A program made the position numbers and the translations under genes. The notes below the pieces were generated by a model, which did not search any database, had not been told where the DNA came from, and saw nothing but the letters and a program-made list of their open reading frames with translations. A DNA stretch of 64,000 nt from Deltaproteobacteria bacterium (GTDB lineage Bacteria; Myxococcota_A; Polyangia; Fen-1088): contig JANRKS010000031.1 in assembly GCA_033763315.1 (NCBI GenBank), forward strand, positions 96,001-160,000, given 5' to 3'. Below, one piece after another: positions 1 through 64,000 of this stretch (the stretch's first letter is position 1; each line of letters begins with the position of its first letter).

Positions 1-1175
1 ATGGTTGCATGAGGTAACCAAAATCCACGTCGGTGATGCCAGCGGAAGGCACGGCGCTCTTCAGCCACTTCACACCATCATTTGACGTGGATCCATAAGA
101 CACGAACACGCCCGCGCCATAAGCGACGCGGTCCTGTGGCACCATGAAACCTTTTTCGCTTTGCCAGGTTTTGCCGTCGGTGGATTTGTAGACGTTGCCA
201 TCGGTGCCGCCGTAAACGAAGCTCGTGCCGGTAAACACAATCCACGCTCCGCCGGGCCCACCTGCAGCCGTCCAGGTCGTGGCGTCGGCGGACGTTTGCC
301 GTGAGGATCCTACGGCTATGAATACGCCGTTGCCAAAGGCAACCGATCTCCATTCATTGCCGGATGTGATGCGTGTCCAGGTGCGGCCGTCACCGGACTG
401 CACGCGTTTGCCACCATCGCCCCATGCGATGAACTTGCCGCCGGCGAACGTCATCTGGCGCAAAATGCCGCCAAAACTGAGCGATCCTTTGTCGGTGTTC
501 ACTTCCCACTTGTACCCGTCATCGGAGCGGGCCGCGTAATGACCACTGACGCTCACCCAGATGTTGTTGCCGAACGCGACCTCGCTCAGGCCAGGGGCGC
601 CCGTCATAAACTCTTTCCACGTTTTTCCATCAGCCGTCGTTAGCAGGCGTCCTGTGGCGCCCGCGCTGCCGCCGCCCGCCACGCACAACCCATTGCCGCA
701 ACCAATGCCGCGCAGAAGATGTGGATCATCGCCACCGCCGCCGCTGGTGATCGAATCAACCCATGTTTTGCCGAGATCGCGCGATACGATGCGAATGCCG
801 GAATAACCCGCTGCCGCGAACGTGGGGGTGCCTTTGGGGGGGGGGCTCCTCAGGTGTGGTGCCCGCGTCACTGGCCGATGCGCTTGTGCCTCCAGCGCCG
901 CCTGTCATGGCTGCGGCGTCGGCGCTTACGCCCCCTGCACCGGCCCGGCCGCTTGCCCCTGCGGTGCTGCTGCCGCCCATGTTGTTGCCAACGTTATTGC
1001 CACCGCCAGCACCACCAGCGCTGTCGCTGTCACCGCCATTGCCGCCATTGTCGTCTTGCACTCTTTCATCTGCGGCACCCTGGCAGGCGCCGAGAGTGGT
1101 GATGAAAACAAAGAGCTTCGCTAAACCCGCAACAGGCCCGCGCGTGCTCAACGTCTGGAACTGCTTGACGTTCAT
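1..1175 (-). pseudogene. Lipoprotein with Gly-rich linker and BNR/Asp-box beta-propeller repeats, frameshifted at a G10 tract (836-845); runs off the window start
   Basis: ORF 1175-756 has lipobox LGAC and a Gly-rich linker. Removing one base from the G10 run joins it to an open frame from 835 to 2 reading KGTPTFAAAGYSGIRIVSRDLGKTW...TADGKTW...SDDGYKW...SGDGRTW...STDGKTW (Asp-box motifs). Confidence 0.8.
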
Positions 1176-1348
1176 GCCCAGTAATTATGCCTGCAAATCA
1201 ACCATTCGTGGCTGCACAAAGAGTGGACGAGACATCGCATTTGCCTGGAATTTACGACGATGGCCATCTGCTGCCGCGTTGCGAACCTAACGGACTAGAT
1301 CTATTTGACCCCGGGCGAGCCTGGACTGCCAGGTTGCGCCTGCCACGC

Positions 1349-1765
1349 CTAAAGTGCGTCGGGGTTGGCGCCGGCATCGGGCACAGGCGCGCGGTAGCCA
1401 AACAGGGTTTGCTTTTCCGCTTCCGGGGTCAGCTTCACTGTCAGGCGATAGTCGTTAAACGTGTAGGCCCGCGTGTGAACAGGCAAGAAGCCCTGCGCTG
1501 TCACCGTGACATCCAACGGTCCGCTGTCACGCGGGCGCTCGATAACCAACGTGCGGCGCTCTTTGATCATGCCAAGGCGTTTTCGGCCCCACCACACCTG
1601 CGCTCTGACGGGCGGCACCGTTGCAAACGTGATTGTGACGTTGTCACTTTCACTTTCGTTCGGTGCGGCGGGTGTTTGTGCGGCACCAGGCTTGGCGAAC
1701 CACGCGGCCAGCACGCTGAGCGCGAGGATGATCGGGCCCGCAAAACGCGATGAAGACTTGATCAT
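1349..1765 (-). CDS. Small secreted protein with PEGA-like beta domain
   Basis: Signal peptide followed by ITFATVPPVRAQVWWG...LDVTVTAQGFLP; 4-bp ATGA overlap with the upstream transpeptidase. Confidence 0.7.
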   Translation of the reverse strand: MIKSSSRFAGPIILALSVLAAWFAKPGAAQTPAAPNESESDNVTITFATVPPVRAQVWWGRKRLGMIKERRTLVIERPRDSGPLDVTVTAQGFLPVHTRAYTFNDYRLTVKLTPEAEKQTLFGYRAPVPDAGANPDAL

Positions 1766-3870
1766 GGTGCGCCTCCTTCGTCAGGCGAAGCTGTTGTTCC
1801 GGCCCCTCCGCCGGCGCGGCCCTCGGATGAGTTAGGCAAAGCGGGTGGTGGGCCTGGATAAACGACGTGAGGCATCGGGACATATGTGGTGATCGGCGTT
1901 TTCTGTTCGCCTTTGATCTCTCCCTCCAGCACGTCGACGGGCAAAGGTGGCTCCAATTGATAACGAAACCCCCGCGACGGCAGCCGCATCTCGTAAACGT
2001 CGTTGCCCTTGAGAAACTGCCGCGAAAAATCCATGGCCTGATCGCCTGCCACGCGCATGTTGCGGTGACGCAGGATGAACGAGTACAGCCGAATGGCCAA
2101 ATGGTTGGGCAGCCTGTGGCAGCCATGCGAGAAGCCACTGGCGCTGTACATCGAAAGGTATTCCGAAGAGCCGTGCGCGCGGATGCCGTTGTCCCAGTCG
2201 GGCCGCCCATCTTTGCCGGGCACAACGAAGTAGCCGGCCACCAAGCCGTAAGCCGACAAGAAGCCGGGGCCGAGCTCGTCGTAATTGACAACCAGTTGCG
2301 AGCGACCGAACACGCGTTTCGTTTTGACCAAACCGCGGATCGGGGTGGATTCTGGCGCGATCCACACCGGGCCTGCCACAACGTTGCGAATCACACGGGG
2401 ACCAACGTCCGAGCCTTTGTAGCGATAGTATTCATACCCATCGCTTGCTTGTTCTGCGCGCCAACCGCCCACCGTGGTGCGCCAACGAACAAGCGGAACT
2501 CTTTGACCTTTCTGGTTCACATACAGCGTAAAGCTGGGAAACTTTTTGCGCGGTTGCGGCACCGGCTTTCCATCGGCGTCGAAGGGCAGCCCGTACCACA
2601 CGTCCCCTCGATCGATGACGATCGAAAGCTCCATGTGCGGCTTATAGTACTCAGGCAACGCCGGCAGCCGCACGGCCACACGCAGTGGTGAAGCGGTGTC
2701 ATGGCGCCGAAAAAAGCTCAGCGCGCCTTCGATCGTGTCGATGCCCAGCGACTTCGTGGTGAGGTCAGTCAAATCGTCAGCCAGGTTTGGCACAGGAAGC
2801 TTTGTGCCTGCCGCTGATGGAAATTGCGGCGGACCCTTGCTGGTGTTTGCCGAGCCGTCCTCCAACACCCCCGCGGCGTCAACAATCCTTTCCCTTAAAA
2901 CGCGCTTGAGCGCGAGTAAGTCGTTTTCCAAAGTTGATCGCGCCAAGGCTTCGACGGTGGCTTTGCGCAGATAGTTCGATTCATAGATCATATGCTTTTG
3001 TTGAAAGCCTTTGACCGCCAAGCGAAGGGCGTCGTCGTAACTGCCCTTCTTGTGCCCGCTTTTGGAATTGGGTTTGTCTTCCAAGAAGCCTTCGCACGTC
3101 AGCCGATGTTCCACGGCGGCCAACGCAGCCCGTTCGGCGGTGCGCTTTTGTGCCAGCTTCACCTTTGCCGCGAGATCCGGCTGGCGTTCGGCAAGTTCGT
3201 CAAGAGTGGCCACGTTGTGCTTGCGAGCCGCCTTTTCTAGCTCAGCCTGAAGGCGCGCGGTCTTCTCCTCTTCGGCACGGATACGCGAAGGTTCAACGTA
3301 AGAGACCGACTCAACCGCTTCCAGCACTTCGCGGCTGGTGCCGTCGTGACAAGAGCGGTCGGCGTCCCTCAAAAAACGAGCGCGCAACACAGAAAGCGAA
3401 GGCGGAATCCCGTAGAGCTCAAGGTAATTCTTTTCGCCTTCGGGTAAGGGCTCGCCATCTTCATCCAGGCGATCGTTGGCAAGGCCAACGAACACACGCC
3501 GGTATCGGTTGTGCAGCGGCTGCCCCTCGGGGCCCTGATGCTCTGCAAAAATGAACGGCGTCCAAGCGTCCGATAGATCAACGATTGTGTAACCCGCACC
3601 CGTGGCCGAGCCGGCATCCACCCAACTCTCTTTGCCGTCCTGCACCAGCAGCACGCGGCGGTCGGCCGGCACATCCGCCTGGGCGGCGACGGGTTCCGGG
3701 CGCGACGGGGCAGGGGGCGTTTGGGACGGCGGATGGGCCGCGGGCTCTGTGTGAGGGGCAGGCGCGCTGATGGTCGGCGCCGGTGGTGAGGTCCGGCAGC
3801 CAGCGATGAACACCACCGAAGCCAAAGGCATCACCAGCCGCCAAGGCAAGCGACAAACAAACGAGGTCAT
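1762..3870 (-). CDS. L,D-transpeptidase (YkuD-type) lipoprotein with probable peptidoglycan-binding domain
   Basis: Lipobox IAGC, Pro-rich linker, PG-binding-like G.YDDALRLAVKGFQ, catalytic IRAHGS...SHGCHRL. Confidence 0.85.
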   Translation of the reverse strand: MTSFVCRLPWRLVMPLASVVFIAGCRTSPPAPTISAPAPHTEPAAHPPSQTPPAPSRPEPVAAQADVPADRRVLLVQDGKESWVDAGSATGAGYTIVDLSDAWTPFIFAEHQGPEGQPLHNRYRRVFVGLANDRLDEDGEPLPEGEKNYLELYGIPPSLSVLRARFLRDADRSCHDGTSREVLEAVESVSYVEPSRIRAEEEKTARLQAELEKAARKHNVATLDELAERQPDLAAKVKLAQKRTAERAALAAVEHRLTCEGFLEDKPNSKSGHKKGSYDDALRLAVKGFQQKHMIYESNYLRKATVEALARSTLENDLLALKRVLRERIVDAAGVLEDGSANTSKGPPQFPSAAGTKLPVPNLADDLTDLTTKSLGIDTIEGALSFFRRHDTASPLRVAVRLPALPEYYKPHMELSIVIDRGDVWYGLPFDADGKPVPQPRKKFPSFTLYVNQKGQRVPLVRWRTTVGGWRAEQASDGYEYYRYKGSDVGPRVIRNVVAGPVWIAPESTPIRGLVKTKRVFGRSQLVVNYDELGPGFLSAYGLVAGYFVVPGKDGRPDWDNGIRAHGSSEYLSMYSASGFSHGCHRLPNHLAIRLYSFILRHRNMRVAGDQAMDFSRQFLKGNDVYEMRLPSRGFRYQLEPPLPVDVLEGEIKGEQKTPITTYVPMPHVVYPGPPPALPNSSEGRAGGGAGTTASPDEGGAP

Positions 3871-3944
3871 AAGAGGACGACATCATATCGGCTCTTCGGA
3901 CGAAAACCGCAAAAAGCGGCCGTTCTTTTGGGTAAAGCCAGCCC

Positions 3945-5384
3945 TCACGGCCGCTTGCGCACTTGCAGAACCGCCATCATCCCGAGCTGGGCGTGATCCA
4001 GGATGTGACAGTGGAACATCCACATGCCGGGGCGGTCGTCGAAGGTCACCACGAAACGCAGCGTTTCGCCGGCGGGGACATTCACGCTGTCCTTAAGCTC
4101 GCGCACAGGCCACGGCTTGCCATCCAGATCCAAAATCTCGAAGGCGAAGCCGTGCAAGTGAAACGGATGGTCGTACTTGGTGCCGTTCACCACTTCCCAT
4201 GTCTCCGTGTCACCCACGTAGGCAAGGTGCATGGGCTCTGCATGGGCCTCGTGGTGCCCTTCTTCACCACCAAAGGTCTGGCCGTTGATCGTGAGGTAGC
4301 CGACTCCGTCGATCACCTTTTCCCCCAGCTCGATGCGGCGATGATGCGCGTTTGTCAGATCGCGCGCGGGCAACACTCGCAACGGATTGGGGAGCTTCAT
4401 CGGCGCCCCGCCGCCTTTGACCATCTGCAAATTGATAAGCGGTTCATCTGGGTGAATCGCGCCAATGCCAAATCGATTTGGATCCTGGTACATGACGGCA
4501 AAGCCTTCGGCAGCAGAGGCGGGCGGCGTGAAGATCACCTCGGCGCGTTCGGACGGTGCGAGCAGCAACGAATCGAGTGTCTGCGGGTGTTCCATCAACC
4601 CCACATCTGAACCCACGCGCACAAGTGGCGTGCCAGGCACTTTCATCTTCAGAAAGCGCGCCCGCGCTGCATTGATGATGCGCCAACGTTGTGGCAAGCC
4701 CACCCGCGCTTTGAGCCCCGGTTTCAGCTTGCCGTTGATCAGCAGCGCTGCGCCTTCGCGGCCGAAATAGTCCCCGAACCAGCCGCTTTCATCTCCCGCT
4801 TGCAGTTGGCCATCCTTCGTCAACGACATATCGCTGAACATCAGCACAACGTCATCAACGGCGAGCGGATCGGCGGGGTCATCCACCACCAAGGGACCAT
4901 AAAGACCGTAGCCCACTTGTGACGATGAATTCATGTGCGGGTGGTACCAAAAGGTGCCCGCGTCAGGCAACACGAAGTCGTATGTGAAAGACGCCCCCGG
5001 CATCACGGGGCTCTGCACGGCGTTTGACCCATCCATATCTGCCGTGATCTGAAGCCCATGCCAATGGACGGTTGTGGCTTCTGGCAGGTGGTTGGTGAAG
5101 TGAACGATCACACGATCGCCGCGCTTTGCGCGCAAAAGAGGGCCGGGAACGGAACCGTTATACGTCCACGTTTCGGTCTGCACGCCAGGCTTGATTTGCA
5201 CCATGCCCAAACGCGCGTCGAGGTTTACTTCCAGCACATTTGGATCGGGGTTCAGATCCTCGACGAGCGGCAAGGCCACATCTTGATCCCACGCTTCTGG
5301 TTGCGACACAGGCTCTGCGGGCGCTTCGCAACCAGCACTCAAGCAAACGCCCAGCGCAACGGTGATGATCCTGCCGGCCGTCAT
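3945..5384 (-). CDS. Three-domain multicopper oxidase, lipoprotein
   Basis: Copper motifs HWHG, WYHPH, HPFHLHG, HCHILDH..M; lipobox LSAGC; start trimmed to ATG 5384. Confidence 0.93.
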   Translation of the reverse strand: MTAGRIITVALGVCLSAGCEAPAEPVSQPEAWDQDVALPLVEDLNPDPNVLEVNLDARLGMVQIKPGVQTETWTYNGSVPGPLLRAKRGDRVIVHFTNHLPEATTVHWHGLQITADMDGSNAVQSPVMPGASFTYDFVLPDAGTFWYHPHMNSSSQVGYGLYGPLVVDDPADPLAVDDVVLMFSDMSLTKDGQLQAGDESGWFGDYFGREGAALLINGKLKPGLKARVGLPQRWRIINAARARFLKMKVPGTPLVRVGSDVGLMEHPQTLDSLLLAPSERAEVIFTPPASAAEGFAVMYQDPNRFGIGAIHPDEPLINLQMVKGGGAPMKLPNPLRVLPARDLTNAHHRRIELGEKVIDGVGYLTINGQTFGGEEGHHEAHAEPMHLAYVGDTETWEVVNGTKYDHPFHLHGFAFEILDLDGKPWPVRELKDSVNVPAGETLRFVVTFDDRPGMWMFHCHILDHAQLGMMAVLQVRKRP

Positions 5385-5442
5385 GGACTCACACTTTGGC
5401 CCGGAACCGCTGCTTGGCGAGGTTGCATACAGCAACACTCAT

Positions 5443-5458
5443 TGCAGCGCCCGTGCCA
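5443..5458 (-). promoter_or_regulatory. Sigma54 -24/-12 promoter of the multicopper oxidase gene
   Basis: Minus strand TGGCACGGGCGCTGCA, a near-perfect TGGCACG-N4-TTGCW with GG-N10-GC spacing. Confidence 0.75.
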
Positions 5459-5584
5459 GTCTTGCCTCAAGCTGTTTCGTGAGCGCGGACGCCGCAAACG
5501 CGCAAGTTCTGCGATTGGAAACAAACTGGATGCAAGCCGCGCCCGAAATGGCTCCCGCAAACCTCGGCCGCCTGGGGCCCACTG

Positions 5585-7210
5585 TTACGGGTTCTCGGCC
5601 AGGCGCAACGTGCCCGTGGTGACACGGTAGTTGACGCCCATGCCACTTGTGACCTCCACTTTTGCTGCGGCACCCACCGCGCTGTATTTGCCAAGCGCAT
5701 CGGCGGCCTGCACGGACGGCGTCCACGTGTTCCCTACCGCGGTGGCCACAAAGCCGCCTGCGGTCAGCGCCACACCTACGGCATTGCCCGTGAAAGTGTT
5801 TGCGCCCGGCGACAGCAGCGTGCCAAGGTCCGCCACAGAGCCGCTGTAACAAACGATATTGACGCCAACATTGCCGTTGTTGGTGATCTTCGCGTTGCGC
5901 AGCTTCACGTTGCAGGTGCCCGGCGCGCCCGTGGTCACGCTGACGCCCTCTTGCGCGTTGGCTGAGATCTCGCCGCCTTCGATGTCTAACTTGGCTGAAG
6001 TGCCCATTTGAATGCCGGCCTGTGTGTGGTTGATCACGCGCGTGTTCCGCAAGCGAACCTCGGCGGTTGTGCCGGTGCCTTGGTGGACGCCCAGTCGATT
6101 CGCATCGAACAAGGTGTTGCTCGCTTCGATGACGGCGCCTCCACTGTATCCATATTCGACGCCAATTCCGATGCCATTGTTTTTGATCGCGCTGTCAGTT
6201 AAGGCGATTGTTGCGCCCACGCCGCGTACGCTGATCCCATAATTGCTGAAGCCACGAATTTCGCTGCCCATATCAAGAACGACGTGGCCAACCCCCAGTC
6301 CCATCCCGCGAGCCGCGGTGGCCACGTTGGTCAAGGTGACGCCCGACAAGCGCACGCGCGAGTTATCGACCACGATGATGGTGCCTGAACCTGACGTTAT
6401 GGCCGCTTTGCCGCTGTTTATCTTCATTTGCTTGACGTTCACTTCTGAAGCGCCCCGCACGGTGAGGAATTGGCAACCGAGGCCATCACTGGCACTGTCG
6501 ATGAGGTCGCCTCCCGAGAAGGTGAGCTTGGCCGCATCATCCACGTAGACCGCCGCCTCCCATCCGGAACCACCGCAACCGTAGACACCCGAGAACGTGC
6601 TGCCTTCAATCACGTTGCCGACGCCCCGAACATCAATCTGGCCACCTTGACCTGTGGGACGATGAAAATGGATGTTCTTGAGAGTTCCGCCCCTCAAACA
6701 CACGCCATAGGAGCCAGTGACACGAACGGTGGCTTGACGTGCGTTGACAGCGGCAAGAGTAACCCCCGTGGGAACCACGAGTCCCGTATCAATCGTGCAA
6801 GGGCCCGCTGTGGCCACAGCCAATTTCGGATCCACGCTCGCGTCCCACACGCCATCGAGCAGCCACACAGTGTCGTTTGCAGCCGCCTTGGATAGCGCTT
6901 TGCTAATTGTCTTGAGCGGCGCGGCCATCGTGCCTGCATTTGTATCAACACCTGTGGGGCTCACGTAGAAGGCCATCCCGAGCGGCACTGCATCCACGCC
7001 CGTGTCACTTGCCACGGCGGCCTCACTTGCAACGGCGTCTTGGGGGGGCGAAGCCGCGTCGCTGGTGGCGGCGTCACCCGGGGGGCCCGAGTCAAAGGCA
7101 ACCGAAATGTCGCCATCTTGCGGCGGGCGCCGGCTTGTTTCGTCGTCACAAGCCACAAGCAGGGCACACCAAGCGACGCCCATCACCAAAGCCATTTGCT
7201 TGCACAGCAT
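5585..7210 (-). CDS. Right-handed parallel beta-helix lipoprotein (DUF1565/pectate-lyase-like)
   Basis: Lipobox LVAC, DA-rich linker, FYVSPTG.D...GT.AAPLKTISKAL motif and repeated I..N..G beta-helix turns; start set at ATG 7210. Confidence 0.8.
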   Translation of the reverse strand: MLCKQMALVMGVAWCALLVACDDETSRRPPQDGDISVAFDSGPPGDAATSDAASPPQDAVASEAAVASDTGVDAVPLGMAFYVSPTGVDTNAGTMAAPLKTISKALSKAAANDTVWLLDGVWDASVDPKLAVATAGPCTIDTGLVVPTGVTLAAVNARQATVRVTGSYGVCLRGGTLKNIHFHRPTGQGGQIDVRGVGNVIEGSTFSGVYGCGGSGWEAAVYVDDAAKLTFSGGDLIDSASDGLGCQFLTVRGASEVNVKQMKINSGKAAITSGSGTIIVVDNSRVRLSGVTLTNVATAARGMGLGVGHVVLDMGSEIRGFSNYGISVRGVGATIALTDSAIKNNGIGIGVEYGYSGGAVIEASNTLFDANRLGVHQGTGTTAEVRLRNTRVINHTQAGIQMGTSAKLDIEGGEISANAQEGVSVTTGAPGTCNVKLRNAKITNNGNVGVNIVCYSGSVADLGTLLSPGANTFTGNAVGVALTAGGFVATAVGNTWTPSVQAADALGKYSAVGAAAKVEVTSGMGVNYRVTTGTLRLAENP

Positions 7211-7493
7211 TTTGTTCTCCCTCACAGAACGCAGACAACCCGTGACATTCCCCCCAACTCTGGACGGGACACTTGGCTGCTTCTGGACGATCGCCACCGT
7301 CACAAACCATGTTTTGCGCACGTTGCCTATGGTAACAGCGTCGGGCGACGGTTTTCACCAAAGTTGTCGATACAAGCTTTCAAGAGCTATTGCCAACAAG
7401 CTGAAATAGACAACCGGGGCTCCGACGGCTATCAAGGTAACTTCCTCCCGTCAAAGCCAGGCGCGCTAGGCGCTACCACCCGCACATGGAGAT

Positions 7494-7994
7494 TTGGTTG
7501 TGAGCACAAGCCCAGGGACAACAAGACATTCAGTCACCCGCAGCCATGATCGGCTGCAGGCCGCACTGACCTCGAAGCAGGCCTCGGCCAAGCCTGGATC
7601 GTGCAAGGCCGAGTGCGAAACACTGGGCGGCTCACTGTTCGTTGAAACCGGCGGTGTCAACGGTGGACTGCGAGCCGATTTTTACCAAGTGGACTCCAAG
7701 CATTACCACCTGCGAGTGGGCGATCAACTTGTTGACCCCACCGTTTACCAATTCTTCAACGTACCTGCAGGATTTCAGGGAAGCGTGTTGGCCGGGCCAA
7801 AGGATCGCTTTGTGTCCGCGTTGCGCGAGCTGCACGCGAAGTTCGGATACGCCCGCATCGTTGACACCAAGGTGCAGAACGTCGATCAGTTCTTTGAAGA
7901 GTATTGGGGCAAGGCCACGCTCTACAAAAGCGGCAACGAACTGTACGAACACGTTGGCAAGGCTACGGGGCGCGTTCGCGGCTATTACAAGTAG
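7494..7994 (+). CDS. Hypothetical protein, possibly an orphan or truncated papain/transglutaminase-like domain
   Basis: Coding-like composition; GSC...KHYHL...LVDPTVYQF pattern; weak TTG start with an in-frame TAG at 7467. Confidence 0.45.
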   Translation: MVVSTSPGTTRHSVTRSHDRLQAALTSKQASAKPGSCKAECETLGGSLFVETGGVNGGLRADFYQVDSKHYHLRVGDQLVDPTVYQFFNVPAGFQGSVLAGPKDRFVSALRELHAKFGYARIVDTKVQNVDQFFEEYWGKATLYKSGNELYEHVGKATGRVRGYYK

Positions 7995-8147
7995 CCCGCA
8001 CACCTGTAGGCGCTCAGAACCTGCGATCAAGGGCCTCATTCAGGGCGATGGGTAAGTTACGGGCATTTGGATCGGAATAGCTCGCCTGGGATGGCAAACC
8101 AGCCACAAAAAGCATGTTCGGCTTCGTGCATTGCTTCGCTTCAGACG

Positions 8148-8185
8148 GTGCATACATTTGCACCCCCTGGTGAAAGTTTTTGCAC
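8148..8185. promoter_or_regulatory. Tandem palindromic sites (GTGCAW-N4-TTGCAC), candidate EBP-binding enhancer
   Basis: GTGCATACATTTGCAC (8148-8163) and GTGAAAGTTTTTGCAC (8170-8185), 22 bp apart, upstream of the FHA-EBP operon. Confidence 0.5.
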
Positions 8186-8298
8186 ACCTTGCCCTCCTTA
8201 GGCGTCAATGGGAAACTTCACGGTCCCACACGAAACGCCGATGTGAGAAGGTGCATAGTGTGGGTTTCGGGGCTTCTGGTCGCACAAAATTTCTATCG

Positions 8299-9390
8299 AT
8301 GCGGCATTCCTTTCTATTTACGTTTGGGTTCATCGCCAGCTCTTTGAGTTCTCTCGCCGGCTGTTCGCTGAGCGTCGACGGCAGCGCGTATTCGACACCA
8401 GAGCAGGTGCCGTCCACCGGTTTGCGTTTCTTGTTGTTGGGCGGATCCCGCGCGGCGGCCACAGGGAATGAGGCAACATCAGATGTGTTGTGGCTGGCGC
8501 TGGATCCACAAGGGAACCCGCAAAGCGTGACTTCGGCCTTTGGCCTGCCGTCTGGTCGCGTCGAAGGCGTGCTACGCAACGGTGAACAACTGTTGGTATT
8601 GGGTTACAACACCGAAAAGCGGAGCTTCTTGGCCCGCGCTGAAAAGGCCGCGGGAAGCCTCGGTGCGTGGCTTGACGCTCCCGTGGCTGACCCTCCCCGC
8701 ACAAGCTCGGTCACCTTGCTCACGCATACGGCGGTGTTTCGGCTCAGTGGCAGCAGTGAGGTTCACGAAGCGCCGCAGACCGACGTTGCTGTGGCCACGC
8801 TGCAAACATCGCCCTTGGCAATCTCGGCCTGGACAACCTCCCCCACGAAATTGCGCACGCCGCGTTGGTCACCAAGCGCTCTGGAAGCCAATGGTTTCGT
8901 TTACGTTGTGGGGGGGCTAACGACACCCGAAAGCAACCCCACCGCACTGCCTGACGTTGAGTTCAGTAAACTCTCCAATGACAAGACGACGCTCGGTGAG
9001 TTTGTAACCACCAACAGCCTGCCCATGCCCTTGGCGGACGTCACTTTGGCGGCCACGCGAACCTATCTGCTGGCCCTGGGCGGGAAGCGCAAAGGTTTGA
9101 CGACGGAGTCGGTGGATACCATCTATGCGGCTGCCATCGATGCCACCTCTGGCGCCCTTGGCGTCTGGAAAGAGGTGGGGCGCTTGCCGCTGCCCGCGTC
9201 TGGGATTGGCGCGGGAGCAGCCGGCGATCGCTTGGTGCTTGTGGGTGGTAACCTCGAACAAGTTGATCGTTTCTCGCCTGATATTTACGTTGCCCGTGTT
9301 GGTGCAGACGGGATGTTGGGCGCATGGCAAACAAACAAAAGTGTTCAATTGCCAGGCGGCTACCAAGGCCAATTCGTTATTCCCTTTTAA
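8299..9390 (+). CDS. Kelch-repeat beta-propeller lipoprotein
   Basis: Lipobox LAGC; repeated hydrophobic-GG...W Kelch blades (LLLGG, YVVGG, LALGG, VLVGG); start ATG 8299. Confidence 0.8.
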   Translation: MRHSFLFTFGFIASSLSSLAGCSLSVDGSAYSTPEQVPSTGLRFLLLGGSRAAATGNEATSDVLWLALDPQGNPQSVTSAFGLPSGRVEGVLRNGEQLLVLGYNTEKRSFLARAEKAAGSLGAWLDAPVADPPRTSSVTLLTHTAVFRLSGSSEVHEAPQTDVAVATLQTSPLAISAWTTSPTKLRTPRWSPSALEANGFVYVVGGLTTPESNPTALPDVEFSKLSNDKTTLGEFVTTNSLPMPLADVTLAATRTYLLALGGKRKGLTTESVDTIYAAAIDATSGALGVWKEVGRLPLPASGIGAGAAGDRLVLVGGNLEQVDRFSPDIYVARVGADGMLGAWQTNKSVQLPGGYQGQFVIPF

Positions 9391-9405
9391 CCCGCACGCC
9401 ACCCT

Positions 9406-10779
9406 ATGAGTCACGATCCCAGCGTCGAAGAACTGGTAACGGAACGCGCCGAATCGGTTGAGGATGAACCAAGCGCCGCCGCGCAGGGCACGCGCGTGTT
9501 TTTGGTGGTCACTGATGGTGCCGATGCAGGCCGCGCCTATGAGCTGCCCGAAGGCAAAGAGATCACGATTGGGCGCACCAAGGATGCCACCATTTTCGTT
9601 GACGATCCCCGCGTGTCGCGGAAACACGCACGCATAAGCCGTCTTGGCGCGCTGTTGTTGGCTGAAGATCTTGGCAGCCGCAATGGCATTCGGGTGAACA
9701 ATGACGTCGTCGCCGGCGCTCAACGGCTGTTGCACGCAGGCGATCTCATTCGCGTGGGTTCGGCGCAACTGTCATTGGCGATCGTGGCGGCGGCGGGAGC
9801 GCCTCAGAAAGCCCTTGCGAAGACGCCCGGACCGCTGGCCCCCCCGGAGGGCTTGATTGTGGCCGATCCCGATATGAGGCGTGTGTTTCAGATCGTGCAG
9901 CGTCTCGGGCGCACCAACACAACGGTTTTGATTTTGGGCGAAACGGGCGTAGGCAAAGAAGTGGTGGCCGAACAGATCCACCGAGCCAGCGTTGCTTCGG
10001 GTGGCCCTTTCGTGCGGCTCAATTGTGCGTCGCTGCCCGAAAGTCTGTTAGAGGCAGAGCTGTTCGGGCACGAGCGCGGCGCTTTCACAGGGGCGGATCA
10101 GCGAAAGGTGGGTTACATCGAGGCGGCGAATGGCGGTACGCTTTTTCTTGATGAGGTGGCGGAGATGTCGCGCACCACGCAAGCCAAGTTGCTCCTCACA
10201 TTAGAGAATCGAACGATCGTGCGCCTGGGCGCAACCAAAGAGTTGCCTGTCAGTGTGCGGTTTGTGAGCGCCACCAACCGCGATTTGCGTAAAGACGTGG
10301 AGCAAGGACGTTTCAGGGAGGATCTCTACTATCGCCTTTCGGCTTTCACGTTGCAGATCCCACCGCTGCGCAAGCGGCCCACGGAAATCGCGTTGCTCGC
10401 GGATCTGTTCATTCGTGATTTCGCGGCACGCATGTCCGAGCCGCCCGCCCGCCTCACACCGGCGGCGGTGGCGGCGTTGCGCCAGTATGCGTGGCCGGGG
10501 AATGTGCGCGAGCTGCGCAACGCCATGGAGCATGCACTCGTGCTTGCCGAGGACGGCGTGATTGATGTGCCTCACCTGCCCATCCGCGACAACACCAGCA
10601 TGGCGGCGCCGGCGGCCAGCCTGCGAGACGATGTAGAAGACGCCGAAAAGCGGTCGATCGTCGAAGCGTTGGCTGCATGCGAAGGGCATCGTGCTCGGGC
10701 CGCACAGTTGCTGGGCATTTCCCGGCGCGCTCTCATGTACAAGCTTGCCAAATACGGTTTGTCGAAGGGCAACGGGTGA
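9406..10779 (+). CDS. FHA-domain sigma54-dependent enhancer-binding activator (FHA-AAA+-HTH)
   Basis: FHA IGR...VSRKHA...DLGSRNG; Walker A GETGVGKE; GAFTGA; LFLDE; WPGNVREL; Fis-type HTH. Confidence 0.95.
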   Translation: MSHDPSVEELVTERAESVEDEPSAAAQGTRVFLVVTDGADAGRAYELPEGKEITIGRTKDATIFVDDPRVSRKHARISRLGALLLAEDLGSRNGIRVNNDVVAGAQRLLHAGDLIRVGSAQLSLAIVAAAGAPQKALAKTPGPLAPPEGLIVADPDMRRVFQIVQRLGRTNTTVLILGETGVGKEVVAEQIHRASVASGGPFVRLNCASLPESLLEAELFGHERGAFTGADQRKVGYIEAANGGTLFLDEVAEMSRTTQAKLLLTLENRTIVRLGATKELPVSVRFVSATNRDLRKDVEQGRFREDLYYRLSAFTLQIPPLRKRPTEIALLADLFIRDFAARMSEPPARLTPAAVAALRQYAWPGNVRELRNAMEHALVLAEDGVIDVPHLPIRDNTSMAAPAASLRDDVEDAEKRSIVEALAACEGHRARAAQLLGISRRALMYKLAKYGLSKGNG

Positions 10780-12269
10780 CCACCACCGCGACCCCAAACA
10801 GTAACGACGCTGCCCGCGTGTTGGGGCGGTATGTGTTGCACAGCGAGATCGCGTCCGGCGGCATGGCCACGGTGCATTTTGGTCGGCTCATCGGGCCTGT
10901 GGGCTTCTCGCGGACGGTGGCGATCAAGCGCATGCATCCGCACCTGGCGCGCGATCCAGAACTGGTGGCTGCATTCTTGGATGAGGCCCGGCTCGCGGCG
11001 CGCATCAACCATCCCAACGTTGTGCAAACCCTAGATGTGGTGGCTACGGACGGTGAACTGTTTTTGGTGATGGATTATGTGCAGGGCGAATCTTTGTCAC
11101 GTTTGATGAAGCAGGCCCACGTCAGCGCCGCGTGGCCGCAGCTACGCATCACAAGTGCGATCATGATTGGCGCTTTGGCGGGCCTTCATGCCGCGCACGA
11201 GGCAAAAAGCGATCGCGGCGAGCGGCTGGGATTGGTTCACCGAGATGTGTCGCCGCAGAACATTCTTGTGGGTGCCGATGGCGTGCCGCGTGTGTTGGAC
11301 TTCGGTGTAGCGAAGGCCGCCGGGCGCGTGCAGCAAACGCGTGAGGGGGAGCTCAAGGGCAAGCTCCCCTACATGGCGCCGGAGCAGATCCGCGGCGAAC
11401 GGGTCGATCGGCGTACTGATGTGTTTGCCGCGGCGGTGGTGCTTTGGGAAGCGCTCACGGGGCAGCCTCTGTTTCGATCGTCGGAGCCAGGCGCTGCGTC
11501 CTACCTTGTGCTCACCAAAGAGCCCGAAGCACCCAGCCGACTCATGCCGCATCTGTCGGCGCAGCTCGACGCCGTGGTGTTGCGCGGTTTGGCCAAGGAG
11601 CGTGAGCGCCGTTTTCCCACCGCGCTTGAAATGGCGATGGCTTTAGAAGCCGCCGTCCCACCCGCCACGGCCATGGAGACGGGCGCGTGGGTACGGCATG
11701 TGGCCGGCCACGCGTTGGCCCACCGGGCAAGACTTGTGGCTGAGATCGAAAGCGGTGGCGCCACGCCTTTTGCCAGCGGTGAACCGGCGGCTGAAGGCAC
11801 AGAAGCCGTTACGCAAACCGAGGCGTCGGTGGCGACGATCGAAGCTTCGTCCTCGCTCTCAAGCGCCCCGGCACCCTTAAAAACAAGGCGCACGATTCAA
11901 GTCGCACTCGTCGCTGGCCTGGCGGCGTGTGTGGCCTTGCTGTTGTGGGCGGTGGTGCCGCGCTCATCAACGAGTGTTTCGCGCAACGTCGCTCCGGACC
12001 TGCAGAAAGAAGAGCCGGCCTCAACGCGCGCACCGGATCTTGCTTTACCTTCTGCGCCGCCACCACGCGAGGCACCACAGCCGCGGCCGGTAGAAGCGGC
12101 GGCAACGCCGAAACCCCGGCGTGCCACAAGGATCCCACCTCGACGTGCGGAGCTCCCTGCGCCCGTTGTGTCACCTGCCGCGCCACCTTTGAAAACCGTC
12201 AATTGTGAAAACCCCTTCGTGGTGGACAGCGACGGCACCAAACGCCCGCGACCGGAGTGCTTTCGATGA
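10776..12269 (+). CDS. Membrane Ser/Thr protein kinase (Hanks type)
   Basis: GGMATV, VAIK, HRDVSPQN, DFG, YMAPEQ; TM helix, Pro-rich tail, C-terminal C.NPF.VDSDG.KR.RPEC; GTGA overlap with the EBP stop. Confidence 0.92.
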   Translation: MTTTATPNSNDAARVLGRYVLHSEIASGGMATVHFGRLIGPVGFSRTVAIKRMHPHLARDPELVAAFLDEARLAARINHPNVVQTLDVVATDGELFLVMDYVQGESLSRLMKQAHVSAAWPQLRITSAIMIGALAGLHAAHEAKSDRGERLGLVHRDVSPQNILVGADGVPRVLDFGVAKAAGRVQQTREGELKGKLPYMAPEQIRGERVDRRTDVFAAAVVLWEALTGQPLFRSSEPGAASYLVLTKEPEAPSRLMPHLSAQLDAVVLRGLAKERERRFPTALEMAMALEAAVPPATAMETGAWVRHVAGHALAHRARLVAEIESGGATPFASGEPAAEGTEAVTQTEASVATIEASSSLSSAPAPLKTRRTIQVALVAGLAACVALLLWAVVPRSSTSVSRNVAPDLQKEEPASTRAPDLALPSAPPPREAPQPRPVEAAATPKPRRATRIPPRRAELPAPVVSPAAPPLKTVNCENPFVVDSDGTKRPRPECFR

Positions 12270-13057
12270 AGCGGCTGGCGTTCCTGGTGACCGTGGCTTA
12301 CGGTGTGGGGCTCACCGCGCGTGCACACGCACAAGACAAGGCGCGCGGCTGCATAGAGAACTACGAGACCGCGCAAGTGGCCCGCAAGCAGCGGCAGCTG
12401 GACCAGGCGCGCGCAGCGGCGATTGCCTGCGCCGCGCCCGAGTGTCCCACCGCCTTGGCGCGTGAGTGTGCAGGATGGATTGGCGAAATTGAGCAGACGC
12501 AACCGTCGGTTGTGATCGTGGCCGTGTCCGCAGGCCACGAGGTCACGGACGTTCACGTTTGGATTGATGACAAACTTGTCACGCAGCAATTAAACGGCAA
12601 CGCCATCGCAGTGGACCCAGGCCGTCGGCGTTTCGTGTTCGAGCGTGGCACGCAGAAACGACAGGTCGAGCTCGTGATTCGCGAAGGCGAAAAGAACCGG
12701 AAGCTGGAAGTGGATCTGGGTGCGGGCGTGCGGCGCATGCCGCTGGCCGGATGGGTTTTTGGCGGCGTCGCTTTGGCTGCCGGTGGCGCGGGTGCCTATT
12801 TTGAATGGCAAGGGCACAAAGCCCGCAACGCGCTCGATGACGCTGGTTGCGCGCCCAGGTGTGATGGCAAACAAGTGGATCACATGCTTAAGCAGTTTCA
12901 AAGAGGCGACATTCTTCTGGTGGGCGCCGGGGTCTCTGCCGTCGCCGCGCTGGTTTTGTATTTTACCGCCCCCGTTCCTGCACCTATCCCACGTCTGTCG
13001 TTGAACGCCACCACAGTGCCCGGTGGTGGCGCCTTCTGGCTGCAAGGAACGTTCTAA
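12266..13057 (+). CDS. Secreted PEGA-domain protein with Cys-containing helical N-terminus
   Basis: Signal peptide, CAAPECP motif, PEGA-like VWIDD...VDPGRRRF, hydrophobic C-terminal segments ending in LQGTF; ATGA overlap. Confidence 0.75.
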   Translation: MKRLAFLVTVAYGVGLTARAHAQDKARGCIENYETAQVARKQRQLDQARAAAIACAAPECPTALARECAGWIGEIEQTQPSVVIVAVSAGHEVTDVHVWIDDKLVTQQLNGNAIAVDPGRRRFVFERGTQKRQVELVIREGEKNRKLEVDLGAGVRRMPLAGWVFGGVALAAGGAGAYFEWQGHKARNALDDAGCAPRCDGKQVDHMLKQFQRGDILLVGAGVSAVAALVLYFTAPVPAPIPRLSLNATTVPGGGAFWLQGTF

Positions 13058-14319
13058 GGCAAGGCCTCTGCGTCACCTAGTTTCACAAGCGTTGGATCAG
13101 CGCTGAACGCGTATTCGGCCTTGATCCAAGCGTCCGAACGAGCGCGGGTTTGCAGGCGGACCTCATCGATCGCGCCGTGGAAATAATAGCAACAACCGTT
13201 GGCGTTGCTGCCGATCGAAGAGCTTTCTGCAACGAGGTCAGAATCGAACGCGGGCGCACCGTACTTCACGTCCTTCAGTGTGTCGGTCAGCACGCCGTTG
13301 CGGTAGAACTTGGCCACGCGGGCCGCCAAATCGCTCACCACCGCCACGTGTGTCCATTCGCCGACGTCAACGTCCATCGCCTCGTTGGCCACCGCCTCGC
13401 TGTCATACTGCCCAAGCTCGGTGTTGGGTATGGCGCGCGATTTGATGGCACCGCCGCGCGGGCCCCACCCCACCACGAGTTCAAGCGCGGGGTGCCCCGT
13501 GTTGCCGTCTTTGCGGCGATCCTGTCCGATCGCCAACAACCCCATATTGCCGCGCGCGTCGGTCAGTTTGATCCAGCTCGACACCGTGGTTGAAGCGACA
13601 CCCGACAACACCCTCATCTTCTCGGGTAGGCTAAATTGTTGCTGTTTGTCAGCATCTAACTGCAAACCCCTTCCGATCTTGCTGTCGCTATATGTGCCCG
13701 TAACCGTCGTTGCGTCTGCCTTCTGAGCCGACGAATCTTGCGGTCCAAAAAGGTGCCACACACCGGCGAAGGTTGCGTCCCACGTCTGCGCTTGCGCCTC
13801 ACGCGACGCCACCGTTGCTTCAGGGTTGCCGAAGTACATCCACAACTTCAGGACGGATCCGTGTGCGGGTATTTCAGGAGCTTTGACCCAAAACAGGAAG
13901 TCCTTGCTTGAATCTTCACGTTCAGCAGCCAGGAGATTTCCTTGCTCGCTCACGAAGCGCATGTCAGCCGCATCTTCACGCAGCTTGCTGCCAAACTTTG
14001 CCTTGGGCACCCGCACCAACAAAGGAAAATCCGCGAGCGAAGCATTTTGCGGCGGCGACACCTCCACGAGAGCACGAAATTTCCATTCTGGCTTCCACCA
14101 GCCACCCGCGTTTTCGGATGGCCGCGTGGATCCATCTTGGCTCTGAGCGCCTGTGTCGGGCGCCGCGGCCGCGTCTTTGGCCACATTGGCGTCTTCATCG
14201 TCGCTGCTGCCATCGCCACCTTGCCCGGCTGTGGCGCCGTTGTCCGAGTCATTCATCGCGGCAGGCGTGGCGGAGCATGTAAAACACGCCGCCACCGCGC
14301 ACAAAGCGAAGCTTCGCAT
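13054..14319 (-). CDS. DUF2341 + LamG/concanavalin-like domain lipoprotein
   Basis: WW..W..R, DFPLLV, DMRFV, FWVK.P, MYFGNP (DUF2341); WTHVAV, FHGAIDEVRL...RS..WI (LamG). Confidence 0.85.
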   Translation of the reverse strand: MRSFALCAVAACFTCSATPAAMNDSDNGATAGQGGDGSSDDEDANVAKDAAAAPDTGAQSQDGSTRPSENAGGWWKPEWKFRALVEVSPPQNASLADFPLLVRVPKAKFGSKLREDAADMRFVSEQGNLLAAEREDSSKDFLFWVKAPEIPAHGSVLKLWMYFGNPEATVASREAQAQTWDATFAGVWHLFGPQDSSAQKADATTVTGTYSDSKIGRGLQLDADKQQQFSLPEKMRVLSGVASTTVSSWIKLTDARGNMGLLAIGQDRRKDGNTGHPALELVVGWGPRGGAIKSRAIPNTELGQYDSEAVANEAMDVDVGEWTHVAVVSDLAARVAKFYRNGVLTDTLKDVKYGAPAFDSDLVAESSSIGSNANGCCYYFHGAIDEVRLQTRARSDAWIKAEYAFSADPTLVKLGDAEALP

Positions 14320-14320
14320 G

Positions 14321-15757
14321 TTAAGCCAGAAGCTCTTGGTTCATGCCACCGTTCATGTAATCAGGATCGCCGAAGCTCTTGAGGTCTAGGCCCATGCTCT
14401 TGGCCACGGTCACAAACAGATCGCCAAAGTTTTTGCCGATGTTGAATGGGTAATTGCTTTTGTTGGGATCGCGCTTGAACCTGACGTAACGGCCGCTTTT
14501 GATTTGCTTGTTGTGGTTGCCGAGCAGAACCGTGGGAATGTTGCCGTTGCAGTGCGCGTTGCCTTTTGACAGACCGTTGACCCACAACACCAAGGTGTTG
14601 TCGAGCGCCGTTCCGTCACCCTCCTTGATCGCATCAAGCCGCTGCACGAGATACGCCACCTGTTCGGCGTGCCACTTGCCGATCTTCACCATGCGTTCCA
14701 GATTCACCAGATCCGAATCATCGCCATGGCCGATTTCCGTGTGGTGCGGTTGCGTGATCCCCAGCCACGGATGCGTCAAGTTATTGCCTTCGTGACCAAT
14801 CTGCAAAGTGATCACGCGGCTTAGATCACAGGCCACCGCCATCGCGATTTGATCGATTTGCGCTTTGCAGATGACTGGTAAAGCCGCGTCCTGCTCTAGG
14901 TCCACCGCACCCACCTCAGGGGTCCCGCATTGCAATGAAGCCACGGGTGTCACGTTGTTGGGCAGATCTGTAAACTGCTTTTCAACGGCAGCAAGTGAAT
15001 CAAGGTGATGGTCAAACTTTTGTTGATCCCAGCTGCCCAGACGCGAACGGATCGCCTTCATCTGTTCCATGGCGCCGTTGAGTATGGAGCGCCGCCGTGC
15101 TCTCAACGTGGCGGCGGTGTCGGGGCCCGGTGTTGGCAGCGGCTTCGAGGTGCTTGCATTGCCGAAAAGGCGAGTGAACATCTTGCGCGGATCATTCTCG
15201 GCCGCCAAGCGGCGGTTCGGTGCACTCCACGAAAGCGTCCCGTAATTGATCTCTTGGTCGCCATTCAGCGCGCCGAACTGTAGCGAGGGGAACTTGGTTT
15301 GTGAGCCAATTTTTCCGGCCAAATATTGGTCGAAGCTTTGCCCATGGGAGCCTTCGTTTTCTGCCGGATCCATGTTGGTAAGCAACGAGCCATACCAAGA
15401 ATGCCCGCCCTTGCCCGAGCAGTTGTCGATGCCCTCCAGCACAAGCATCCTCTGCTTGAAATCCGCAAGCGGCATAAGAATGGGTGAAAGGGTGTGTTGG
15501 TTCGTATCGATGAATGAGTCACCAGAAGAATATTGGTCTGTGGCCTTGTAGTCAGCGGGAAATGTTTTTCCGCCGGGAGGCGTTGGCCAAAAACGCTCTG
15601 GGAACGTGCCGTTGCCAACCGCCACCACAATGAAACGCAGCGGCGCTGTGGCGGCCCACCCGGCGCGCGGTTGCATGGCCTCCAGTAAGGGCAGCGCGAT
15701 GGCTGAACCGGCGGCGCCGCGCAAAACAGTTCGTCTTGAAATTGTTTTAGACGTCAT
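14321..15757 (-). CDS. DUF1552 family protein with twin-arginine-like N-terminus
   Basis: SRRTVLRG, LPLLEAM, SFDQYLA, ENDPRKMF.RLF, ACDLSRV, EGDGTALDNT. Confidence 0.9.
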   Translation of the reverse strand: MTSKTISRRTVLRGAAGSAIALPLLEAMQPRAGWAATAPLRFIVVAVGNGTFPERFWPTPPGGKTFPADYKATDQYSSGDSFIDTNQHTLSPILMPLADFKQRMLVLEGIDNCSGKGGHSWYGSLLTNMDPAENEGSHGQSFDQYLAGKIGSQTKFPSLQFGALNGDQEINYGTLSWSAPNRRLAAENDPRKMFTRLFGNASTSKPLPTPGPDTAATLRARRRSILNGAMEQMKAIRSRLGSWDQQKFDHHLDSLAAVEKQFTDLPNNVTPVASLQCGTPEVGAVDLEQDAALPVICKAQIDQIAMAVACDLSRVITLQIGHEGNNLTHPWLGITQPHHTEIGHGDDSDLVNLERMVKIGKWHAEQVAYLVQRLDAIKEGDGTALDNTLVLWVNGLSKGNAHCNGNIPTVLLGNHNKQIKSGRYVRFKRDPNKSNYPFNIGKNFGDLFVTVAKSMGLDLKSFGDPDYMNGGMNQELLA

Positions 15758-15773
15758 GTGCCTGTTGCTTTCC

Positions 15774-17474
15774 TTAAAGGTCTTGTTGCGGAGCCAAAGT
15801 CATGAACGCGTCTGTTTGCGTAAGTGCCACCAACAATTGGGGCCACACACCTGCGCCCCCGTTCAAAGTGCCAGCAAGGTTTGCAATCGTCTTGGCATCG
15901 GCCTCGGTTTCACCGCGCCCCAGGGCGTATCGCAACCAGTGCTTGGCCACACACGCACGCACGTCTGCACTTTGCGCCAGCGATTGCATGAACGGCCGAA
16001 CCCCATCGAACTCGCCCGTGACCGGTCCTTCTTCAATCTTCGTCGTCGCATCAACCGGTTTTCCTGCGTCTTGCGTGCGAATGCGTCCGACGGCGTCGAA
16101 ACCCTCGAAGGCAAAACCAAGCGGGTCCATCAATTTGTGACAACCGGAACAACTGGGGTCGTTTGTGTGGGCCGCCATGCGCTCGCGGGTGCTGCGGGTT
16201 GTGCTGACAGGCACAGGCGTGTTGTTCACCGCCGGTGGGGGCGGCGGCACCGTGCCGCACAGGATTCGTTCAAGCACAAACTTGCCACGCAAAGTGGGCG
16301 AGGTTTGGTTGTTGTGAGCCGCGAAGGTGAGCCACGCGCCACGGGTCAGGATTCCCGGGCGGCTCATGGTCAAATCGACGGCAGCGAACTCATCGGTCGT
16401 GACGGCTTGCTTCAGATCGTAAAAGGTGGCCAACGTCGCATCCGCGAAGGATGTGCTGCTGAGAAACAGGTCCTGGAACGTAGAATCGCCATTTGAGAAC
16501 AAAGACTGCACAAACAGGTCTGACTCGCGCTTCATTCGTTCTGCGATGTTGGGTGAAAATGTCGAGAACGTCTTGGTGTCTTTGGTGACTTGCGGGCTCA
16601 ACGAGCCGTAGCGCAGCCATTGACCGTGAAAATTGCGGACCATATCCATGGTGCGTTTGTCCTTCACCATGCGGTTCGCCTGCGCCTGCACCTGGGCCGC
16701 CGTCTTCAATTGGTCTTGGGCCGCGGCCTTGAGCAGCTCATCGTCGGGCGTGGTTCCCCACAGGAAGAACGACAACCGTGACGCCATCTCGTAGCTTGTC
16801 GGCCTCCGTTTGCCGTCGCTTGTGGCTTCACCAACCTCGATGCGGTAGAGGAAGGGGGCTGAGATCAACATTGTTGTGAGCACGGCTTCCATGCCGCTGT
16901 CAAACGCGGCTCCGTCACGCGCGCGTTCGTCTTTGTAGATTGTGACGAGGCGTGTTTCGTCTGCCGTGGTCACCGGCGAACGCCAAAGCTTCGCGCCGAA
17001 GCTCTGCACGAACGTACGCACGCACGCTTCGTCCTTCTGAGCCGCAAGACAGCTCACCTGCGCCGCGAGCTTCGGCAGGGCGGCCTTGGCCAGCGTCTCC
17101 GCCGCGTAAAGGTATTGCTCAGCCAACAGGGGCGGCACGGTCAAAGCCGCCGCGTTGTTGGAAAAGCCAAGCGCCGATTCTTCCGCCGTGAAGCGCAGCG
17201 CCGGATTTGACGTGTCGCCAAGCAGGTCACGAACCACGTTGTTGTACTCGAACTTGTTGAGCCTACGAATCACGGCTGCGCTCAACTGCGACTCAACATG
17301 GCCTTGTTCTGGCGCGTTGCCCCCCTTGCCCGCGCTGCCCAAGCCAACTGTGCCGCCGGCTCCCCCCGTCTCGTCGGGAGGTTTGTTGCCGCTCGGCACC
17401 ACGGCCCCGGTGCACGCGGAAAACAGCAAGAGGCCCCCAAACAAACCCTTCTGAACAACGCTTTTGGTGAGCAC
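15774..17474 (-). CDS. DUF1592 family (DUF1587/1595/1592/1588/1585) lipoprotein with CxxCH motif
   Basis: RRLNKFEYNNVVRDLL, SAPFLYRIE, EMASRLSFFLW, TSPTLRG, CSGCHKLMDPLG; lipobox FSAC; start set at GTG 17474. Confidence 0.9.
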   Translation of the reverse strand: MLTKSVVQKGLFGGLLLFSACTGAVVPSGNKPPDETGGAGGTVGLGSAGKGGNAPEQGHVESQLSAAVIRRLNKFEYNNVVRDLLGDTSNPALRFTAEESALGFSNNAAALTVPPLLAEQYLYAAETLAKAALPKLAAQVSCLAAQKDEACVRTFVQSFGAKLWRSPVTTADETRLVTIYKDERARDGAAFDSGMEAVLTTMLISAPFLYRIEVGEATSDGKRRPTSYEMASRLSFFLWGTTPDDELLKAAAQDQLKTAAQVQAQANRMVKDKRTMDMVRNFHGQWLRYGSLSPQVTKDTKTFSTFSPNIAERMKRESDLFVQSLFSNGDSTFQDLFLSSTSFADATLATFYDLKQAVTTDEFAAVDLTMSRPGILTRGAWLTFAAHNNQTSPTLRGKFVLERILCGTVPPPPPAVNNTPVPVSTTRSTRERMAAHTNDPSCSGCHKLMDPLGFAFEGFDAVGRIRTQDAGKPVDATTKIEEGPVTGEFDGVRPFMQSLAQSADVRACVAKHWLRYALGRGETEADAKTIANLAGTLNGGAGVWPQLLVALTQTDAFMTLAPQQDL

Positions 17475-17486
17475 GTCGATGGCAGG

Positions 17487-17503
17487 TTGCAAATGCCATT
17501 CCG
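17487..17503 (-). promoter_or_regulatory. Candidate sigma54 promoter of the leftward DUF1592 operon
   Basis: Minus strand CGGAATGGCATTTGCAA: GG-N10-GC with TTGCA. Confidence 0.5.
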
Positions 17504-17553
17504 CGCGCCGAACGGCATCTTTGCAGGGGTTCAACGACGTGGCGGATGCATAA

Positions 17554-17592
17554 CGACCAAAGTTTGCACCGGTGCAGTGCAAGACTTTGCAC
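17554..17592. promoter_or_regulatory. Palindromic enhancer-like site plus half-site between the divergent promoters
   Basis: Perfect inverted repeat GTGCAA-GACT-TTGCAC (17577-17592), preceded 23 bp earlier by a site ending TTTGCAC (17569). Confidence 0.55.
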
Positions 17593-17632
17593 TTTCAACG
17601 GGAAAGGGCAAGCGGATCGTGCCCTTGTGTCC

Positions 17633-17648
17633 TGGCATAGCAACTGCA
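17633..17648 (+). promoter_or_regulatory. Sigma54 promoter of the rightward DUF1592 operon
   Basis: TGGCATAGCAACTGCA, GG-N10-GC. Confidence 0.65.
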
Positions 17649-17661
17649 CTAAAGCCTTGAC

Positions 17662-19365
17662 GTGGACGCTTACAAAATCCGGTTGTCGTTGATCCTGAGC
17701 TGTTGTGGAATCATCGCGGGTTGCAGTGGGCAAGTGAGTTCGCGAGACAGCCCCGGCTCTGATGACGACGACCCCAGATCTCCGTTGGGTGGCGGCGGCG
17801 CCAATGGCGGCGCGGGCAACGCCGGCAATACGACCACGCCCGCCGCCTGTGGCTTTGCGCCCGTGCGGTTGTGGAAACTAACCCCCACGCAGTACGCAAA
17901 CACGGTCAAGCAGCTGATGCCAGAGGCGTCGGTGCCGCTTGCGGATCTGAAGAAAACATCCGTGACTGTGGGCGCGTTCAGCAATGATTCGCGCTCAGTC
18001 GACGTATCGCAGCCTCACGTCGAGACCCTACTCGCCAGTGCCACGGCTTTAGCCACACAGATATTGCCTCAGGCAAGTAAGGTGGCGTCTTGCCTCGCCA
18101 CGAAGCCGGCCACCGAGGCTTGTTTGCGTACCACGCTCACAACCTTTGGCGCTCAGGCTTTTCGCAGGCCACTGACGTCGACTGAGATGGACGCTTACGT
18201 CAACTTCTACAAGAAGGAGAGCGCAAGCGGAGGGAACGACGTTGGCCTCAAGCAATTCTTTCGCGCTCTGTTTATCTCGCCCCATTTTCTTTACCGCACT
18301 GAGCTTGGTGATGAGACGCAGGCCAGCGGCGGAAAGACGACGCTGACGGCTTACGAACGCGCGTCGGCTCTGGCGTATTTTCTCACCGATGGTCCGCCGG
18401 ACCAGGCGCTCAGCGACGCGGCCGCGAAGAAGAAGCTTGAAAGCGCGGCTGACCTGGAATTGCAAGCGCGGCGGCTTTTGCAAACGCCTGAGGGGAAAAG
18501 GGGGCTCGTGAAATTTGTTGCCGAGCAAATGCGCGCCGACGATGTGCGCACGGCCAACAAAGACGCGTCGCTTACGGCATGGTCGTCGGAACTTGCTTCC
18601 GACTTGGCCAATGAAACGAGTTTGTTCCTGGAACACGAACTCTTCGCGGGCGGCGGAAAGCTCGTAGATCTGTTGACCAGCAAGACATCGTTCGTCAACG
18701 AACGCGTGGCCAAACATTATGGCGTCTCCGGCGTAACTGGCTCCAACTTCAAGCAAGTCACGTTGCCCGAAGCCCGCCAGGGCCTGTTAGGCAAGGCCAG
18801 CTTCTTAGCGGCACGGGCGCAGCCCAATGAAACGTCGATTGTCAAACGTGGTCGCTTTGTCCGGGAACACTTGCTTTGCCAATCGATTCCCTCTGCACCG
18901 CCGGAGCTGGCCAACGTCGCGATCCCGCCCAAGCCTGACGGGGTTCACACCCAACGTGAACGCATAGATGAACACTCAAAGAATCCCGTTTGCGAAGGTT
19001 GCCACAAATTCATGGACCCGATCGGTTTTGCCTTTGAAGAATTCGATACCCTCGGTCAGTGGCGCAGCAAAGGCGTGACAGGAAAATCGATCCCCACGGA
19101 CGGCGTTGTGTTCAGCAACACAGACACACCCGACCGTTCATTTGCGAACTTGGCGGCTTTGAATACAACGCTTGCCGACTTGCCAGAAACACGAAGCTGC
19201 TTTGCTCAGCAGATGTTCTTGTACGCCCAAGGCCGCGAGCCCGACGCTGCGGATAAGTGCACGTTGGTCGAGCTCACAGACGCGTTCACCAAGAGCGGAG
19301 GCGACATAAAGGAGCTTGCCGTGAAGATGGTGACATCCGAAACCTTCGTGACCCGAATCAAGTGA
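17662..19365 (+). CDS. DUF1592 family lipoprotein with CxxCH motif
   Basis: Lipobox IAGC, LT..QY.NTV, AFRRPL, SPHFLYRTE, TSIVKRG, CEGCHKFMDPIG. Confidence 0.9.
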   Translation: MDAYKIRLSLILSCCGIIAGCSGQVSSRDSPGSDDDDPRSPLGGGGANGGAGNAGNTTTPAACGFAPVRLWKLTPTQYANTVKQLMPEASVPLADLKKTSVTVGAFSNDSRSVDVSQPHVETLLASATALATQILPQASKVASCLATKPATEACLRTTLTTFGAQAFRRPLTSTEMDAYVNFYKKESASGGNDVGLKQFFRALFISPHFLYRTELGDETQASGGKTTLTAYERASALAYFLTDGPPDQALSDAAAKKKLESAADLELQARRLLQTPEGKRGLVKFVAEQMRADDVRTANKDASLTAWSSELASDLANETSLFLEHELFAGGGKLVDLLTSKTSFVNERVAKHYGVSGVTGSNFKQVTLPEARQGLLGKASFLAARAQPNETSIVKRGRFVREHLLCQSIPSAPPELANVAIPPKPDGVHTQRERIDEHSKNPVCEGCHKFMDPIGFAFEEFDTLGQWRSKGVTGKSIPTDGVVFSNTDTPDRSFANLAALNTTLADLPETRSCFAQQMFLYAQGREPDAADKCTLVELTDAFTKSGGDIKELAVKMVTSETFVTRIK

Positions 19366-19376
19366 AAGAGGACATC

Positions 19377-20642
19377 ATGCCGTTTGTTAGCCGTCGATCT
19401 TTACTTCGTGGTCTTGCCTTGGGCGCCAGCACGTCTATGTTCCGGCCCTTGTTGAAGGAGTTCATCCGCGAAGCCCGCGGCGAGGCAGGCCCCGCCAAGC
19501 GTTTGGCCTTTGTGTTCGGACAGTACTCGTTTCCACGCAAGTACATGGATCCCAAGATCCGCACCGCAACCGATTTCGACCTGAACCCAGCCACATCACC
19601 CTTGGCACCCTTCAAATCGGAACTCACGCTGATCCGCAACCTGGGGGCGCCGCAAGGCCCCGGAGCCAATGGGGGCCACGGCCAAGACGAAGGCGTTTAC
19701 CTTGGCCTCGGCACGCAGTTCGGGTGGACAGGATCAGATTGGGCCACCAACGTTGGCAAAGACGGAACCATTGATCGCTTCATCGGCAAGCGCATCGGCG
19801 CGAGCGATAAATTCTCATCGCTTTCGTTCCGGCCCGGCGGCCGACCCTTGTTGCCCGTTGATTACACAAGCTGGGATGGCGATGACCAACCTTATCCAGC
19901 CTTTGCAACGCCGCTTGATGCGTATGACAAGATTTTTGGCGGCGCGATGTTGCCGCCAGGTGCGCCGCCGGTGGACACCACGGCGCTGTTAAAACAGGAT
20001 CAATCTTTGCTCGACTTTACAGTGGGCGAGATCAAGGTTCTGGAAAGCCGATTGGCGGCGCCTGAGAAGGAGAAGCTGGGTAAGTTCACCGAGTCCCTGC
20101 GCGCGGTTGAAAAGAAGCTAACGGCGGTGGCTATGGCTCCCGTGGTTTCGTGCGAGAACCCCGCCAAGCCTGCGGCCACGCTGGCGCGGCAACAAGCGGT
20201 GGAGGCGCAGGTTGACATCGCGGCCATGGCGTTGGCGTGTGGCCTTTCGCATGTTTCAGCAATGAATGTGGGCCCCGACAACCACGACGCCAACCATGAA
20301 GACGCGCCTTCCGTAGGCACGGACAACACCTGGCGCTTACAACAAACGGCGAAGCTCTTTGGCAAGCTCAAGGAGCTGGGGCTCGGCGATTCATCGCTGG
20401 TGCTATACAGCGACTCGAACGGGCTCGATCACCACGGCGGCCGCGATCAAGGCTATTTCTATTGGGTCCTGGGCGGCTTAGGGGGGCGGCTGAAAACGGG
20501 TCGCATCTTGGATTTGCCTGCCTCGCGTCCCTACCTGGGCGATTTCTACGTGTCGTTGGCCAATCTGATGGGCTTGCAAGACGTCTCCCGCTTCGGCCTG
20601 CCAGAGCTCTCGAAAGGCGCCTTAACGGCGTTCTCTGGTTAA
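19377..20642 (+). CDS. DUF1552 family protein with twin-arginine-like N-terminus
   Basis: GAGGA RBS; SRRSLLRG, TIDRFIG, SLLDF, ALACGLSHV, LKTGR. Confidence 0.88.
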   Translation: MPFVSRRSLLRGLALGASTSMFRPLLKEFIREARGEAGPAKRLAFVFGQYSFPRKYMDPKIRTATDFDLNPATSPLAPFKSELTLIRNLGAPQGPGANGGHGQDEGVYLGLGTQFGWTGSDWATNVGKDGTIDRFIGKRIGASDKFSSLSFRPGGRPLLPVDYTSWDGDDQPYPAFATPLDAYDKIFGGAMLPPGAPPVDTTALLKQDQSLLDFTVGEIKVLESRLAAPEKEKLGKFTESLRAVEKKLTAVAMAPVVSCENPAKPAATLARQQAVEAQVDIAAMALACGLSHVSAMNVGPDNHDANHEDAPSVGTDNTWRLQQTAKLFGKLKELGLGDSSLVLYSDSNGLDHHGGRDQGYFYWVLGGLGGRLKTGRILDLPASRPYLGDFYVSLANLMGLQDVSRFGLPELSKGALTAFSG

Positions 20643-20771
20643 CGACAGATTCTGGCAGGAGGCGGCCAATACGCATCTCGAATTGAACACTGACTGCATT
20701 TCTTCCTGGCGCGGGACTCGATCTTATCTTTGGGGAGATGATCGCTCATTCTTACAATCGCCAGCGTGTGC

Positions 20772-21270
20772 TTAGATCAGAAAGCCGGGAACGGGCCCCG
20801 TTCCGCTTCCGGGGTTCTCGCCAAAACTCCGCGTCCGGCAGGCCCATCGTATTGCACATGGTAACCAGCATGCGCGAATGGCACGTGCCATCGGGCATAT
20901 GCAAGTACTGCCCCGTGCGCAGGCCCAAGTTCTTTCCGCCGAACGTGAACCAAATCAGCTTTTGGTTCAGCGAATGCCCTGGGCCAATCTCGCTGCCCAC
21001 CAGCACCCACGTGTTGTCCAGCATCGTGCCAGCGCCTTCGGGAATGCTTTGAAGTTTCGTGAGTGCTTCGGCCACCAAGCCGTGCGTGAAAGTCTTGAGC
21101 GTGTCCCACGACTCGTCCTCAAGATGCGACAGACTGTGGAAGGTGACGTCAGGTCGGTTCACGGGTGCAAAACCGCAGCCCGGAAACTTCGTGCCTTGAC
21201 CACGCAACATCAAGGTTGCGACTCGCGTGAGGTCACACGCGAACGCCGCAACTATGTGCATCCGGCACAA
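20772..21270 (-). pseudogene. C-terminal fragment of a third DUF1552 gene, with a frameshift near its end
   Basis: AFACDLTRVATL, FHSLSH, IPEGAGTMLDNT. The N-terminal half is absent. Removing one base at 20823-20826 restores the typical ending FGENPGSGTGPVPGFLI-stop at 20772. Confidence 0.8.
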
Positions 21271-21415
21271 GTGGGGAAATATCGCTCGTCTCTGATGTCT
21301 AGGCTAGGCAGCTGCGACGGAGCTTTGCAGGATGCGCTAGCGGCCCGGGGAGCCGAGGCCATGGCCAAGCGGCCTTCCAGCGTGCGGATGGAATCAAGTT
21401 AAGGGTGGCCGGATC

Positions 21416-21994
21416 GTGTCCACCTTGGACGCAGGGCTGCAGCGCAGACTGGAATCTGTCGTGCCTCGCGATTTGGCTGCGCTCGGGGGGGCCTTGCAAG
21501 CGGGTCTCGTTGTCATTACGCCGAGCGATGGTCGGGTGCGCGCGCTGTTGGGAGGGCTTGGCACAACAGATATCGCCAACAGCCACGTGAATATCGTTGT
21601 GTCAAAGCGACATCCGGGATCAGCGCTTAAGCGCTTCGTTTACGCTTTGGCACTTGAACAAGGCCACTCTCCGGCTTCGATTGCAGCAGATAGCAAAGAT
21701 GTGGCTTCATCCTGGCAGCCTCACCACTGGCCCAAAGCAATAGGGTTCGTGCGCTATCGCGAAAGTTTGGCGGGCTCAATGAACCTTGCGGCCGTTCATG
21801 TTCTGGAGGATGTAGGAACCGAAGCGCTGGTCGACCGCTTGCGGACAGCGGGTTTGGGGGCGTTGATTGATTCGCAAGGCCGGCCGCCTGGTCCCAATTG
21901 GGCACTGGGCACTCGTGCCGTAAGCTTGCTGGACTTGGGGAATAGGGCCACGATAACTGCCAGGGTCGATCACGAACGTCCAGGCGCCACGTAA
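21416..21994 (+). pseudogene. Internal fragment of a class A PBP (PBP1C-like) transpeptidase domain
   Basis: STLDAGLQ, RHPGSALK (SxxK), GSMNLAAV (SxN); no KTG motif and no transglycosylase domain. Confidence 0.75.
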
Positions 21995-22067
21995 CGCACT
22001 ACTTCAGGGGAGGGGCTGACCTATCGATAACTTCTTCGGAAGTCGTTGTTCACTGACTCGAGATTCG

Positions 22068-23861
22068 ATGACAAGAATTTTTCGATCCAAGCGGAACTTG
22101 CAACCGTTCAGCTCGTGTCTTTCGGCATGCGCCGCTGTATCGGGATTTCTGAGCTTCTTCGTGTCTTCAAACGCTTTCGGAGTTCTCGGTCTCGCGTATC
22201 CGGAGAATCCCGTGCGAACGCCTGCGACCGAGCTGCGCCCATTCCTCATCGAACCAACAGCCCCGCTTGAGAACGCCTGGTACCGGGTACGATCGTGTGT
22301 CGATGCGCAGCGGCGAATCACGATTGCAGACGATCCCTTTTCACATAGGGCGTGTACCGTTGTCGCAACCGCACAGCCAGACGGTGCAGGAAACTTTACG
22401 GCGCCGCCTTTGCGCTCTGCGCTCGGATCTGAAACGGATGCTTTTGCCGAGGTTTCAGCGTACCACCACGTAGGCCGCGCCCTGGCTTACTTTCACGCGC
22501 GCCTGCCTGCTGCGCAGCCAGTGCTTAGGTCGCCGATCGACGTCATCGTGTCGGCGCGCATCGCGGGCACGCTCATCGGCTCATCAGTCGACGATTTAGT
22601 GCCGTTTGGCGGCGCGCGCTACGTCAGTCGTGCACTCGTTGAAGGTGAAAGCTTTCGCGCCTACTATGACTCGCAGCGCAGTTTGATTTGGCTTGGCGTT
22701 GGTCCCAATACCAACTGGGCATACGACGGCGATGCAGTCATGCATGAGACGGTGCACGCCGTATTTGATCAGGAGCAACGGTTGGGCGGATACGCGCTAA
22801 GTCCCGAAGGGCTGTCGGCCGATCCACAAGCTTTGTCTGAGGCTCTTGCCGACTATTTCACCGCTGCCATCGCGGGCGACGCCAACATCGCCGAATTTGC
22901 GCTTGGAGGTACGGTGAACGGACGGGATCTGGCTCTCTCGAACACGCACTATCCCCAGCTCACCAAAGATGTCTACGCGGAAAGCCTTGCGTTTTCGGGC
23001 GCACTTTGGCGGGTTCGATCGCAACTTCAGCCCGTTGTCGATTCTTTCGACGTTGCCGTGATGGATACCGCACGCGCAATGCTGACAGCGAGCGTGAGCG
23101 GCGATGTGTTCATGCAAGCGTTGGATGCTTTGTTGCGTGAGCGCGGGCTCGCGGAGGCTGCTCATCTGTTGCGGCGCGAAATGTCCGAACGGGGCGTTTG
23201 GCCTCGGAAGCCGCGGGTGTTGCCGTTGGCCGAAGGCGCAGAAGTGCGGTCAGCAACAGGTTTTGTTGCGCCGGGGCGAAAGCATGTGCCGCAGTCAAAT
23301 GTCGTACCGGGTTTATTCACGGCCGTTGTTGATCTCCCTGCGGATGCACTGCAGATGCGGCTTGACGTTCGAGTTACAACCTTTCAGCGCGTGTTCTGGG
23401 GGAATGAACGCGGCACCGATGCGCAATTGGTTGCCTTGGTTTCGTGGGACGATTCGGATTTCGTTGCGCTGCCCAACAAAGAACTCGCTGTTTCGGTGGT
23501 ACGCCACGCACTTGATGGACCCGTGATTGTCACAGTCCCTTTGCACGCGACCCGTGCCTTCGTTCAGATCGGCAACGCTGGTGATGAAGACGGAGCCTTC
23601 GAAGGCTTGACGGTGTCGTTTCCAAGCATGGACGAATTAAGAAAGGCAGAAGGTGGTTGCAGCTTCGCGGGGGGGCGCCCCCGTAAAGTCGGGCTTGCCG
23701 TCGTGGTGCTTGGGGGGCTGGCCATCGTCGCGCTGGTCCTAAAGCGCCGCCGTGCAGCCGCCGTTGTTACGAGTCCACCCCATGACACTCTCGGCGCTCC
23801 ACCCGCGAAACCGACTCCTGTCCCTCATTCTGACCACGTTGCCTTTGGCCGCGTGCAGTGA
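22068..23861 (+). CDS. Secreted zinc metallopeptidase (M4/M36-like) with MYXO-CTERM-like tail
   Basis: YDGDAVMHETVH...ALSEALADYF; C-terminal GGCSF...hydrophobic helix...KRRR. Confidence 0.8.
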   Translation: MTRIFRSKRNLQPFSSCLSACAAVSGFLSFFVSSNAFGVLGLAYPENPVRTPATELRPFLIEPTAPLENAWYRVRSCVDAQRRITIADDPFSHRACTVVATAQPDGAGNFTAPPLRSALGSETDAFAEVSAYHHVGRALAYFHARLPAAQPVLRSPIDVIVSARIAGTLIGSSVDDLVPFGGARYVSRALVEGESFRAYYDSQRSLIWLGVGPNTNWAYDGDAVMHETVHAVFDQEQRLGGYALSPEGLSADPQALSEALADYFTAAIAGDANIAEFALGGTVNGRDLALSNTHYPQLTKDVYAESLAFSGALWRVRSQLQPVVDSFDVAVMDTARAMLTASVSGDVFMQALDALLRERGLAEAAHLLRREMSERGVWPRKPRVLPLAEGAEVRSATGFVAPGRKHVPQSNVVPGLFTAVVDLPADALQMRLDVRVTTFQRVFWGNERGTDAQLVALVSWDDSDFVALPNKELAVSVVRHALDGPVIVTVPLHATRAFVQIGNAGDEDGAFEGLTVSFPSMDELRKAEGGCSFAGGRPRKVGLAVVVLGGLAIVALVLKRRRAAAVVTSPPHDTLGAPPAKPTPVPHSDHVAFGRVQ

Positions 23862-26800
23862 TTCCGGTGAGGAGGCAACACCGCAACCTCCAAAGCCCCC
23901 CGAAGAAGAACTAAAGGAAGTGGCCTGGGATCCCCAGTTCGCGCCGGATCTCAATACCCTCAAGCCACGGCCAGGCGTCGTTCCGGCCACTGCTCAAGAA
24001 CAAGCGATGGCTGTGGTCAAGGCGGATTCCCTCGAGTTCCCGATGGGCGCAACGTCTGTCATGGACTGGCAGCCAGGCAAGATCGTGGCTGCTGCTGCGG
24101 GCGGACCAACCAACCCCCTTGGCTTCGCACGCAAGGTTGTCAAGGTTGAGATCGCCGATGGAAAAGTTGTGGTGCAAACGGCCCCCGTTCAATTCTGGGA
24201 CGTGGTTGAAGGTGAGTTGCGGGTTCGTGGTGACACGCAAGGTGACGAAGTGGACGTGTCACAGCTGGACCCAGCGTGGGTGATGGACAACCTCTATCCC
24301 GAGGCCGATCTGCATTTGCCTCCGATTCCTCAATTGCGTGACAATCCCACGTTGCTCGGGCCGACGCCGGCTCTGCCCGGCAGCGGCCTTTGCTGCGGGC
24401 TCGACAGTGGTGGAGCCGCGGCCAAATCGCTCGATTCTCAGCTGAACGCTTTTGAGACCGGAATGGAGATGGCCAAAGAGGCGGACGCAGGCACATCGAT
24501 GATGGAGATGCCTTCGGGCTTTCGAGCTGAGGTCGAGCGCTTGGGCGAGTTCGGTTTAAGGGGAAGGGTTGCTTTTAATAGCGAGGTCACGCTGCTGGAC
24601 TTCGAGCGCACGTTGTTTAAGGACTGGACCTTCAAGAAGAAGATCTCAAAACGTGTGCCGTTGGAGGTGTTTCTCAAGGGCACCGCGTCGATTCGAGGTC
24701 GATTGAAGATCAATCCTGGATTTCAGGTTTCTCTGGGAGCAGCGCTCGACAAAGTAAACCTGGCGACCGGAACTGCGAACGTTACGGCTTACCTCAAAGC
24801 TGCCGTTGACACGCGCGTCACCGCGATGGCCGGAATCAAGGCCAAGCTCGAGGCGGGAATCGCTGGCGCAGACCTGGGGTCGGGATTTGAGGTGGGGAAG
24901 CAACTTGAAAAGTCGCTTGAGAGAGGCACAGAGGCTGCGCAGAACGCATTGAACGATCTGCGGGAAGATCTCTTCGAGAACAAGGACAGCAAGCCCGAGG
25001 GTATGGTGAAGAAAACGTTGTGGCGCTCTAGGCCCAAGGTGATTCATGCCCAAGCGGGGCCCGTGCCGGTCGAGATCACCGCGACCTTGCAACTTGATCT
25101 CTACTGCAGCTTTCAAGCGAAGGCGTCTATCGACGCCGACGTTGAACTCAACTCATCTGTCCGCATCAGGCAAGCGCTTCTTTTGGTGCCGTTCGCGCCT
25201 GAAGGAAAAAAGCTTGTCTTGGAATCAGAGGAGCCAGAAACCAGCTTCACGAAGAAAGTTGAAATCCTGGGGAGCGGCGAGATTTCGGTTGGGTGCGGCT
25301 TGGCACCTCGAATCAACATCCTCGTTTACGACGGCATCGGTGTGTACGCCGGCGCGCGTGGGGGTCTTGAGGCCACGGCAGCGTTTGAATCGAAGTGCCA
25401 CGAAACTCGGACTCAGCCCAAAGGAGAAGCTTCGGTCACGCTCAAGGCCAAGGCTGGGGCCTTTGTGGGTGGCCGCATTCAAGTCCCCGGATCGAGTTTC
25501 GCGGGAAAACTTGGGCTTAAGCTTGGCTACGACACCCCCGAACTCGAACCATGGAACGACGAATGGGAGCTTTGGAAGAAGACCTGGGATGTGGACAAGG
25601 GTATCGGATATTGCACGCCGTTGTGTTCGAACAAAGCGCTCGACGACGTAGAAAAAAAGAAGGGCAAAGAAACGGATATCGACTGCGGCGGCGGCGCTTG
25701 CTCGGCGTGCGTGTCAGGAAAGAAGTGTGTCGAAGATAGCGACTGCGTTCGCGGGGCGAACTGCACCAATGGTGTTTGCGGCGTTTCAACGTGTGCGAAC
25801 GGTCGCAAAGATGGCCGTGAGACCGACGTCGACTGCGGAGGCTCATGCCAAGCTTGTGCGACTGGAAAAAGTTGTGTCTTTGGCGTTGACTGTGCGTCGT
25901 ACTTTTGTTCGCAAAAGGCGAAGCTGTGTGTCGCTTCGAGTTGCGAAGACGGCATCCAATCGGCGCTTGAGTCCGACGCGGATTGCGGAGGTCCGCTGTG
26001 CGGAAAGTGTGAAGCAAACAACTTCTGCCGCGAGGATTCTGACTGCAAGCAGGTGTGTGATGGGTTGCGTTGCGTCGAGAACGCATGCGAAGACCGTCGC
26101 CAAAACCAGAACGAATCCGACGTTGATTGTGGCGGCACATCCACCTGCTTCCGCTGCGGCACCTTTCGCAAGTGCAAGCAACCGAGCGATTGTCAATCGG
26201 GACTTGTCTGCTCTTCGTTAAGCTCGGGATCGGGAGAGATGGTTTGCATTGAGCCACCCCCGGCCTCGTGTTTCGATGGCGAAATGAACGGCATCGAGTC
26301 CGATGTTGATTGTGGTGGTAGTTGCGCTGCAAAGTGCAGGGTGTCCAATCGATGCAAGGTCAACGAGGATTGTGAGACTCTGAGCTGCTTTCAGAATCGA
26401 TGCGCGGTTCCCAACTGTTTCGACGGCATCAAAAACGGCTTCGAATCGGATGTCGATTGCGGACCGTCGTGCCCGCAACGATGTCCCGCCGATGCAAAGT
26501 GCACGACGGGATCGGACTGCGCATCCAGCCTGTGCATGGATGGAACCTGCCGCGGTCGCTACAAACTGTCTCTCGATGTCAGCGGGCTCAAGGGCGAGGT
26601 TGTGTTGAGCGTAAATGGAGGAACGCGAGTTGTTCAAACGCCGGGTGTGGTGTTCGTGCAAGAACTATATCGGGGCAATCCTTTCGACGTCAAAGTGATC
26701 ACGCCTGCCAACGGGCAAACGTGTATGGTTACCGATGGCATAGGTATCGTCGACAAGGCAGATGTTGTCGTGAGAGTCACCTGTTCGGATGTGCTCTATA

Positions 26801-28365
26801 GGGTAGGGGGGAATATCTTTGGACTTGTCGGCTCTGTTGTCCTTGCCAATAACAACGGCGATGACTTAAACGTCGCGAATGCCGGTGTGTTTGAATTTGC
26901 CCAAAAACTTCCTTTTGGAACCCCTTATGCTGTCAGCGTCAAGACTCAGCCAGCGGGGCAGCATTGCAACGTCATGTTCGAATCAGGCGTTGCAACTACG
27001 AACGTCGCCAATATCCAGGTCGAGTGTTTCGATAATCGCGTCGTTGGTGGCTCCGTTGCGGGACTGAACGGAAGTTTGGTGCTGCGCAACAACAATGCAG
27101 CTAGCGTCACGGTTTCGAGCGACGGCGCCTTCATGTTCTTGGAGCGGTTGATGCATGGTTCTCCCTATGCTGTGACCGTGGCAATGCAACCGTCGGGGCA
27201 GACCTGCAGCGTGAGCAACGGCACCGGAACAGCGAATGCAGACGTGTTTGATGTTTCGGTTACCTGTGTGTCGAATCCGCGCACCATAGGCGGCACGATT
27301 AGCGGCCTGACGGGATCGCTTGTGCTCCGCAACAATGGAGGCGATGACCTAACCGTCTCTCAAACCGGCAGCTTTGTCTTCGCCACGTCCATTGCCCATG
27401 GCCTTGGCTACGCCGTGACAATTCGAACGCAGCCGGTAGGACAAGTCTGCGTCGTCACGAATGGAACCGGCTCGGCTACAAACAACGTCGTGGACGTAGC
27501 TGTCAGTTGTTCAAGCCTGACTTACACCCTGGGCGGCACCGTCAGCGGACTGGTGGGCTCAGTTACCTTGCAGAACAACGCCGCAAACCCGTTGGTCCTT
27601 TCTGCTAACGGTTCGTTTGCTTTCGCAGGCACGATCACGCACGGAAGCACCTACAACGTGACCGTGAGGACGCAGCCGGCCACGGTTCGCTGTACAGTCG
27701 CCAACGGTACTGGTGAGTTGTTGGCCAACACGGCGAACATCGTTGTGACGTGCGCCCCCCCCACGTCGGTTCCCTTGGATTGCGCAGCCGCCCTTGCGGA
27801 GAATCCCTCTGCGACGAACGGAATCTACAGAATCGATTCCGATGGACCAACGGGGAATCCTCCATACGACACCTATTGCGACATGACCGGTGGCGGATGG
27901 ACACTCGTTGCCGATCAAGATGCCACGATGGATTCACTCGGTAGAACGAATGACGGATGGACGTTCGTGGAAGACACGGCACCCAACGGGGGCCAATGGA
28001 GCCGCCTTTATTATCTCTACGACTTCGCAACCGCGAACGGTTATCGCTTCAGTTTGCGATGGGGTGCCGCGCAAGATCGATTCATCAACTGGGATCAAAC
28101 GACCAACCCAACCGAGGGACCCAACCGAGGGGTCATCAGCAATGTGACTATGGTGCCAAGTGGCCAGGTCGGCTACGGAGGTGCGTTCCAAGGATTGGCC
28201 CTTGATTTCGCTCAACAAGCAACGTTCCTTGATGGCGAGCCCTCCGTTTCGGCAGGCGCATGGGCAGTCGGGGCTATCGGCGGCAGCATTCGCGCCTACA
28301 AGGACTCGAGCGAAGGAGCGCTGACCACCACCCGTGTTCGCCTGTACGTTAAGCGGTTGCCTTAG
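23782..28365 (+). CDS. Large modular surface lipoprotein: Cys-rich repeats, Ig-like repeats, fibrinogen-like C-terminal domain
   Basis: Lipobox LAAC; six E(S/T)DxDCG repeats; five GGT.SGL.G..VL.NN...TQP.GQ.C-type repeats; TYCDMTGGGWTLV. Confidence 0.85.
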   Translation: MTLSALHPRNRLLSLILTTLPLAACSDSGEEATPQPPKPPEEELKEVAWDPQFAPDLNTLKPRPGVVPATAQEQAMAVVKADSLEFPMGATSVMDWQPGKIVAAAAGGPTNPLGFARKVVKVEIADGKVVVQTAPVQFWDVVEGELRVRGDTQGDEVDVSQLDPAWVMDNLYPEADLHLPPIPQLRDNPTLLGPTPALPGSGLCCGLDSGGAAAKSLDSQLNAFETGMEMAKEADAGTSMMEMPSGFRAEVERLGEFGLRGRVAFNSEVTLLDFERTLFKDWTFKKKISKRVPLEVFLKGTASIRGRLKINPGFQVSLGAALDKVNLATGTANVTAYLKAAVDTRVTAMAGIKAKLEAGIAGADLGSGFEVGKQLEKSLERGTEAAQNALNDLREDLFENKDSKPEGMVKKTLWRSRPKVIHAQAGPVPVEITATLQLDLYCSFQAKASIDADVELNSSVRIRQALLLVPFAPEGKKLVLESEEPETSFTKKVEILGSGEISVGCGLAPRINILVYDGIGVYAGARGGLEATAAFESKCHETRTQPKGEASVTLKAKAGAFVGGRIQVPGSSFAGKLGLKLGYDTPELEPWNDEWELWKKTWDVDKGIGYCTPLCSNKALDDVEKKKGKETDIDCGGGACSACVSGKKCVEDSDCVRGANCTNGVCGVSTCANGRKDGRETDVDCGGSCQACATGKSCVFGVDCASYFCSQKAKLCVASSCEDGIQSALESDADCGGPLCGKCEANNFCREDSDCKQVCDGLRCVENACEDRRQNQNESDVDCGGTSTCFRCGTFRKCKQPSDCQSGLVCSSLSSGSGEMVCIEPPPASCFDGEMNGIESDVDCGGSCAAKCRVSNRCKVNEDCETLSCFQNRCAVPNCFDGIKNGFESDVDCGPSCPQRCPADAKCTTGSDCASSLCMDGTCRGRYKLSLDVSGLKGEVVLSVNGGTRVVQTPGVVFVQELYRGNPFDVKVITPANGQTCMVTDGIGIVDKADVVVRVTCSDVLYRVGGNIFGLVGSVVLANNNGDDLNVANAGVFEFAQKLPFGTPYAVSVKTQPAGQHCNVMFESGVATTNVANIQVECFDNRVVGGSVAGLNGSLVLRNNNAASVTVSSDGAFMFLERLMHGSPYAVTVAMQPSGQTCSVSNGTGTANADVFDVSVTCVSNPRTIGGTISGLTGSLVLRNNGGDDLTVSQTGSFVFATSIAHGLGYAVTIRTQPVGQVCVVTNGTGSATNNVVDVAVSCSSLTYTLGGTVSGLVGSVTLQNNAANPLVLSANGSFAFAGTITHGSTYNVTVRTQPATVRCTVANGTGELLANTANIVVTCAPPTSVPLDCAAALAENPSATNGIYRIDSDGPTGNPPYDTYCDMTGGGWTLVADQDATMDSLGRTNDGWTFVEDTAPNGGQWSRLYYLYDFATANGYRFSLRWGAAQDRFINWDQTTNPTEGPNRGVISNVTMVPSGQVGYGGAFQGLALDFAQQATFLDGEPSVSAGAWAVGAIGGSIRAYKDSSEGALTTTRVRLYVKRLP

Positions 28366-28729
28366 CCTTGATGTCGGTCTGGCAAACCTGCAAAGAAGCT
28401 GAGCTTCGGGTCGAACCCCGCCCGTCTCACTAAAGAGGCCCGCAGAATCAACGATCGCTCTTGAACTGAGGTGTTCCTGTAGAACGGACAATTGCATCAA
28501 AACGAGCGCCGATGCGTAGTCCGTCTTCGAACGAGCCATCGAAAGCGCCCATGGCGACAAGAGTTGTCTGGACTGCAACTCTACCCATTGTGCCGCGCGG
28601 CGCAGCGACGGTGGGAATCCTGACGAAGAGCGCTTGAACCTTAGGCATTAAGGCCGCCGCATTCTCGGCCAGCGCCGAGCGGACGCCGCATTCATTGTGG
28701 TCGACCTTCCAGAGCCATTGGCAGAGTAG

Positions 28730-28801
28730 TAGGCGGGACAGGGATTGAACCTGCGACCCGGTGCTTGTAAGGCACCCGCTCTGCCGCTGAGCTACCCGCC
28801 T
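28730..28801 (-). tRNA. tRNA-Val (TAC anticodon)
   Basis: AGGCGGG/CCCGCCT acceptor stem, TAGCTCAGCGGCAGAGC D-arm, GGTGC-CTTACAA-GCACC anticodon arm, GGTTCAATCC T-loop; followed by CTA rather than CCA. Confidence 0.95.
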
Positions 28802-28940
28802 GAGTACGGGCCTAATTTACTCATTTTGGGCGCGGGGTAAAGGGCCGGGTGAAAGTTTTGTGGACGCTGGGGCAAAAGCCTGCAGAAACGGGGCGACGAG
28901 GGTTGTTCATGCTGCTCAGTGGCAGTGATGCCTTTAGATG

Positions 28941-28956
28941 TGGCCCCCGGCCTGCA
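28941..28956 (+). promoter_or_regulatory. Candidate sigma54 promoter
   Basis: TGGCCCCCGGCCTGCA, GG-N10-GC, just upstream of an AAGGAG RBS. Confidence 0.55.
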
Positions 28957-28977
28957 AGCTACAGTAAGGAGTTAGCG

Positions 28978-29667
28978 ATGAAAGTTGTACTGGCTCTGCT
29001 CACCTTGGGTTTTGTTGCGTTGGCATCAACTGATGACGTGCGCGCGCAAGACGCGTCCCACAGACCTTTGCCGTATCCGTCAAGTGCCCCCTACAACGTG
29101 GCGCCGCCGCCCGGATACCACCAGCACGATGGCTTTTACCTTCACATAGAGTTGGGGTTTGCGGGTGGCAGCTCCAAAACGACCTTGGCCGGCACCGAGC
29201 TGTCGCTGTCGGGCGGTGGCGTTGACTTTGCGCTGGCGCTCGGCGGCGCGGTGGCGCCTCACTGGGTTGTTTTTGGAGAGGTGCAAGTTCTGGGCTTTGA
29301 TGAGCCAACGTCGAAAATAGACGGACAGGAGGTGAATGTGCTTGAGCGCCAGCAGTCGTTCGACTTTGGTGGCGTCGGCCCGGGCGTGGCTTACTACTTC
29401 GACCCGTCCAACATTTTTCTCAGCGCCAGTGTGTTGATCTCATCGCTCAGCGTCACCGACGTGAACGGCAAGGAGCGCTCCACGGATGGGGGCGCGGGCA
29501 TCAACCTGAAGGTGGGCAAAGAGTGGTGGGTTTCGCAAGACTGGGCGTTGGGGGTGTTGTTTGGCGTTCACGCGTCGTCAGCCAAAGAAAAAGACGAAGG
29601 CTTTGTCGAGCCGCCCAGGTGGCACAACCGCGGCGCTTTCCTTAGCTTCAGCGCCACATACAACTAG
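28978..29667 (+). CDS. Small outer-membrane beta-barrel protein
   Basis: Signal peptide, HDGFYL motif, alternating amphipathic strands, GKEWWVS, terminal SFSATYN. Confidence 0.8.
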   Translation: MKVVLALLTLGFVALASTDDVRAQDASHRPLPYPSSAPYNVAPPPGYHQHDGFYLHIELGFAGGSSKTTLAGTELSLSGGGVDFALALGGAVAPHWVVFGEVQVLGFDEPTSKIDGQEVNVLERQQSFDFGGVGPGVAYYFDPSNIFLSASVLISSLSVTDVNGKERSTDGGAGINLKVGKEWWVSQDWALGVLFGVHASSAKEKDEGFVEPPRWHNRGAFLSFSATYN

Positions 29668-29669
29668 CG

Positions 29670-30503
29670 CTAGAAGCGGAAGTTCAACGCAGCGCCGTTG
29701 GGCAGCAGCGAGACGCTTACGGGTGGCGGCGACGCACGCAGCAGCTCTTCTTCAGAGCGCACCTTGTTGCGGCTGATGAGGCCATCGATCACGCCATAAG
29801 CGTAAAGCGCGATAAATGCGGCTCCGGCGGTGATGTTGACGCTCCGAAGGGTGTTTGCCGTATCGGTGCGTTCGGGGCAAACACCTTCACACACTGTTTT
29901 GTTAGGCCGTTGCCAAGTCTTCACCACAGCATAGGTGGTGGCCGCCGTGGCAAGCGTGACCGCTTCACCCACCAGCAGTATCCATCCCTTCACGCGATCG
30001 CCATTATTGAATTGCCCCATGGGCGGCACAAAGTTCCACAGCACGTTGGGGCGGTTGGCCTGATCCGCGGCGCGCAGCTCACGGATGCGACGGCGGCGCA
30101 GATCAAAGAAGAACGTGACGATCTCAGGGCGCGTGGTGGCCGGATCAAGATAGGTGTTGGGGCGCAGCTGCAGCAGCTTCTCGAAGGCGGTGCGTGCGCC
30201 TTCCACACGGCCTGTGACATAAAGGCCGATCCCCAAAAAGCGCAAAGCGGCGGCCTGTTCATCGGTGGTGGCTTCCAATGTGCCGTCGGTGACGAAACGC
30301 GCAGACTCGACAAGCAACGGCATGTCTCCGTACTCATAAGCAGACTCCGCTTGCTTTAGCGCCGCATCGGCCGTGGCTGGCTGCGTTTTGCTTTCGTCGC
30401 GAGGAACGCTGGTGGGCGCATCGGCTGGCGCCGCGAGCCCGTCGTCGGCGTGCACGCTTGAGCAAAACAGCACCAACGCAGAAACGGCGAGAAGATACCT
30501 CAT
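29670..30503 (-). CDS. Secreted TPR-like protein with hydrophobic C-terminal region ending in Phe
   Basis: Signal peptide; ALRFLGIGLY..G..E.AR.AFEKLL (TPR-like); PPMGQF.NG...KG; terminal ALNFRF. Confidence 0.75.
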   Translation of the reverse strand: MRYLLAVSALVLFCSSVHADDGLAAPADAPTSVPRDESKTQPATADAALKQAESAYEYGDMPLLVESARFVTDGTLEATTDEQAAALRFLGIGLYVTGRVEGARTAFEKLLQLRPNTYLDPATTRPEIVTFFFDLRRRRIRELRAADQANRPNVLWNFVPPMGQFNNGDRVKGWILLVGEAVTLATAATTYAVVKTWQRPNKTVCEGVCPERTDTANTLRSVNITAGAAFIALYAYGVIDGLISRNKVRSEEELLRASPPPVSVSLLPNGAALNFRF

Positions 30504-30520
30504 AGTCACTTTGAACATGT

Positions 30521-32476
30521 TTAGATTGAGCCTGGATCGGGAAGCACCAAAACGAAGGTACCACTGCTGTCGGTCACAGCTTCGGAAAGCGGCAACGCGA
30601 CGCCTACGTTGGTGCGGGAATTGTCGATGCAATCGTCCGATAGGTCTGAACAATACGCCTGCACAATCGTTCCGGGCACGCTCTGGCCGGTGCTGTTGCT
30701 GACTTTGCCTGTCAGGCGCACGGTTTTTGGCAAATTGAATACGGGCAGCACCTTATCGGTGTTCTCGGTGGAAATAGATCCAAATACGACCCGAGGGTAA
30801 AGCGTTCCCAGCGGTGGATCCACGCGCAGTCGGTAAGACGCCTGTGGCGACACGTTCAGCACGAAGGCGCCTTGTGTTGTCACGGCCCCCGTGGCTTCCG
30901 GCGCGCCCGTTTTATCCTCAAGGTTCACCGCCACAACACGTAGACCGGCCGGGATGCCGCCCACAACGTTGATCGTTCCTGACACCATCAACGCGGGCGA
31001 AAGCTTGACGGTATCGGCACCGTTGCCGCCGCGCAGATCCACATTGATGGTTGTTTGATGAGCCGAAGGCCATGTGGCCGCTGAAGGGCGTCGCAGCTTT
31101 ACCGTATAAACGCTGCGAGCGAGATCGCGCACAACCACTTGGCCCGCAGCGTCTGCCACGGCGGTCACGGTTACGAACCCAGGCACGCTCACGGGGGCGC
31201 TTGCGCCCACGGTCATTGTCGCCGCATTCGCCTGTGGTGCTGAAAGCAGATCAACCAAAGTAAAAGCCGCGGGCCCGCTGCCGTCAGGCTTGTTGATCGT
31301 TAAAGTTAACGTGGCGGTGGGGCTGTCGGCGTAGTCAATGTTCACAGTCACGTCCGCACCTTCAGTGGGCAGTGATAAACCGGCAGACGCTGGAAGTTCC
31401 AAGGTGGGCCACGACGCGTTCGCGGGCGGCACCAGGCGCACGCTGTGCATGCCCGGTCGTGCGCGAAGAACATACGCGCCAGCTGGGTCCGATTCGCCGA
31501 TCGTTGATGGTTGCTGATCTTTGCGCAACAGCAGGCGTGCACCAACGATGGCAGTGCCACCTCGCGTGATTTTACCGGCCACGCGAACGCCAGGCGACAG
31601 CGGCACTTCCAGGTTCCTCAGCGTGGACGGCGCCTGGCGCGCAATCAACAGCGGCGGTAAGCCGCTTTCTTCGGGAACGATCAGAAGATCAAATGCGTCG
31701 AAGCCGCCAAGGTTCAATACGGGTTTGAACGGCGAGCTGGCCGTGGCGGCTCCTTCTTGCAGGAATGACGAGGTCGAGCTTGAGATGCGAATCACCGAGG
31801 GCGCGAGCACTTTCTGACCGCCCAAAAGCCGCGTCGGCGTGATCTGAGCAACCGCTCCCTCAGTCAAGACAAGGTTAGCGGTGGCATTCGTACCCGCGCG
31901 GATCCTAACGGCGTCGTCCTTCGCCGGGGCATTGCTGGTCGCAGGTGGAATGACACGAAGGAACACCGACTTGGTCAGTGTGTCTGTCGCTTCGGCGGTA
32001 AGCCTCGCTTCGCCTACGCACCCATCGCCCACGCTCACGGAAACGGCATAATTGCCCGCTTGTTCGAGGGGTACTTTGATTAAAGACGCATCGCCGGACG
32101 TGGCTTCAGGCGCGATGCTCACACCGCCGCGTGACACTTGCCACTGCCAGTTGAGGGCAAGCGGCCGCGGTTGCCCCACCACTTCGCCGCGCAAACGTAC
32201 GAACAAGCCCGGGCCTGCGGGCAAGTTTGTTAGATCCGGTGTGGTGACCGATCGAATGTTCACTTGGCAGGGTAACGGTGCCACATCAGGTGTGAAGATA
32301 ACGCCGGCGTCATTGGCGGCGGCGTCAGCACCAGGGATCGAATCGAACTTTACAGAGCCGTCGGCGAGTCCTGCTCCTCCATCGCCCGCCGCTGCGTCTG
32401 CTCCAGTCTCTACGTCATCGTCGCCGGCACACGCACACAGCGTTGCAAGCATCAGGGTCATAAGCAACCGCTTCAT
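30521..32476 (-). CDS. Lipoprotein B2: tandem carboxypeptidase-regulatory-like/Ig beta-sandwich repeats
   Basis: Lipobox CACA/C, DA-rich linker, repeated V.G.V...G..V.G..V...TD..G.F; paralogue of 33606-35657. Confidence 0.8.
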   Translation of the reverse strand: MKRLLMTLMLATLCACAGDDDVETGADAAAGDGGAGLADGSVKFDSIPGADAAANDAGVIFTPDVAPLPCQVNIRSVTTPDLTNLPAGPGLFVRLRGEVVGQPRPLALNWQWQVSRGGVSIAPEATSGDASLIKVPLEQAGNYAVSVSVGDGCVGEARLTAEATDTLTKSVFLRVIPPATSNAPAKDDAVRIRAGTNATANLVLTEGAVAQITPTRLLGGQKVLAPSVIRISSSTSSFLQEGAATASSPFKPVLNLGGFDAFDLLIVPEESGLPPLLIARQAPSTLRNLEVPLSPGVRVAGKITRGGTAIVGARLLLRKDQQPSTIGESDPAGAYVLRARPGMHSVRLVPPANASWPTLELPASAGLSLPTEGADVTVNIDYADSPTATLTLTINKPDGSGPAAFTLVDLLSAPQANAATMTVGASAPVSVPGFVTVTAVADAAGQVVVRDLARSVYTVKLRRPSAATWPSAHQTTINVDLRGGNGADTVKLSPALMVSGTINVVGGIPAGLRVVAVNLEDKTGAPEATGAVTTQGAFVLNVSPQASYRLRVDPPLGTLYPRVVFGSISTENTDKVLPVFNLPKTVRLTGKVSNSTGQSVPGTIVQAYCSDLSDDCIDNSRTNVGVALPLSEAVTDSSGTFVLVLPDPGSI

Positions 32477-33567
32477 AGGATGTACCTCACAGTCCACGTC
32501 ATCCTTTGCGAGCATTGGCCGCCGCCAGACGATGGCGCGTTTGCACTTGCCCTCACGCACGACGCCTCGCTCTCCGCACAGTTGAGCGGCACAGCCATCC
32601 GATCGAGCACTTCCACCCGCACCTCGATTTCATCGCCTTGCACGAATGATTGAGCGGGCAACCTGAAGGACGCTTGGTTGTAATCCGTGACGCGCGCCAT
32701 TTGGTTTTGCCTGCCGGTTTCTTTTTTGCGCAGCAGCCACACGAAATCCACCTTGGATGATTGCCCTTCGCGCGGTGGAAACGGATCGCCATCGTCATCA
32801 ACAGCAACGGTGAACGCCACATCTTCGTCCCAGCGGCGTAAGATCGTCCCTGCGCCGCCGCTTTCGGTGTCGCGTACGCACGGCAGCTGATCAGGCCTGA
32901 CCTCAAAGCTTGTGGACGCTATGGCGCCAGCCATTCCCAAGCTGTCGGTGACCGCGAGGTGTGCCGCATATTTTCCGGGCGTGGGAGGCGAAAAACACAG
33001 CACGCTGCCATCGTTCGGCTCGGCGCATGGTGTTCCTGGCATCGTGGAGCCATCGGGCAACGTGATCGTCCACGCAAAAGCCATAACGCCGTCTTTCTCC
33101 GCATCCATGGCGCCGCCCGCGATCATTAGCTCTTGGTAGAGGGCGAACACGGGTGTGGCCGTTGGCAGCAGTCCTTTGAACGATATGGTCGCGGTGGGCC
33201 CTTGGTTTTCCACAACCACGTCCTTCCACACCAGCGTTTCTGCGCCCTGGCTATCCTGCGCCAGAACCCACACGCAAACGGGCCCCGGTGTTTCTGTTTT
33301 CACCGAAAAAGCCGGACCGCTCACAGCCGCGCCCAATGTGGCGCGCGGTCGTGCGGCCAGATCCGCAGGGCACGCGCCCGGCAACCAGCCCCATTGCAGC
33401 GCAGCGGTGTCTGCGTCCACCGTGAACTGTTGGCTGCTGTTGCGACCTATTTTGTCCGGGCCCTTGATGGGTCCCACCTCAGGCGCTTCATTGATCGGTT
33501 CAGACAGCAAACAACCTGCGTTTGCCGCGCAAAGAACGCTGAAACTCAAAAGCCACTGCCTGCTCAT
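32473..33567 (-). CDS. Lipoprotein A2: PKD/Ig-like repeats with Cys-rich C-terminus
   Basis: NAGCLLSEPINEAPEV; DSQGA; C-terminal QRMTWTVR; paralogue of 35654-36739. Confidence 0.8.
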   Translation of the reverse strand: MSRQWLLSFSVLCAANAGCLLSEPINEAPEVGPIKGPDKIGRNSSQQFTVDADTAALQWGWLPGACPADLAARPRATLGAAVSGPAFSVKTETPGPVCVWVLAQDSQGAETLVWKDVVVENQGPTATISFKGLLPTATPVFALYQELMIAGGAMDAEKDGVMAFAWTITLPDGSTMPGTPCAEPNDGSVLCFSPPTPGKYAAHLAVTDSLGMAGAIASTSFEVRPDQLPCVRDTESGGAGTILRRWDEDVAFTVAVDDDGDPFPPREGQSSKVDFVWLLRKKETGRQNQMARVTDYNQASFRLPAQSFVQGDEIEVRVEVLDRMAVPLNCAESEASCVRASANAPSSGGGQCSQRMTWTVRYIL

Positions 33568-33605
33568 TGCGGTGAAACTAACATAAGATTGAGCTGCGGT
33601 TATGG

Positions 33606-35657
33606 TCACAACGATGTGGGGTCGGCGCCCAACAAAACGAACCGGCCGGCGTTGTCGGTGCGCACTTCTGATAGTGGAATCGCAGCGTCGGAAGCGCCCG
33701 TCGAAGATGCCGCTGACGCTTGCCAGCCGCACGACGCCACGCAGTCGAAGCTTTTGCCCACGCAGAAAAGTTGCGTGATGCTTCCACCCAGCGCCCCCGT
33801 TGCCGAACGAATCGTACCCGTGATGCGTGTGGCCGCTTCGAGCGTTCGTGCCACGGCGATCGTCATGTCAGCGCCCTGCACGCCAACCTCACCTAAAGAC
33901 GCGTTCGGATAGCCGGTGGCGGGCAATGGCAGCACGCGCAACCGGTAGGTTCGATAAGGAGGCAGGGCCAACATGTAGCCGCCGTCCGGCCCCACCTTTG
34001 CGGTAAATGGTGGATCCGCGGATGCACCGGTATCGAACGCCTGGATCGTGGCACCGGCGGCCGCTGCGAGGGGCAGCAATGCGCCGCGCACCTTCACGGG
34101 TGCGGCCAGGCCGCGCATCACGGAAGCGTTCTGCACACCCACATCGATCGTCATGGCGGTGCGTGCCAGCCCCGGCGCCCTTGGCGGCGTGAGCAACAAG
34201 TTGTATTGGCCCACAGGCAAGCCTTCGAATGTAATGGCTCCGTTGCCATCGGTGATTGCCCGGCGCAAGACGGTGCCTCGCAGGGGCCGCGCTGTGGTGG
34301 TGCCGACCTGTAACGTGCCTGCGTTTTCGATGGGCGCTGAACGTTCCATTTGCACTTCCACACCTGCCACAGGTGTGGTGCCCACCGGATCGCGAATCTG
34401 CAGGGCCAGGTTCGATGCCTGCAAGCTCGCCCAACTGATGTTTACATCTTCGAGGCTGCCGAACTCGGGCACCGCCAACCCTTGGCTTTCATCTAAGATG
34501 AGATCGGGCAAAGATGAGCCTTCATCGCCGCGTATGATGGCTGAAAACATGCCCTTAGTGCTGCGGAGAACAAACGCGCCCGTGGCATCGCTGATGCCCA
34601 GCGTGGAAGGCACGCCGCCATTTCGCATCAGCAGGCGCGCTTTCGCGACCGCAACACCTGCCCTTTTCACGTGGCCTCTGATGGCTGTGCCTTCGGGTAA
34701 CTTCAAAGGAGGCATCGTCTTGAGCTCCACCAGATTCTTGTTGGCGAGCAGAAGCGGGGCGAGCGTGTCGCCATCGGGCACAATGAGAACATTGTAACCA
34801 AGCCATCCATCAAGTTGCGCTTTGAACGCCGCCACCGTGCCCTGTGCGTTTTGCGTGTGACTTTCCCAACGAAAAGATGACGTTGTTGAAATGATGCTCA
34901 CAAAGGCAGGTACGACCACACTGCCCGCGGGTGAATCCCTTTGAGGCGCGATGGTGACATCTACGGCGGGCCTGAGCTCCAGGTTTTGTTGCGTTTCGGC
35001 ACCGCTTGTCAGCGTCAAGGGCTCTTCCCGGGGCAGGAGCCCCAAGTTCGGCGGTGGCAGAACCCGCAAACACAGATCCGTGGTTCGCTCGTTGGCGTTT
35101 ACGGCCAGCAACACTCGCGTCACAGTGCACGTTTTGTCGTCTACGGTGCCCGTCAGCGAAACAAGATACGTGCCTGGCTGTTGGACGGGGAACCGGAACT
35201 CCGATGTGCCTTGATCTTCTGAGGCAACGGACGTCAATGAGTTTTGCAATTGCACCGACCAGGCGAAGGTCGAACCAGCCTTCATCTCGCCCGGACGCAC
35301 GCGCGCTTGCAGCACCACTTCGGCATTGGGGCTAGCCATCACTCGGGTAAGATCGCTGTTGGTCAGGCTGCCGATGTCCAGCGGGCAATCGACCGCCATA
35401 TCCGCGGGTGAGCCACCCGAACCCAGCGAGCCGCCACTGGCGCTTGAGCCGCCGAGGCCTCCGCCGCTGGATGAGCCGCCTTTGCCCCCTGCCTCGGAGC
35501 TTTGCTCACCGCCACCGCCTGAGGGCACGCCGTTGCTGTCACCCCCGCTCCCATCATTGTCGCTGCCGCTGCCCCGGTCAGACGAAGCCACTCCGCTGCA
35601 CGCCACCAGCGCGAGCGCAAACAACCCGCAAGCGGCACGAAGCTGCGAGACACTCAT
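33606..35657 (-). CDS. Lipoprotein B1: tandem carboxypeptidase-regulatory-like/Ig repeats
   Basis: Lipobox LVAC, Gly/Ser linker, PSTLGISDATGAFVLR, PLSEVRTDNAGRFVL. Confidence 0.8.
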   Translation of the reverse strand: MSVSQLRAACGLFALALVACSGVASSDRGSGSDNDGSGGDSNGVPSGGGGEQSSEAGGKGGSSSGGGLGGSSASGGSLGSGGSPADMAVDCPLDIGSLTNSDLTRVMASPNAEVVLQARVRPGEMKAGSTFAWSVQLQNSLTSVASEDQGTSEFRFPVQQPGTYLVSLTGTVDDKTCTVTRVLLAVNANERTTDLCLRVLPPPNLGLLPREEPLTLTSGAETQQNLELRPAVDVTIAPQRDSPAGSVVVPAFVSIISTTSSFRWESHTQNAQGTVAAFKAQLDGWLGYNVLIVPDGDTLAPLLLANKNLVELKTMPPLKLPEGTAIRGHVKRAGVAVAKARLLMRNGGVPSTLGISDATGAFVLRSTKGMFSAIIRGDEGSSLPDLILDESQGLAVPEFGSLEDVNISWASLQASNLALQIRDPVGTTPVAGVEVQMERSAPIENAGTLQVGTTTARPLRGTVLRRAITDGNGAITFEGLPVGQYNLLLTPPRAPGLARTAMTIDVGVQNASVMRGLAAPVKVRGALLPLAAAAGATIQAFDTGASADPPFTAKVGPDGGYMLALPPYRTYRLRVLPLPATGYPNASLGEVGVQGADMTIAVARTLEAATRITGTIRSATGALGGSITQLFCVGKSFDCVASCGWQASAASSTGASDAAIPLSEVRTDNAGRFVLLGADPTSL

Positions 35658-36739
35658 CGGAACCTCACTGTCCACGTCATGCGCTGCAAGCACAGGCTGG
35701 TGCCGCACACGTCGTCGCTGGCTTTACACGTCGCGGGCCGCGCCACGCGATCAAACACGTCCACACGCACGCGCAGCTCGTCGGCCGGTAGATACCGGTT
35801 GGGCAAGACGTAAACGCGATCCGTTTGTTCCACCAAGGCCAGGAATGTTGAGCTGCTGCTGTCGCTGACACTCCATTGAAAACGAGCCTTCGAGCTGCCT
35901 TGGCTCGTGGTTGGAAACGCATCCAGATCGTCTGCCACAAATACCTCGAAATGCAGCGGCTCACGCGCGTCTTGCACCACCTGTGCGGCGCGGGGCATGG
36001 CCAGAAGGCACGGCGGTTGATCCTCATCTGCCATCACCTCAAGCTTGCGGTCGATTGCGACAAGTGATCGCGTTGCGTCGGCGGCGCCCCACTTTACCGT
36101 CACCACCCACGGCCCCGGCGTTGTGACCACAAAACAGTGATCGCTTGCAGGCCGTTTCGCGTCTTCGCAGGTGCCGAACGCCACATCTTCGCCATCAGGC
36201 GTTTGCAGCGCGAGCGTGAAAACAGGCACGTCTCCCGCATCAGGATCGCTTGCCACCGCGCTTACCACCACTTCGCTGCCAAGCCTTGCCTTGCTTCCGG
36301 CCGCCGGTTGCACCTGCATCAGCGCCACCTCTGGCTGTCGATCCGAAACCCTAATCTCGGATTGTGCGATCGCATGGGCACCTTGGCTGTCTGTCGCTTG
36401 CACGCGAATGCAAAAATCGCCCAGCTCGTTGGATCCGGGGGTGAAGACGAAGCTTGATCCCGTGGCGTCGGATGTCCAAGCCATGGGCTTCGGGCCGCAT
36501 GCACCCTGCGTTTTGTTCCAGGCAAAGCGAATCGAAGCGGCACCTTCGTTCGCGACGCCCGCTGCAAAGGTGATTTGCTGTCCACGGTAAAACGGGCCCT
36601 GTGGCGGCGTGATCGACACTTCAGGCGCCATGTTGATCGGCTCCCCCAAAAGGCAGGCCGTCAAACTCGTGAGGGCTGTCAGGCCTATCAGGGCAAGGCA
36701 GGAGCTCACCCACGCTCCTTGGAACCATGTCCGTATCAC
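35654..36739 (-). CDS. Lipoprotein A1: PKD/Ig-like repeats with Cys-rich C-terminus
   Basis: LTACLLGEPINMAPEV; TDSQGA; C-terminal QRMTWTVRFR. Confidence 0.8.
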   Translation of the reverse strand: MIRTWFQGAWVSSCLALIGLTALTSLTACLLGEPINMAPEVSITPPQGPFYRGQQITFAAGVANEGAASIRFAWNKTQGACGPKPMAWTSDATGSSFVFTPGSNELGDFCIRVQATDSQGAHAIAQSEIRVSDRQPEVALMQVQPAAGSKARLGSEVVVSAVASDPDAGDVPVFTLALQTPDGEDVAFGTCEDAKRPASDHCFVVTTPGPWVVTVKWGAADATRSLVAIDRKLEVMADEDQPPCLLAMPRAAQVVQDAREPLHFEVFVADDLDAFPTTSQGSSKARFQWSVSDSSSSTFLALVEQTDRVYVLPNRYLPADELRVRVDVFDRVARPATCKASDDVCGTSLCLQRMTWTVRFR

Positions 36740-36767
36740 GCGTTGACGTTACCATACCGATGGCTTG

Positions 36768-36783
36768 TGCAAGGCGGAGGCCA
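36768..36783 (-). promoter_or_regulatory. Candidate sigma54 promoter for the A1-B1-A2-B2-TPR block
   Basis: Minus strand TGGCCTCCGCCTTGCA, GG-N10-GC with TTGCA. Confidence 0.55.
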
Positions 36784-36891
36784 CACGCTGGGGGCGCGAT
36801 TTTGAACGGCTTTTGGGGCCGCGGCGCCGTGTCTATGCTCGCGCCTTTGAGGAAGGCGGATCGGAATGTCGGGGTTACGTCGTCTGAGGCC

Positions 36892-38664
36892 TTAGGGATG
36901 GGCGCCCGAAGATCCCGCCGGCACGATGGGTTTGCCCGTGGCGTCGGGGACGATGTTGACGTCGAGGCGCGCGCCCGGTTTCACGCTTAGCGTTGTCACA
37001 AGGACGCGGGGCCCCTCTTTGGTCAAAGCGCAAAACACTTGGTGCGGGCCAGGCTGCACCACATCGTAAATCCGCGGTGGCGCCTTGCGGCTGTTGTCGC
37101 CGTCGAGCGACGGAAAACAAAATGCAAAGCGCGCGAACAGCCGCACCGAAGCGGGCAGGGGAGCGACCGTTTCGGATGGCGTAGGTTTTGCGGCGGCTGG
37201 CTCTGGCGGTGGCGGAGTTGGCGCAGGCACTTCCGCCGGTGGCAGCGAGGTGGCGATGACCTCCGGTTTCTTCCTGGGCACACGCTTGGCGGCTTTCGGC
37301 GCCGCGAGCACAGGCGCCGCGTCCGGCGTGGTGTGGCCATTTGCGGCCGCCACCGGCGCCGGGGCGATCGAGGTTGGCGCTGGTGGTTTGATCGTTTCCG
37401 TCACAGCCGCGTCAAACGGAGCCGCCGGCAGCGCGCGCTTGTGCTGCGCCGACCACCGAACGCCGCCCCAGATCGCTGCGGCCAACAAGGCGCCGCCACC
37501 CGCGGCCAACACAACGCGGCCCCATTTGCGTTGCGACGAAAGCCTGTCGATCATGCGCGACGCTTCGGCGTGGTTCGGCACGTACGCCACCGCACGACCA
37601 AGTTCTGCCAAGGCCCGTGCCAACTGCCGTTTGCGTACAAAAGCACGCGCGTTCTGCACCGCATGCGCTGCCAATTTCGGCGCCAGCGTTTCCGCCAGTT
37701 GCGTTGGCTTATCCAAAAGCTCGCGCACAACCTTGGACGGATCGGTCAGTCCCACGTGGCCCGCGCAGGCGCGAAGTTGCATCGCCAGCTCTTGCGCCGA
37801 TGCAATGCGATCGCTCGGGTTGGGGCGCAAGCAACCAACGATGATGCGATCGAGTTCGGGACCCACGCGTGCGTCGATCTGTCCCGCACGTCGATACTCG
37901 CCTTTGCAGATCGATGTGATCACCGTGATCGGATCGCGTCCTGCAAATGGCAGCTTGCCGGTGGCCATCTGGTAAAGCAGCACACCCATCGCCCACACAT
38001 CAACGGCGGGCCCCACACTTTGCCCACGGGCTTGTTCGGGTGCCATATACGCGGGCGAGCCCACCATCGCTCCCGTGGCCGTCATGGTCGTCAGATCGCC
38101 CACGTGCGCCACACCAAAATCTGCCAGCACCACGCGCGCGCCCTGATCACGCCGTTCGATCATGATGTTGGCGGGCTTCACATCGCGGTGAACCACGCCG
38201 TGCTTGTGCGCCGCAAACAGAGCCTCGGCCACCTCGGCCGCCACCAACGCAGCCAGCTCAGGGATCAACGCGCCGCCTCGCGCTTGCAGCAACGATTGCA
38301 GCGTTTCCCCAACGATCAGCTCCTCGATGAGATAGGCACTGTGCCCGCCTGCGGCCGGGACAAAATCATAGACCTCCACGATGTTCGGGTGGCGAAGCGC
38401 AGCCACCGCCATCGCTTCGCGACGAAACCTCTCCGCGCCTCCACTTTGGCTGGCCACAGCGGGGTTCAAAACCTTGATCGCCACGCGCCGGCCCAAGGTG
38501 GGATCGTGAGCACGGAACACGGTTGCCATGGCCCCGTGACCGAGCGGATACTCCAACACAAAACGACCCAGCACATCGCCCGCACGCGGCGGTTGAATCG
38601 CGGACGCCTGGGAGGGATGTGCGCCGTCCAGCTCTTCTTGTGAGGGATCGTTGCGCTCGGTCAC
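36892..38664 (-). CDS. Membrane Ser/Thr protein kinase with TPR-like helix and PEGA-like C-terminus
   Basis: LGHGAMATV, VAIK, HRDVKPAN, DFG, YMAPEQ; TM helix; Pro/Ala linker. Confidence 0.92.
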   Translation of the reverse strand: MTERNDPSQEELDGAHPSQASAIQPPRAGDVLGRFVLEYPLGHGAMATVFRAHDPTLGRRVAIKVLNPAVASQSGGAERFRREAMAVAALRHPNIVEVYDFVPAAGGHSAYLIEELIVGETLQSLLQARGGALIPELAALVAAEVAEALFAAHKHGVVHRDVKPANIMIERRDQGARVVLADFGVAHVGDLTTMTATGAMVGSPAYMAPEQARGQSVGPAVDVWAMGVLLYQMATGKLPFAGRDPITVITSICKGEYRRAGQIDARVGPELDRIIVGCLRPNPSDRIASAQELAMQLRACAGHVGLTDPSKVVRELLDKPTQLAETLAPKLAAHAVQNARAFVRKRQLARALAELGRAVAYVPNHAEASRMIDRLSSQRKWGRVVLAAGGGALLAAAIWGGVRWSAQHKRALPAAPFDAAVTETIKPPAPTSIAPAPVAAANGHTTPDAAPVLAAPKAAKRVPRKKPEVIATSLPPAEVPAPTPPPPEPAAAKPTPSETVAPLPASVRLFARFAFCFPSLDGDNSRKAPPRIYDVVQPGPHQVFCALTKEGPRVLVTTLSVKPGARLDVNIVPDATGKPIVPAGSSGAHP

Positions 38665-38670
38665 GCTGGC

Positions 38671-39201
38671 CTACGACGTTTTGCCCGCGCCCGCTTTGGC
38701 TTCGGCAAGCTTTTCGGAGATCACCGCGGCACCAGGTTCAAAGGTGCGCGCGAAATTGAAGTTCAATGCGGCGCCTTTAAAGTCTTTGTTGCCCAAGGCA
38801 ATCATCCCAAGCCGGAAGAATTTCTTGGCGTCTGGGTGCTTCAAGGTCTCTTCAGGGTTCACTGGCCCGCGGCGCTCCCGCGACGTTGTCAGCAAGCGCT
38901 TTTGCCCGCGCGTCAGCGCTTCGTCGTATTGGGCACGCTTGGCGGGATCCGAGAGCACACGATAGCCTTCGGCGATCCGAGCGTAGATCGTTTCCAGGCG
39001 ACGCTTGGCATCCGCGTCAGGCAGCGTTGCGTATCGATCGGGGTGCAGCTTGGCGGCCACTTCGTAAAACGCCTTGCGCAACGTTGGCTGATCGGCTTTA
39101 GGGTTCACGTTCAGAAGCTCGTAGTACGAACGACTTTCCAGCGTCGGCTCCACCAACCGCGCAAACGACGCTAGCTGCAGCAACTGTTCAGAGACACTCA
39201 T
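38671..39201 (-). CDS. J-domain co-chaperone with short TPR-like C-terminus
   Basis: SYYELLNV...AAKLHPD...GYRVLSDP.KRAQYD. Confidence 0.9.
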   Translation of the reverse strand: MSVSEQLLQLASFARLVEPTLESRSYYELLNVNPKADQPTLRKAFYEVAAKLHPDRYATLPDADAKRRLETIYARIAEGYRVLSDPAKRAQYDEALTRGQKRLLTTSRERRGPVNPEETLKHPDAKKFFRLGMIALGNKDFKGAALNFNFARTFEPGAAVISEKLAEAKAGAGKTS

Positions 39202-39214
39202 GGTTCATGCAACT

Positions 39215-40801
39215 TCAGTCTTTGACAGCGGGCAAGTGGTCGGCCGCCGCGCGATCAGCCGCCGCATCAACTTCTTGCGCGCTCATCGCGCCACGCACAT
39301 TCACTTGTGCTTCTTGAAACGAACCGGTTTCAAGATCACGCGCACGCACCCGCAAGATGCCGTTCGTGTCTACGCGGAAGGTCACCTCGATTGAAACCTC
39401 ACCACGGCGCGCGGGGCGAATGCCCGAAAGTTCCAGATCACCCAGCGGGTAGTTTTCGTCAAACCGCCGCGCTTCGCCTTGGCACACTTGAATGCGCACG
39501 ATCGATTGATTGTCCGCTGACGTGGAGAACACACGTGTTTGCTCTACGGGCAGCGGCACATTCCGCTCCACGATGGTTTCAGCGAAGCCACCTGAGACGG
39601 CAATGCCCAAAGCCCGTGGCGTCACATCCAGCAACACCGCGCGGTTGGATACGTCGCCTGTGCCGAAGGCCAGGTTGTCGGCCTGAATGGCCGCGCCCCA
39701 GGCCACCACTTCATCGGGGTTCAGATCCACGCGCGGCGGCCGGCCGAAGAACCGCTGCGCTTCGGTGCGTACGAGCGGCATGCGCGTTGACCCGCCAACC
39801 ATGATCACTTCATCAATCTGTGAAACGGTCAGCTGCGCGGCCTGCATCACCGCATGGCACGTGGCGAACGTCCGTTGCACCAAGGGATACACGCCCCGAT
39901 CAAAATCGTCGCGTCGAATCGCAAAGCGCAGGTTCAAGGTTTGCCCTTGATCGTTGACCACCAATTGCTTCAGGTCACCCTTGGCTTCTGGACGATCGGA
40001 CAGGTGGCGTTTGACTTGTTCTGCCGCCAGCATCAGGCGTGCACGTGAGCTTTGTGCCGCGCGCGGATCCACGCCCGTTTGCTGCATGCACTGCTCGGCC
40101 AACATGTTCATCAAAACGGCGTCAGCGTCGTCGCCACCCAGGAAGCTGTCACCACCAGTGGCCAACACTTCAAATACGTCACCTTCCACCTGCAAGATGG
40201 TGACGTCGAACGTGCCGCCGCCAAAGTCATACACGGCGATCCGGCGCGACATATTGCGGCCCATGCCGTACGCCAAAGCGGCCGCGGTGGGCTCGTTCAA
40301 GATGCGCATCACTTCCAGGCCCGCGATGCGGCCGGCGTCCATGGTGGCGCGGCGTTGGGCGTCGTTGAAATTGGCAGGCACGGTGATCACGGCGCCTGAA
40401 ACAGAATCGCCGAGATAAAACTCGGAACACTGTTTCAGATACGACAGGAACAAGCCGCCGATCTCGGGAATCGTGTAATTGCGATCGGGGCCCACCACAA
40501 CCGCTTGCTCGTTGTTGCCCTCGGTCAGCTTGTAGGGCAGCCGTGAGGTGGCAAACCGCACCTCATCTGAGCGAAAAGGCAGGCCCATCAGTCGCTTGGC
40601 CGAATAAACGGTGAACTCGGGCGCCACAATTCGCCGCGCCACCGCCTCGTGCGAAAAGAGCTTCAGCCCGTCGGATGAAAACGACACCACCGACGGATGC
40701 AGGTGGCGACCTTGTCCATCGGGAACAACCATCACCTGCCCGTTTTGCACGGTGGCGATGACCGAGTTCGTGGTTCCTAAATCGATCCCGACGACGGCCA
40801 T
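39215..40801 (-). CDS. Hsp70/DnaK-family paralogue lacking the C-terminal helical lid
   Basis: [44 protein letters not shown]; ends at 528 aa shortly after the beta substrate-binding domain. Confidence 0.95.
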
Positions 40802-40822
40802 TTCTTACACAAATTCCGGCAC

Positions 40823-42043
40823 TTATTGTACAGCCATTTTGTCGTCCAGCGCCACTGCCAGACCCAAAACAAGCGCGGTTGTTATCACGGAGCCTACGGC
40901 CACCAGCACGGGCCAGCGTTTTTTCGCCCAACCTCCGGGATCTTGGGTGGGGTTTTCCGGCGGTCCCGCGGCCTTGGTCGGCGCAGATGTGATGATGAGG
41001 CCACCGCTGTCCTCTTGTAATGCTCCTTGCTGTGCCAACAAATCGCGCCGACGTGCCTGCTCATCCATCCGCATGACCGCGGCGAACACGCCTCCCACCT
41101 CGCCCGTGAGCGCCACGCGCGTGGAATCAATGCGCTTGCCTGTGATCACCTCCACCAAGCGCAATTCGATCGCCGGCTGTGCGCCCGGCTTGAGTTCGGC
41201 CACCAACGCGAAGGCCGCACTCATGCGTCGCGCGTGATCGGCGGCGTCCGCATCGGCGAACGTCTTAAAAATCTGATCGGGCACGTCTACCTGCACGCGC
41301 GACAGACTCAATGGTACGACATTCGCCCACGGCCGCCGGCCCGGGCGCTCCACGCGGATGTAGTGTTGGCCAAAAGGCAAAGACAGGCTCACAGGTGCCG
41401 CCGCGACGGGGCGCCCGTCCACACTGATCAGGGCGTCGCTTGCGGCGTTGATCACCAACGTGCCTTCGCCGCGGCGTTTGTTCTCGGCCACCGCGGCGGC
41501 ATGCCGAGCCACAGCCACGGGCGGGAACGTGCGTTGGTAAAGCTGTCGCTGCGGGCACAAAGCCGCCGCTTGCAAATACGCTTGCCACGCCTCGGGCGGC
41601 GGTGCGGGCGGGCCTCCCTCCGGCAAATCGTGCCAATCGGCGCGTTCATAGGCCATGGCCAGATACAGATGAAGGTTGCACAGCTCTTCTTGTGACAGGC
41701 CATTCGCACCCGTGGCCATCGCTTCTTCTACCGCGGGCAAAAGCAGCGAGCGCACTTCATCGAACGCCAACTCTTTGAAGCGCGCCACCGCCGCCGCCAA
41801 AGTTTTGCCAGCTTTGGGTGCGGGTTCTGGGGGCAAATCCACCGTTTCGACCGGCCCCAAACCCAACTTTGTGGCGGCTGTGGCAAAGGCCAGCTTGGCC
41901 GCCGCGTCGGCCGCGGCATCGTCAATGGCGACATAGAGCGGATGGGCCGCAGGGGGCGACGCGGCAACCTGCGCCTCGGCCGCTCCTCCCACAACACAAA
42001 CCAAAGCGACGCAACCGATATGTAAGCCAGTGAAGAGGCGCAT
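40823..42043 (-). CDS. Secreted/membrane PEGA-domain protein
   Basis: Signal peptide; GTLVI...ALISVDG...LPFGQHYIRVERPG (PEGA); C-terminal TM helix. Confidence 0.8.
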   Translation of the reverse strand: MRLFTGLHIGCVALVCVVGGAAEAQVAASPPAAHPLYVAIDDAAADAAAKLAFATAATKLGLGPVETVDLPPEPAPKAGKTLAAAVARFKELAFDEVRSLLLPAVEEAMATGANGLSQEELCNLHLYLAMAYERADWHDLPEGGPPAPPPEAWQAYLQAAALCPQRQLYQRTFPPVAVARHAAAVAENKRRGEGTLVINAASDALISVDGRPVAAAPVSLSLPFGQHYIRVERPGRRPWANVVPLSLSRVQVDVPDQIFKTFADADAADHARRMSAAFALVAELKPGAQPAIELRLVEVITGKRIDSTRVALTGEVGGVFAAVMRMDEQARRRDLLAQQGALQEDSGGLIITSAPTKAAGPPENPTQDPGGWAKKRWPVLVAVGSVITTALVLGLAVALDDKMAVQ

Positions 42044-42143
42044 GGCACGCATTGTTTCAGCCGGCACGCCTCCAGGTCAACTTCGGGTCAACATTTGCAA
42101 TCGGTGCCAGGTCCACCCCTGGGGCTGCTATGGTTTTGGGCTT

Positions 42144-42839
42144 GTGCGGCCCCTGATCTACCTGTTCGACATTGATGGCACTTTGGTGAGCACCGCCGGC
42201 GCGGGTCGCAAAGCCCTGTGTGCAACGTTCCGTGCACGCTACGGCAGCGACCATGGGCTGCACTTTAGCTTCGACGGCATGACCGACAAAGCCATCGTCG
42301 CGTTGGCATTGGAGGCGATGGCGGTTCCCCTGCGCGAGCCAACGTTGGCGGATGAGGTGCAAAGCGTCTTGGAAGCCTATGTGCAAACGTTGGCGTCGCT
42401 GGCCACGGCATCGGCTGACGCTTTTGTGGTTCACGAGGGCGTGGTGAACGTCCTCGATCAGGTGCACGCGGCGGGGCGGGGCGTGATGGGCCTAGGCACA
42501 GGCAACGTGCGGCAGGGCGCCGAGATCAAGCTTGCGGCGGTGAACCTTTATCACCGCTTTGCGTTCGGAGGCTTCGGTTGTGACCACCGCGATCGAACCG
42601 CGCTGCTGGCCGTGGGCGCCGCGCGGGGGGCGGCTTTGTTGGGCAAACCAGTGGCTGATTGCGATGTGCTGGTGATTGGCGACACACCGAAAGACATTGC
42701 GGCCGCGCACGGCATCGGCGCTCGCTGCGTGGCGGTGGCCACGGGCAGCTACAGCGTCGCCGACTTGCGGGCCGCGGGCGGCGACGTTTGTGTGCCCACG
42801 CTAAACGATCCTGCCGCGCTGGCGGCGCTCATGCCTTAA
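42144..42839 (+). CDS. HAD-superfamily hydrolase (phosphatase)
   Basis: LFDIDGTL, GLGTGN, VIGDTPKD. Confidence 0.92.
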   Translation: MRPLIYLFDIDGTLVSTAGAGRKALCATFRARYGSDHGLHFSFDGMTDKAIVALALEAMAVPLREPTLADEVQSVLEAYVQTLASLATASADAFVVHEGVVNVLDQVHAAGRGVMGLGTGNVRQGAEIKLAAVNLYHRFAFGGFGCDHRDRTALLAVGAARGAALLGKPVADCDVLVIGDTPKDIAAAHGIGARCVAVATGSYSVADLRAAGGDVCVPTLNDPAALAALMP

Positions 42840-44971
42840 CCTTCGGCGACGGCTTTAAGCTTTTGCGCCGGCAACAGCCGCGTGATGATGTCTTCCAACG
42901 AAGCGCGCTTCCAATTGTCGGCCGGTTTGCCGAAATAAAAGCCCTGAACCACATCACAATCGCTGCTGTGCAGGTGGTGAAGTTGATCTTCAGTCTCCAC
43001 GCCTTCGGCAACCACTTCAAGACCCAGGCGGTGCCCCAAGCCCACGATGGCGCCTGCCACGGACCCTTTACGTCCTGTGACGTTGATGGCGTTGATGAAC
43101 GAACGATCGATCTTCAAAACGTCCACCCGGAACCGTTCTAGGTACGCCAAGGACGAATAGCCGGTGCCAAAGTCGTCCACCGCGATGCGAATCCCCAAAC
43201 CCTTGAGTGCTTCGAGCGTTTGGTTGGTGCGGGAGGTATCCTGCATCAACAGGCTCTCTGTGATCTCCAACTCAAGCCCATCGGGTTCGATGCCCGAAAC
43301 CTGCAAAGCGTGTTGCACGACGCGAATGAGGTCATCGGTTTCAAATTGTTTGGCCGATAGGTTCACAGCGACCCGCAAGTCATGCATGCCCTCGTCGCGC
43401 CAGCGCCGCAGCTGCATGCACGCTTCCTCTAGAACCCACGCGCCCACATCCACGATGAGGCCCGTGTCTTCCAAGATGGGGATAAAATCCACCGGCGACA
43501 CCAATCGACCGTCAGGCTTGCGCCAGCGGAGCAATGCCTCAAGCCCACTGACGCGCGCCTCGCGAATGTCGATCTGCGGCTGGTAAAACAGCAGAAACTG
43601 CTTGGCCTTGAGCGCGTGGCGCAGTTCGGCGCTCAAGCGGATGCGCTTGGTGGCGTCGGCGTCATCGTCGCCCACCGCCATTTGATAATTGTTGCGGCCC
43701 TTGTGCTTGGCTGCATGAACCGCTGAATCGGCCGCCTTCATCAGGCGTTCAGCCGAATCGCCTGCCTGGGGGTGCACCGCCACGCCCACGCTGCCCGTCA
43801 TCACAAGTTCAATGTCGTTCACAATGATCGGCGCGGTTAACGCCGCCAAAATCCGCTGCGACACTTCCTTGGGGCCGTGCGCGTTGTCGAGATCTTCAAG
43901 CAGCACGGCGAACTCATCGCCGCCGATGCGCGCCACCGTGTCGTACTCACGCACGGATTGTTGCAAACGGAGGCTCACCGTTTTGAGTAGATGATCACCC
44001 GCCTCGTGGCCCAAGCTGTCGTTGATCGCTTTGAAGCGATCGACGTCCACGAACAAAACGGCCAACGGCTGTGTTTGTCGCCGCGCGCGTGCCAAAGCGC
44101 TGTTCAGCTTCTCAACGAAGGTTGTTCGGTTGGCCAACCCGGTCAACTGATCGTGGCGCGCCAAATATGCCAAGCGCTGTTCGGCGCGTTTGCGTTCCAC
44201 GGCATAGCGCAAGGTGCGGCGCAAGGTCCGAGGATCCATCGCGCGCTTTGATAGGTAGTCTTGAACACCCATCTGCACGCCCCGCAACGCCACGTCTTCA
44301 TCATCAACGCCACCCAAAATAATGATGGCCGCATCGGGTGCCAGCGTGCGAAGCCGCACCACCACGTCCAAACCGCGTGCGTCGGGCAAAGATAGGTCGG
44401 CGAGTACGGCGTCGAACGAACTTTGGCGCATCACCTGCAACGCCTCGGCGAGGCGTTCGTTCAAGACGATCTCAGACGTCACAGGATCAAGAATGCCGCG
44501 AATGGTTTCGGCATCCGTGGGGTTGTCCTCAATCACGAGGACGCGCGGCAGCGCCTCGGGTTGAACTTCGGCCATGCCGCAACGTTGAGCGAACAGATTG
44601 GCCGCGCGCTTGAGAACTTCCTCCAGCTCGTCAGCGTTCCACGGCTTCGACAAAACCGCGTCGATCTGATTTGTCGTTGCGTTGGCGCGGTTCAAATCGA
44701 GATCCGGCATGCCCGTGATCACCACGTATGCAGCGTGGGGCTGCAGGGGCCGGAGTCGATCGATGAGCGTCAACCCGTCCATGCCGGGCATCCGCAAATC
44801 AGTGACAATCACCGGGTAAACGCAGCGCTCCGCCAAAGCCACGGCTTCGGGACCGGTTCCTGCGCATTCTGTTTCAAAGCCCCGTGTTGCCATCACGCGC
44901 GAGAACGCCCGGCGAATACCGGCGTCATCGTCGATGAAAAGCACTTTCACGGTGGTGTGGTTTTCCGCCAT
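42836..44971 (-). CDS. REC-REC-GGDEF-EAL c-di-GMP signalling protein
   Basis: Two receiver domains (TDLRMP, ADLSLPD), intact GGDEF, EAL, DDFGTGYSS. Confidence 0.95.
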   Translation of the reverse strand: MAENHTTVKVLFIDDDAGIRRAFSRVMATRGFETECAGTGPEAVALAERCVYPVIVTDLRMPGMDGLTLIDRLRPLQPHAAYVVITGMPDLDLNRANATTNQIDAVLSKPWNADELEEVLKRAANLFAQRCGMAEVQPEALPRVLVIEDNPTDAETIRGILDPVTSEIVLNERLAEALQVMRQSSFDAVLADLSLPDARGLDVVVRLRTLAPDAAIIILGGVDDEDVALRGVQMGVQDYLSKRAMDPRTLRRTLRYAVERKRAEQRLAYLARHDQLTGLANRTTFVEKLNSALARARRQTQPLAVLFVDVDRFKAINDSLGHEAGDHLLKTVSLRLQQSVREYDTVARIGGDEFAVLLEDLDNAHGPKEVSQRILAALTAPIIVNDIELVMTGSVGVAVHPQAGDSAERLMKAADSAVHAAKHKGRNNYQMAVGDDDADATKRIRLSAELRHALKAKQFLLFYQPQIDIREARVSGLEALLRWRKPDGRLVSPVDFIPILEDTGLIVDVGAWVLEEACMQLRRWRDEGMHDLRVAVNLSAKQFETDDLIRVVQHALQVSGIEPDGLELEITESLLMQDTSRTNQTLEALKGLGIRIAVDDFGTGYSSLAYLERFRVDVLKIDRSFINAINVTGRKGSVAGAIVGLGHRLGLEVVAEGVETEDQLHHLHSSDCDVVQGFYFGKPADNWKRASLEDIITRLLPAQKLKAVAEG

Positions 44972-45123
44972 CAAACACGCTTCCGAACTGGATTGGGTGA
45001 CCTAGTCGTAAGGTGCATCGGCGGGGCCCGCGCGCGCCTGTAGGCCAAACCCGCAAACAGACCGGAGCCAGATAGCCCAGCTCAGGCGAGATCACCGCGT
45101 CGAAAGGTCGCCGAGCCTCAAAC

Positions 45124-45165
45124 ACCAAAGGGTCTGGGCTGCCCCACAGCCTCAGACCCTTTGGT
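45124..45165. terminator. Strong hairpin downstream of leuA, probable intrinsic terminator
   Basis: ACCAAAGGGTCTG-GGCTG/CAGCC-T-CAGACCCTTTGGT: 18-bp stem with one bulge and a 5-nt loop. Confidence 0.7.
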
Positions 45166-45187
45166 TACAATTTCTTCGCGTTCGTTG

Positions 45188-46342
45188 TTAGGCGGCGCTT
45201 TGCGCTTGGCGGGCAATGCTGGCGATCTCGTCGTCGGTCAGGCCCTTCTTGTTGTCCGCCAACGCGATGAACTTGGTGTACACCTCGTCAATCTGCGACG
45301 TGGTCAAGGCAAAGCCCAAATGCGCGCAGCGATCGGCCAAGGCGTGACGGCCACTGTGTTTGCCCAGCACCAATCGGCTTTCAGGGACGCCCACGCTGTG
45401 CGGATCCATGATCTCGTATGTGGTGCGTTCCTTGAGGAAACCGTCTTGATGAATGCCCGCTTCGTGTGCGAAAGCGTTCTGCCCGACAATCGCTTTGTTT
45501 GGCTGTGGCGACACGCCGATGATTGAAGCCAGCAATTGGCTTGCTGGGTAAAGCTGCGGCGTGTTGATGCCTGTCGAAAATGGCAACAGATCGCTGCGCA
45601 CCTTCATAGCCATCACAATTTCCTCAAGCGAGCAGTTGCCGGCGCGTTCGCCGATACCGTTGATGGTGCATTCCACCTGGCGCGCGCCGGCCTGCACACC
45701 CGCCAAGCTATTCGCCACCGCCAGACCTAGGTCGTTGTGACAGTGAACCGATACGATGGCTCGGTTGCCTACCGCGGCCACCACTTTGGCGATCATTGCG
45801 GCAAACTCCTGCGGCAGCGTGTAGCCCACGGTGTCGGGAATGTTCACCACGCTCGCGCCGGCATCCACGACCGCCTTTGCGAATCGAGCCAAGCTGTCGG
45901 GCGATGTGCGCGTGGCGTCTTCGGCCGAAAACTCAACATTGCTGACGTATTTGCGTGCCAAGGTGACGGCCGCCACGGCGGCTGCCAAAGCTTCGTCCTC
46001 GGTTTTGCGAAGCTTGTGCGTCAAGTGGATGGGGCTTGTGGCAATGAACGTGTGAATGCGTGGGTTCTTGGCCTTATCAAGGGCGCGCGCCGCCTGATCA
46101 ATGTCCTTGGCGTTGCAGCGAGCCAACGCGGCCACGGAGACGTCCGAAAACTCGCGGCTGATGAGGCTGACTGCCTGGGTGTCCCCTTCCGAAGCCATCG
46201 GAAACCCAGCCTCCATCACATCCACCCCCAGCTCCACCAGCTTGCGCGCCATCAACAGCTTCTCTTCCACGGTCATGCTGCAGCCGCAGGACTGTTCGCC
46301 GTCGCGCAAAGTGGTGTCGAAGATGAATACGCGGTCGTTCAT
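45188..46342 (-). CDS. leuA: 2-isopropylmalate synthase, short form without regulatory domain
   Basis: FDTTLRDGEQS, EAGFP, HCHND, GIGERAGN, HEAGIHQDG, LGKHSGRHA; 384 aa. Confidence 0.85.
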   Translation of the reverse strand: MNDRVFIFDTTLRDGEQSCGCSMTVEEKLLMARKLVELGVDVMEAGFPMASEGDTQAVSLISREFSDVSVAALARCNAKDIDQAARALDKAKNPRIHTFIATSPIHLTHKLRKTEDEALAAAVAAVTLARKYVSNVEFSAEDATRTSPDSLARFAKAVVDAGASVVNIPDTVGYTLPQEFAAMIAKVVAAVGNRAIVSVHCHNDLGLAVANSLAGVQAGARQVECTINGIGERAGNCSLEEIVMAMKVRSDLLPFSTGINTPQLYPASQLLASIIGVSPQPNKAIVGQNAFAHEAGIHQDGFLKERTTYEIMDPHSVGVPESRLVLGKHSGRHALADRCAHLGFALTTSQIDEVYTKFIALADNKKGLTDDEIASIARQAQSAA

Positions 46343-46467
46343 GGTGCCTCGATTGTTTCCTCAGGTTGAGCTGATGTGGCGACCCGCTGGTGGGTCTAAA
46401 TGCTTTGACTCTTTAGAAGTTAGCGCCTCACAAACAATATGGCGAATTTATTGTTTCCTTAATTTTT

Positions 46468-46482
46468 ATAATACCTGCTTAT
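46468..46482. promoter_or_regulatory. LysR recognition box (T-N11-A)
   Basis: ATAA-TACCTGC-TTAT in the AT-rich divergent leuA/LysR intergenic region. Confidence 0.65.
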
Positions 46483-46523
46483 GCAATAAGATGAATTAAT
46501 CTAAACCTGAGGTGGGATAAGCA

Positions 46524-47390
46524 ATGGAACTGCACGAGCTGCAAGTTTTTCGAATGGTCGCAGACGAAGGAAGCTTCTCACGCGCCGCGGTGAAATTGGG
46601 CCGCACGCAGCCGGCCGTGTCTTTGGCGGTTCAACGCCTGGAATCCGAACTGGGTGAGGCTCTCATTGATCGTGGCACAAAAGCCTTGCGGCTGACGGAC
46701 GCGGGCCAACTGGTGCACGATTTTGCCCGCCGTTTCGACAACTTGGGTGGCGAGCTGACCGGGGCGCTGGCGGAATTGCGTGACAAAGGCGCAGGTCAAC
46801 TGGTGATCGGCGCCAACGAGTCCACGACGCTTTACCTGCTGAATCAAATTGTTGAGTACCGGCGCAAGTACCCACGCGTGCGGGTCCTCGTGCGCCGCAG
46901 CCTTTCCAGCAAGATTCCCGAAGACATCGTTGGTGGCGAGCTTGAGCTTGGGGTGATCTCTTACGACCCGCGAGACGAACGCCTGGCAACGAAGGAGATC
47001 TACACGGATCACTTGGCCTTCGTGGTCTCGCCCCAACACCGGTTGGCGTCGCGCAAGTCTGTGGCAATCACGGAGCTGGGGATGGAGACCTTCATCGCTC
47101 ACATCGTGCTTTCGCCCTACCGGGAGGGGGTTTTGCGCGAATTTGAACGGCGAAACGTGCCGCTCAACCGGGACATCGAAATGCCCACGATCGAATCCAT
47201 AAAGAAGTTGGTGCAAATGAACGAAGGCGTCGCGTTCCTGCCCCGCATGTGCGTCGGGCCTGAGATCGAACAAGGGATACTGCGGGAGGTGGAAGTCAGC
47301 GAGTTCCGCATCGATCGGAAGATCAACCTCGTGTATCCGGCGAAGCGTTCGTTAAGCCACGCCGCTAAGGCCTTTTTGGCGCTCTTGTGA
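46524..47390 (+). CDS. LysR-family transcriptional regulator
   Basis: SFSRAA..L..TQPAVS...RLE..LG HTH; substrate-binding domain. Confidence 0.95.
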   Translation: MELHELQVFRMVADEGSFSRAAVKLGRTQPAVSLAVQRLESELGEALIDRGTKALRLTDAGQLVHDFARRFDNLGGELTGALAELRDKGAGQLVIGANESTTLYLLNQIVEYRRKYPRVRVLVRRSLSSKIPEDIVGGELELGVISYDPRDERLATKEIYTDHLAFVVSPQHRLASRKSVAITELGMETFIAHIVLSPYREGVLREFERRNVPLNRDIEMPTIESIKKLVQMNEGVAFLPRMCVGPEIEQGILREVEVSEFRIDRKINLVYPAKRSLSHAAKAFLALL

Positions 47391-47499
47391 CGCCCATTCT
47401 TCCGCTTGGGGCACGATCTGCCTTAATAATGGCCGTTGCGTGTCAAGACGAGGTTCAGTTCGGACGAATTGCTGTGCAGTCTGCGTAACACCAGCGCTC

Positions 47500-49791
47500 A
47501 TGAACTTCACCAAGAGAACAGCTTTGTTGCTTAGGGCAAACGTGGTCGTGGCGGTCTCGCTGTGGTTGTGCCTATGGCAGCCACAGGCGATCCGGGCACA
47601 AACGTGGGTGAACGCCCATGACCCGAAGTCGTTCGTGTCCCCTCCGTTGGGAGCGAAGGCGGATGGGTTTGGTGGGCAGGTGCGCGTGGACGCTGAGCTT
47701 CATGCGGCCTGGTTGCGCGCGCAGAGCCAAGGACCGCGCAAAGCAGCCACAGACACTTCGGGCATCGTGCGCGTGGGCGAAGTGCTCATTGTGCCTGGCG
47801 ACGATCAAATGATCACAATGGTGGGCAACAAGTTTGGCATCGCGCCTGCGGCACTCAAGAACATCACCCGCCCTGTGATCGAATTTGCCGGCGACAATTT
47901 CGAGATCATCACGTTGTGGGTCACGTTTGACGATCGAGGCACCGACGCGTTGGCGTATGCCGTGAACGTGCGCAATGAAGTCAAAGGGTTGGGGCGACGC
48001 CTGCCGTTGCAGGATATGTCCGGCAGCTATGGTTCAAAGGGCACTCTGCGGGCTGTGGTGAACATGAAGGGGGTGGGGCTGTCATCCACCGACGAGCAAA
48101 AAAACTGGACCGTGGGTTTGCAAATTTGGGGTCAAGAGACCGGCCATCGTTTCATGGCATTCATGGAAGTCCGCGATCCGCGAAGCGGCCGCCCCTCCGA
48201 CCTGCTGTTGGGCCGCGACTGCGCCCATTTCGATTGGTTCGTTGACACGCAAGCGTCGGTGCAAGATGGCCTCGCGTGGACCGACAATGGCAACGGCACA
48301 TTCACGTGGACTGATCGCACACTTCGCTACGGCAACCTTGATTTATACGGAATGGGGTTGATGCCCGGCGATGAATTGCCGCCGTTTTTTGCGATCACTG
48401 ACGTAGCCAACTACACGCGGCCGGCGTGTCTTGATTGGAGTGGAGGCCGCATTCCGACGCAGCAAACGGTCACCGGCAAGCGTTTGGATTTGGGCATCGA
48501 CGATGTGGTCGCGGCCAATGGCCTGCGCGTTCCCGAGATGTCGACGGGCTATATGCGTGAGCTGCAAGTGGTCGTGACGAAGCCGAATGAAAGCGTCACC
48601 AGCGCTACGGCGGTGGGCTTGGCGCAGCGGATCGACCGCGCGCGCGTGTGGTGGGAAGAGTGGGCTCGCACCGCCAGTGGCAATCGTTTGGTGGTGTGCA
48701 CGCAATCCACAGCAGACTGCGGGGACGCACGTTCGGATGTGCTTGGCGTGGCGCCCGCGCCAAACGCCGTTCCAGCCCTGGGACCGGTGCCCTTCGAGGT
48801 CAACCTGGCCAACACCGGTGCGAAGGATGCCACCGGCATCAAAGCTTCGGTCGAGGTACGCCTCGGCGAGCAACGGTTTTCTTCGGGCCCACCACAACCT
48901 GTGCCTGCCTTGCCTGCGGGCGCTGTTCGAACGGAGCGAATCAGCGTCAGCCTGCCCGGTGTGGCGTGCGGCACCGAAGTGGAGGTGTTCGCTCGCACCC
49001 AAAGCGACTTTCACTACAGCCGCCAACGTGTTTCGCTGCCTGTAGGCGTCAGCACCTTGTGGACAGAGGGATTCGAGCAGGAAAGTGGGTGGGTTGTGAA
49101 CGCCGACGCCACTGACACCGGCCAAGGTGCCACGTGGGAGCGCGGCCGTCCTCAACTTAGCTTTCTTTCCGATCGCACCGTTCAACCGGACGCCGCCTTC
49201 GCGGGCGACAACGCGTTCGTCACTGGTTTGGTGCCCACTGAATCGGGCTTATCAGGTGGCTTTGTGAAGATGGGCAAGGTTTCTTTGTTGTCACCCGTGG
49301 TTCCTGCCGCAGGCGCGCGCACACCTACGCTGCGTTACCATGTCAGCTTTTCCGGTATGCGTTCGGCCGGTGGTGGCGGCGTCGAAGCCAGCGACCAATC
49401 GTCGTTGGTTGTTCAAGTGCGGTCGGTGGCGGCAGGCGTGGCTAGCCCCTGGGTCGATATCGATCGCCTCACAAACCTCTTCACCTCAGGTTGGATTCAA
49501 CGTGTTGTCGTTTTGCCTATGGGCTTGAACCTTAGCGAGGGCGTGCAATTTCAGTTCGTCGCTGCGGACGACAACGTGGATGCGCCAGGCGGCGTTGAAG
49601 CGGCCATCGATGACGTTTCGCTCACCTCAACCCTGGCTGCGTGCGATGTCCCGGATGCGGGTGTCGATGGCGGCCGCGCCACTGATGACGGCGGTGGTTG
49701 TGGCTGCACCGTGGGACGTCGCTCTCCGCGCGACGCGGCCTTTGTGTTTGTGTGCGGCGCTCTGTGGCTGTGGCGCCGTCGACGCCGCTGA
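47500..49791 (+). CDS. Secreted protein with zincin-like domain (QExxH), Ig/CARDB-like and carbohydrate-binding-like domains, MYXO-CTERM tail
   Basis: Signal peptide; GQETGHRF...LGRDCAHF...LDLYGMGL; C-terminal GGGCGC...LWLWRRRRR. Confidence 0.8.
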   Translation: MNFTKRTALLLRANVVVAVSLWLCLWQPQAIRAQTWVNAHDPKSFVSPPLGAKADGFGGQVRVDAELHAAWLRAQSQGPRKAATDTSGIVRVGEVLIVPGDDQMITMVGNKFGIAPAALKNITRPVIEFAGDNFEIITLWVTFDDRGTDALAYAVNVRNEVKGLGRRLPLQDMSGSYGSKGTLRAVVNMKGVGLSSTDEQKNWTVGLQIWGQETGHRFMAFMEVRDPRSGRPSDLLLGRDCAHFDWFVDTQASVQDGLAWTDNGNGTFTWTDRTLRYGNLDLYGMGLMPGDELPPFFAITDVANYTRPACLDWSGGRIPTQQTVTGKRLDLGIDDVVAANGLRVPEMSTGYMRELQVVVTKPNESVTSATAVGLAQRIDRARVWWEEWARTASGNRLVVCTQSTADCGDARSDVLGVAPAPNAVPALGPVPFEVNLANTGAKDATGIKASVEVRLGEQRFSSGPPQPVPALPAGAVRTERISVSLPGVACGTEVEVFARTQSDFHYSRQRVSLPVGVSTLWTEGFEQESGWVVNADATDTGQGATWERGRPQLSFLSDRTVQPDAAFAGDNAFVTGLVPTESGLSGGFVKMGKVSLLSPVVPAAGARTPTLRYHVSFSGMRSAGGGGVEASDQSSLVVQVRSVAAGVASPWVDIDRLTNLFTSGWIQRVVVLPMGLNLSEGVQFQFVAADDNVDAPGGVEAAIDDVSLTSTLAACDVPDAGVDGGRATDDGGGCGCTVGRRSPRDAAFVFVCGALWLWRRRRR

Positions 49792-49798
49792 TCCCCGC

Positions 49799-50263
49799 TT
49801 ATTTCTCTTCCGCCTGAGTCAAGATCGCGATGTGCGCGGCGCCTGATCGGCGTGCCACCGACATGATGTCCACCGCGGCACCTAGGTAAACGTTCTTGTC
49901 GCCGCGGATCAGCAACGTGTCTGAGCCCACTTCAGCGAAGGCTTTCTTCAATTCAGCTTCAAGCTGGTCTGGGGCCACCTTCTTATTGAACACGAATAGC
50001 TCGTTGTTCTTCGTGATCGTCAAGATTGGATCCGTTCGACGCTTCGTCACGGGACCCGCCGTTTGCGATTTCGGCAGGGTGACCTTGACGCCGGAACGTG
50101 AAGCCTTCTCCGTTTCCACCAAGGCCGTTGAAGTCACCATAAAGATGATCAGCAACACCAAGAAGACGTCGGTCAAAGGCGTGATGTTAATTTCCGCGAC
50201 GATGGCCTCGCTGCCGCCTTCCTCATCGGAAGTGGCGTCGGCCATGTTGACTCCCATGCCCAT
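49799..50263 (-). CDS. ExbD/TolR family protein
   Basis: EINITPLTDVFLVLLIIFMV; IRGDKNV..G. Confidence 0.92.
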   Translation of the reverse strand: MGMGVNMADATSDEEGGSEAIVAEINITPLTDVFLVLLIIFMVTSTALVETEKASRSGVKVTLPKSQTAGPVTKRRTDPILTITKNNELFVFNKKVAPDQLEAELKKAFAEVGSDTLLIRGDKNVYLGAAVDIMSVARRSGAAHIAILTQAEEK

Positions 50264-50290
50264 GATGCGTCTCCTTCGCTGGCGCGGCCG

Positions 50291-50968
50291 TTAAGCCGTG
50301 ACGGTGGGTTCAGCGGCCGGCGGGGCCGCAGGTTTCGGTGCTGCGCCTTGGGCCACTTCATTTAGGGCCGCCAAGAACTCTTCACAGTAAAGCTTGTATT
50401 GAACGCCGATGCCGGCCACCCGCGCGACGAAATAGTTGTAAGCAATGACCGCGTAGATGGCGACCATTAGGCCCGCCGCCGTGGCCACCAACGCCGCCGC
50501 GATGCCGCCCGCCACAACCTTAAAGCCGCCGGTGCCCGCCGCTGCCATAGACTGAAACGCCTTCAAAATACCCACGACGGTGCCGAACAAGCCAACGAAC
50601 GGCGCTGACGAGCCCACCGTGCCCAGAGCCCATAAATACCGTTTGAAGTGCGATGTGACCGCTAAACGTTGCGAAGTCACCACTTGGGCCGTCTGCTCGG
50701 GGCGCTTCTTGAAGGTTTTCAAGCCCTTCTCGAACACTTCCGCCAAGGGTTCGTTCGATGTTTCACATAACGCCGTGGCCTTGGGCAACTCGCCATTCTC
50801 GATGGCGGCCACCACCCGATCTTTGAAAGCTTCGGATTTCGGTAACACGTTCCAAAGGCTATAAAAGCGCTCGCAGATGATCGTTAAGCCGGCCAAGGAC
50901 CACATGAGCAGCAGTCCCAGAATCAGCCATTCGTCGCGCAGCAGGTCGCGTAGGGTTTCCCAGGTCAT
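50291..50968 (-). CDS. MotA/TolQ/ExbB proton channel protein
   Basis: APFVGLFGTVVGI...GIAAALVATAAGL. Confidence 0.92.
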   Translation of the reverse strand: MTWETLRDLLRDEWLILGLLLMWSLAGLTIICERFYSLWNVLPKSEAFKDRVVAAIENGELPKATALCETSNEPLAEVFEKGLKTFKKRPEQTAQVVTSQRLAVTSHFKRYLWALGTVGSSAPFVGLFGTVVGILKAFQSMAAAGTGGFKVVAGGIAAALVATAAGLMVAIYAVIAYNYFVARVAGIGVQYKLYCEEFLAALNEVAQGAAPKPAAPPAAEPTVTA

Positions 50969-51024
50969 AGGCGTTAAACGAGCATAGCTCTAAACCCGCG
51001 GACTAGCATGGGACCTCAAGTACA

Positions 51025-53286
51025 ATGACGGCGATGAGCCGCACCACTGCCCCACGCGCCGCCGTGGTTGCCGTCGCCACGCCCCGGGGCACGTTGGCCT
51101 CCGAGCTGTTGCTATGCGAAGCCGTGGGCCTCGCCGTCGAACTGCTGGCTTGGGGCGTCCCTTTATGGACCACGTTGCGTACCTCATCTGCGGTCCTGCG
51201 CGTGGTTGCCGTTGTTTTCGGCACGTTTGCTGTTGCCGGCGCCATTCGATTGTTCGATGTGGCACGACCTCTGTTGGCGGTGGCGCGGCGGCGTGAGCGT
51301 CAAGAAGCGGTTCCCCCGGCGTTGGGGCCTCCCGCGCTCAAAGCGCTCGTGCGTTTGCCCGGCGAGTCCGCTTTGCTCCGGTTTTTCGGTTGGCTCGTTT
51401 TGGTGCTGGGAACGCTCGCCTGGTGCTTGTGGGCGCATCGTCTTGCGTTCGTGCAAGCCGCGCAGGTGGCGGGCGTGGCCTTCATCCACGGCGCGGGGGC
51501 CGCGGCTTTGCGAGGTCGGTTGCTTGAGGGCCGCCTGCGACGCCTGCGGGGGTGGCTTTTGCCAGGCACCGACGGCATGCGCGTGTATATGGAGGTCTAC
51601 CGGCGGCGCCTCGGCCGCACGGGTGTGCTGGTGTTGTCCGCGGGGCATGCGTTCTGGTTGTGGCTGACCTCAAGCGCGCTGGACGTCGGCGGCTTGGGGG
51701 TGGTGATGTGGGGGTGGCCTGTGCTGTTTGTGGGCACGTACTCCTGGGGGCGTTCATTGCGCCGGCGCAGCCAACCCATTGAGGCCTACTTCAACGTGCT
51801 TTACCGTTCCGCCTCGGTGCGGGGGCCGGCTCGTGATGAACCCACCGCGGTGCCTGCGTTCCGGGCGGCGCAAGCCTTGCCGTATCGGCTGGCAGGTTAT
51901 CTGTCATTCACTTTGGCCGTGGCTCTGCTCGGCGCGGTGGCCGTAGGACGATGGCGCGTGGGTTACCCTGCGGCCGTGGCCGCGCACATGTTGTTGGCGG
52001 CGACGGTCGCGGTGTTTGCGTGCGGTGGCTACGTGTTGCTGCTGCTGCGACGGGTGGTGAACCCTTTCTTGCGCCACTTGGGCTCGCGACATCATCTGCC
52101 TTTGCAGCAGATTCGTTCGCCCGCGGGCGTGTCACTGCGCATCGCTGTGGTGTTCGCGTCGTTTGGCGCGTGCTTGGCGGGGCCTTGGGCCATCGCCGTG
52201 GCGGCCAGCGAGCCCGTGCCGTGGCTGCGGGCTTTGGGTGGCCTTGTGTTGGCTTTGGGTTTGGCGTGGCTGGTGACCAACGACACTTTGCGCCCGCTGA
52301 GCATGTTGGAAATGCGTTCGGAAGAAATGGCGCGTGGTGAACTGGCGCGCCCCGTTTCGCCCGCCGGTGAAGCCGATGAGATCGGTCGTCTCACCGTGGC
52401 TTTCGAAGAGATGCGAAGGGCGTTGCGTGATCGTTTGCGTTCCACTGAATCCATCAACGTTGATCTCGAGCGTGAAGTCAGGCGGCGCACGGACGCCCTC
52501 GAAAAGCGCAACGCTGAGCTCGCGGACGCCCTCGATAAGCTCAAGCGGGCGCAGGATGATCTTGTGCGTTCAGAGAAATTGGCATCCATGGGCCGTTTGG
52601 TCGCCGGCATCGCGCACGAGATCAACAACCCCGTCAACGCGGTGATCAACACCCTCGACCCATTGGGCGAGCAACTGGACGACATCGAGAAAACCGCCGA
52701 TCCCCAGCAGACGATGGCGTTGGCAAAAGAAGCGAAAGATATGTTGAGTGTCATTCGCCGTGGCGCCGCACGCACCAAGGCAATTGTGCGCGCTTTACAC
52801 AATTATTCACGCGGTGACGAGAACCAATTTCGTGTTGTGGATTTTTCGCGCGTGGTGCGCGACACGCTCGATCTGCTTCGACACCAATTGCGTGACATCA
52901 ACGTCGCGGTGGATGTGCCCTCGCCGTGTGAGATGCAGGCCATGCCCGGGCAAATCGATCAGGCCGTGATGAACATCGTTGTGAACGCAGCGCAAGCGCT
53001 TGCCGAATCGTCCGTGGCGCAGAAGAACATCAACATTCGCGCTCAGCAAAACGCAGACGAGTGGCGCGTGACTATCGCCGACAACGGCCCGGGCATCCCG
53101 CCTGACGTGTTGCCGAAGATCTTCGATCCGTTCTTCACAACCAAAGGCGTGGGCGAAGGCGCAGGCCTGGGGCTTTCAATCGTGCATGGAATCATTGAAC
53201 GACACGGCGGCAAATTGTTGGTTGATACGTCACCTTCCACTGGCACCACGTTCACATTCGTGTTGCCTATGGCCACGCCCGCTTAA
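51025..53286 (+). CDS. Multi-TM HAMP sensor histidine kinase
   Basis: HAMP DEIGRL; GIAHEINNP; DNGPGI, FDPFFTTK, GLGLSI. Confidence 0.92.
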   Translation: MTAMSRTTAPRAAVVAVATPRGTLASELLLCEAVGLAVELLAWGVPLWTTLRTSSAVLRVVAVVFGTFAVAGAIRLFDVARPLLAVARRRERQEAVPPALGPPALKALVRLPGESALLRFFGWLVLVLGTLAWCLWAHRLAFVQAAQVAGVAFIHGAGAAALRGRLLEGRLRRLRGWLLPGTDGMRVYMEVYRRRLGRTGVLVLSAGHAFWLWLTSSALDVGGLGVVMWGWPVLFVGTYSWGRSLRRRSQPIEAYFNVLYRSASVRGPARDEPTAVPAFRAAQALPYRLAGYLSFTLAVALLGAVAVGRWRVGYPAAVAAHMLLAATVAVFACGGYVLLLLRRVVNPFLRHLGSRHHLPLQQIRSPAGVSLRIAVVFASFGACLAGPWAIAVAASEPVPWLRALGGLVLALGLAWLVTNDTLRPLSMLEMRSEEMARGELARPVSPAGEADEIGRLTVAFEEMRRALRDRLRSTESINVDLEREVRRRTDALEKRNAELADALDKLKRAQDDLVRSEKLASMGRLVAGIAHEINNPVNAVINTLDPLGEQLDDIEKTADPQQTMALAKEAKDMLSVIRRGAARTKAIVRALHNYSRGDENQFRVVDFSRVVRDTLDLLRHQLRDINVAVDVPSPCEMQAMPGQIDQAVMNIVVNAAQALAESSVAQKNINIRAQQNADEWRVTIADNGPGIPPDVLPKIFDPFFTTKGVGEGAGLGLSIVHGIIERHGGKLLVDTSPSTGTTFTFVLPMATPA

Positions 53287-54200
53287 GCCAGAACGGCCGA
53301 GCTCAGATTCCACGCGCCCATGTGAGCCGCCACGCGTGCGTCCAGATCCCGGCTCGCCCACGCGATGTTGGCCTCCGGAAACCCAAGCAGCTTTGGACCT
53401 TCTGAAAGCGCCATTTCCATCGCCACGGGATCTAGCGGAGTGCCTACGTCAAGGCCTATGCGTTCCACCACCGCGTTTGCCAGGGTGACGAAATTGCTCA
53501 CGGCATAAGGCTTCCAGGGATCATAAGCGTAGGGCTCAGCGATGCAGTGGCGGATGATCGTGGGCATGCCCCATTTAACGGCCAGCAGCCGGCCAACTGT
53601 GGCGTGGCTGCCCATCACCACTTTGCCCCAGTCGCCCGCATCAAGCCACCGATCCACGCCCGCTCCGGCGAGCCGCCGCTCCGAATCCAGCAACAGCGCG
53701 GCCACCACCGGTTTGCCCAGATCGTGCAGCAAACCGCCCGTATAGGCCGCTTTCGTGACCTCTCCATGGCCGAGGCCGAAGACGAAGCCCGCCAAATCTT
53801 GCGCCACCAGAGCCACCGCCACGCAGTGTTCCCACACCCGCTGGCGGTTGGCGTTGATGTCAGCGTTGCGCGACAAGATGGGGCGGTCGACGCCCGAGTC
53901 GTCCAAAAAGATGCGCGCCGAACGCGGGCCCAAGCGCGCCACCGCGTCCTGCGGTGTACACACCGCTGCGCCCGCCGAATACGCCGCGCTGTTGGCTTTT
54001 CGGATCAAGCGCGCGACGCATAGCGGATCTGGCTCTAAAGCCGTTGCCACTTTGTGAGGCGCAAAAGGGCTTTCGGATAAAGCTTCCGCCGCCGCGCGAA
54101 GCACCCAGGGCAACGCTGGCAAAGCAAGGTCGTCCTCGGTCACCCGTTTGAGCACAACACTGCTTATCTGACCGATCGGCGGCGCGGAGCCTTCACCCAC
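53283..54200 (-). CDS. Stand-alone HDOD-domain protein
   Basis: LPALP, DP...ARLIRKANSA, AV.RLG, WEH, GLLHDLGK. Confidence 0.88.
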   Translation of the reverse strand: MGEGSAPPIGQISSVVLKRVTEDDLALPALPWVLRAAAEALSESPFAPHKVATALEPDPLCVARLIRKANSAAYSAGAAVCTPQDAVARLGPRSARIFLDDSGVDRPILSRNADINANRQRVWEHCVAVALVAQDLAGFVFGLGHGEVTKAAYTGGLLHDLGKPVVAALLLDSERRLAGAGVDRWLDAGDWGKVVMGSHATVGRLLAVKWGMPTIIRHCIAEPYAYDPWKPYAVSNFVTLANAVVERIGLDVGTPLDPVAMEMALSEGPKLLGFPEANIAWASRDLDARVAAHMGAWNLSSAVLA

Positions 54201-54264
54201 TGCGCACCAGTGTATCCCTAACAGGGGGCGCCGCCAAAACGGCGATACGCAGTAAACTGCGATC

Positions 54265-55467
54265 GTGCCAGCCGCAAAAAATTCGTCTTTGCTCGATCCC
54301 CCGTCCTTTGCCGGCGGTGTGTTCCGCGCCGATCTTCCAAACGGCCGCGCCGGGGCTGAGGTAACAGTTGGGCTCTATGCGGTCAAAGCCCACACCAGCA
54401 CCGGCGCTGACATCGAGATCCCCTACGGCCGATGTCACCTTGAACAAGGCGGCGCGAGCGGGCGCATGGTGTTTTGCCGCGACCAAGAGCGGACAGTCAC
54501 GATCTTTAGCGAGGCGCCTGGTTTCCTCGCGGCGCTCACAGCGGCAGGTGGCGTGGCCCTGGCGGGGCCATTGGCCAACATCAAGCGTGCGCAAACCACG
54601 CAGCGAAAAGCAGCGGGTCGTTTGTGGCTGGTGGCGGCGAGCGCGGTGTTGTTGCTGCTTGCGGGCGGTTACGTTGGGCTGCGATCAGCGGCAGGGGTTG
54701 CCGCCCGCGCCCTGCCGGTGTCGGTGGATCGAAAGCTTGGCGACGCCGCTTATGCCGCTTTGCCTAAGCAGGGTCCGCTGGTCACCGATCCGGTCGTGGT
54801 CAACGCTGTGCAAGACATCGTCTCTCGCTTGGCGGTGCTGGCTCCCCCCACCTTCACGTTCCGCGTGGCGGTTGTGGATTCGGAAATCAAGAATGCCTTT
54901 TGTCTGCCAGGCGGCCAGATCGTTGTGTTCACAGGTTTGCTCGCGCTGGCGGAATCACCGTCCGAAGTTGCCGGCGTGCTGGCGCATGAGATGGCCCACG
55001 CGGTTCTTCGCCACGGCATCGAGCGCGTGGCACAAACGATGGGTGTGGTTGTCGCCTTTCAACTATTGATTGGCGACGTGGCTGGGCTTGCGGCGCTGGG
55101 CGCGCAGCTGGCGCAAGAAGGACTGCTCACAAGCTATTCGCGTGACCAAGAAAGCGCGGCCGACCTGCATGGTCTGCCCTGGACAAATGATGCCGGCTTT
55201 GACGCTCAGGCGTTGGGCACGATCCTTTTGCGTTTGGACAAGGGCACGGCGCTTGTTCCCAGTTGGCTGGGGTCCCATCCAGAACCGCGGCAGCGACAAG
55301 CGGCGATCGCCTCTTTGTCGCGGACGCTTACTCGACGCGCACCCGTGGTGCTGCCGTTTAACTGGGGCGAGGTTCGCGCGCATCTGCCGCGACCAGCTGG
55401 AGTAGACAGCAAAACCGAAGTGAACCAAGATGCTGGGGTGCCAGACGCAGGCGAGGGAATCCAATGA
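54265..55467 (+). CDS. M48 family membrane metallopeptidase
   Basis: NAFCLPGG, VLAHEMAH, YSRDQE..AD, SHP. Confidence 0.9.
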   Translation: MPAAKNSSLLDPPSFAGGVFRADLPNGRAGAEVTVGLYAVKAHTSTGADIEIPYGRCHLEQGGASGRMVFCRDQERTVTIFSEAPGFLAALTAAGGVALAGPLANIKRAQTTQRKAAGRLWLVAASAVLLLLAGGYVGLRSAAGVAARALPVSVDRKLGDAAYAALPKQGPLVTDPVVVNAVQDIVSRLAVLAPPTFTFRVAVVDSEIKNAFCLPGGQIVVFTGLLALAESPSEVAGVLAHEMAHAVLRHGIERVAQTMGVVVAFQLLIGDVAGLAALGAQLAQEGLLTSYSRDQESAADLHGLPWTNDAGFDAQALGTILLRLDKGTALVPSWLGSHPEPRQRQAAIASLSRTLTRRAPVVLPFNWGEVRAHLPRPAGVDSKTEVNQDAGVPDAGEGIQ

Positions 55468-56123
55468 TGCAAGCGCAGATCAAAGACAAGGCCGCGTTCG
55501 CCAACGTGCATCTGCAATTGCAACCCGGGGACAGCGTGGTGGCTCAAGCCGACGCCATGTCGCGGATGAGCGCCACCATTGACATGACCACGCGTATGGC
55601 TGGAGGGTTCTTCACGGCGTTGGCGCGTCGGTTTTTAGGGCAAGAGTCGATGTTCATGAACACGTTCACCACACAAACCGGCGGTGAGCTTGTGCTGACG
55701 CAGCCAACCCCAGGGGACATTGACTGCGTCACGCTTAACGGCACGTCGCTTTACTTGCAACCGGGCGCGTTCATCGCCTGCGAGCCTACGGTGGCTTTGG
55801 GTTTGGGCTGGGCTGGACTTGCAAGCTTTATCGGCAAAGAGGGCTTGTTTCGCCTAAAAGTCAGCGGCGAAGGCCGCGTGTGGTTTGGTGCCTATGGCGG
55901 CCTCGTCACGCAAGAGATCAACGGGGAGCTGTTGGTGGATACAGCGCACCTTGTGGCCTACGAGCCAACGTTGCGCGTGAAGATGGGACTGCCGGGCGGT
56001 TTATTCTCGAGCTTTCTGGGCGGCGAGGGGTTGATCACGAGGCTGCAAGGGCAGGGGCGGGCGTATTTGCAAACACGCTCAATCGATGGCTTGGCCGCGT
56101 GGACGAACGCGCGTCTTTATTAA
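55464..56123 (+). CDS. TIGR00266/AIM24 family protein 1
   Basis: GQESMFMNTF, PGDI, GKEGLF.L..SG.G, VDTAHLVA, GGEGL..R..G.G. Confidence 0.88.
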   Translation: MMQAQIKDKAAFANVHLQLQPGDSVVAQADAMSRMSATIDMTTRMAGGFFTALARRFLGQESMFMNTFTTQTGGELVLTQPTPGDIDCVTLNGTSLYLQPGAFIACEPTVALGLGWAGLASFIGKEGLFRLKVSGEGRVWFGAYGGLVTQEINGELLVDTAHLVAYEPTLRVKMGLPGGLFSSFLGGEGLITRLQGQGRAYLQTRSIDGLAAWTNARLY

Positions 56124-56133
56124 GGGGCTTGCA

Positions 56134-56814
56134 ATGCGTGCTGAAATTTTATGTAAACCTGCGAGCACCGTGGCGCAGTTAACACTGCAAGCCGGCGAAG
56201 CTGTGACCTGTGAAGTGGGCGCCATGATCGCGATGAGTCCGGGCTTGCAGGTGGAGACCTCAAGCCGCAAGCGTGGTGGCGGTGGCCTCGTGAAAGGCCT
56301 CAAGCGAATGTTTGCCGGCGAAAATTTCTTCCTCAACCACTTTACGGCTCAACAACCAAACCAAACTCTGTGGCTCGGTCCGACGCTGGTCGGCGACATT
56401 GCCCAGCATCATCTCTCTGGTGGCACGCTCGTTGTGCAGGGAGGCAGTTGGTTGGCAAGCGATCCAGACGTGCAGATCGATGCCACGTGGCAAGGCTTTG
56501 GCAAGGCGCTGTTTTCGGGCGAGAGCGTGTTTTGGGTCAAACTTTCAGGCACGGGTGACGTGTTGTTGTCGAGCTTCGGCGCCATCACAACCGTTAACGT
56601 TGACGGCGAGTATGTTGTGGACACCGGCCACATCGTTGCATTCGAAGACACACTGCAATTTCGCATCACGAAAGCGGGCGCCAGCTTGATCGGGAGCCTT
56701 CTGGGCGGCGAAGGTCTCGTGTGTCGGTTTTCGGGGCAGGGCAAGCTCTATTGCCAAAGTCACAACCCGAAAAGCTTTGGACAAGAACTAGGCCCGTTGT
56801 TGAAGCCACGTTGA
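56134..56814 (+). CDS. TIGR00266/AIM24 family protein 2
   Basis: GENFFLN.F, FSGESVF, VDTGHIVAF, GGEGLVCRFSG.G. Confidence 0.9.
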   Translation: MRAEILCKPASTVAQLTLQAGEAVTCEVGAMIAMSPGLQVETSSRKRGGGGLVKGLKRMFAGENFFLNHFTAQQPNQTLWLGPTLVGDIAQHHLSGGTLVVQGGSWLASDPDVQIDATWQGFGKALFSGESVFWVKLSGTGDVLLSSFGAITTVNVDGEYVVDTGHIVAFEDTLQFRITKAGASLIGSLLGGEGLVCRFSGQGKLYCQSHNPKSFGQELGPLLKPR

Positions 56815-56826
56815 AAGGTCAAACAG

Positions 56827-57552
56827 ATGAGTCACTCCAACGCACTCGACTTCTCGTTTGAACAGCGACCGGATTTCACGTGGTTGAACGTGTCCCTTCG
56901 TGCGGGACAGAAGATCTTGGCGGAGCCATCGGCCATGGCCACGATGGATCCCACGGTCACGATGAAGGCCGGGTTGCGCGGCGGTTTAGGCAAAACGTTC
57001 GGTCGCATGTTAGGTGGTGAAAGCCTCATCATGAATACCTTTGCGGCGCCCACGGCCGGTGGGGCGGTTCGCTTTGCGCCCGGCACGCCCGGCGACATGG
57101 CCCACAAGAGTTTGGACGGCGGCAAATTTTATTTGCAGCGAGGCGCATTCGTGGCGCACAGCGAGGGCGTGGAACTCTCAGGCCGCTGGCAAGGCGCGCG
57201 CGGCTTTTTCTCTGGGCAAGGATTGGTGTTGTTGGAGGCCACGGGCCAAGGCGATCTGTTCTTCAACGCCTATGGCGCCATCTTGCCGATCGACGTCACC
57301 GATGAATTGATCGTGGACACAGGCTACGTCGTGGCTTTTGAGGACACGCTGGCCTACCAGGTGAGCGTGATGCCCGGGTTGCGTCCCGGCGCGAAGGTAA
57401 AGTCGTTCTTGTTTGGCGGCGAGGGTTTGGTGTGCCGGTTCCGGGGCCAAGGCAAGGTTTGGGTGCAAACGCGCGACGCAGGTGCCTTTCTGCGGTGGAC
57501 GTATCCCTTCCGGCCCGTGCGCAGCAAGAATGTGTCCTTAGGCGACAGCTAG
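56827..57552 (+). CDS. TIGR00266/AIM24 family protein 3
   Basis: GGESLIMNTF, PGD, VDTGYVVAF, GGEGLVCRFRG.G.VWVQTR. Confidence 0.9.
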   Translation: MSHSNALDFSFEQRPDFTWLNVSLRAGQKILAEPSAMATMDPTVTMKAGLRGGLGKTFGRMLGGESLIMNTFAAPTAGGAVRFAPGTPGDMAHKSLDGGKFYLQRGAFVAHSEGVELSGRWQGARGFFSGQGLVLLEATGQGDLFFNAYGAILPIDVTDELIVDTGYVVAFEDTLAYQVSVMPGLRPGAKVKSFLFGGEGLVCRFRGQGKVWVQTRDAGAFLRWTYPFRPVRSKNVSLGDS

Positions 57553-57718
57553 GGTTAGGGTGGATGCCTTCGCCGCTGCCGGCGCCCGGGTGGGCGAAAC
57601 GGCGCGACCGCTGTTGAAGGGTACGTGTGCGTTTGTTGAAAAATTTGACGCTCTCTGGATCCCCTTTAATGTAGGCGATGTAGGATTCATTCCTACGGTT
57701 AACGACACAGAGGAACAG

Positions 57719-60355
<2,637 letters not shown>

Positions 60356-60441
60356 ACGGCCGCGCCCGGCTTGAACAAAACTGGGCTTCCCCGCGTCATT
60401 ATTACGAGCGGGCAGGGCGGCGGGTGTGGCCTTTCGCTAGG

Positions 60442-61197
60442 ATGACAACGATGCTTTGGACTGCGTTGCAAAAGGTTTGTGTGTTGATCGCTGCCGCCAC
60501 TGGCACGCCGGCTGTACCCGCGAAGGCGGCACCCGTGCCCGCCCCAGCGCCGAGTCGCAGCGCTGAGCCGGCGGTCGCCAAGCCGACTGCGACGGGCTTG
60601 CCGTTGGCCGACGTCATCGCTCGCGTGCAAAAGAGCTACGACGGCGCTCAAAGTTTCAAGGCGCAATTCGAGCAAGCGCAGCTCAACGCCACTTTTGGAC
60701 GCACCACAAAATCCTCGGGCGACGTGACATTCAAGAAGCCTGGTCGCATGCGTTGGGATTACGCGCAGCCTGAAAAGAAGATGTTCGTGTCCAGTGGCGA
60801 TTTGCTGTGGCTATACGAACCTGAAGACAAGCAAGCTTTCAAGCAAGAGCTGAAGCAATCGCAACTGCCTGCGGCTTTGGCATTCTTGATGGGTAAGGGA
60901 CGCTTGTCGGATGAATTCAACATCGAGTTTGCGCCCAAACTCGAATATGGCCGCCCCGGTGACTATCGGCTGTCGCTTAAGCCGAAACAACCGCAGTCAA
61001 GCTACAAGGCGATCTACTTCATCGTTGATCCTGCCAGCTTTCAAGTGCGAGAGACGGTGCTTGTAGACTCGCAGGGCAACATCAACGACGTGACATTCAA
61101 AGACATGGCGTTCAACACCAAGGTCGCCGACGCCATTTTTGTTTGGAAGCCGCCCGCCGGGGTGCGCGTGATCGACGCGGCGAAGGCTCGCCCCTAA
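60442..61197 (+). CDS. lolA: Outer-membrane lipoprotein carrier LolA
   Basis: F.A.FEQ, KKPGRMRWDY..PE; conserved position downstream of ftsK. Confidence 0.88.
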   Translation: MTTMLWTALQKVCVLIAAATGTPAVPAKAAPVPAPAPSRSAEPAVAKPTATGLPLADVIARVQKSYDGAQSFKAQFEQAQLNATFGRTTKSSGDVTFKKPGRMRWDYAQPEKKMFVSSGDLLWLYEPEDKQAFKQELKQSQLPAALAFLMGKGRLSDEFNIEFAPKLEYGRPGDYRLSLKPKQPQSSYKAIYFIVDPASFQVRETVLVDSQGNINDVTFKDMAFNTKVADAIFVWKPPAGVRVIDAAKARP

Positions 61198-61217
61198 GGA
61201 CGCAGTGGGGGCGCGCG

Positions 61218-62102
61218 ATGCGTGCGATCCAGATCGAGACACCCAAGGGCACAGCGCCCTTCTTCTCGTGGCGAAAGCGCAAAGAAGCGGCGTTGAGCTT
61301 TGTCTGGCACTATCACGCCGAGATCGAGCTGACGTACATCATCCGCAGCCGCGGCGTGAGGTTTGTGGGGGATAGCACCGCGCCGTACGCAAGCGGGGAT
61401 CTAGTTTTGGTGGCGCCGTTGGTGCCGCACTCTTGGTCGGGCGATCCATCGTTTCGTGGTGATCACCAGTGTGTGGTGCTGCAGTTTCATCCACGCATGA
61501 TTCCCAACCACGACGCGGGCACCACGGATCAGATCCTGCCATTGTCTCGCCTCATGGCCGACGCCTGCCGTGGCGTGTCGTTCCACGGAACAGTCAAACA
61601 AAAGGCGGCCGCGTTGTTGCGTGACTTGGGGGCGCGACGGCCGCTTGATGGTTTGTCTCGACTTTACGCCTTGCTCGATCTGCTGAGTCAAGCGGGTGGC
61701 AAAGATCGGAGAGTTCTTTCTACGCGCGCTTATGGTGGACCCCTGACGACGCAGGCGGGTGAGACGAACGAGCTTTCGCGGGTGCTGGCATTTGTGTGGA
61801 CCCATCACCGCCACGCAATTTCTTTGCAAGAGGCTGCTGCGTCGATCGGGCGCAGCCCCAGCGCTTTTGCCCGCTTCTTCCGCAAGTCAACCGGTCACAG
61901 CTTCGTTGCATACCTGAATGAATTTCGCATTGCCCAGGCTGCATCCATGCTGCTTGAGCCCAACCACTCCGTCGCGCAAGTGGCACGCTCGGTGGGCTTT
62001 GCGAACTTGGCGCATTTCAATCGCATGTTTTTGCGATTGCGTGGTCAAACGCCCACGGTGTTTCGTCAACGCTTCGCCGCGTTTTTGGCCCCTCGGCTTT
62101 AG
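61218..62102 (+). CDS. AraC-family regulator with cupin-type N-terminal domain
   Basis: WHYHAEIEL...PH; F.R.F...G.SF..YLN..RI; VGF.NLAHFNR.F. Confidence 0.93.
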   Translation: MRAIQIETPKGTAPFFSWRKRKEAALSFVWHYHAEIELTYIIRSRGVRFVGDSTAPYASGDLVLVAPLVPHSWSGDPSFRGDHQCVVLQFHPRMIPNHDAGTTDQILPLSRLMADACRGVSFHGTVKQKAAALLRDLGARRPLDGLSRLYALLDLLSQAGGKDRRVLSTRAYGGPLTTQAGETNELSRVLAFVWTHHRHAISLQEAAASIGRSPSAFARFFRKSTGHSFVAYLNEFRIAQAASMLLEPNHSVAQVARSVGFANLAHFNRMFLRLRGQTPTVFRQRFAAFLAPRL

Positions 62103-62341
62103 CCTGAGACCGCGAGGCGGCGCGATCGTACGTAACATCGGTCGGATCGTATCAGCTGTCCCTGATAGATCTTCATCGTGAACCTAACGCCTGGTCACGC
62201 CGGCGGTATCAAACCCCTGCAAAAGTTCGCTGCATTCGCAGAGATGCGCGGCGTGAGCCCGGCACTTTGGGCACCGACTTTAGTCCTATTGCTGTTGCCC
62301 TAACCGTTGATAGACCACGGATAGGCCATTCCCTGGGTGAG

Positions 62342-62369
62342 CTTAACACGATCGACTTAACACGATCGA
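62342..62369 (+). repeat. Perfect 14-bp tandem duplication directly before the RBS
   Basis: CTTAACACGATCGA twice, then T-AGGAG. Confidence 0.9.
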
Positions 62370-62382
62370 TAGGAGCAGTTCG

Positions 62383-63360
62383 ATGAACCTCAAACATGTG
62401 ATTCTGTGTGGCGCTTTGTCCGTATCGGTTGTTGCTGCGTGTGGAGGCGGCGGTTCCAGCGACGGCGAACCCAACGGCGGCAAGGGCGGAACAGGTGGCA
62501 AAAGTGTCACGGGCGGCAAGGGCGGCACCGCGGGAGGTGGTGTGGCCGGCAAAGGTGGTTCGTCAAATGGTGGCTCAGGTGGATCCAGTGGAGGTTTAGG
62601 TGGATCCAGTGGGGGAATGGGCGGCGGCGCAAACGGTGGTTCATCCGGCACAGGTGGATCTGCTGCGATGACCGGAGCGCCTAAGGACGGCCTCATTGCT
62701 TACTACCCGTTTGATGAAGGTACGGGGACGTCTGTCAAAGACGCGTCCGGAAACAACAATAACGGCATGGCCGTCGAGGGGGGCGTGATCGACTCGCCCG
62801 TCTCTGCGACTGTAAGTTGGTCAGACGGCAAAAAGGGCAAAGCCTTAACCCTGGACGGAACAAACGACTGGGTGAAAGTTCCACGCTCCGATAGCATTGA
62901 CACCACTGGTTTGAACGGCGCTGTCACCGTCGGTGCGTGGGTGAAAATGAGAGAGTATCGGCAGGCGGCGGCAAACTCCGCCTTCAACTTCCTTGTGTGT
63001 CGTCAAGAAGTCGGTACGTCCCACGAACACTTTGGTTTGGCGGTGCTTGAGGGCAAACCGACCGCCGCGGTTCATTTCTTCTTCTCGACCGCGGCTGACG
63101 TGATTGCCCTTGATACATGGACACACCTGGCGATGACTTACGATGGCATCACGCTGGTCGTTTACACGAATGGCGTCCTATCGAACACCTTGGATGTGGG
63201 TTGGCCCATCGCTGCTGATACCACTCCGTTAACGATTGGTGGCGCGCAGAATATCGATACGGTGAAAGAATTTGTCAGCGGAAGTCTGGACGAGGTTTAC
63301 GTCTACAACCGGGCGCTGGATGCCACCGAGATCACCGTTTTGATGAACGCCGCCAACTAG
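62383..63360 (+). CDS. LamG/concanavalin-like lipoprotein with Gly-rich linker
   Basis: Lipobox VAAC; LIAYYPFDEG.G...DASG; WTHLAMTYDG; G.LDEV.VYNRAL. Confidence 0.9.
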   Translation: MNLKHVILCGALSVSVVAACGGGGSSDGEPNGGKGGTGGKSVTGGKGGTAGGGVAGKGGSSNGGSGGSSGGLGGSSGGMGGGANGGSSGTGGSAAMTGAPKDGLIAYYPFDEGTGTSVKDASGNNNNGMAVEGGVIDSPVSATVSWSDGKKGKALTLDGTNDWVKVPRSDSIDTTGLNGAVTVGAWVKMREYRQAAANSAFNFLVCRQEVGTSHEHFGLAVLEGKPTAAVHFFFSTAADVIALDTWTHLAMTYDGITLVVYTNGVLSNTLDVGWPIAADTTPLTIGGAQNIDTVKEFVSGSLDEVYVYNRALDATEITVLMNAAN

Positions 63361-63965
63361 ATGGCGCGCGGCGTTTCACCCACAACGATCGACTCGTTGT
63401 GGGTGAACACCGCTCCGAATGCCGTTGGCAGCGGAAACGAGCATTGGTATCGCAGGCGTATGCTCGCGCCTTCAAACAGCCGAGCGAGCTTGGCAAAATC
63501 GAACGGTTCAACGTGGGTGGGGTCTGAAGCGAAGCCGCGCGCCTGTGGCGCGATAATCACCACCTTGCCCGCTGGTTTCACGAACGGCAGGTACTGAAGA
63601 AGCAATTCGCTCGCCTCAGAAAAGCGCATGTGCTCAACCACGTGCGACAACAACAAGGCGTCGAATCGATCGGGGCGCGCCCAGGGTGATCGAAGAAACT
63701 CTTGGTCGGTATATGCGTCAAGCCCCTTGGCCCTGCACACGGCAACCGCCGCCGCGTTTGTGTCGACGCCCACTCCATGTCCGCCGGCATTGCGCAAGCT
63801 GCGGCCTATGCCACAGCCAACATCCAACACGAAGCCAAGGTTCAGTCGCCGCAAGTACCACCTGTACGGGCGCTGCACATCGAGCAAACGCTTCCACCAG
63901 CGCCCCTGCAGCCGCGCCAAGCGTTCCACGTAGGCGGCGTCGTCGATTTGCGAGGGCCTCTGCAT
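63357..63965 (-). CDS. Class I SAM-dependent methyltransferase
   Basis: VLDVGCGIG, GVD, FD.LL.SHVVEH. Confidence 0.88.
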   Translation of the reverse strand: MQRPSQIDDAAYVERLARLQGRWWKRLLDVQRPYRWYLRRLNLGFVLDVGCGIGRSLRNAGGHGVGVDTNAAAVAVCRAKGLDAYTDQEFLRSPWARPDRFDALLLSHVVEHMRFSEASELLLQYLPFVKPAGKVVIIAPQARGFASDPTHVEPFDFAKLARLFEGASIRLRYQCSFPLPTAFGAVFTHNESIVVGETPRAI

Positions 63966-64000
63966 CTTTTTGCAACGCTAGCGCCCTGGGCAAAGGCTGT

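Follow-up and report, generated by a model that had tools for sequence, protein, structure and literature searches.

Our study showed that the same interrupted palindrome, GTGCAA-N4-TTGCAC, marks two places in the window (the whole stretch of DNA that was analysed, 64 kb in length): it lies in tandem upstream of a cassette encoding an FHA-type sigma-54 activator and a Ser/Thr kinase, and again between two divergent sigma-54 promoters that each read into a DUF1592-DUF1552 operon. Since the tandem palindrome is found both at the cassette and between the sigma-54 operons, it is most likely, on the sequence evidence, the switch site by which the activator would turn on both operons. We somewhat favour the fuller circuit, in which the shared dyads would be the enhancer of the activator encoded at 9406-10779 and both operons would be under kinase-linked control. 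The sites and promoters are as follows.

8148 to 8163: dyad A, GTGCATACATTTGCAC, one mismatch, centre 143.5 bp 5' of ATG 8299
8170 to 8185: dyad B, GTGAAAGTTTTTGCAC, one mismatch, 22 bp from dyad A, centre 121.5 bp 5' of ATG 8299
17488 to 17503, minus strand: sigma-54 promoter, CGGAATGGCATTTGCA, 12.4 bits, -12 C at 17489, 15 nt before GTG 17474
17554 to 17569: dyad A', in which the right half alone matches (TTTGCAC)
17577 to 17592: dyad B', perfect GTGCAA-N4-TTGCAC, GTGCAAGACTTTGCAC, with 7-nt arms AGTGCAA/TTGCACT
17633 to 17648, plus strand: sigma-54 promoter, TGGCATAGCAACTGCA, 15.4 bits, -12 C at 17647, 15 nt before GTG 17662

The pair 5' of the cassette, and the half-site and perfect site between the divergent DUF1592 genes, are where the first-pass annotation had placed them. 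Their centres are 22 bp (8148/8170) and 23 bp (17554/17577) apart, their consensus is GTGCA-N6-TGCAC with the TTTGCAC right half the most conserved, and dyad A' is overlapped by an abutting palindrome, TGCACC/GGTGCA, at 17565-17576. The annotation had also proposed a degenerate pair at 28849/28870 before a further sigma-54 candidate; this pair has at least three mismatches and is missing from the list of sites with up to two, no sigma-54 match of at least 11 bits lies there, and we rejected it as a third locus. The region adjoins tRNA-Val at 28729-28801.

Within the window, three sites have at most one mismatch (0.41 expected; 1 of 100 shuffles reached three), and at up to two mismatches there is no enrichment (6 sites against 5.97 expected). 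The genome-wide scan that had been suggested gave a divided answer: the overall count, 48 sites with at most one mismatch in 7.63 Mb, is roughly the chance rate, so GTGCAA-N4-TTGCAC is not a global motif, whereas the tandem arrangement is unusual and 17577 is uniquely flanked by sigma-54 matches. It could be argued from the genome count, from the absence of window enrichment at two mismatches and from the picking of the motif after inspection that a short palindrome has merely recurred three times by chance in intergenic DNA richer in AT, but this is very improbable. With the motif as defined at 17577, the 305-bp stretch 5' of the cassette should hold 0.0019 sites, and the probability of two or more is about 2e-6; the spacing matches at both loci, and the dyads at 17554-17592 lie midway between promoters 17633+ and 17503-. 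Moreover, the genome has 3185 perfect palindromes of the 6-N4-6 form, of which only three have a tandem pair of copies with at most one mismatch within 12 kb; two of them are GC-only and of low complexity, leaving GTGCAA-N4-TTGCAC as the sole other case. Direct TTTGCAC pairs 22-24 bp apart occur three times genome-wide, at the 8148/8170 and 17554/17577 loci and on the minus strand at window position 42387, where the pair is intra-ORF and has no left arms; the second perfect GTGCAA-N4-TTGCAC copy in the genome is likewise intra-ORF. We regard the dyads as almost certainly real cis-elements.

The two divergent promoters, scored with a matrix built on consensus frequencies and placed against predicted start codons, are two of the six sigma-54 matches of at least 11 bits in the window. 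Their positions were absent from the first-pass annotation. In each case the GTG that follows the -12 C opens a lipoprotein signal peptide. Across the genome, 96 of 639 matches of at least 12 bits are followed by a start codon 14-18 nt beyond the -12 C. This offset stands out clearly against neighbouring offsets and against an antisense control, and the spacing is therefore a mark of real promoters. The dyad centres lie at -74.5 and -97.5 from the predicted start site on the plus strand and at -84.5 and -107.5 from that on the minus strand. Here the sites lie at an ordinary enhancer distance, 75-108 bp upstream of both promoters. The general rule that tandem palindromes stand 80-150 bp away from a promoter of the sigma-54 type does not extend to 8148/8170, which have no such promoter. 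Among the 48 genome sites, 17577 alone has sigma-54 matches of at least 11 bits within 100 bp, one to either side; two further sites are each accompanied by a single match, at +139 or +196. Sigma-54 itself (rpoN) is encoded in the genome, and the dyads very probably act as the enhancer for both divergent promoters, which serve the following genes.

13054 to 14319, minus strand: LamG/DUF2341 protein, last gene of the minus-strand operon
14321 to 15757, minus strand: DUF1552 protein with Tat motif SRRTV
15774 to 17474, minus strand: DUF1592/PSCyt3 lipoprotein with one CxxCH motif, predicted start GTG 17474
17662 to 19365, plus strand: DUF1592/PSCyt3 lipoprotein with one CxxCH motif, start GTG 17662
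19377 to 20642, plus strand: DUF1552 protein with Tat motif SRRSL, likely start ATG 19377 behind AAGAGG

In the mechanism we propose, the activator would assemble into an active ring at 17554-17592 and open both promoters; both transcripts would begin 3 nt 5' of the start codon and so be practically leaderless. Each operon, once switched on, would yield a haem-motif DUF1592/PSCyt3 lipoprotein and a Tat-exported DUF1552 protein, and one of the two would additionally yield a lectin-fold protein. A sigma-54 match is present at only a minority of DUF1592 genes: 10 of the 119 DUF1592 loci in the genome have a sense-strand sigma-54 match of at least 12 bits, against 6 antisense. Closeness to a DUF1592 gene is in itself no evidence: activators show it at, or close to, the chance level, with 8 of 50 loci inside 6 kb where 9.4 would be expected, and with 6 of 15 for the FHA type where 2.8 would be (p 0.04).

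The cassette consists of four genes.

8299 to 9390, plus strand: Kelch-type six-blade beta-propeller lipoprotein, likely start ATG 8299 and not TTG 8131, lipobox LAGC
9406 to 10779, plus strand: sigma-54 activator with FHA, AAA+ and HTH_8 domains, GAFTGA at residue 225
10776 to 12269, plus strand: Hanks-type Ser/Thr kinase, its GTG start overlapping the activator's TGA stop
12266 to 13057, plus strand: 'PEGA-like' membrane protein, its ATG overlapping the kinase stop

Pfam confirmed the earlier FHA-AAA-HTH_8, Pkinase, DUF1592 and DUF1552 labels; the Kelch label falls below the Pfam cut-off but is confirmed by fold, and the PEGA label was not upheld, no Pfam match being found even at E<=5. The activator scores 52.4 bits for FHA, 222.5 for Sigma54_activat and 53.7 for HTH_8, and its motifs are intact (GR56, SRKH71, NG93, Walker A 178, GAFTGA 225, Walker B 246). 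The kinase has all catalytic motifs, its catalytic residues being the same in all 8 aligned sequences. It has a single membrane helix, and beyond the cytoplasm lies a conserved, Cys-bracketed C-terminal peptide. The PEGA-like protein combines a signal peptide, a Cys-rich helical domain, a transthyretin-like beta-sandwich and a membrane helical hairpin. The cassette has no orthologue: none of 88 other family genomes exceeds 28% identity to the Kelch protein, and metagenome contigs reach 26-31%. A Hanks-type kinase match lies within 3 kb of 11 of the 15 FHA-type activator loci in the genome. It seems likely that the kinase controls the activator through the FHA domain: the membrane kinase would probably set activity, and the FHA domain would read a phosphothreonine on either the kinase or the activator. 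The sensing side would comprise the short outer tail of the kinase, the PEGA-like protein and the Kelch propeller lipoprotein.

A paralogous Kelch/FHA-activator/kinase/PEGA-like cassette with the same layout is found on contig C27. It carries CTGTGCA-N4-TGCACAG twice, with no further copies in the genome, each about 70 bp 5' of a sigma-54 promoter (12.4 and 14.2 bits) and with an additional half-site 18-19 bp away; the two promoters flank the cassette, and the palindrome centres lie at about -88 and -95 from the predicted start sites. One of these 18-mers and its half-site are kept in a same-genus sister species beside a 14.3-bit promoter, with different flanks. The GTGCA half-site is common to this palindrome and the window dyad, but there are 2 bp less between its halves, and it is thus a parallel and not the same operator.

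The activator quite probably binds the dyads. They could instead be a genuine operator or enhancer owned by another regulator, whether the product of one of about 49 other activator loci or a helix-turn-helix protein that is no activator, with the adjacent FHA activator controlling something else. With about 50 sigma-54 activator loci in the genome the sites could belong to another activator. Many of these have an almost identical recognition-helix region (GISRRAL.YKL), so that a site cannot be matched to its protein by sequence, and the position of 8148/8170, not beside a sigma-54 promoter, is unexpected for an activator site. We nevertheless consider such ownership unlikely. Activators commonly bind 5' of their own genes. 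There are only two such tandem places in 7.6 Mb, both flanking the cassette within 9.4 kb, the pattern recurs at the C27 cassette with a palindrome of its own, and PexR of Myxococcus xanthus is enriched at its own promoter (PMC12754779).

The proposal that the cassette is under an enhancer and a sigma-54 promoter like the DUF1592 operons was not sustained. No sigma-54 promoter of the cassette operon appears in 8186-8298 at the 4-bit reporting threshold, as this stretch lacks the GG-N10-GC frame, and a search of 7400-8400 gave no promoter of the sigma-70 type. Without a sigma-54 promoter the 8148/8170 pair is more likely autoregulatory, and autoregulation there would need another mode; whether the pair serves this purpose we put at even chances. 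The most likely mode, by analogy, would be down-regulation, as with PexR, which down-regulates a sigma-A promoter besides activating sigma-54 promoters (PMC12754779). At 8148-8185 the activator would then act on a housekeeping-type promoter of its own cassette, probably downwards. Positive autoregulation from a non-canonical sigma-54 promoter missed by the matrix would suit the enhancer-like distance of the pair, 121-143 bp 5' of the ATG, and each dyad contains GG-N11-GC, which misses the spacing of sigma-54 elements by one base. The lack of any 16-mer at 4 bits in 8186-8298, where the frame itself is missing, and of any match of at least 10 bits on the Kelch-gene strand of the C27 cassette make this quite doubtful. 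Of the circuit first proposed, the enhancer geometry at 17.5 kb, the intact activator and kinase and the paralogous layout thus speak for it, and the cassette sigma-54 promoter and the 28.8-kb locus do not.

The arrangement recalls NtrC at glnAp2 in enteric bacteria, where tandem dyads sharing one helical face precede a -24/-12 promoter by about 100 bp. NtrC also binds near its own operon, and a histidine kinase phosphorylates its receiver domain, whereas the window has an FHA domain and a Ser/Thr kinase. The abutting TGCACC/GGTGCA resembles NtrC half-sites. The activator scores 279.6 bits against NCBIfam ntrC, below the cut-off of 558.6, and was therefore rejected as an NtrC orthologue. FHA, AAA+ and HTH are likewise combined in enhancer-binding proteins of the myxobacterium Myxococcus xanthus, which has many kinases of the Hanks type. 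For these proteins Jelsbak, Givskov and Kaiser reportedly proposed control by Ser/Thr phosphorylation in 2005; they are said to have left the operator, the partner kinase and any target operon of this kind undefined. In the window, by contrast, activator and kinase are coupled in translation, and positions can be given for candidate operators and promoters.

PexR, also a Myxococcota sigma-54 activator, binds tandem CACCG-n6-CGGTG dyads, some with only one good half, and senses peroxide by a metal-binding GAF domain (PMC12754779). Its interrupted palindromes share the 5-N6-5 format of the window; the window differs in half-site sequence, in its FHA input and co-operonic Ser/Thr kinase, in its DUF1592-DUF1552 targets and in having one enhancer for two divergent promoters. 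The sensing side resembles the type VI secretion threonine phosphorylation pathway, in which an FHA protein (Fha) reads the output of a membrane Hanks-type kinase (PpkA) whose outer part is touched by the periplasmic regulator RtkS (PMC6082577). The PEGA-like beta-sandwich has a weak, purely structural match (E 3e-3) to chains in 9k1u, a crystal structure of RtkS-PpkA, and the output of that pathway is secretion-machine assembly, not transcription.

Gene pairs of PSCyt3/PSD and DUF1552 have been reported in Planctomycetes and Verrucomicrobia, their function being called unknown (PMC5615132). As in the window, the two-gene unit there consists of a protein with DUF1592, DUF1588, DUF1587, DUF1595, DUF1585 and one CxxCH, followed by a DUF1552 protein; the window pairs differ in belonging to a Polyangiales-like genome with 119 copies. 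For two of these 119 DUF1592 loci, candidate sigma-54 promoters and an enhancer have now been placed.

Our analysis showed that the window holds a four-gene regulatory cassette lying beside two divergent operons, each with a pair of genes for a haem-motif (PSCyt3) lipoprotein (DUF1592) and a Tat-exported protein (DUF1552). The genes concerned are:

8299-9390 (+), Kelch lipoprotein, likely start ATG 8299, lipobox LAGC
9406-10779 (+), sigma-54 activator with FHA, Sigma54_activat and HTH_8 domains
10776-12269 (+), Hanks-type Ser/Thr kinase with one membrane helix; its GTG start overlaps the activator TGA
12266-13057 (+), PEGA-like membrane protein; its ATG overlaps the kinase stop
17474 to 15774 (-), DUF1592, first gene of the minus-strand operon, which is convergent with the cassette operon
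15757 to 14321 (-), DUF1552, twin-arginine motif SRRTV
14319 to 13054 (-), LamG/DUF2341, last gene of the minus-strand operon
17662-19365 (+), DUF1592, in the plus-strand operon, divergent from the minus-strand one
19377-20642 (+), DUF1552, twin-arginine motif SRRSL

The AAA+ domain of the activator scores 222.5 bits against Pfam Sigma54_activat (cut-off 20.2) and carries a Walker A motif (GETGVGKE, residue 178), the GAFTGA motif (residue 225) and a Walker B motif (LFLDE, residue 246), and its Fis-type helix-turn-helix (residues 410-450) scores 53.7 bits against HTH_8 (cut-off 22). The FHA domain (PF00498, 52.4 bits, cut-off 20.7) is intact at GR56, SRKH71-74 and NG93, and we take the G-R, S-x-x-H and N-G positions to be those that bind phosphothreonine. 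A sigma-54 gene is present in the source genome (PF04552, C6:193006-193479, 219.3 bits). Among the best 25 of the 38 matching NCBIfam models for named orthologues (NtrC, AtoC, NifA, ZraR, PspF and others), all score the activator below cut-off, for example PEP_resp_reg at 329 against 502.6 and ntrC at 279.6 against 558.6; its closest public match is a Polyangiales metagenome-assembled genome, and its best non-self matches stand at 49-52%. FHA-type activators commonly lie near a kinase in this genome, 11 of the 15 such loci having a Hanks-type kinase match within 3 kb.

The kinase of the cassette (Pfam Pkinase, 115.9 bits, cut-off 31.7) retains K51, H155 R156 D157, N162, D175 F176 G177, T188 in the activation loop and P202 E203, all invariant in the eight aligned sequences. 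Its C-terminus (12203-12269) is an extra-membrane, Cys-bracketed peptide of the form C-E/D-x-P-aromatic ... G-x-R/K ... C-F/L, common to its paralogues and relatives. Such tails recur in the source genome at C21:45547-45609, C27:64043-64105 and C29:112265-112327, and all four kinases that bear one, the window's included, are accompanied by a PEGA-like gene, with a Kelch gene beside two of the four. The PEGA-like genes that follow these kinases belong to an unnamed family whose products share eight invariant residues: six Cys (C29, C55, C60, C68, C195, C199) together with P118 and G119.

The names of the two remaining cassette proteins, which come from the first-pass annotation, rest on different ground. 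The Kelch lipoprotein scores below the Pfam Kelch cut-off (21.9 bits vs 50), but its predicted fold is a six-blade Kelch propeller: the model (pLDDT 78.5, pTM 0.80) resembles the Kelch domains of KLHL12 and Keap1 (E ~1e-14, TM 0.65/0.80), and Kelch families are found in all three of its non-self homologues. The other label did not hold, since the 12266-13057 protein has no match to the PEGA domain (PF08308) in Pfam even at E<=5, and only one of its 55 homologues carries PF08308 and three PF13620. Its model (pLDDT 89.8) consists of a Cys-rich three-helix domain, a beta-sandwich, a helical membrane hairpin and a terminal beta-hairpin; the sandwich weakly matches transthyretin-like/carboxypeptidase regulatory domains (E 3e-3 to 1e-2), the best match being 6hif_Y at 9e-6. 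For these reasons we use "PEGA-like" as a loose label.

The palindrome GTGCAA-N4-TTGCAC was found, as first annotated, in two tandem groups, one before the cassette and the other between the divergent DUF1592 genes, where it is flanked by two of the six sigma-54 matches of at least 11 bits in the window:

8148, dyad GTGCATACATTTGCAC, one mismatch to GTGCAA-N4-TTGCAC
8170, dyad GTGAAAGTTTTTGCAC, one mismatch to GTGCAA-N4-TTGCAC
17554-17569, half-site, right half only
17577, dyad GTGCAAGACTTTGCAC, perfect; 7-nt arms AGTGCAA/TTGCACT in a repeat search
17503 (-), predicted sigma-54 promoter CGGAATGGCATTTGCA, 12.4 bits, GG-N10-GC frame
17633 (+), predicted sigma-54 promoter TGGCATAGCAACTGCA, 15.4 bits, GG-N10-GC frame

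The copies lie 22 bp (8148/8170) and 23 bp (17554/17577) apart, about two helical turns, and the right half is TTTGCAC in all four, the left half being variable. An abutting 12-bp palindrome, TGCACC/GGTGCA (17565-17576), bridges the perfect dyad and the half-site at 17564, giving four GTGCA/TGCAC words in 28 bp. A further inverted repeat, AAGGGCA-N9-TGCCCTT (17604-17626), sits between the dyads and the plus-strand -24 element; alone it is not significant, and a bending protein or a second regulator might bind there. A further "degenerate pair" had been placed at 28849/28870 before another sigma-54 candidate; we rejected it because on inspection it has at least three mismatches, it adjoins a tRNA-Val gene and no sigma-54 match of at least 11 bits lies near 28900. 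The reading of the dyads as RNA hairpins or terminators was also set aside, their stems being at most 5 bp and mismatched by inspection, with no T-run after them; a terminator scan returned a single unrelated site only.

The genome-wide motif scan proposed with the first-pass annotation had a split outcome: the motif is not enriched, but its local tandem arrangement is very unusual. In the 7.63 Mb of the source genome (40 contigs, 60.6% G+C) there are 48 dyads with at most one mismatch, near the shuffle expectation, and when up to two mismatches are allowed 6 dyads fall in the window (5.97 expected). The motif thus occurs at chance rate and does not mark a global regulator. GTGCAA-N4-TTGCAC was also rejected, among the matches listed, as a genome-wide sigma-54 enhancer. 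Only the dyad at 17577, among the 48, has a promoter match within 100 bp; the second perfect copy in the genome is inside an ORF, and there is no further one. If the perfect copy at 17577 is taken to define the motif, two more copies within the 305 bp upstream of the cassette operon have P ~2e-6. As an empirical control, each of the genome's 3185 perfect 6-N4-6 palindromes was searched for tandem copies with at most one mismatch, no more than 60 bp apart and within 12 kb. Three have such a pair, two of which are G/C-only and the third GTGCAA-N4-TTGCAC. Direct TTTGCAC pairs spaced 22-24 bp apart number three in the genome, two being the dyad loci 8148/8170 and 17554/17577; the remaining pair, at window 42364-42393 (-) (42387), is 24 bp apart, has no palindromic left arms, lies within a long ORF (42030-42839) and is probably due to chance.

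Both predicted promoters between the divergent operons have TGGCAC/TTGCW-like flanks and their -12 C exactly 15 nt ahead of the GTG that begins a lipoprotein signal peptide, so that the predicted starts, 17659 (+) and 17477 (-), give leaders of about 3 nt. The matrix frequencies are based on the published consensus, and the scores are approximate. The spacing recurs across the genome: of the 639 matches of at least 12 bits, 96 are followed by a start codon at a distance of 14-18 nt from the -12 C, and the peak is sharp and exceeds the neighbouring offsets (30 cases at offset 14 and 18 at 15, against 1-5 in the antisense control). This peak increases our confidence that 17633 (+) and 17503 (-) are real promoters. 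The mRNAs made from many sigma-54 matches of this genome would be nearly leaderless, a design that may be of interest in itself; among the papers listed in a literature search, none deals with leaderless sigma-54 promoters by title, and a 2025 survey of sigma-54 regulons is silent on both FHA and leaderless transcripts. The dyad centres fall at -74.5 and -97.5 from the predicted plus-strand start and at -84.5 and -107.5 from the minus-strand one, and the sites are probably a single enhancer midway between two back-to-back sigma-54 promoters. The best sigma-54 match of the window, TGGCACGGGCGCTGCA at 5443-5458 (-) (16.0 bits), lies elsewhere, directly before a multicopper oxidase gene (3945-5438 (-), three Cu-oxidase Pfam domains), and has no GTGCAA-type dyad at enhancer distance, a two-mismatch copy at 5790 being inside the upstream beta-helix gene.

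For the cassette operon itself, no sigma-54 promoter was seen. There is no match of at least 4 bits in 8186-8298, and the operon is therefore not visibly sigma-54 dependent; scanning 7990-8320 at 4 bits gave a sole match at 8092 (4.6 bits), upstream of the dyads, and a sigma-70 scan of 7400-8400 found nothing.

The window dyads cannot be footprinted, because the cassette has no orthologue in the 88 other genomes of the family or in metagenome contigs: the Kelch protein has paralogue-level matches only, in 2 of 89 genomes at E<=1e-20, one being the source genome itself (best non-self identity 28%), and the metagenome contigs gave five loci at only 26-31% identity. A second Kelch/FHA-activator/kinase/PEGA-like cassette is present in the source genome on contig C27 (58300-67150, locus L103), its activator 49% identical to that of the window. 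There, the palindrome CTGTGCA-N4-TGCACAG has exact copies at C27:60012 and 64975 and nowhere else in the genome. One lies between the C27 cassette and a divergent DUF1592-DUF1552 pair, and the other just past the cassette, ahead of a haem-motif lipoprotein gene. Each is about 70 bp ahead of a sigma-54 match (12.4 and 14.2 bits) that directly precedes a start codon, their centres falling at ~-88 and ~-95 from the predicted starts, and each has an extra half-site, (C/G)GCACAG, 18-19 bp off. In a same-genus genome (G002), the orthologous cassette keeps the 18-mer (L102:10993) and half-site beside a 14.3-bit promoter, the flanks having diverged. The C27 operator is related to that of the window but not identical with it, as the GTGCA word is common to both and the halves are 2 bp closer. 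The C27 cassette lends independent support to a rule in which a cassette activator, a local dyad and flanking sigma-54 promoters go together.

A candidate third cassette, in genome G014 (L105), was rejected: it adjoins a DUF1592 gene with a sigma-54 match, but that gene lacks orthologues in both G104 and G019 (best 44-45%) and no common palindrome was seen. Elsewhere in the source genome, the FHA-type activator locus C5:280208-281380 is flanked by TGGCAC-N-GTGCCA at C5:278639 and 285458, one copy of which precedes a 15.6-bit sigma-54 match (C5:278737) by about 98 bp; this locus seems to be built on the same principle, with another operator. Some 500 bp ahead of the kinase gene in a further FHA-activator/kinase/PEGA-like locus, tandem CTTGC(A)-N3/4-(T)GCAAG sites occur at C29:110349-110397. 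Two repeat arrays with a period of ~72-75 bp and the core CTCGTT-N4-AACGAG, at C3:54921-56113 (17 repeats) and C6:286092-287563 (21 repeats), look like CRISPR arrays.

Planctomycetes, Verrucomicrobia and some myxobacteria carry many pairs of DUF1592/PSCyt3 and DUF1552 genes. According to a 2017 genomic study (PMC5615132), what these proteins do is entirely unknown, and among the matches listed in the literature searched no paper has DUF1592 or DUF1552 in its title or abstract. Both pairs of the window score above cut-off for PF07631, PF07627, PF07626, PF07637, PF07624 and PF07586, the one borderline case being PF07626 in the plus-strand protein (23.1 against 23), and the two DUF1592 proteins each bear a lipobox and a single CxxCH motif. 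The source genome contains 119 DUF1592 loci and about 100 DUF1552 matches, so proximity to one means little. Activator loci within 6 kb of a DUF1592 gene number 8 of 50, where random placement would give 9.4; for the 15 FHA-type loci the counts are 6 at 6 kb (2.8 expected, p 0.04) and 3 at 3 kb (1.9 expected), and gene neighbourhood was dismissed as evidence after this permutation test. Sigma-54 dependence of the whole family was likewise rejected, matches of at least 10 bits being found at 22 of 119 loci in the sense orientation against 15 antisense, and matches of at least 12 bits at 10 against 6.

Sigma-54 activators bind dyad enhancers as dimers and form rings that remodel the closed complex, as described in PMC12754779. 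By this established behaviour, dimers of the FHA activator would bind the dyads on one helix face and activate both DUF1592 operons. The co-operonic kinase probably sets the state of the activator through phosphothreonine, as FHA biology and the frequent kinase pairing suggest, and the 8148/8170 pair may autoregulate the cassette by analogy with PexR, which has similar 5-N6-5 dyads and, in the same source (PMC12754779), is an activator at sigma-54 promoters and a down-regulator at a sigma-A promoter. The recognition helix-turn-helix is nearly identical in many of the ~50 activator loci of the genome, so that this domain does not single out the dyad binder among them. More speculatively, the Cys-bracketed tail of the kinase, the PEGA-like protein and the Kelch propeller could together form a sensor; a functional analogue is the type VI threonine-phosphorylation pathway, with PpkA as its kinase, RtkS in the periplasm and Fha as its FHA protein (PMC6082577). 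It is conceivable, though in our judgement rather unlikely, that the cassette is a dedicated envelope sensor which induces particular members of the 119-copy haem-lipoprotein/DUF1552 family, a single common enhancer acting on divergent sigma-54 promoters with leaderless mRNAs as products.

A circuit made of an activator, a dyad enhancer and -24/-12 promoters is textbook in type. A 2005 study reportedly pointed out FHA-type activators with Hanks-type kinases in Myxococcus, and coupling of Ser/Thr phosphorylation to a sigma-54 activator by FHA has been proposed for Myxococcus but, to our knowledge, never worked out. What appears to be new is a concrete candidate operator, two predicted promoters with a common enhancer and a putative link to DUF1592-DUF1552 pairs. 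The cassette locus offers a compact, well-defined case for how FHA links Ser/Thr phosphorylation to a sigma-54 activator, and the placed promoters, the enhancer and a candidate kinase-controlled activator make induction of these pairs testable; the signal to which the cassette responds should indicate which substrate or stress the DUF1592/DUF1552 proteins handle. If the envelope-sensor reading is true, the DUF1592-DUF1552 pairs would be inducible, substrate-specific modules with a logic like that of polysaccharide-utilisation loci with their own sensors, and the cassettes would provide the first experimental handle (regulator, operator and inducing condition) on these uncharacterised families.
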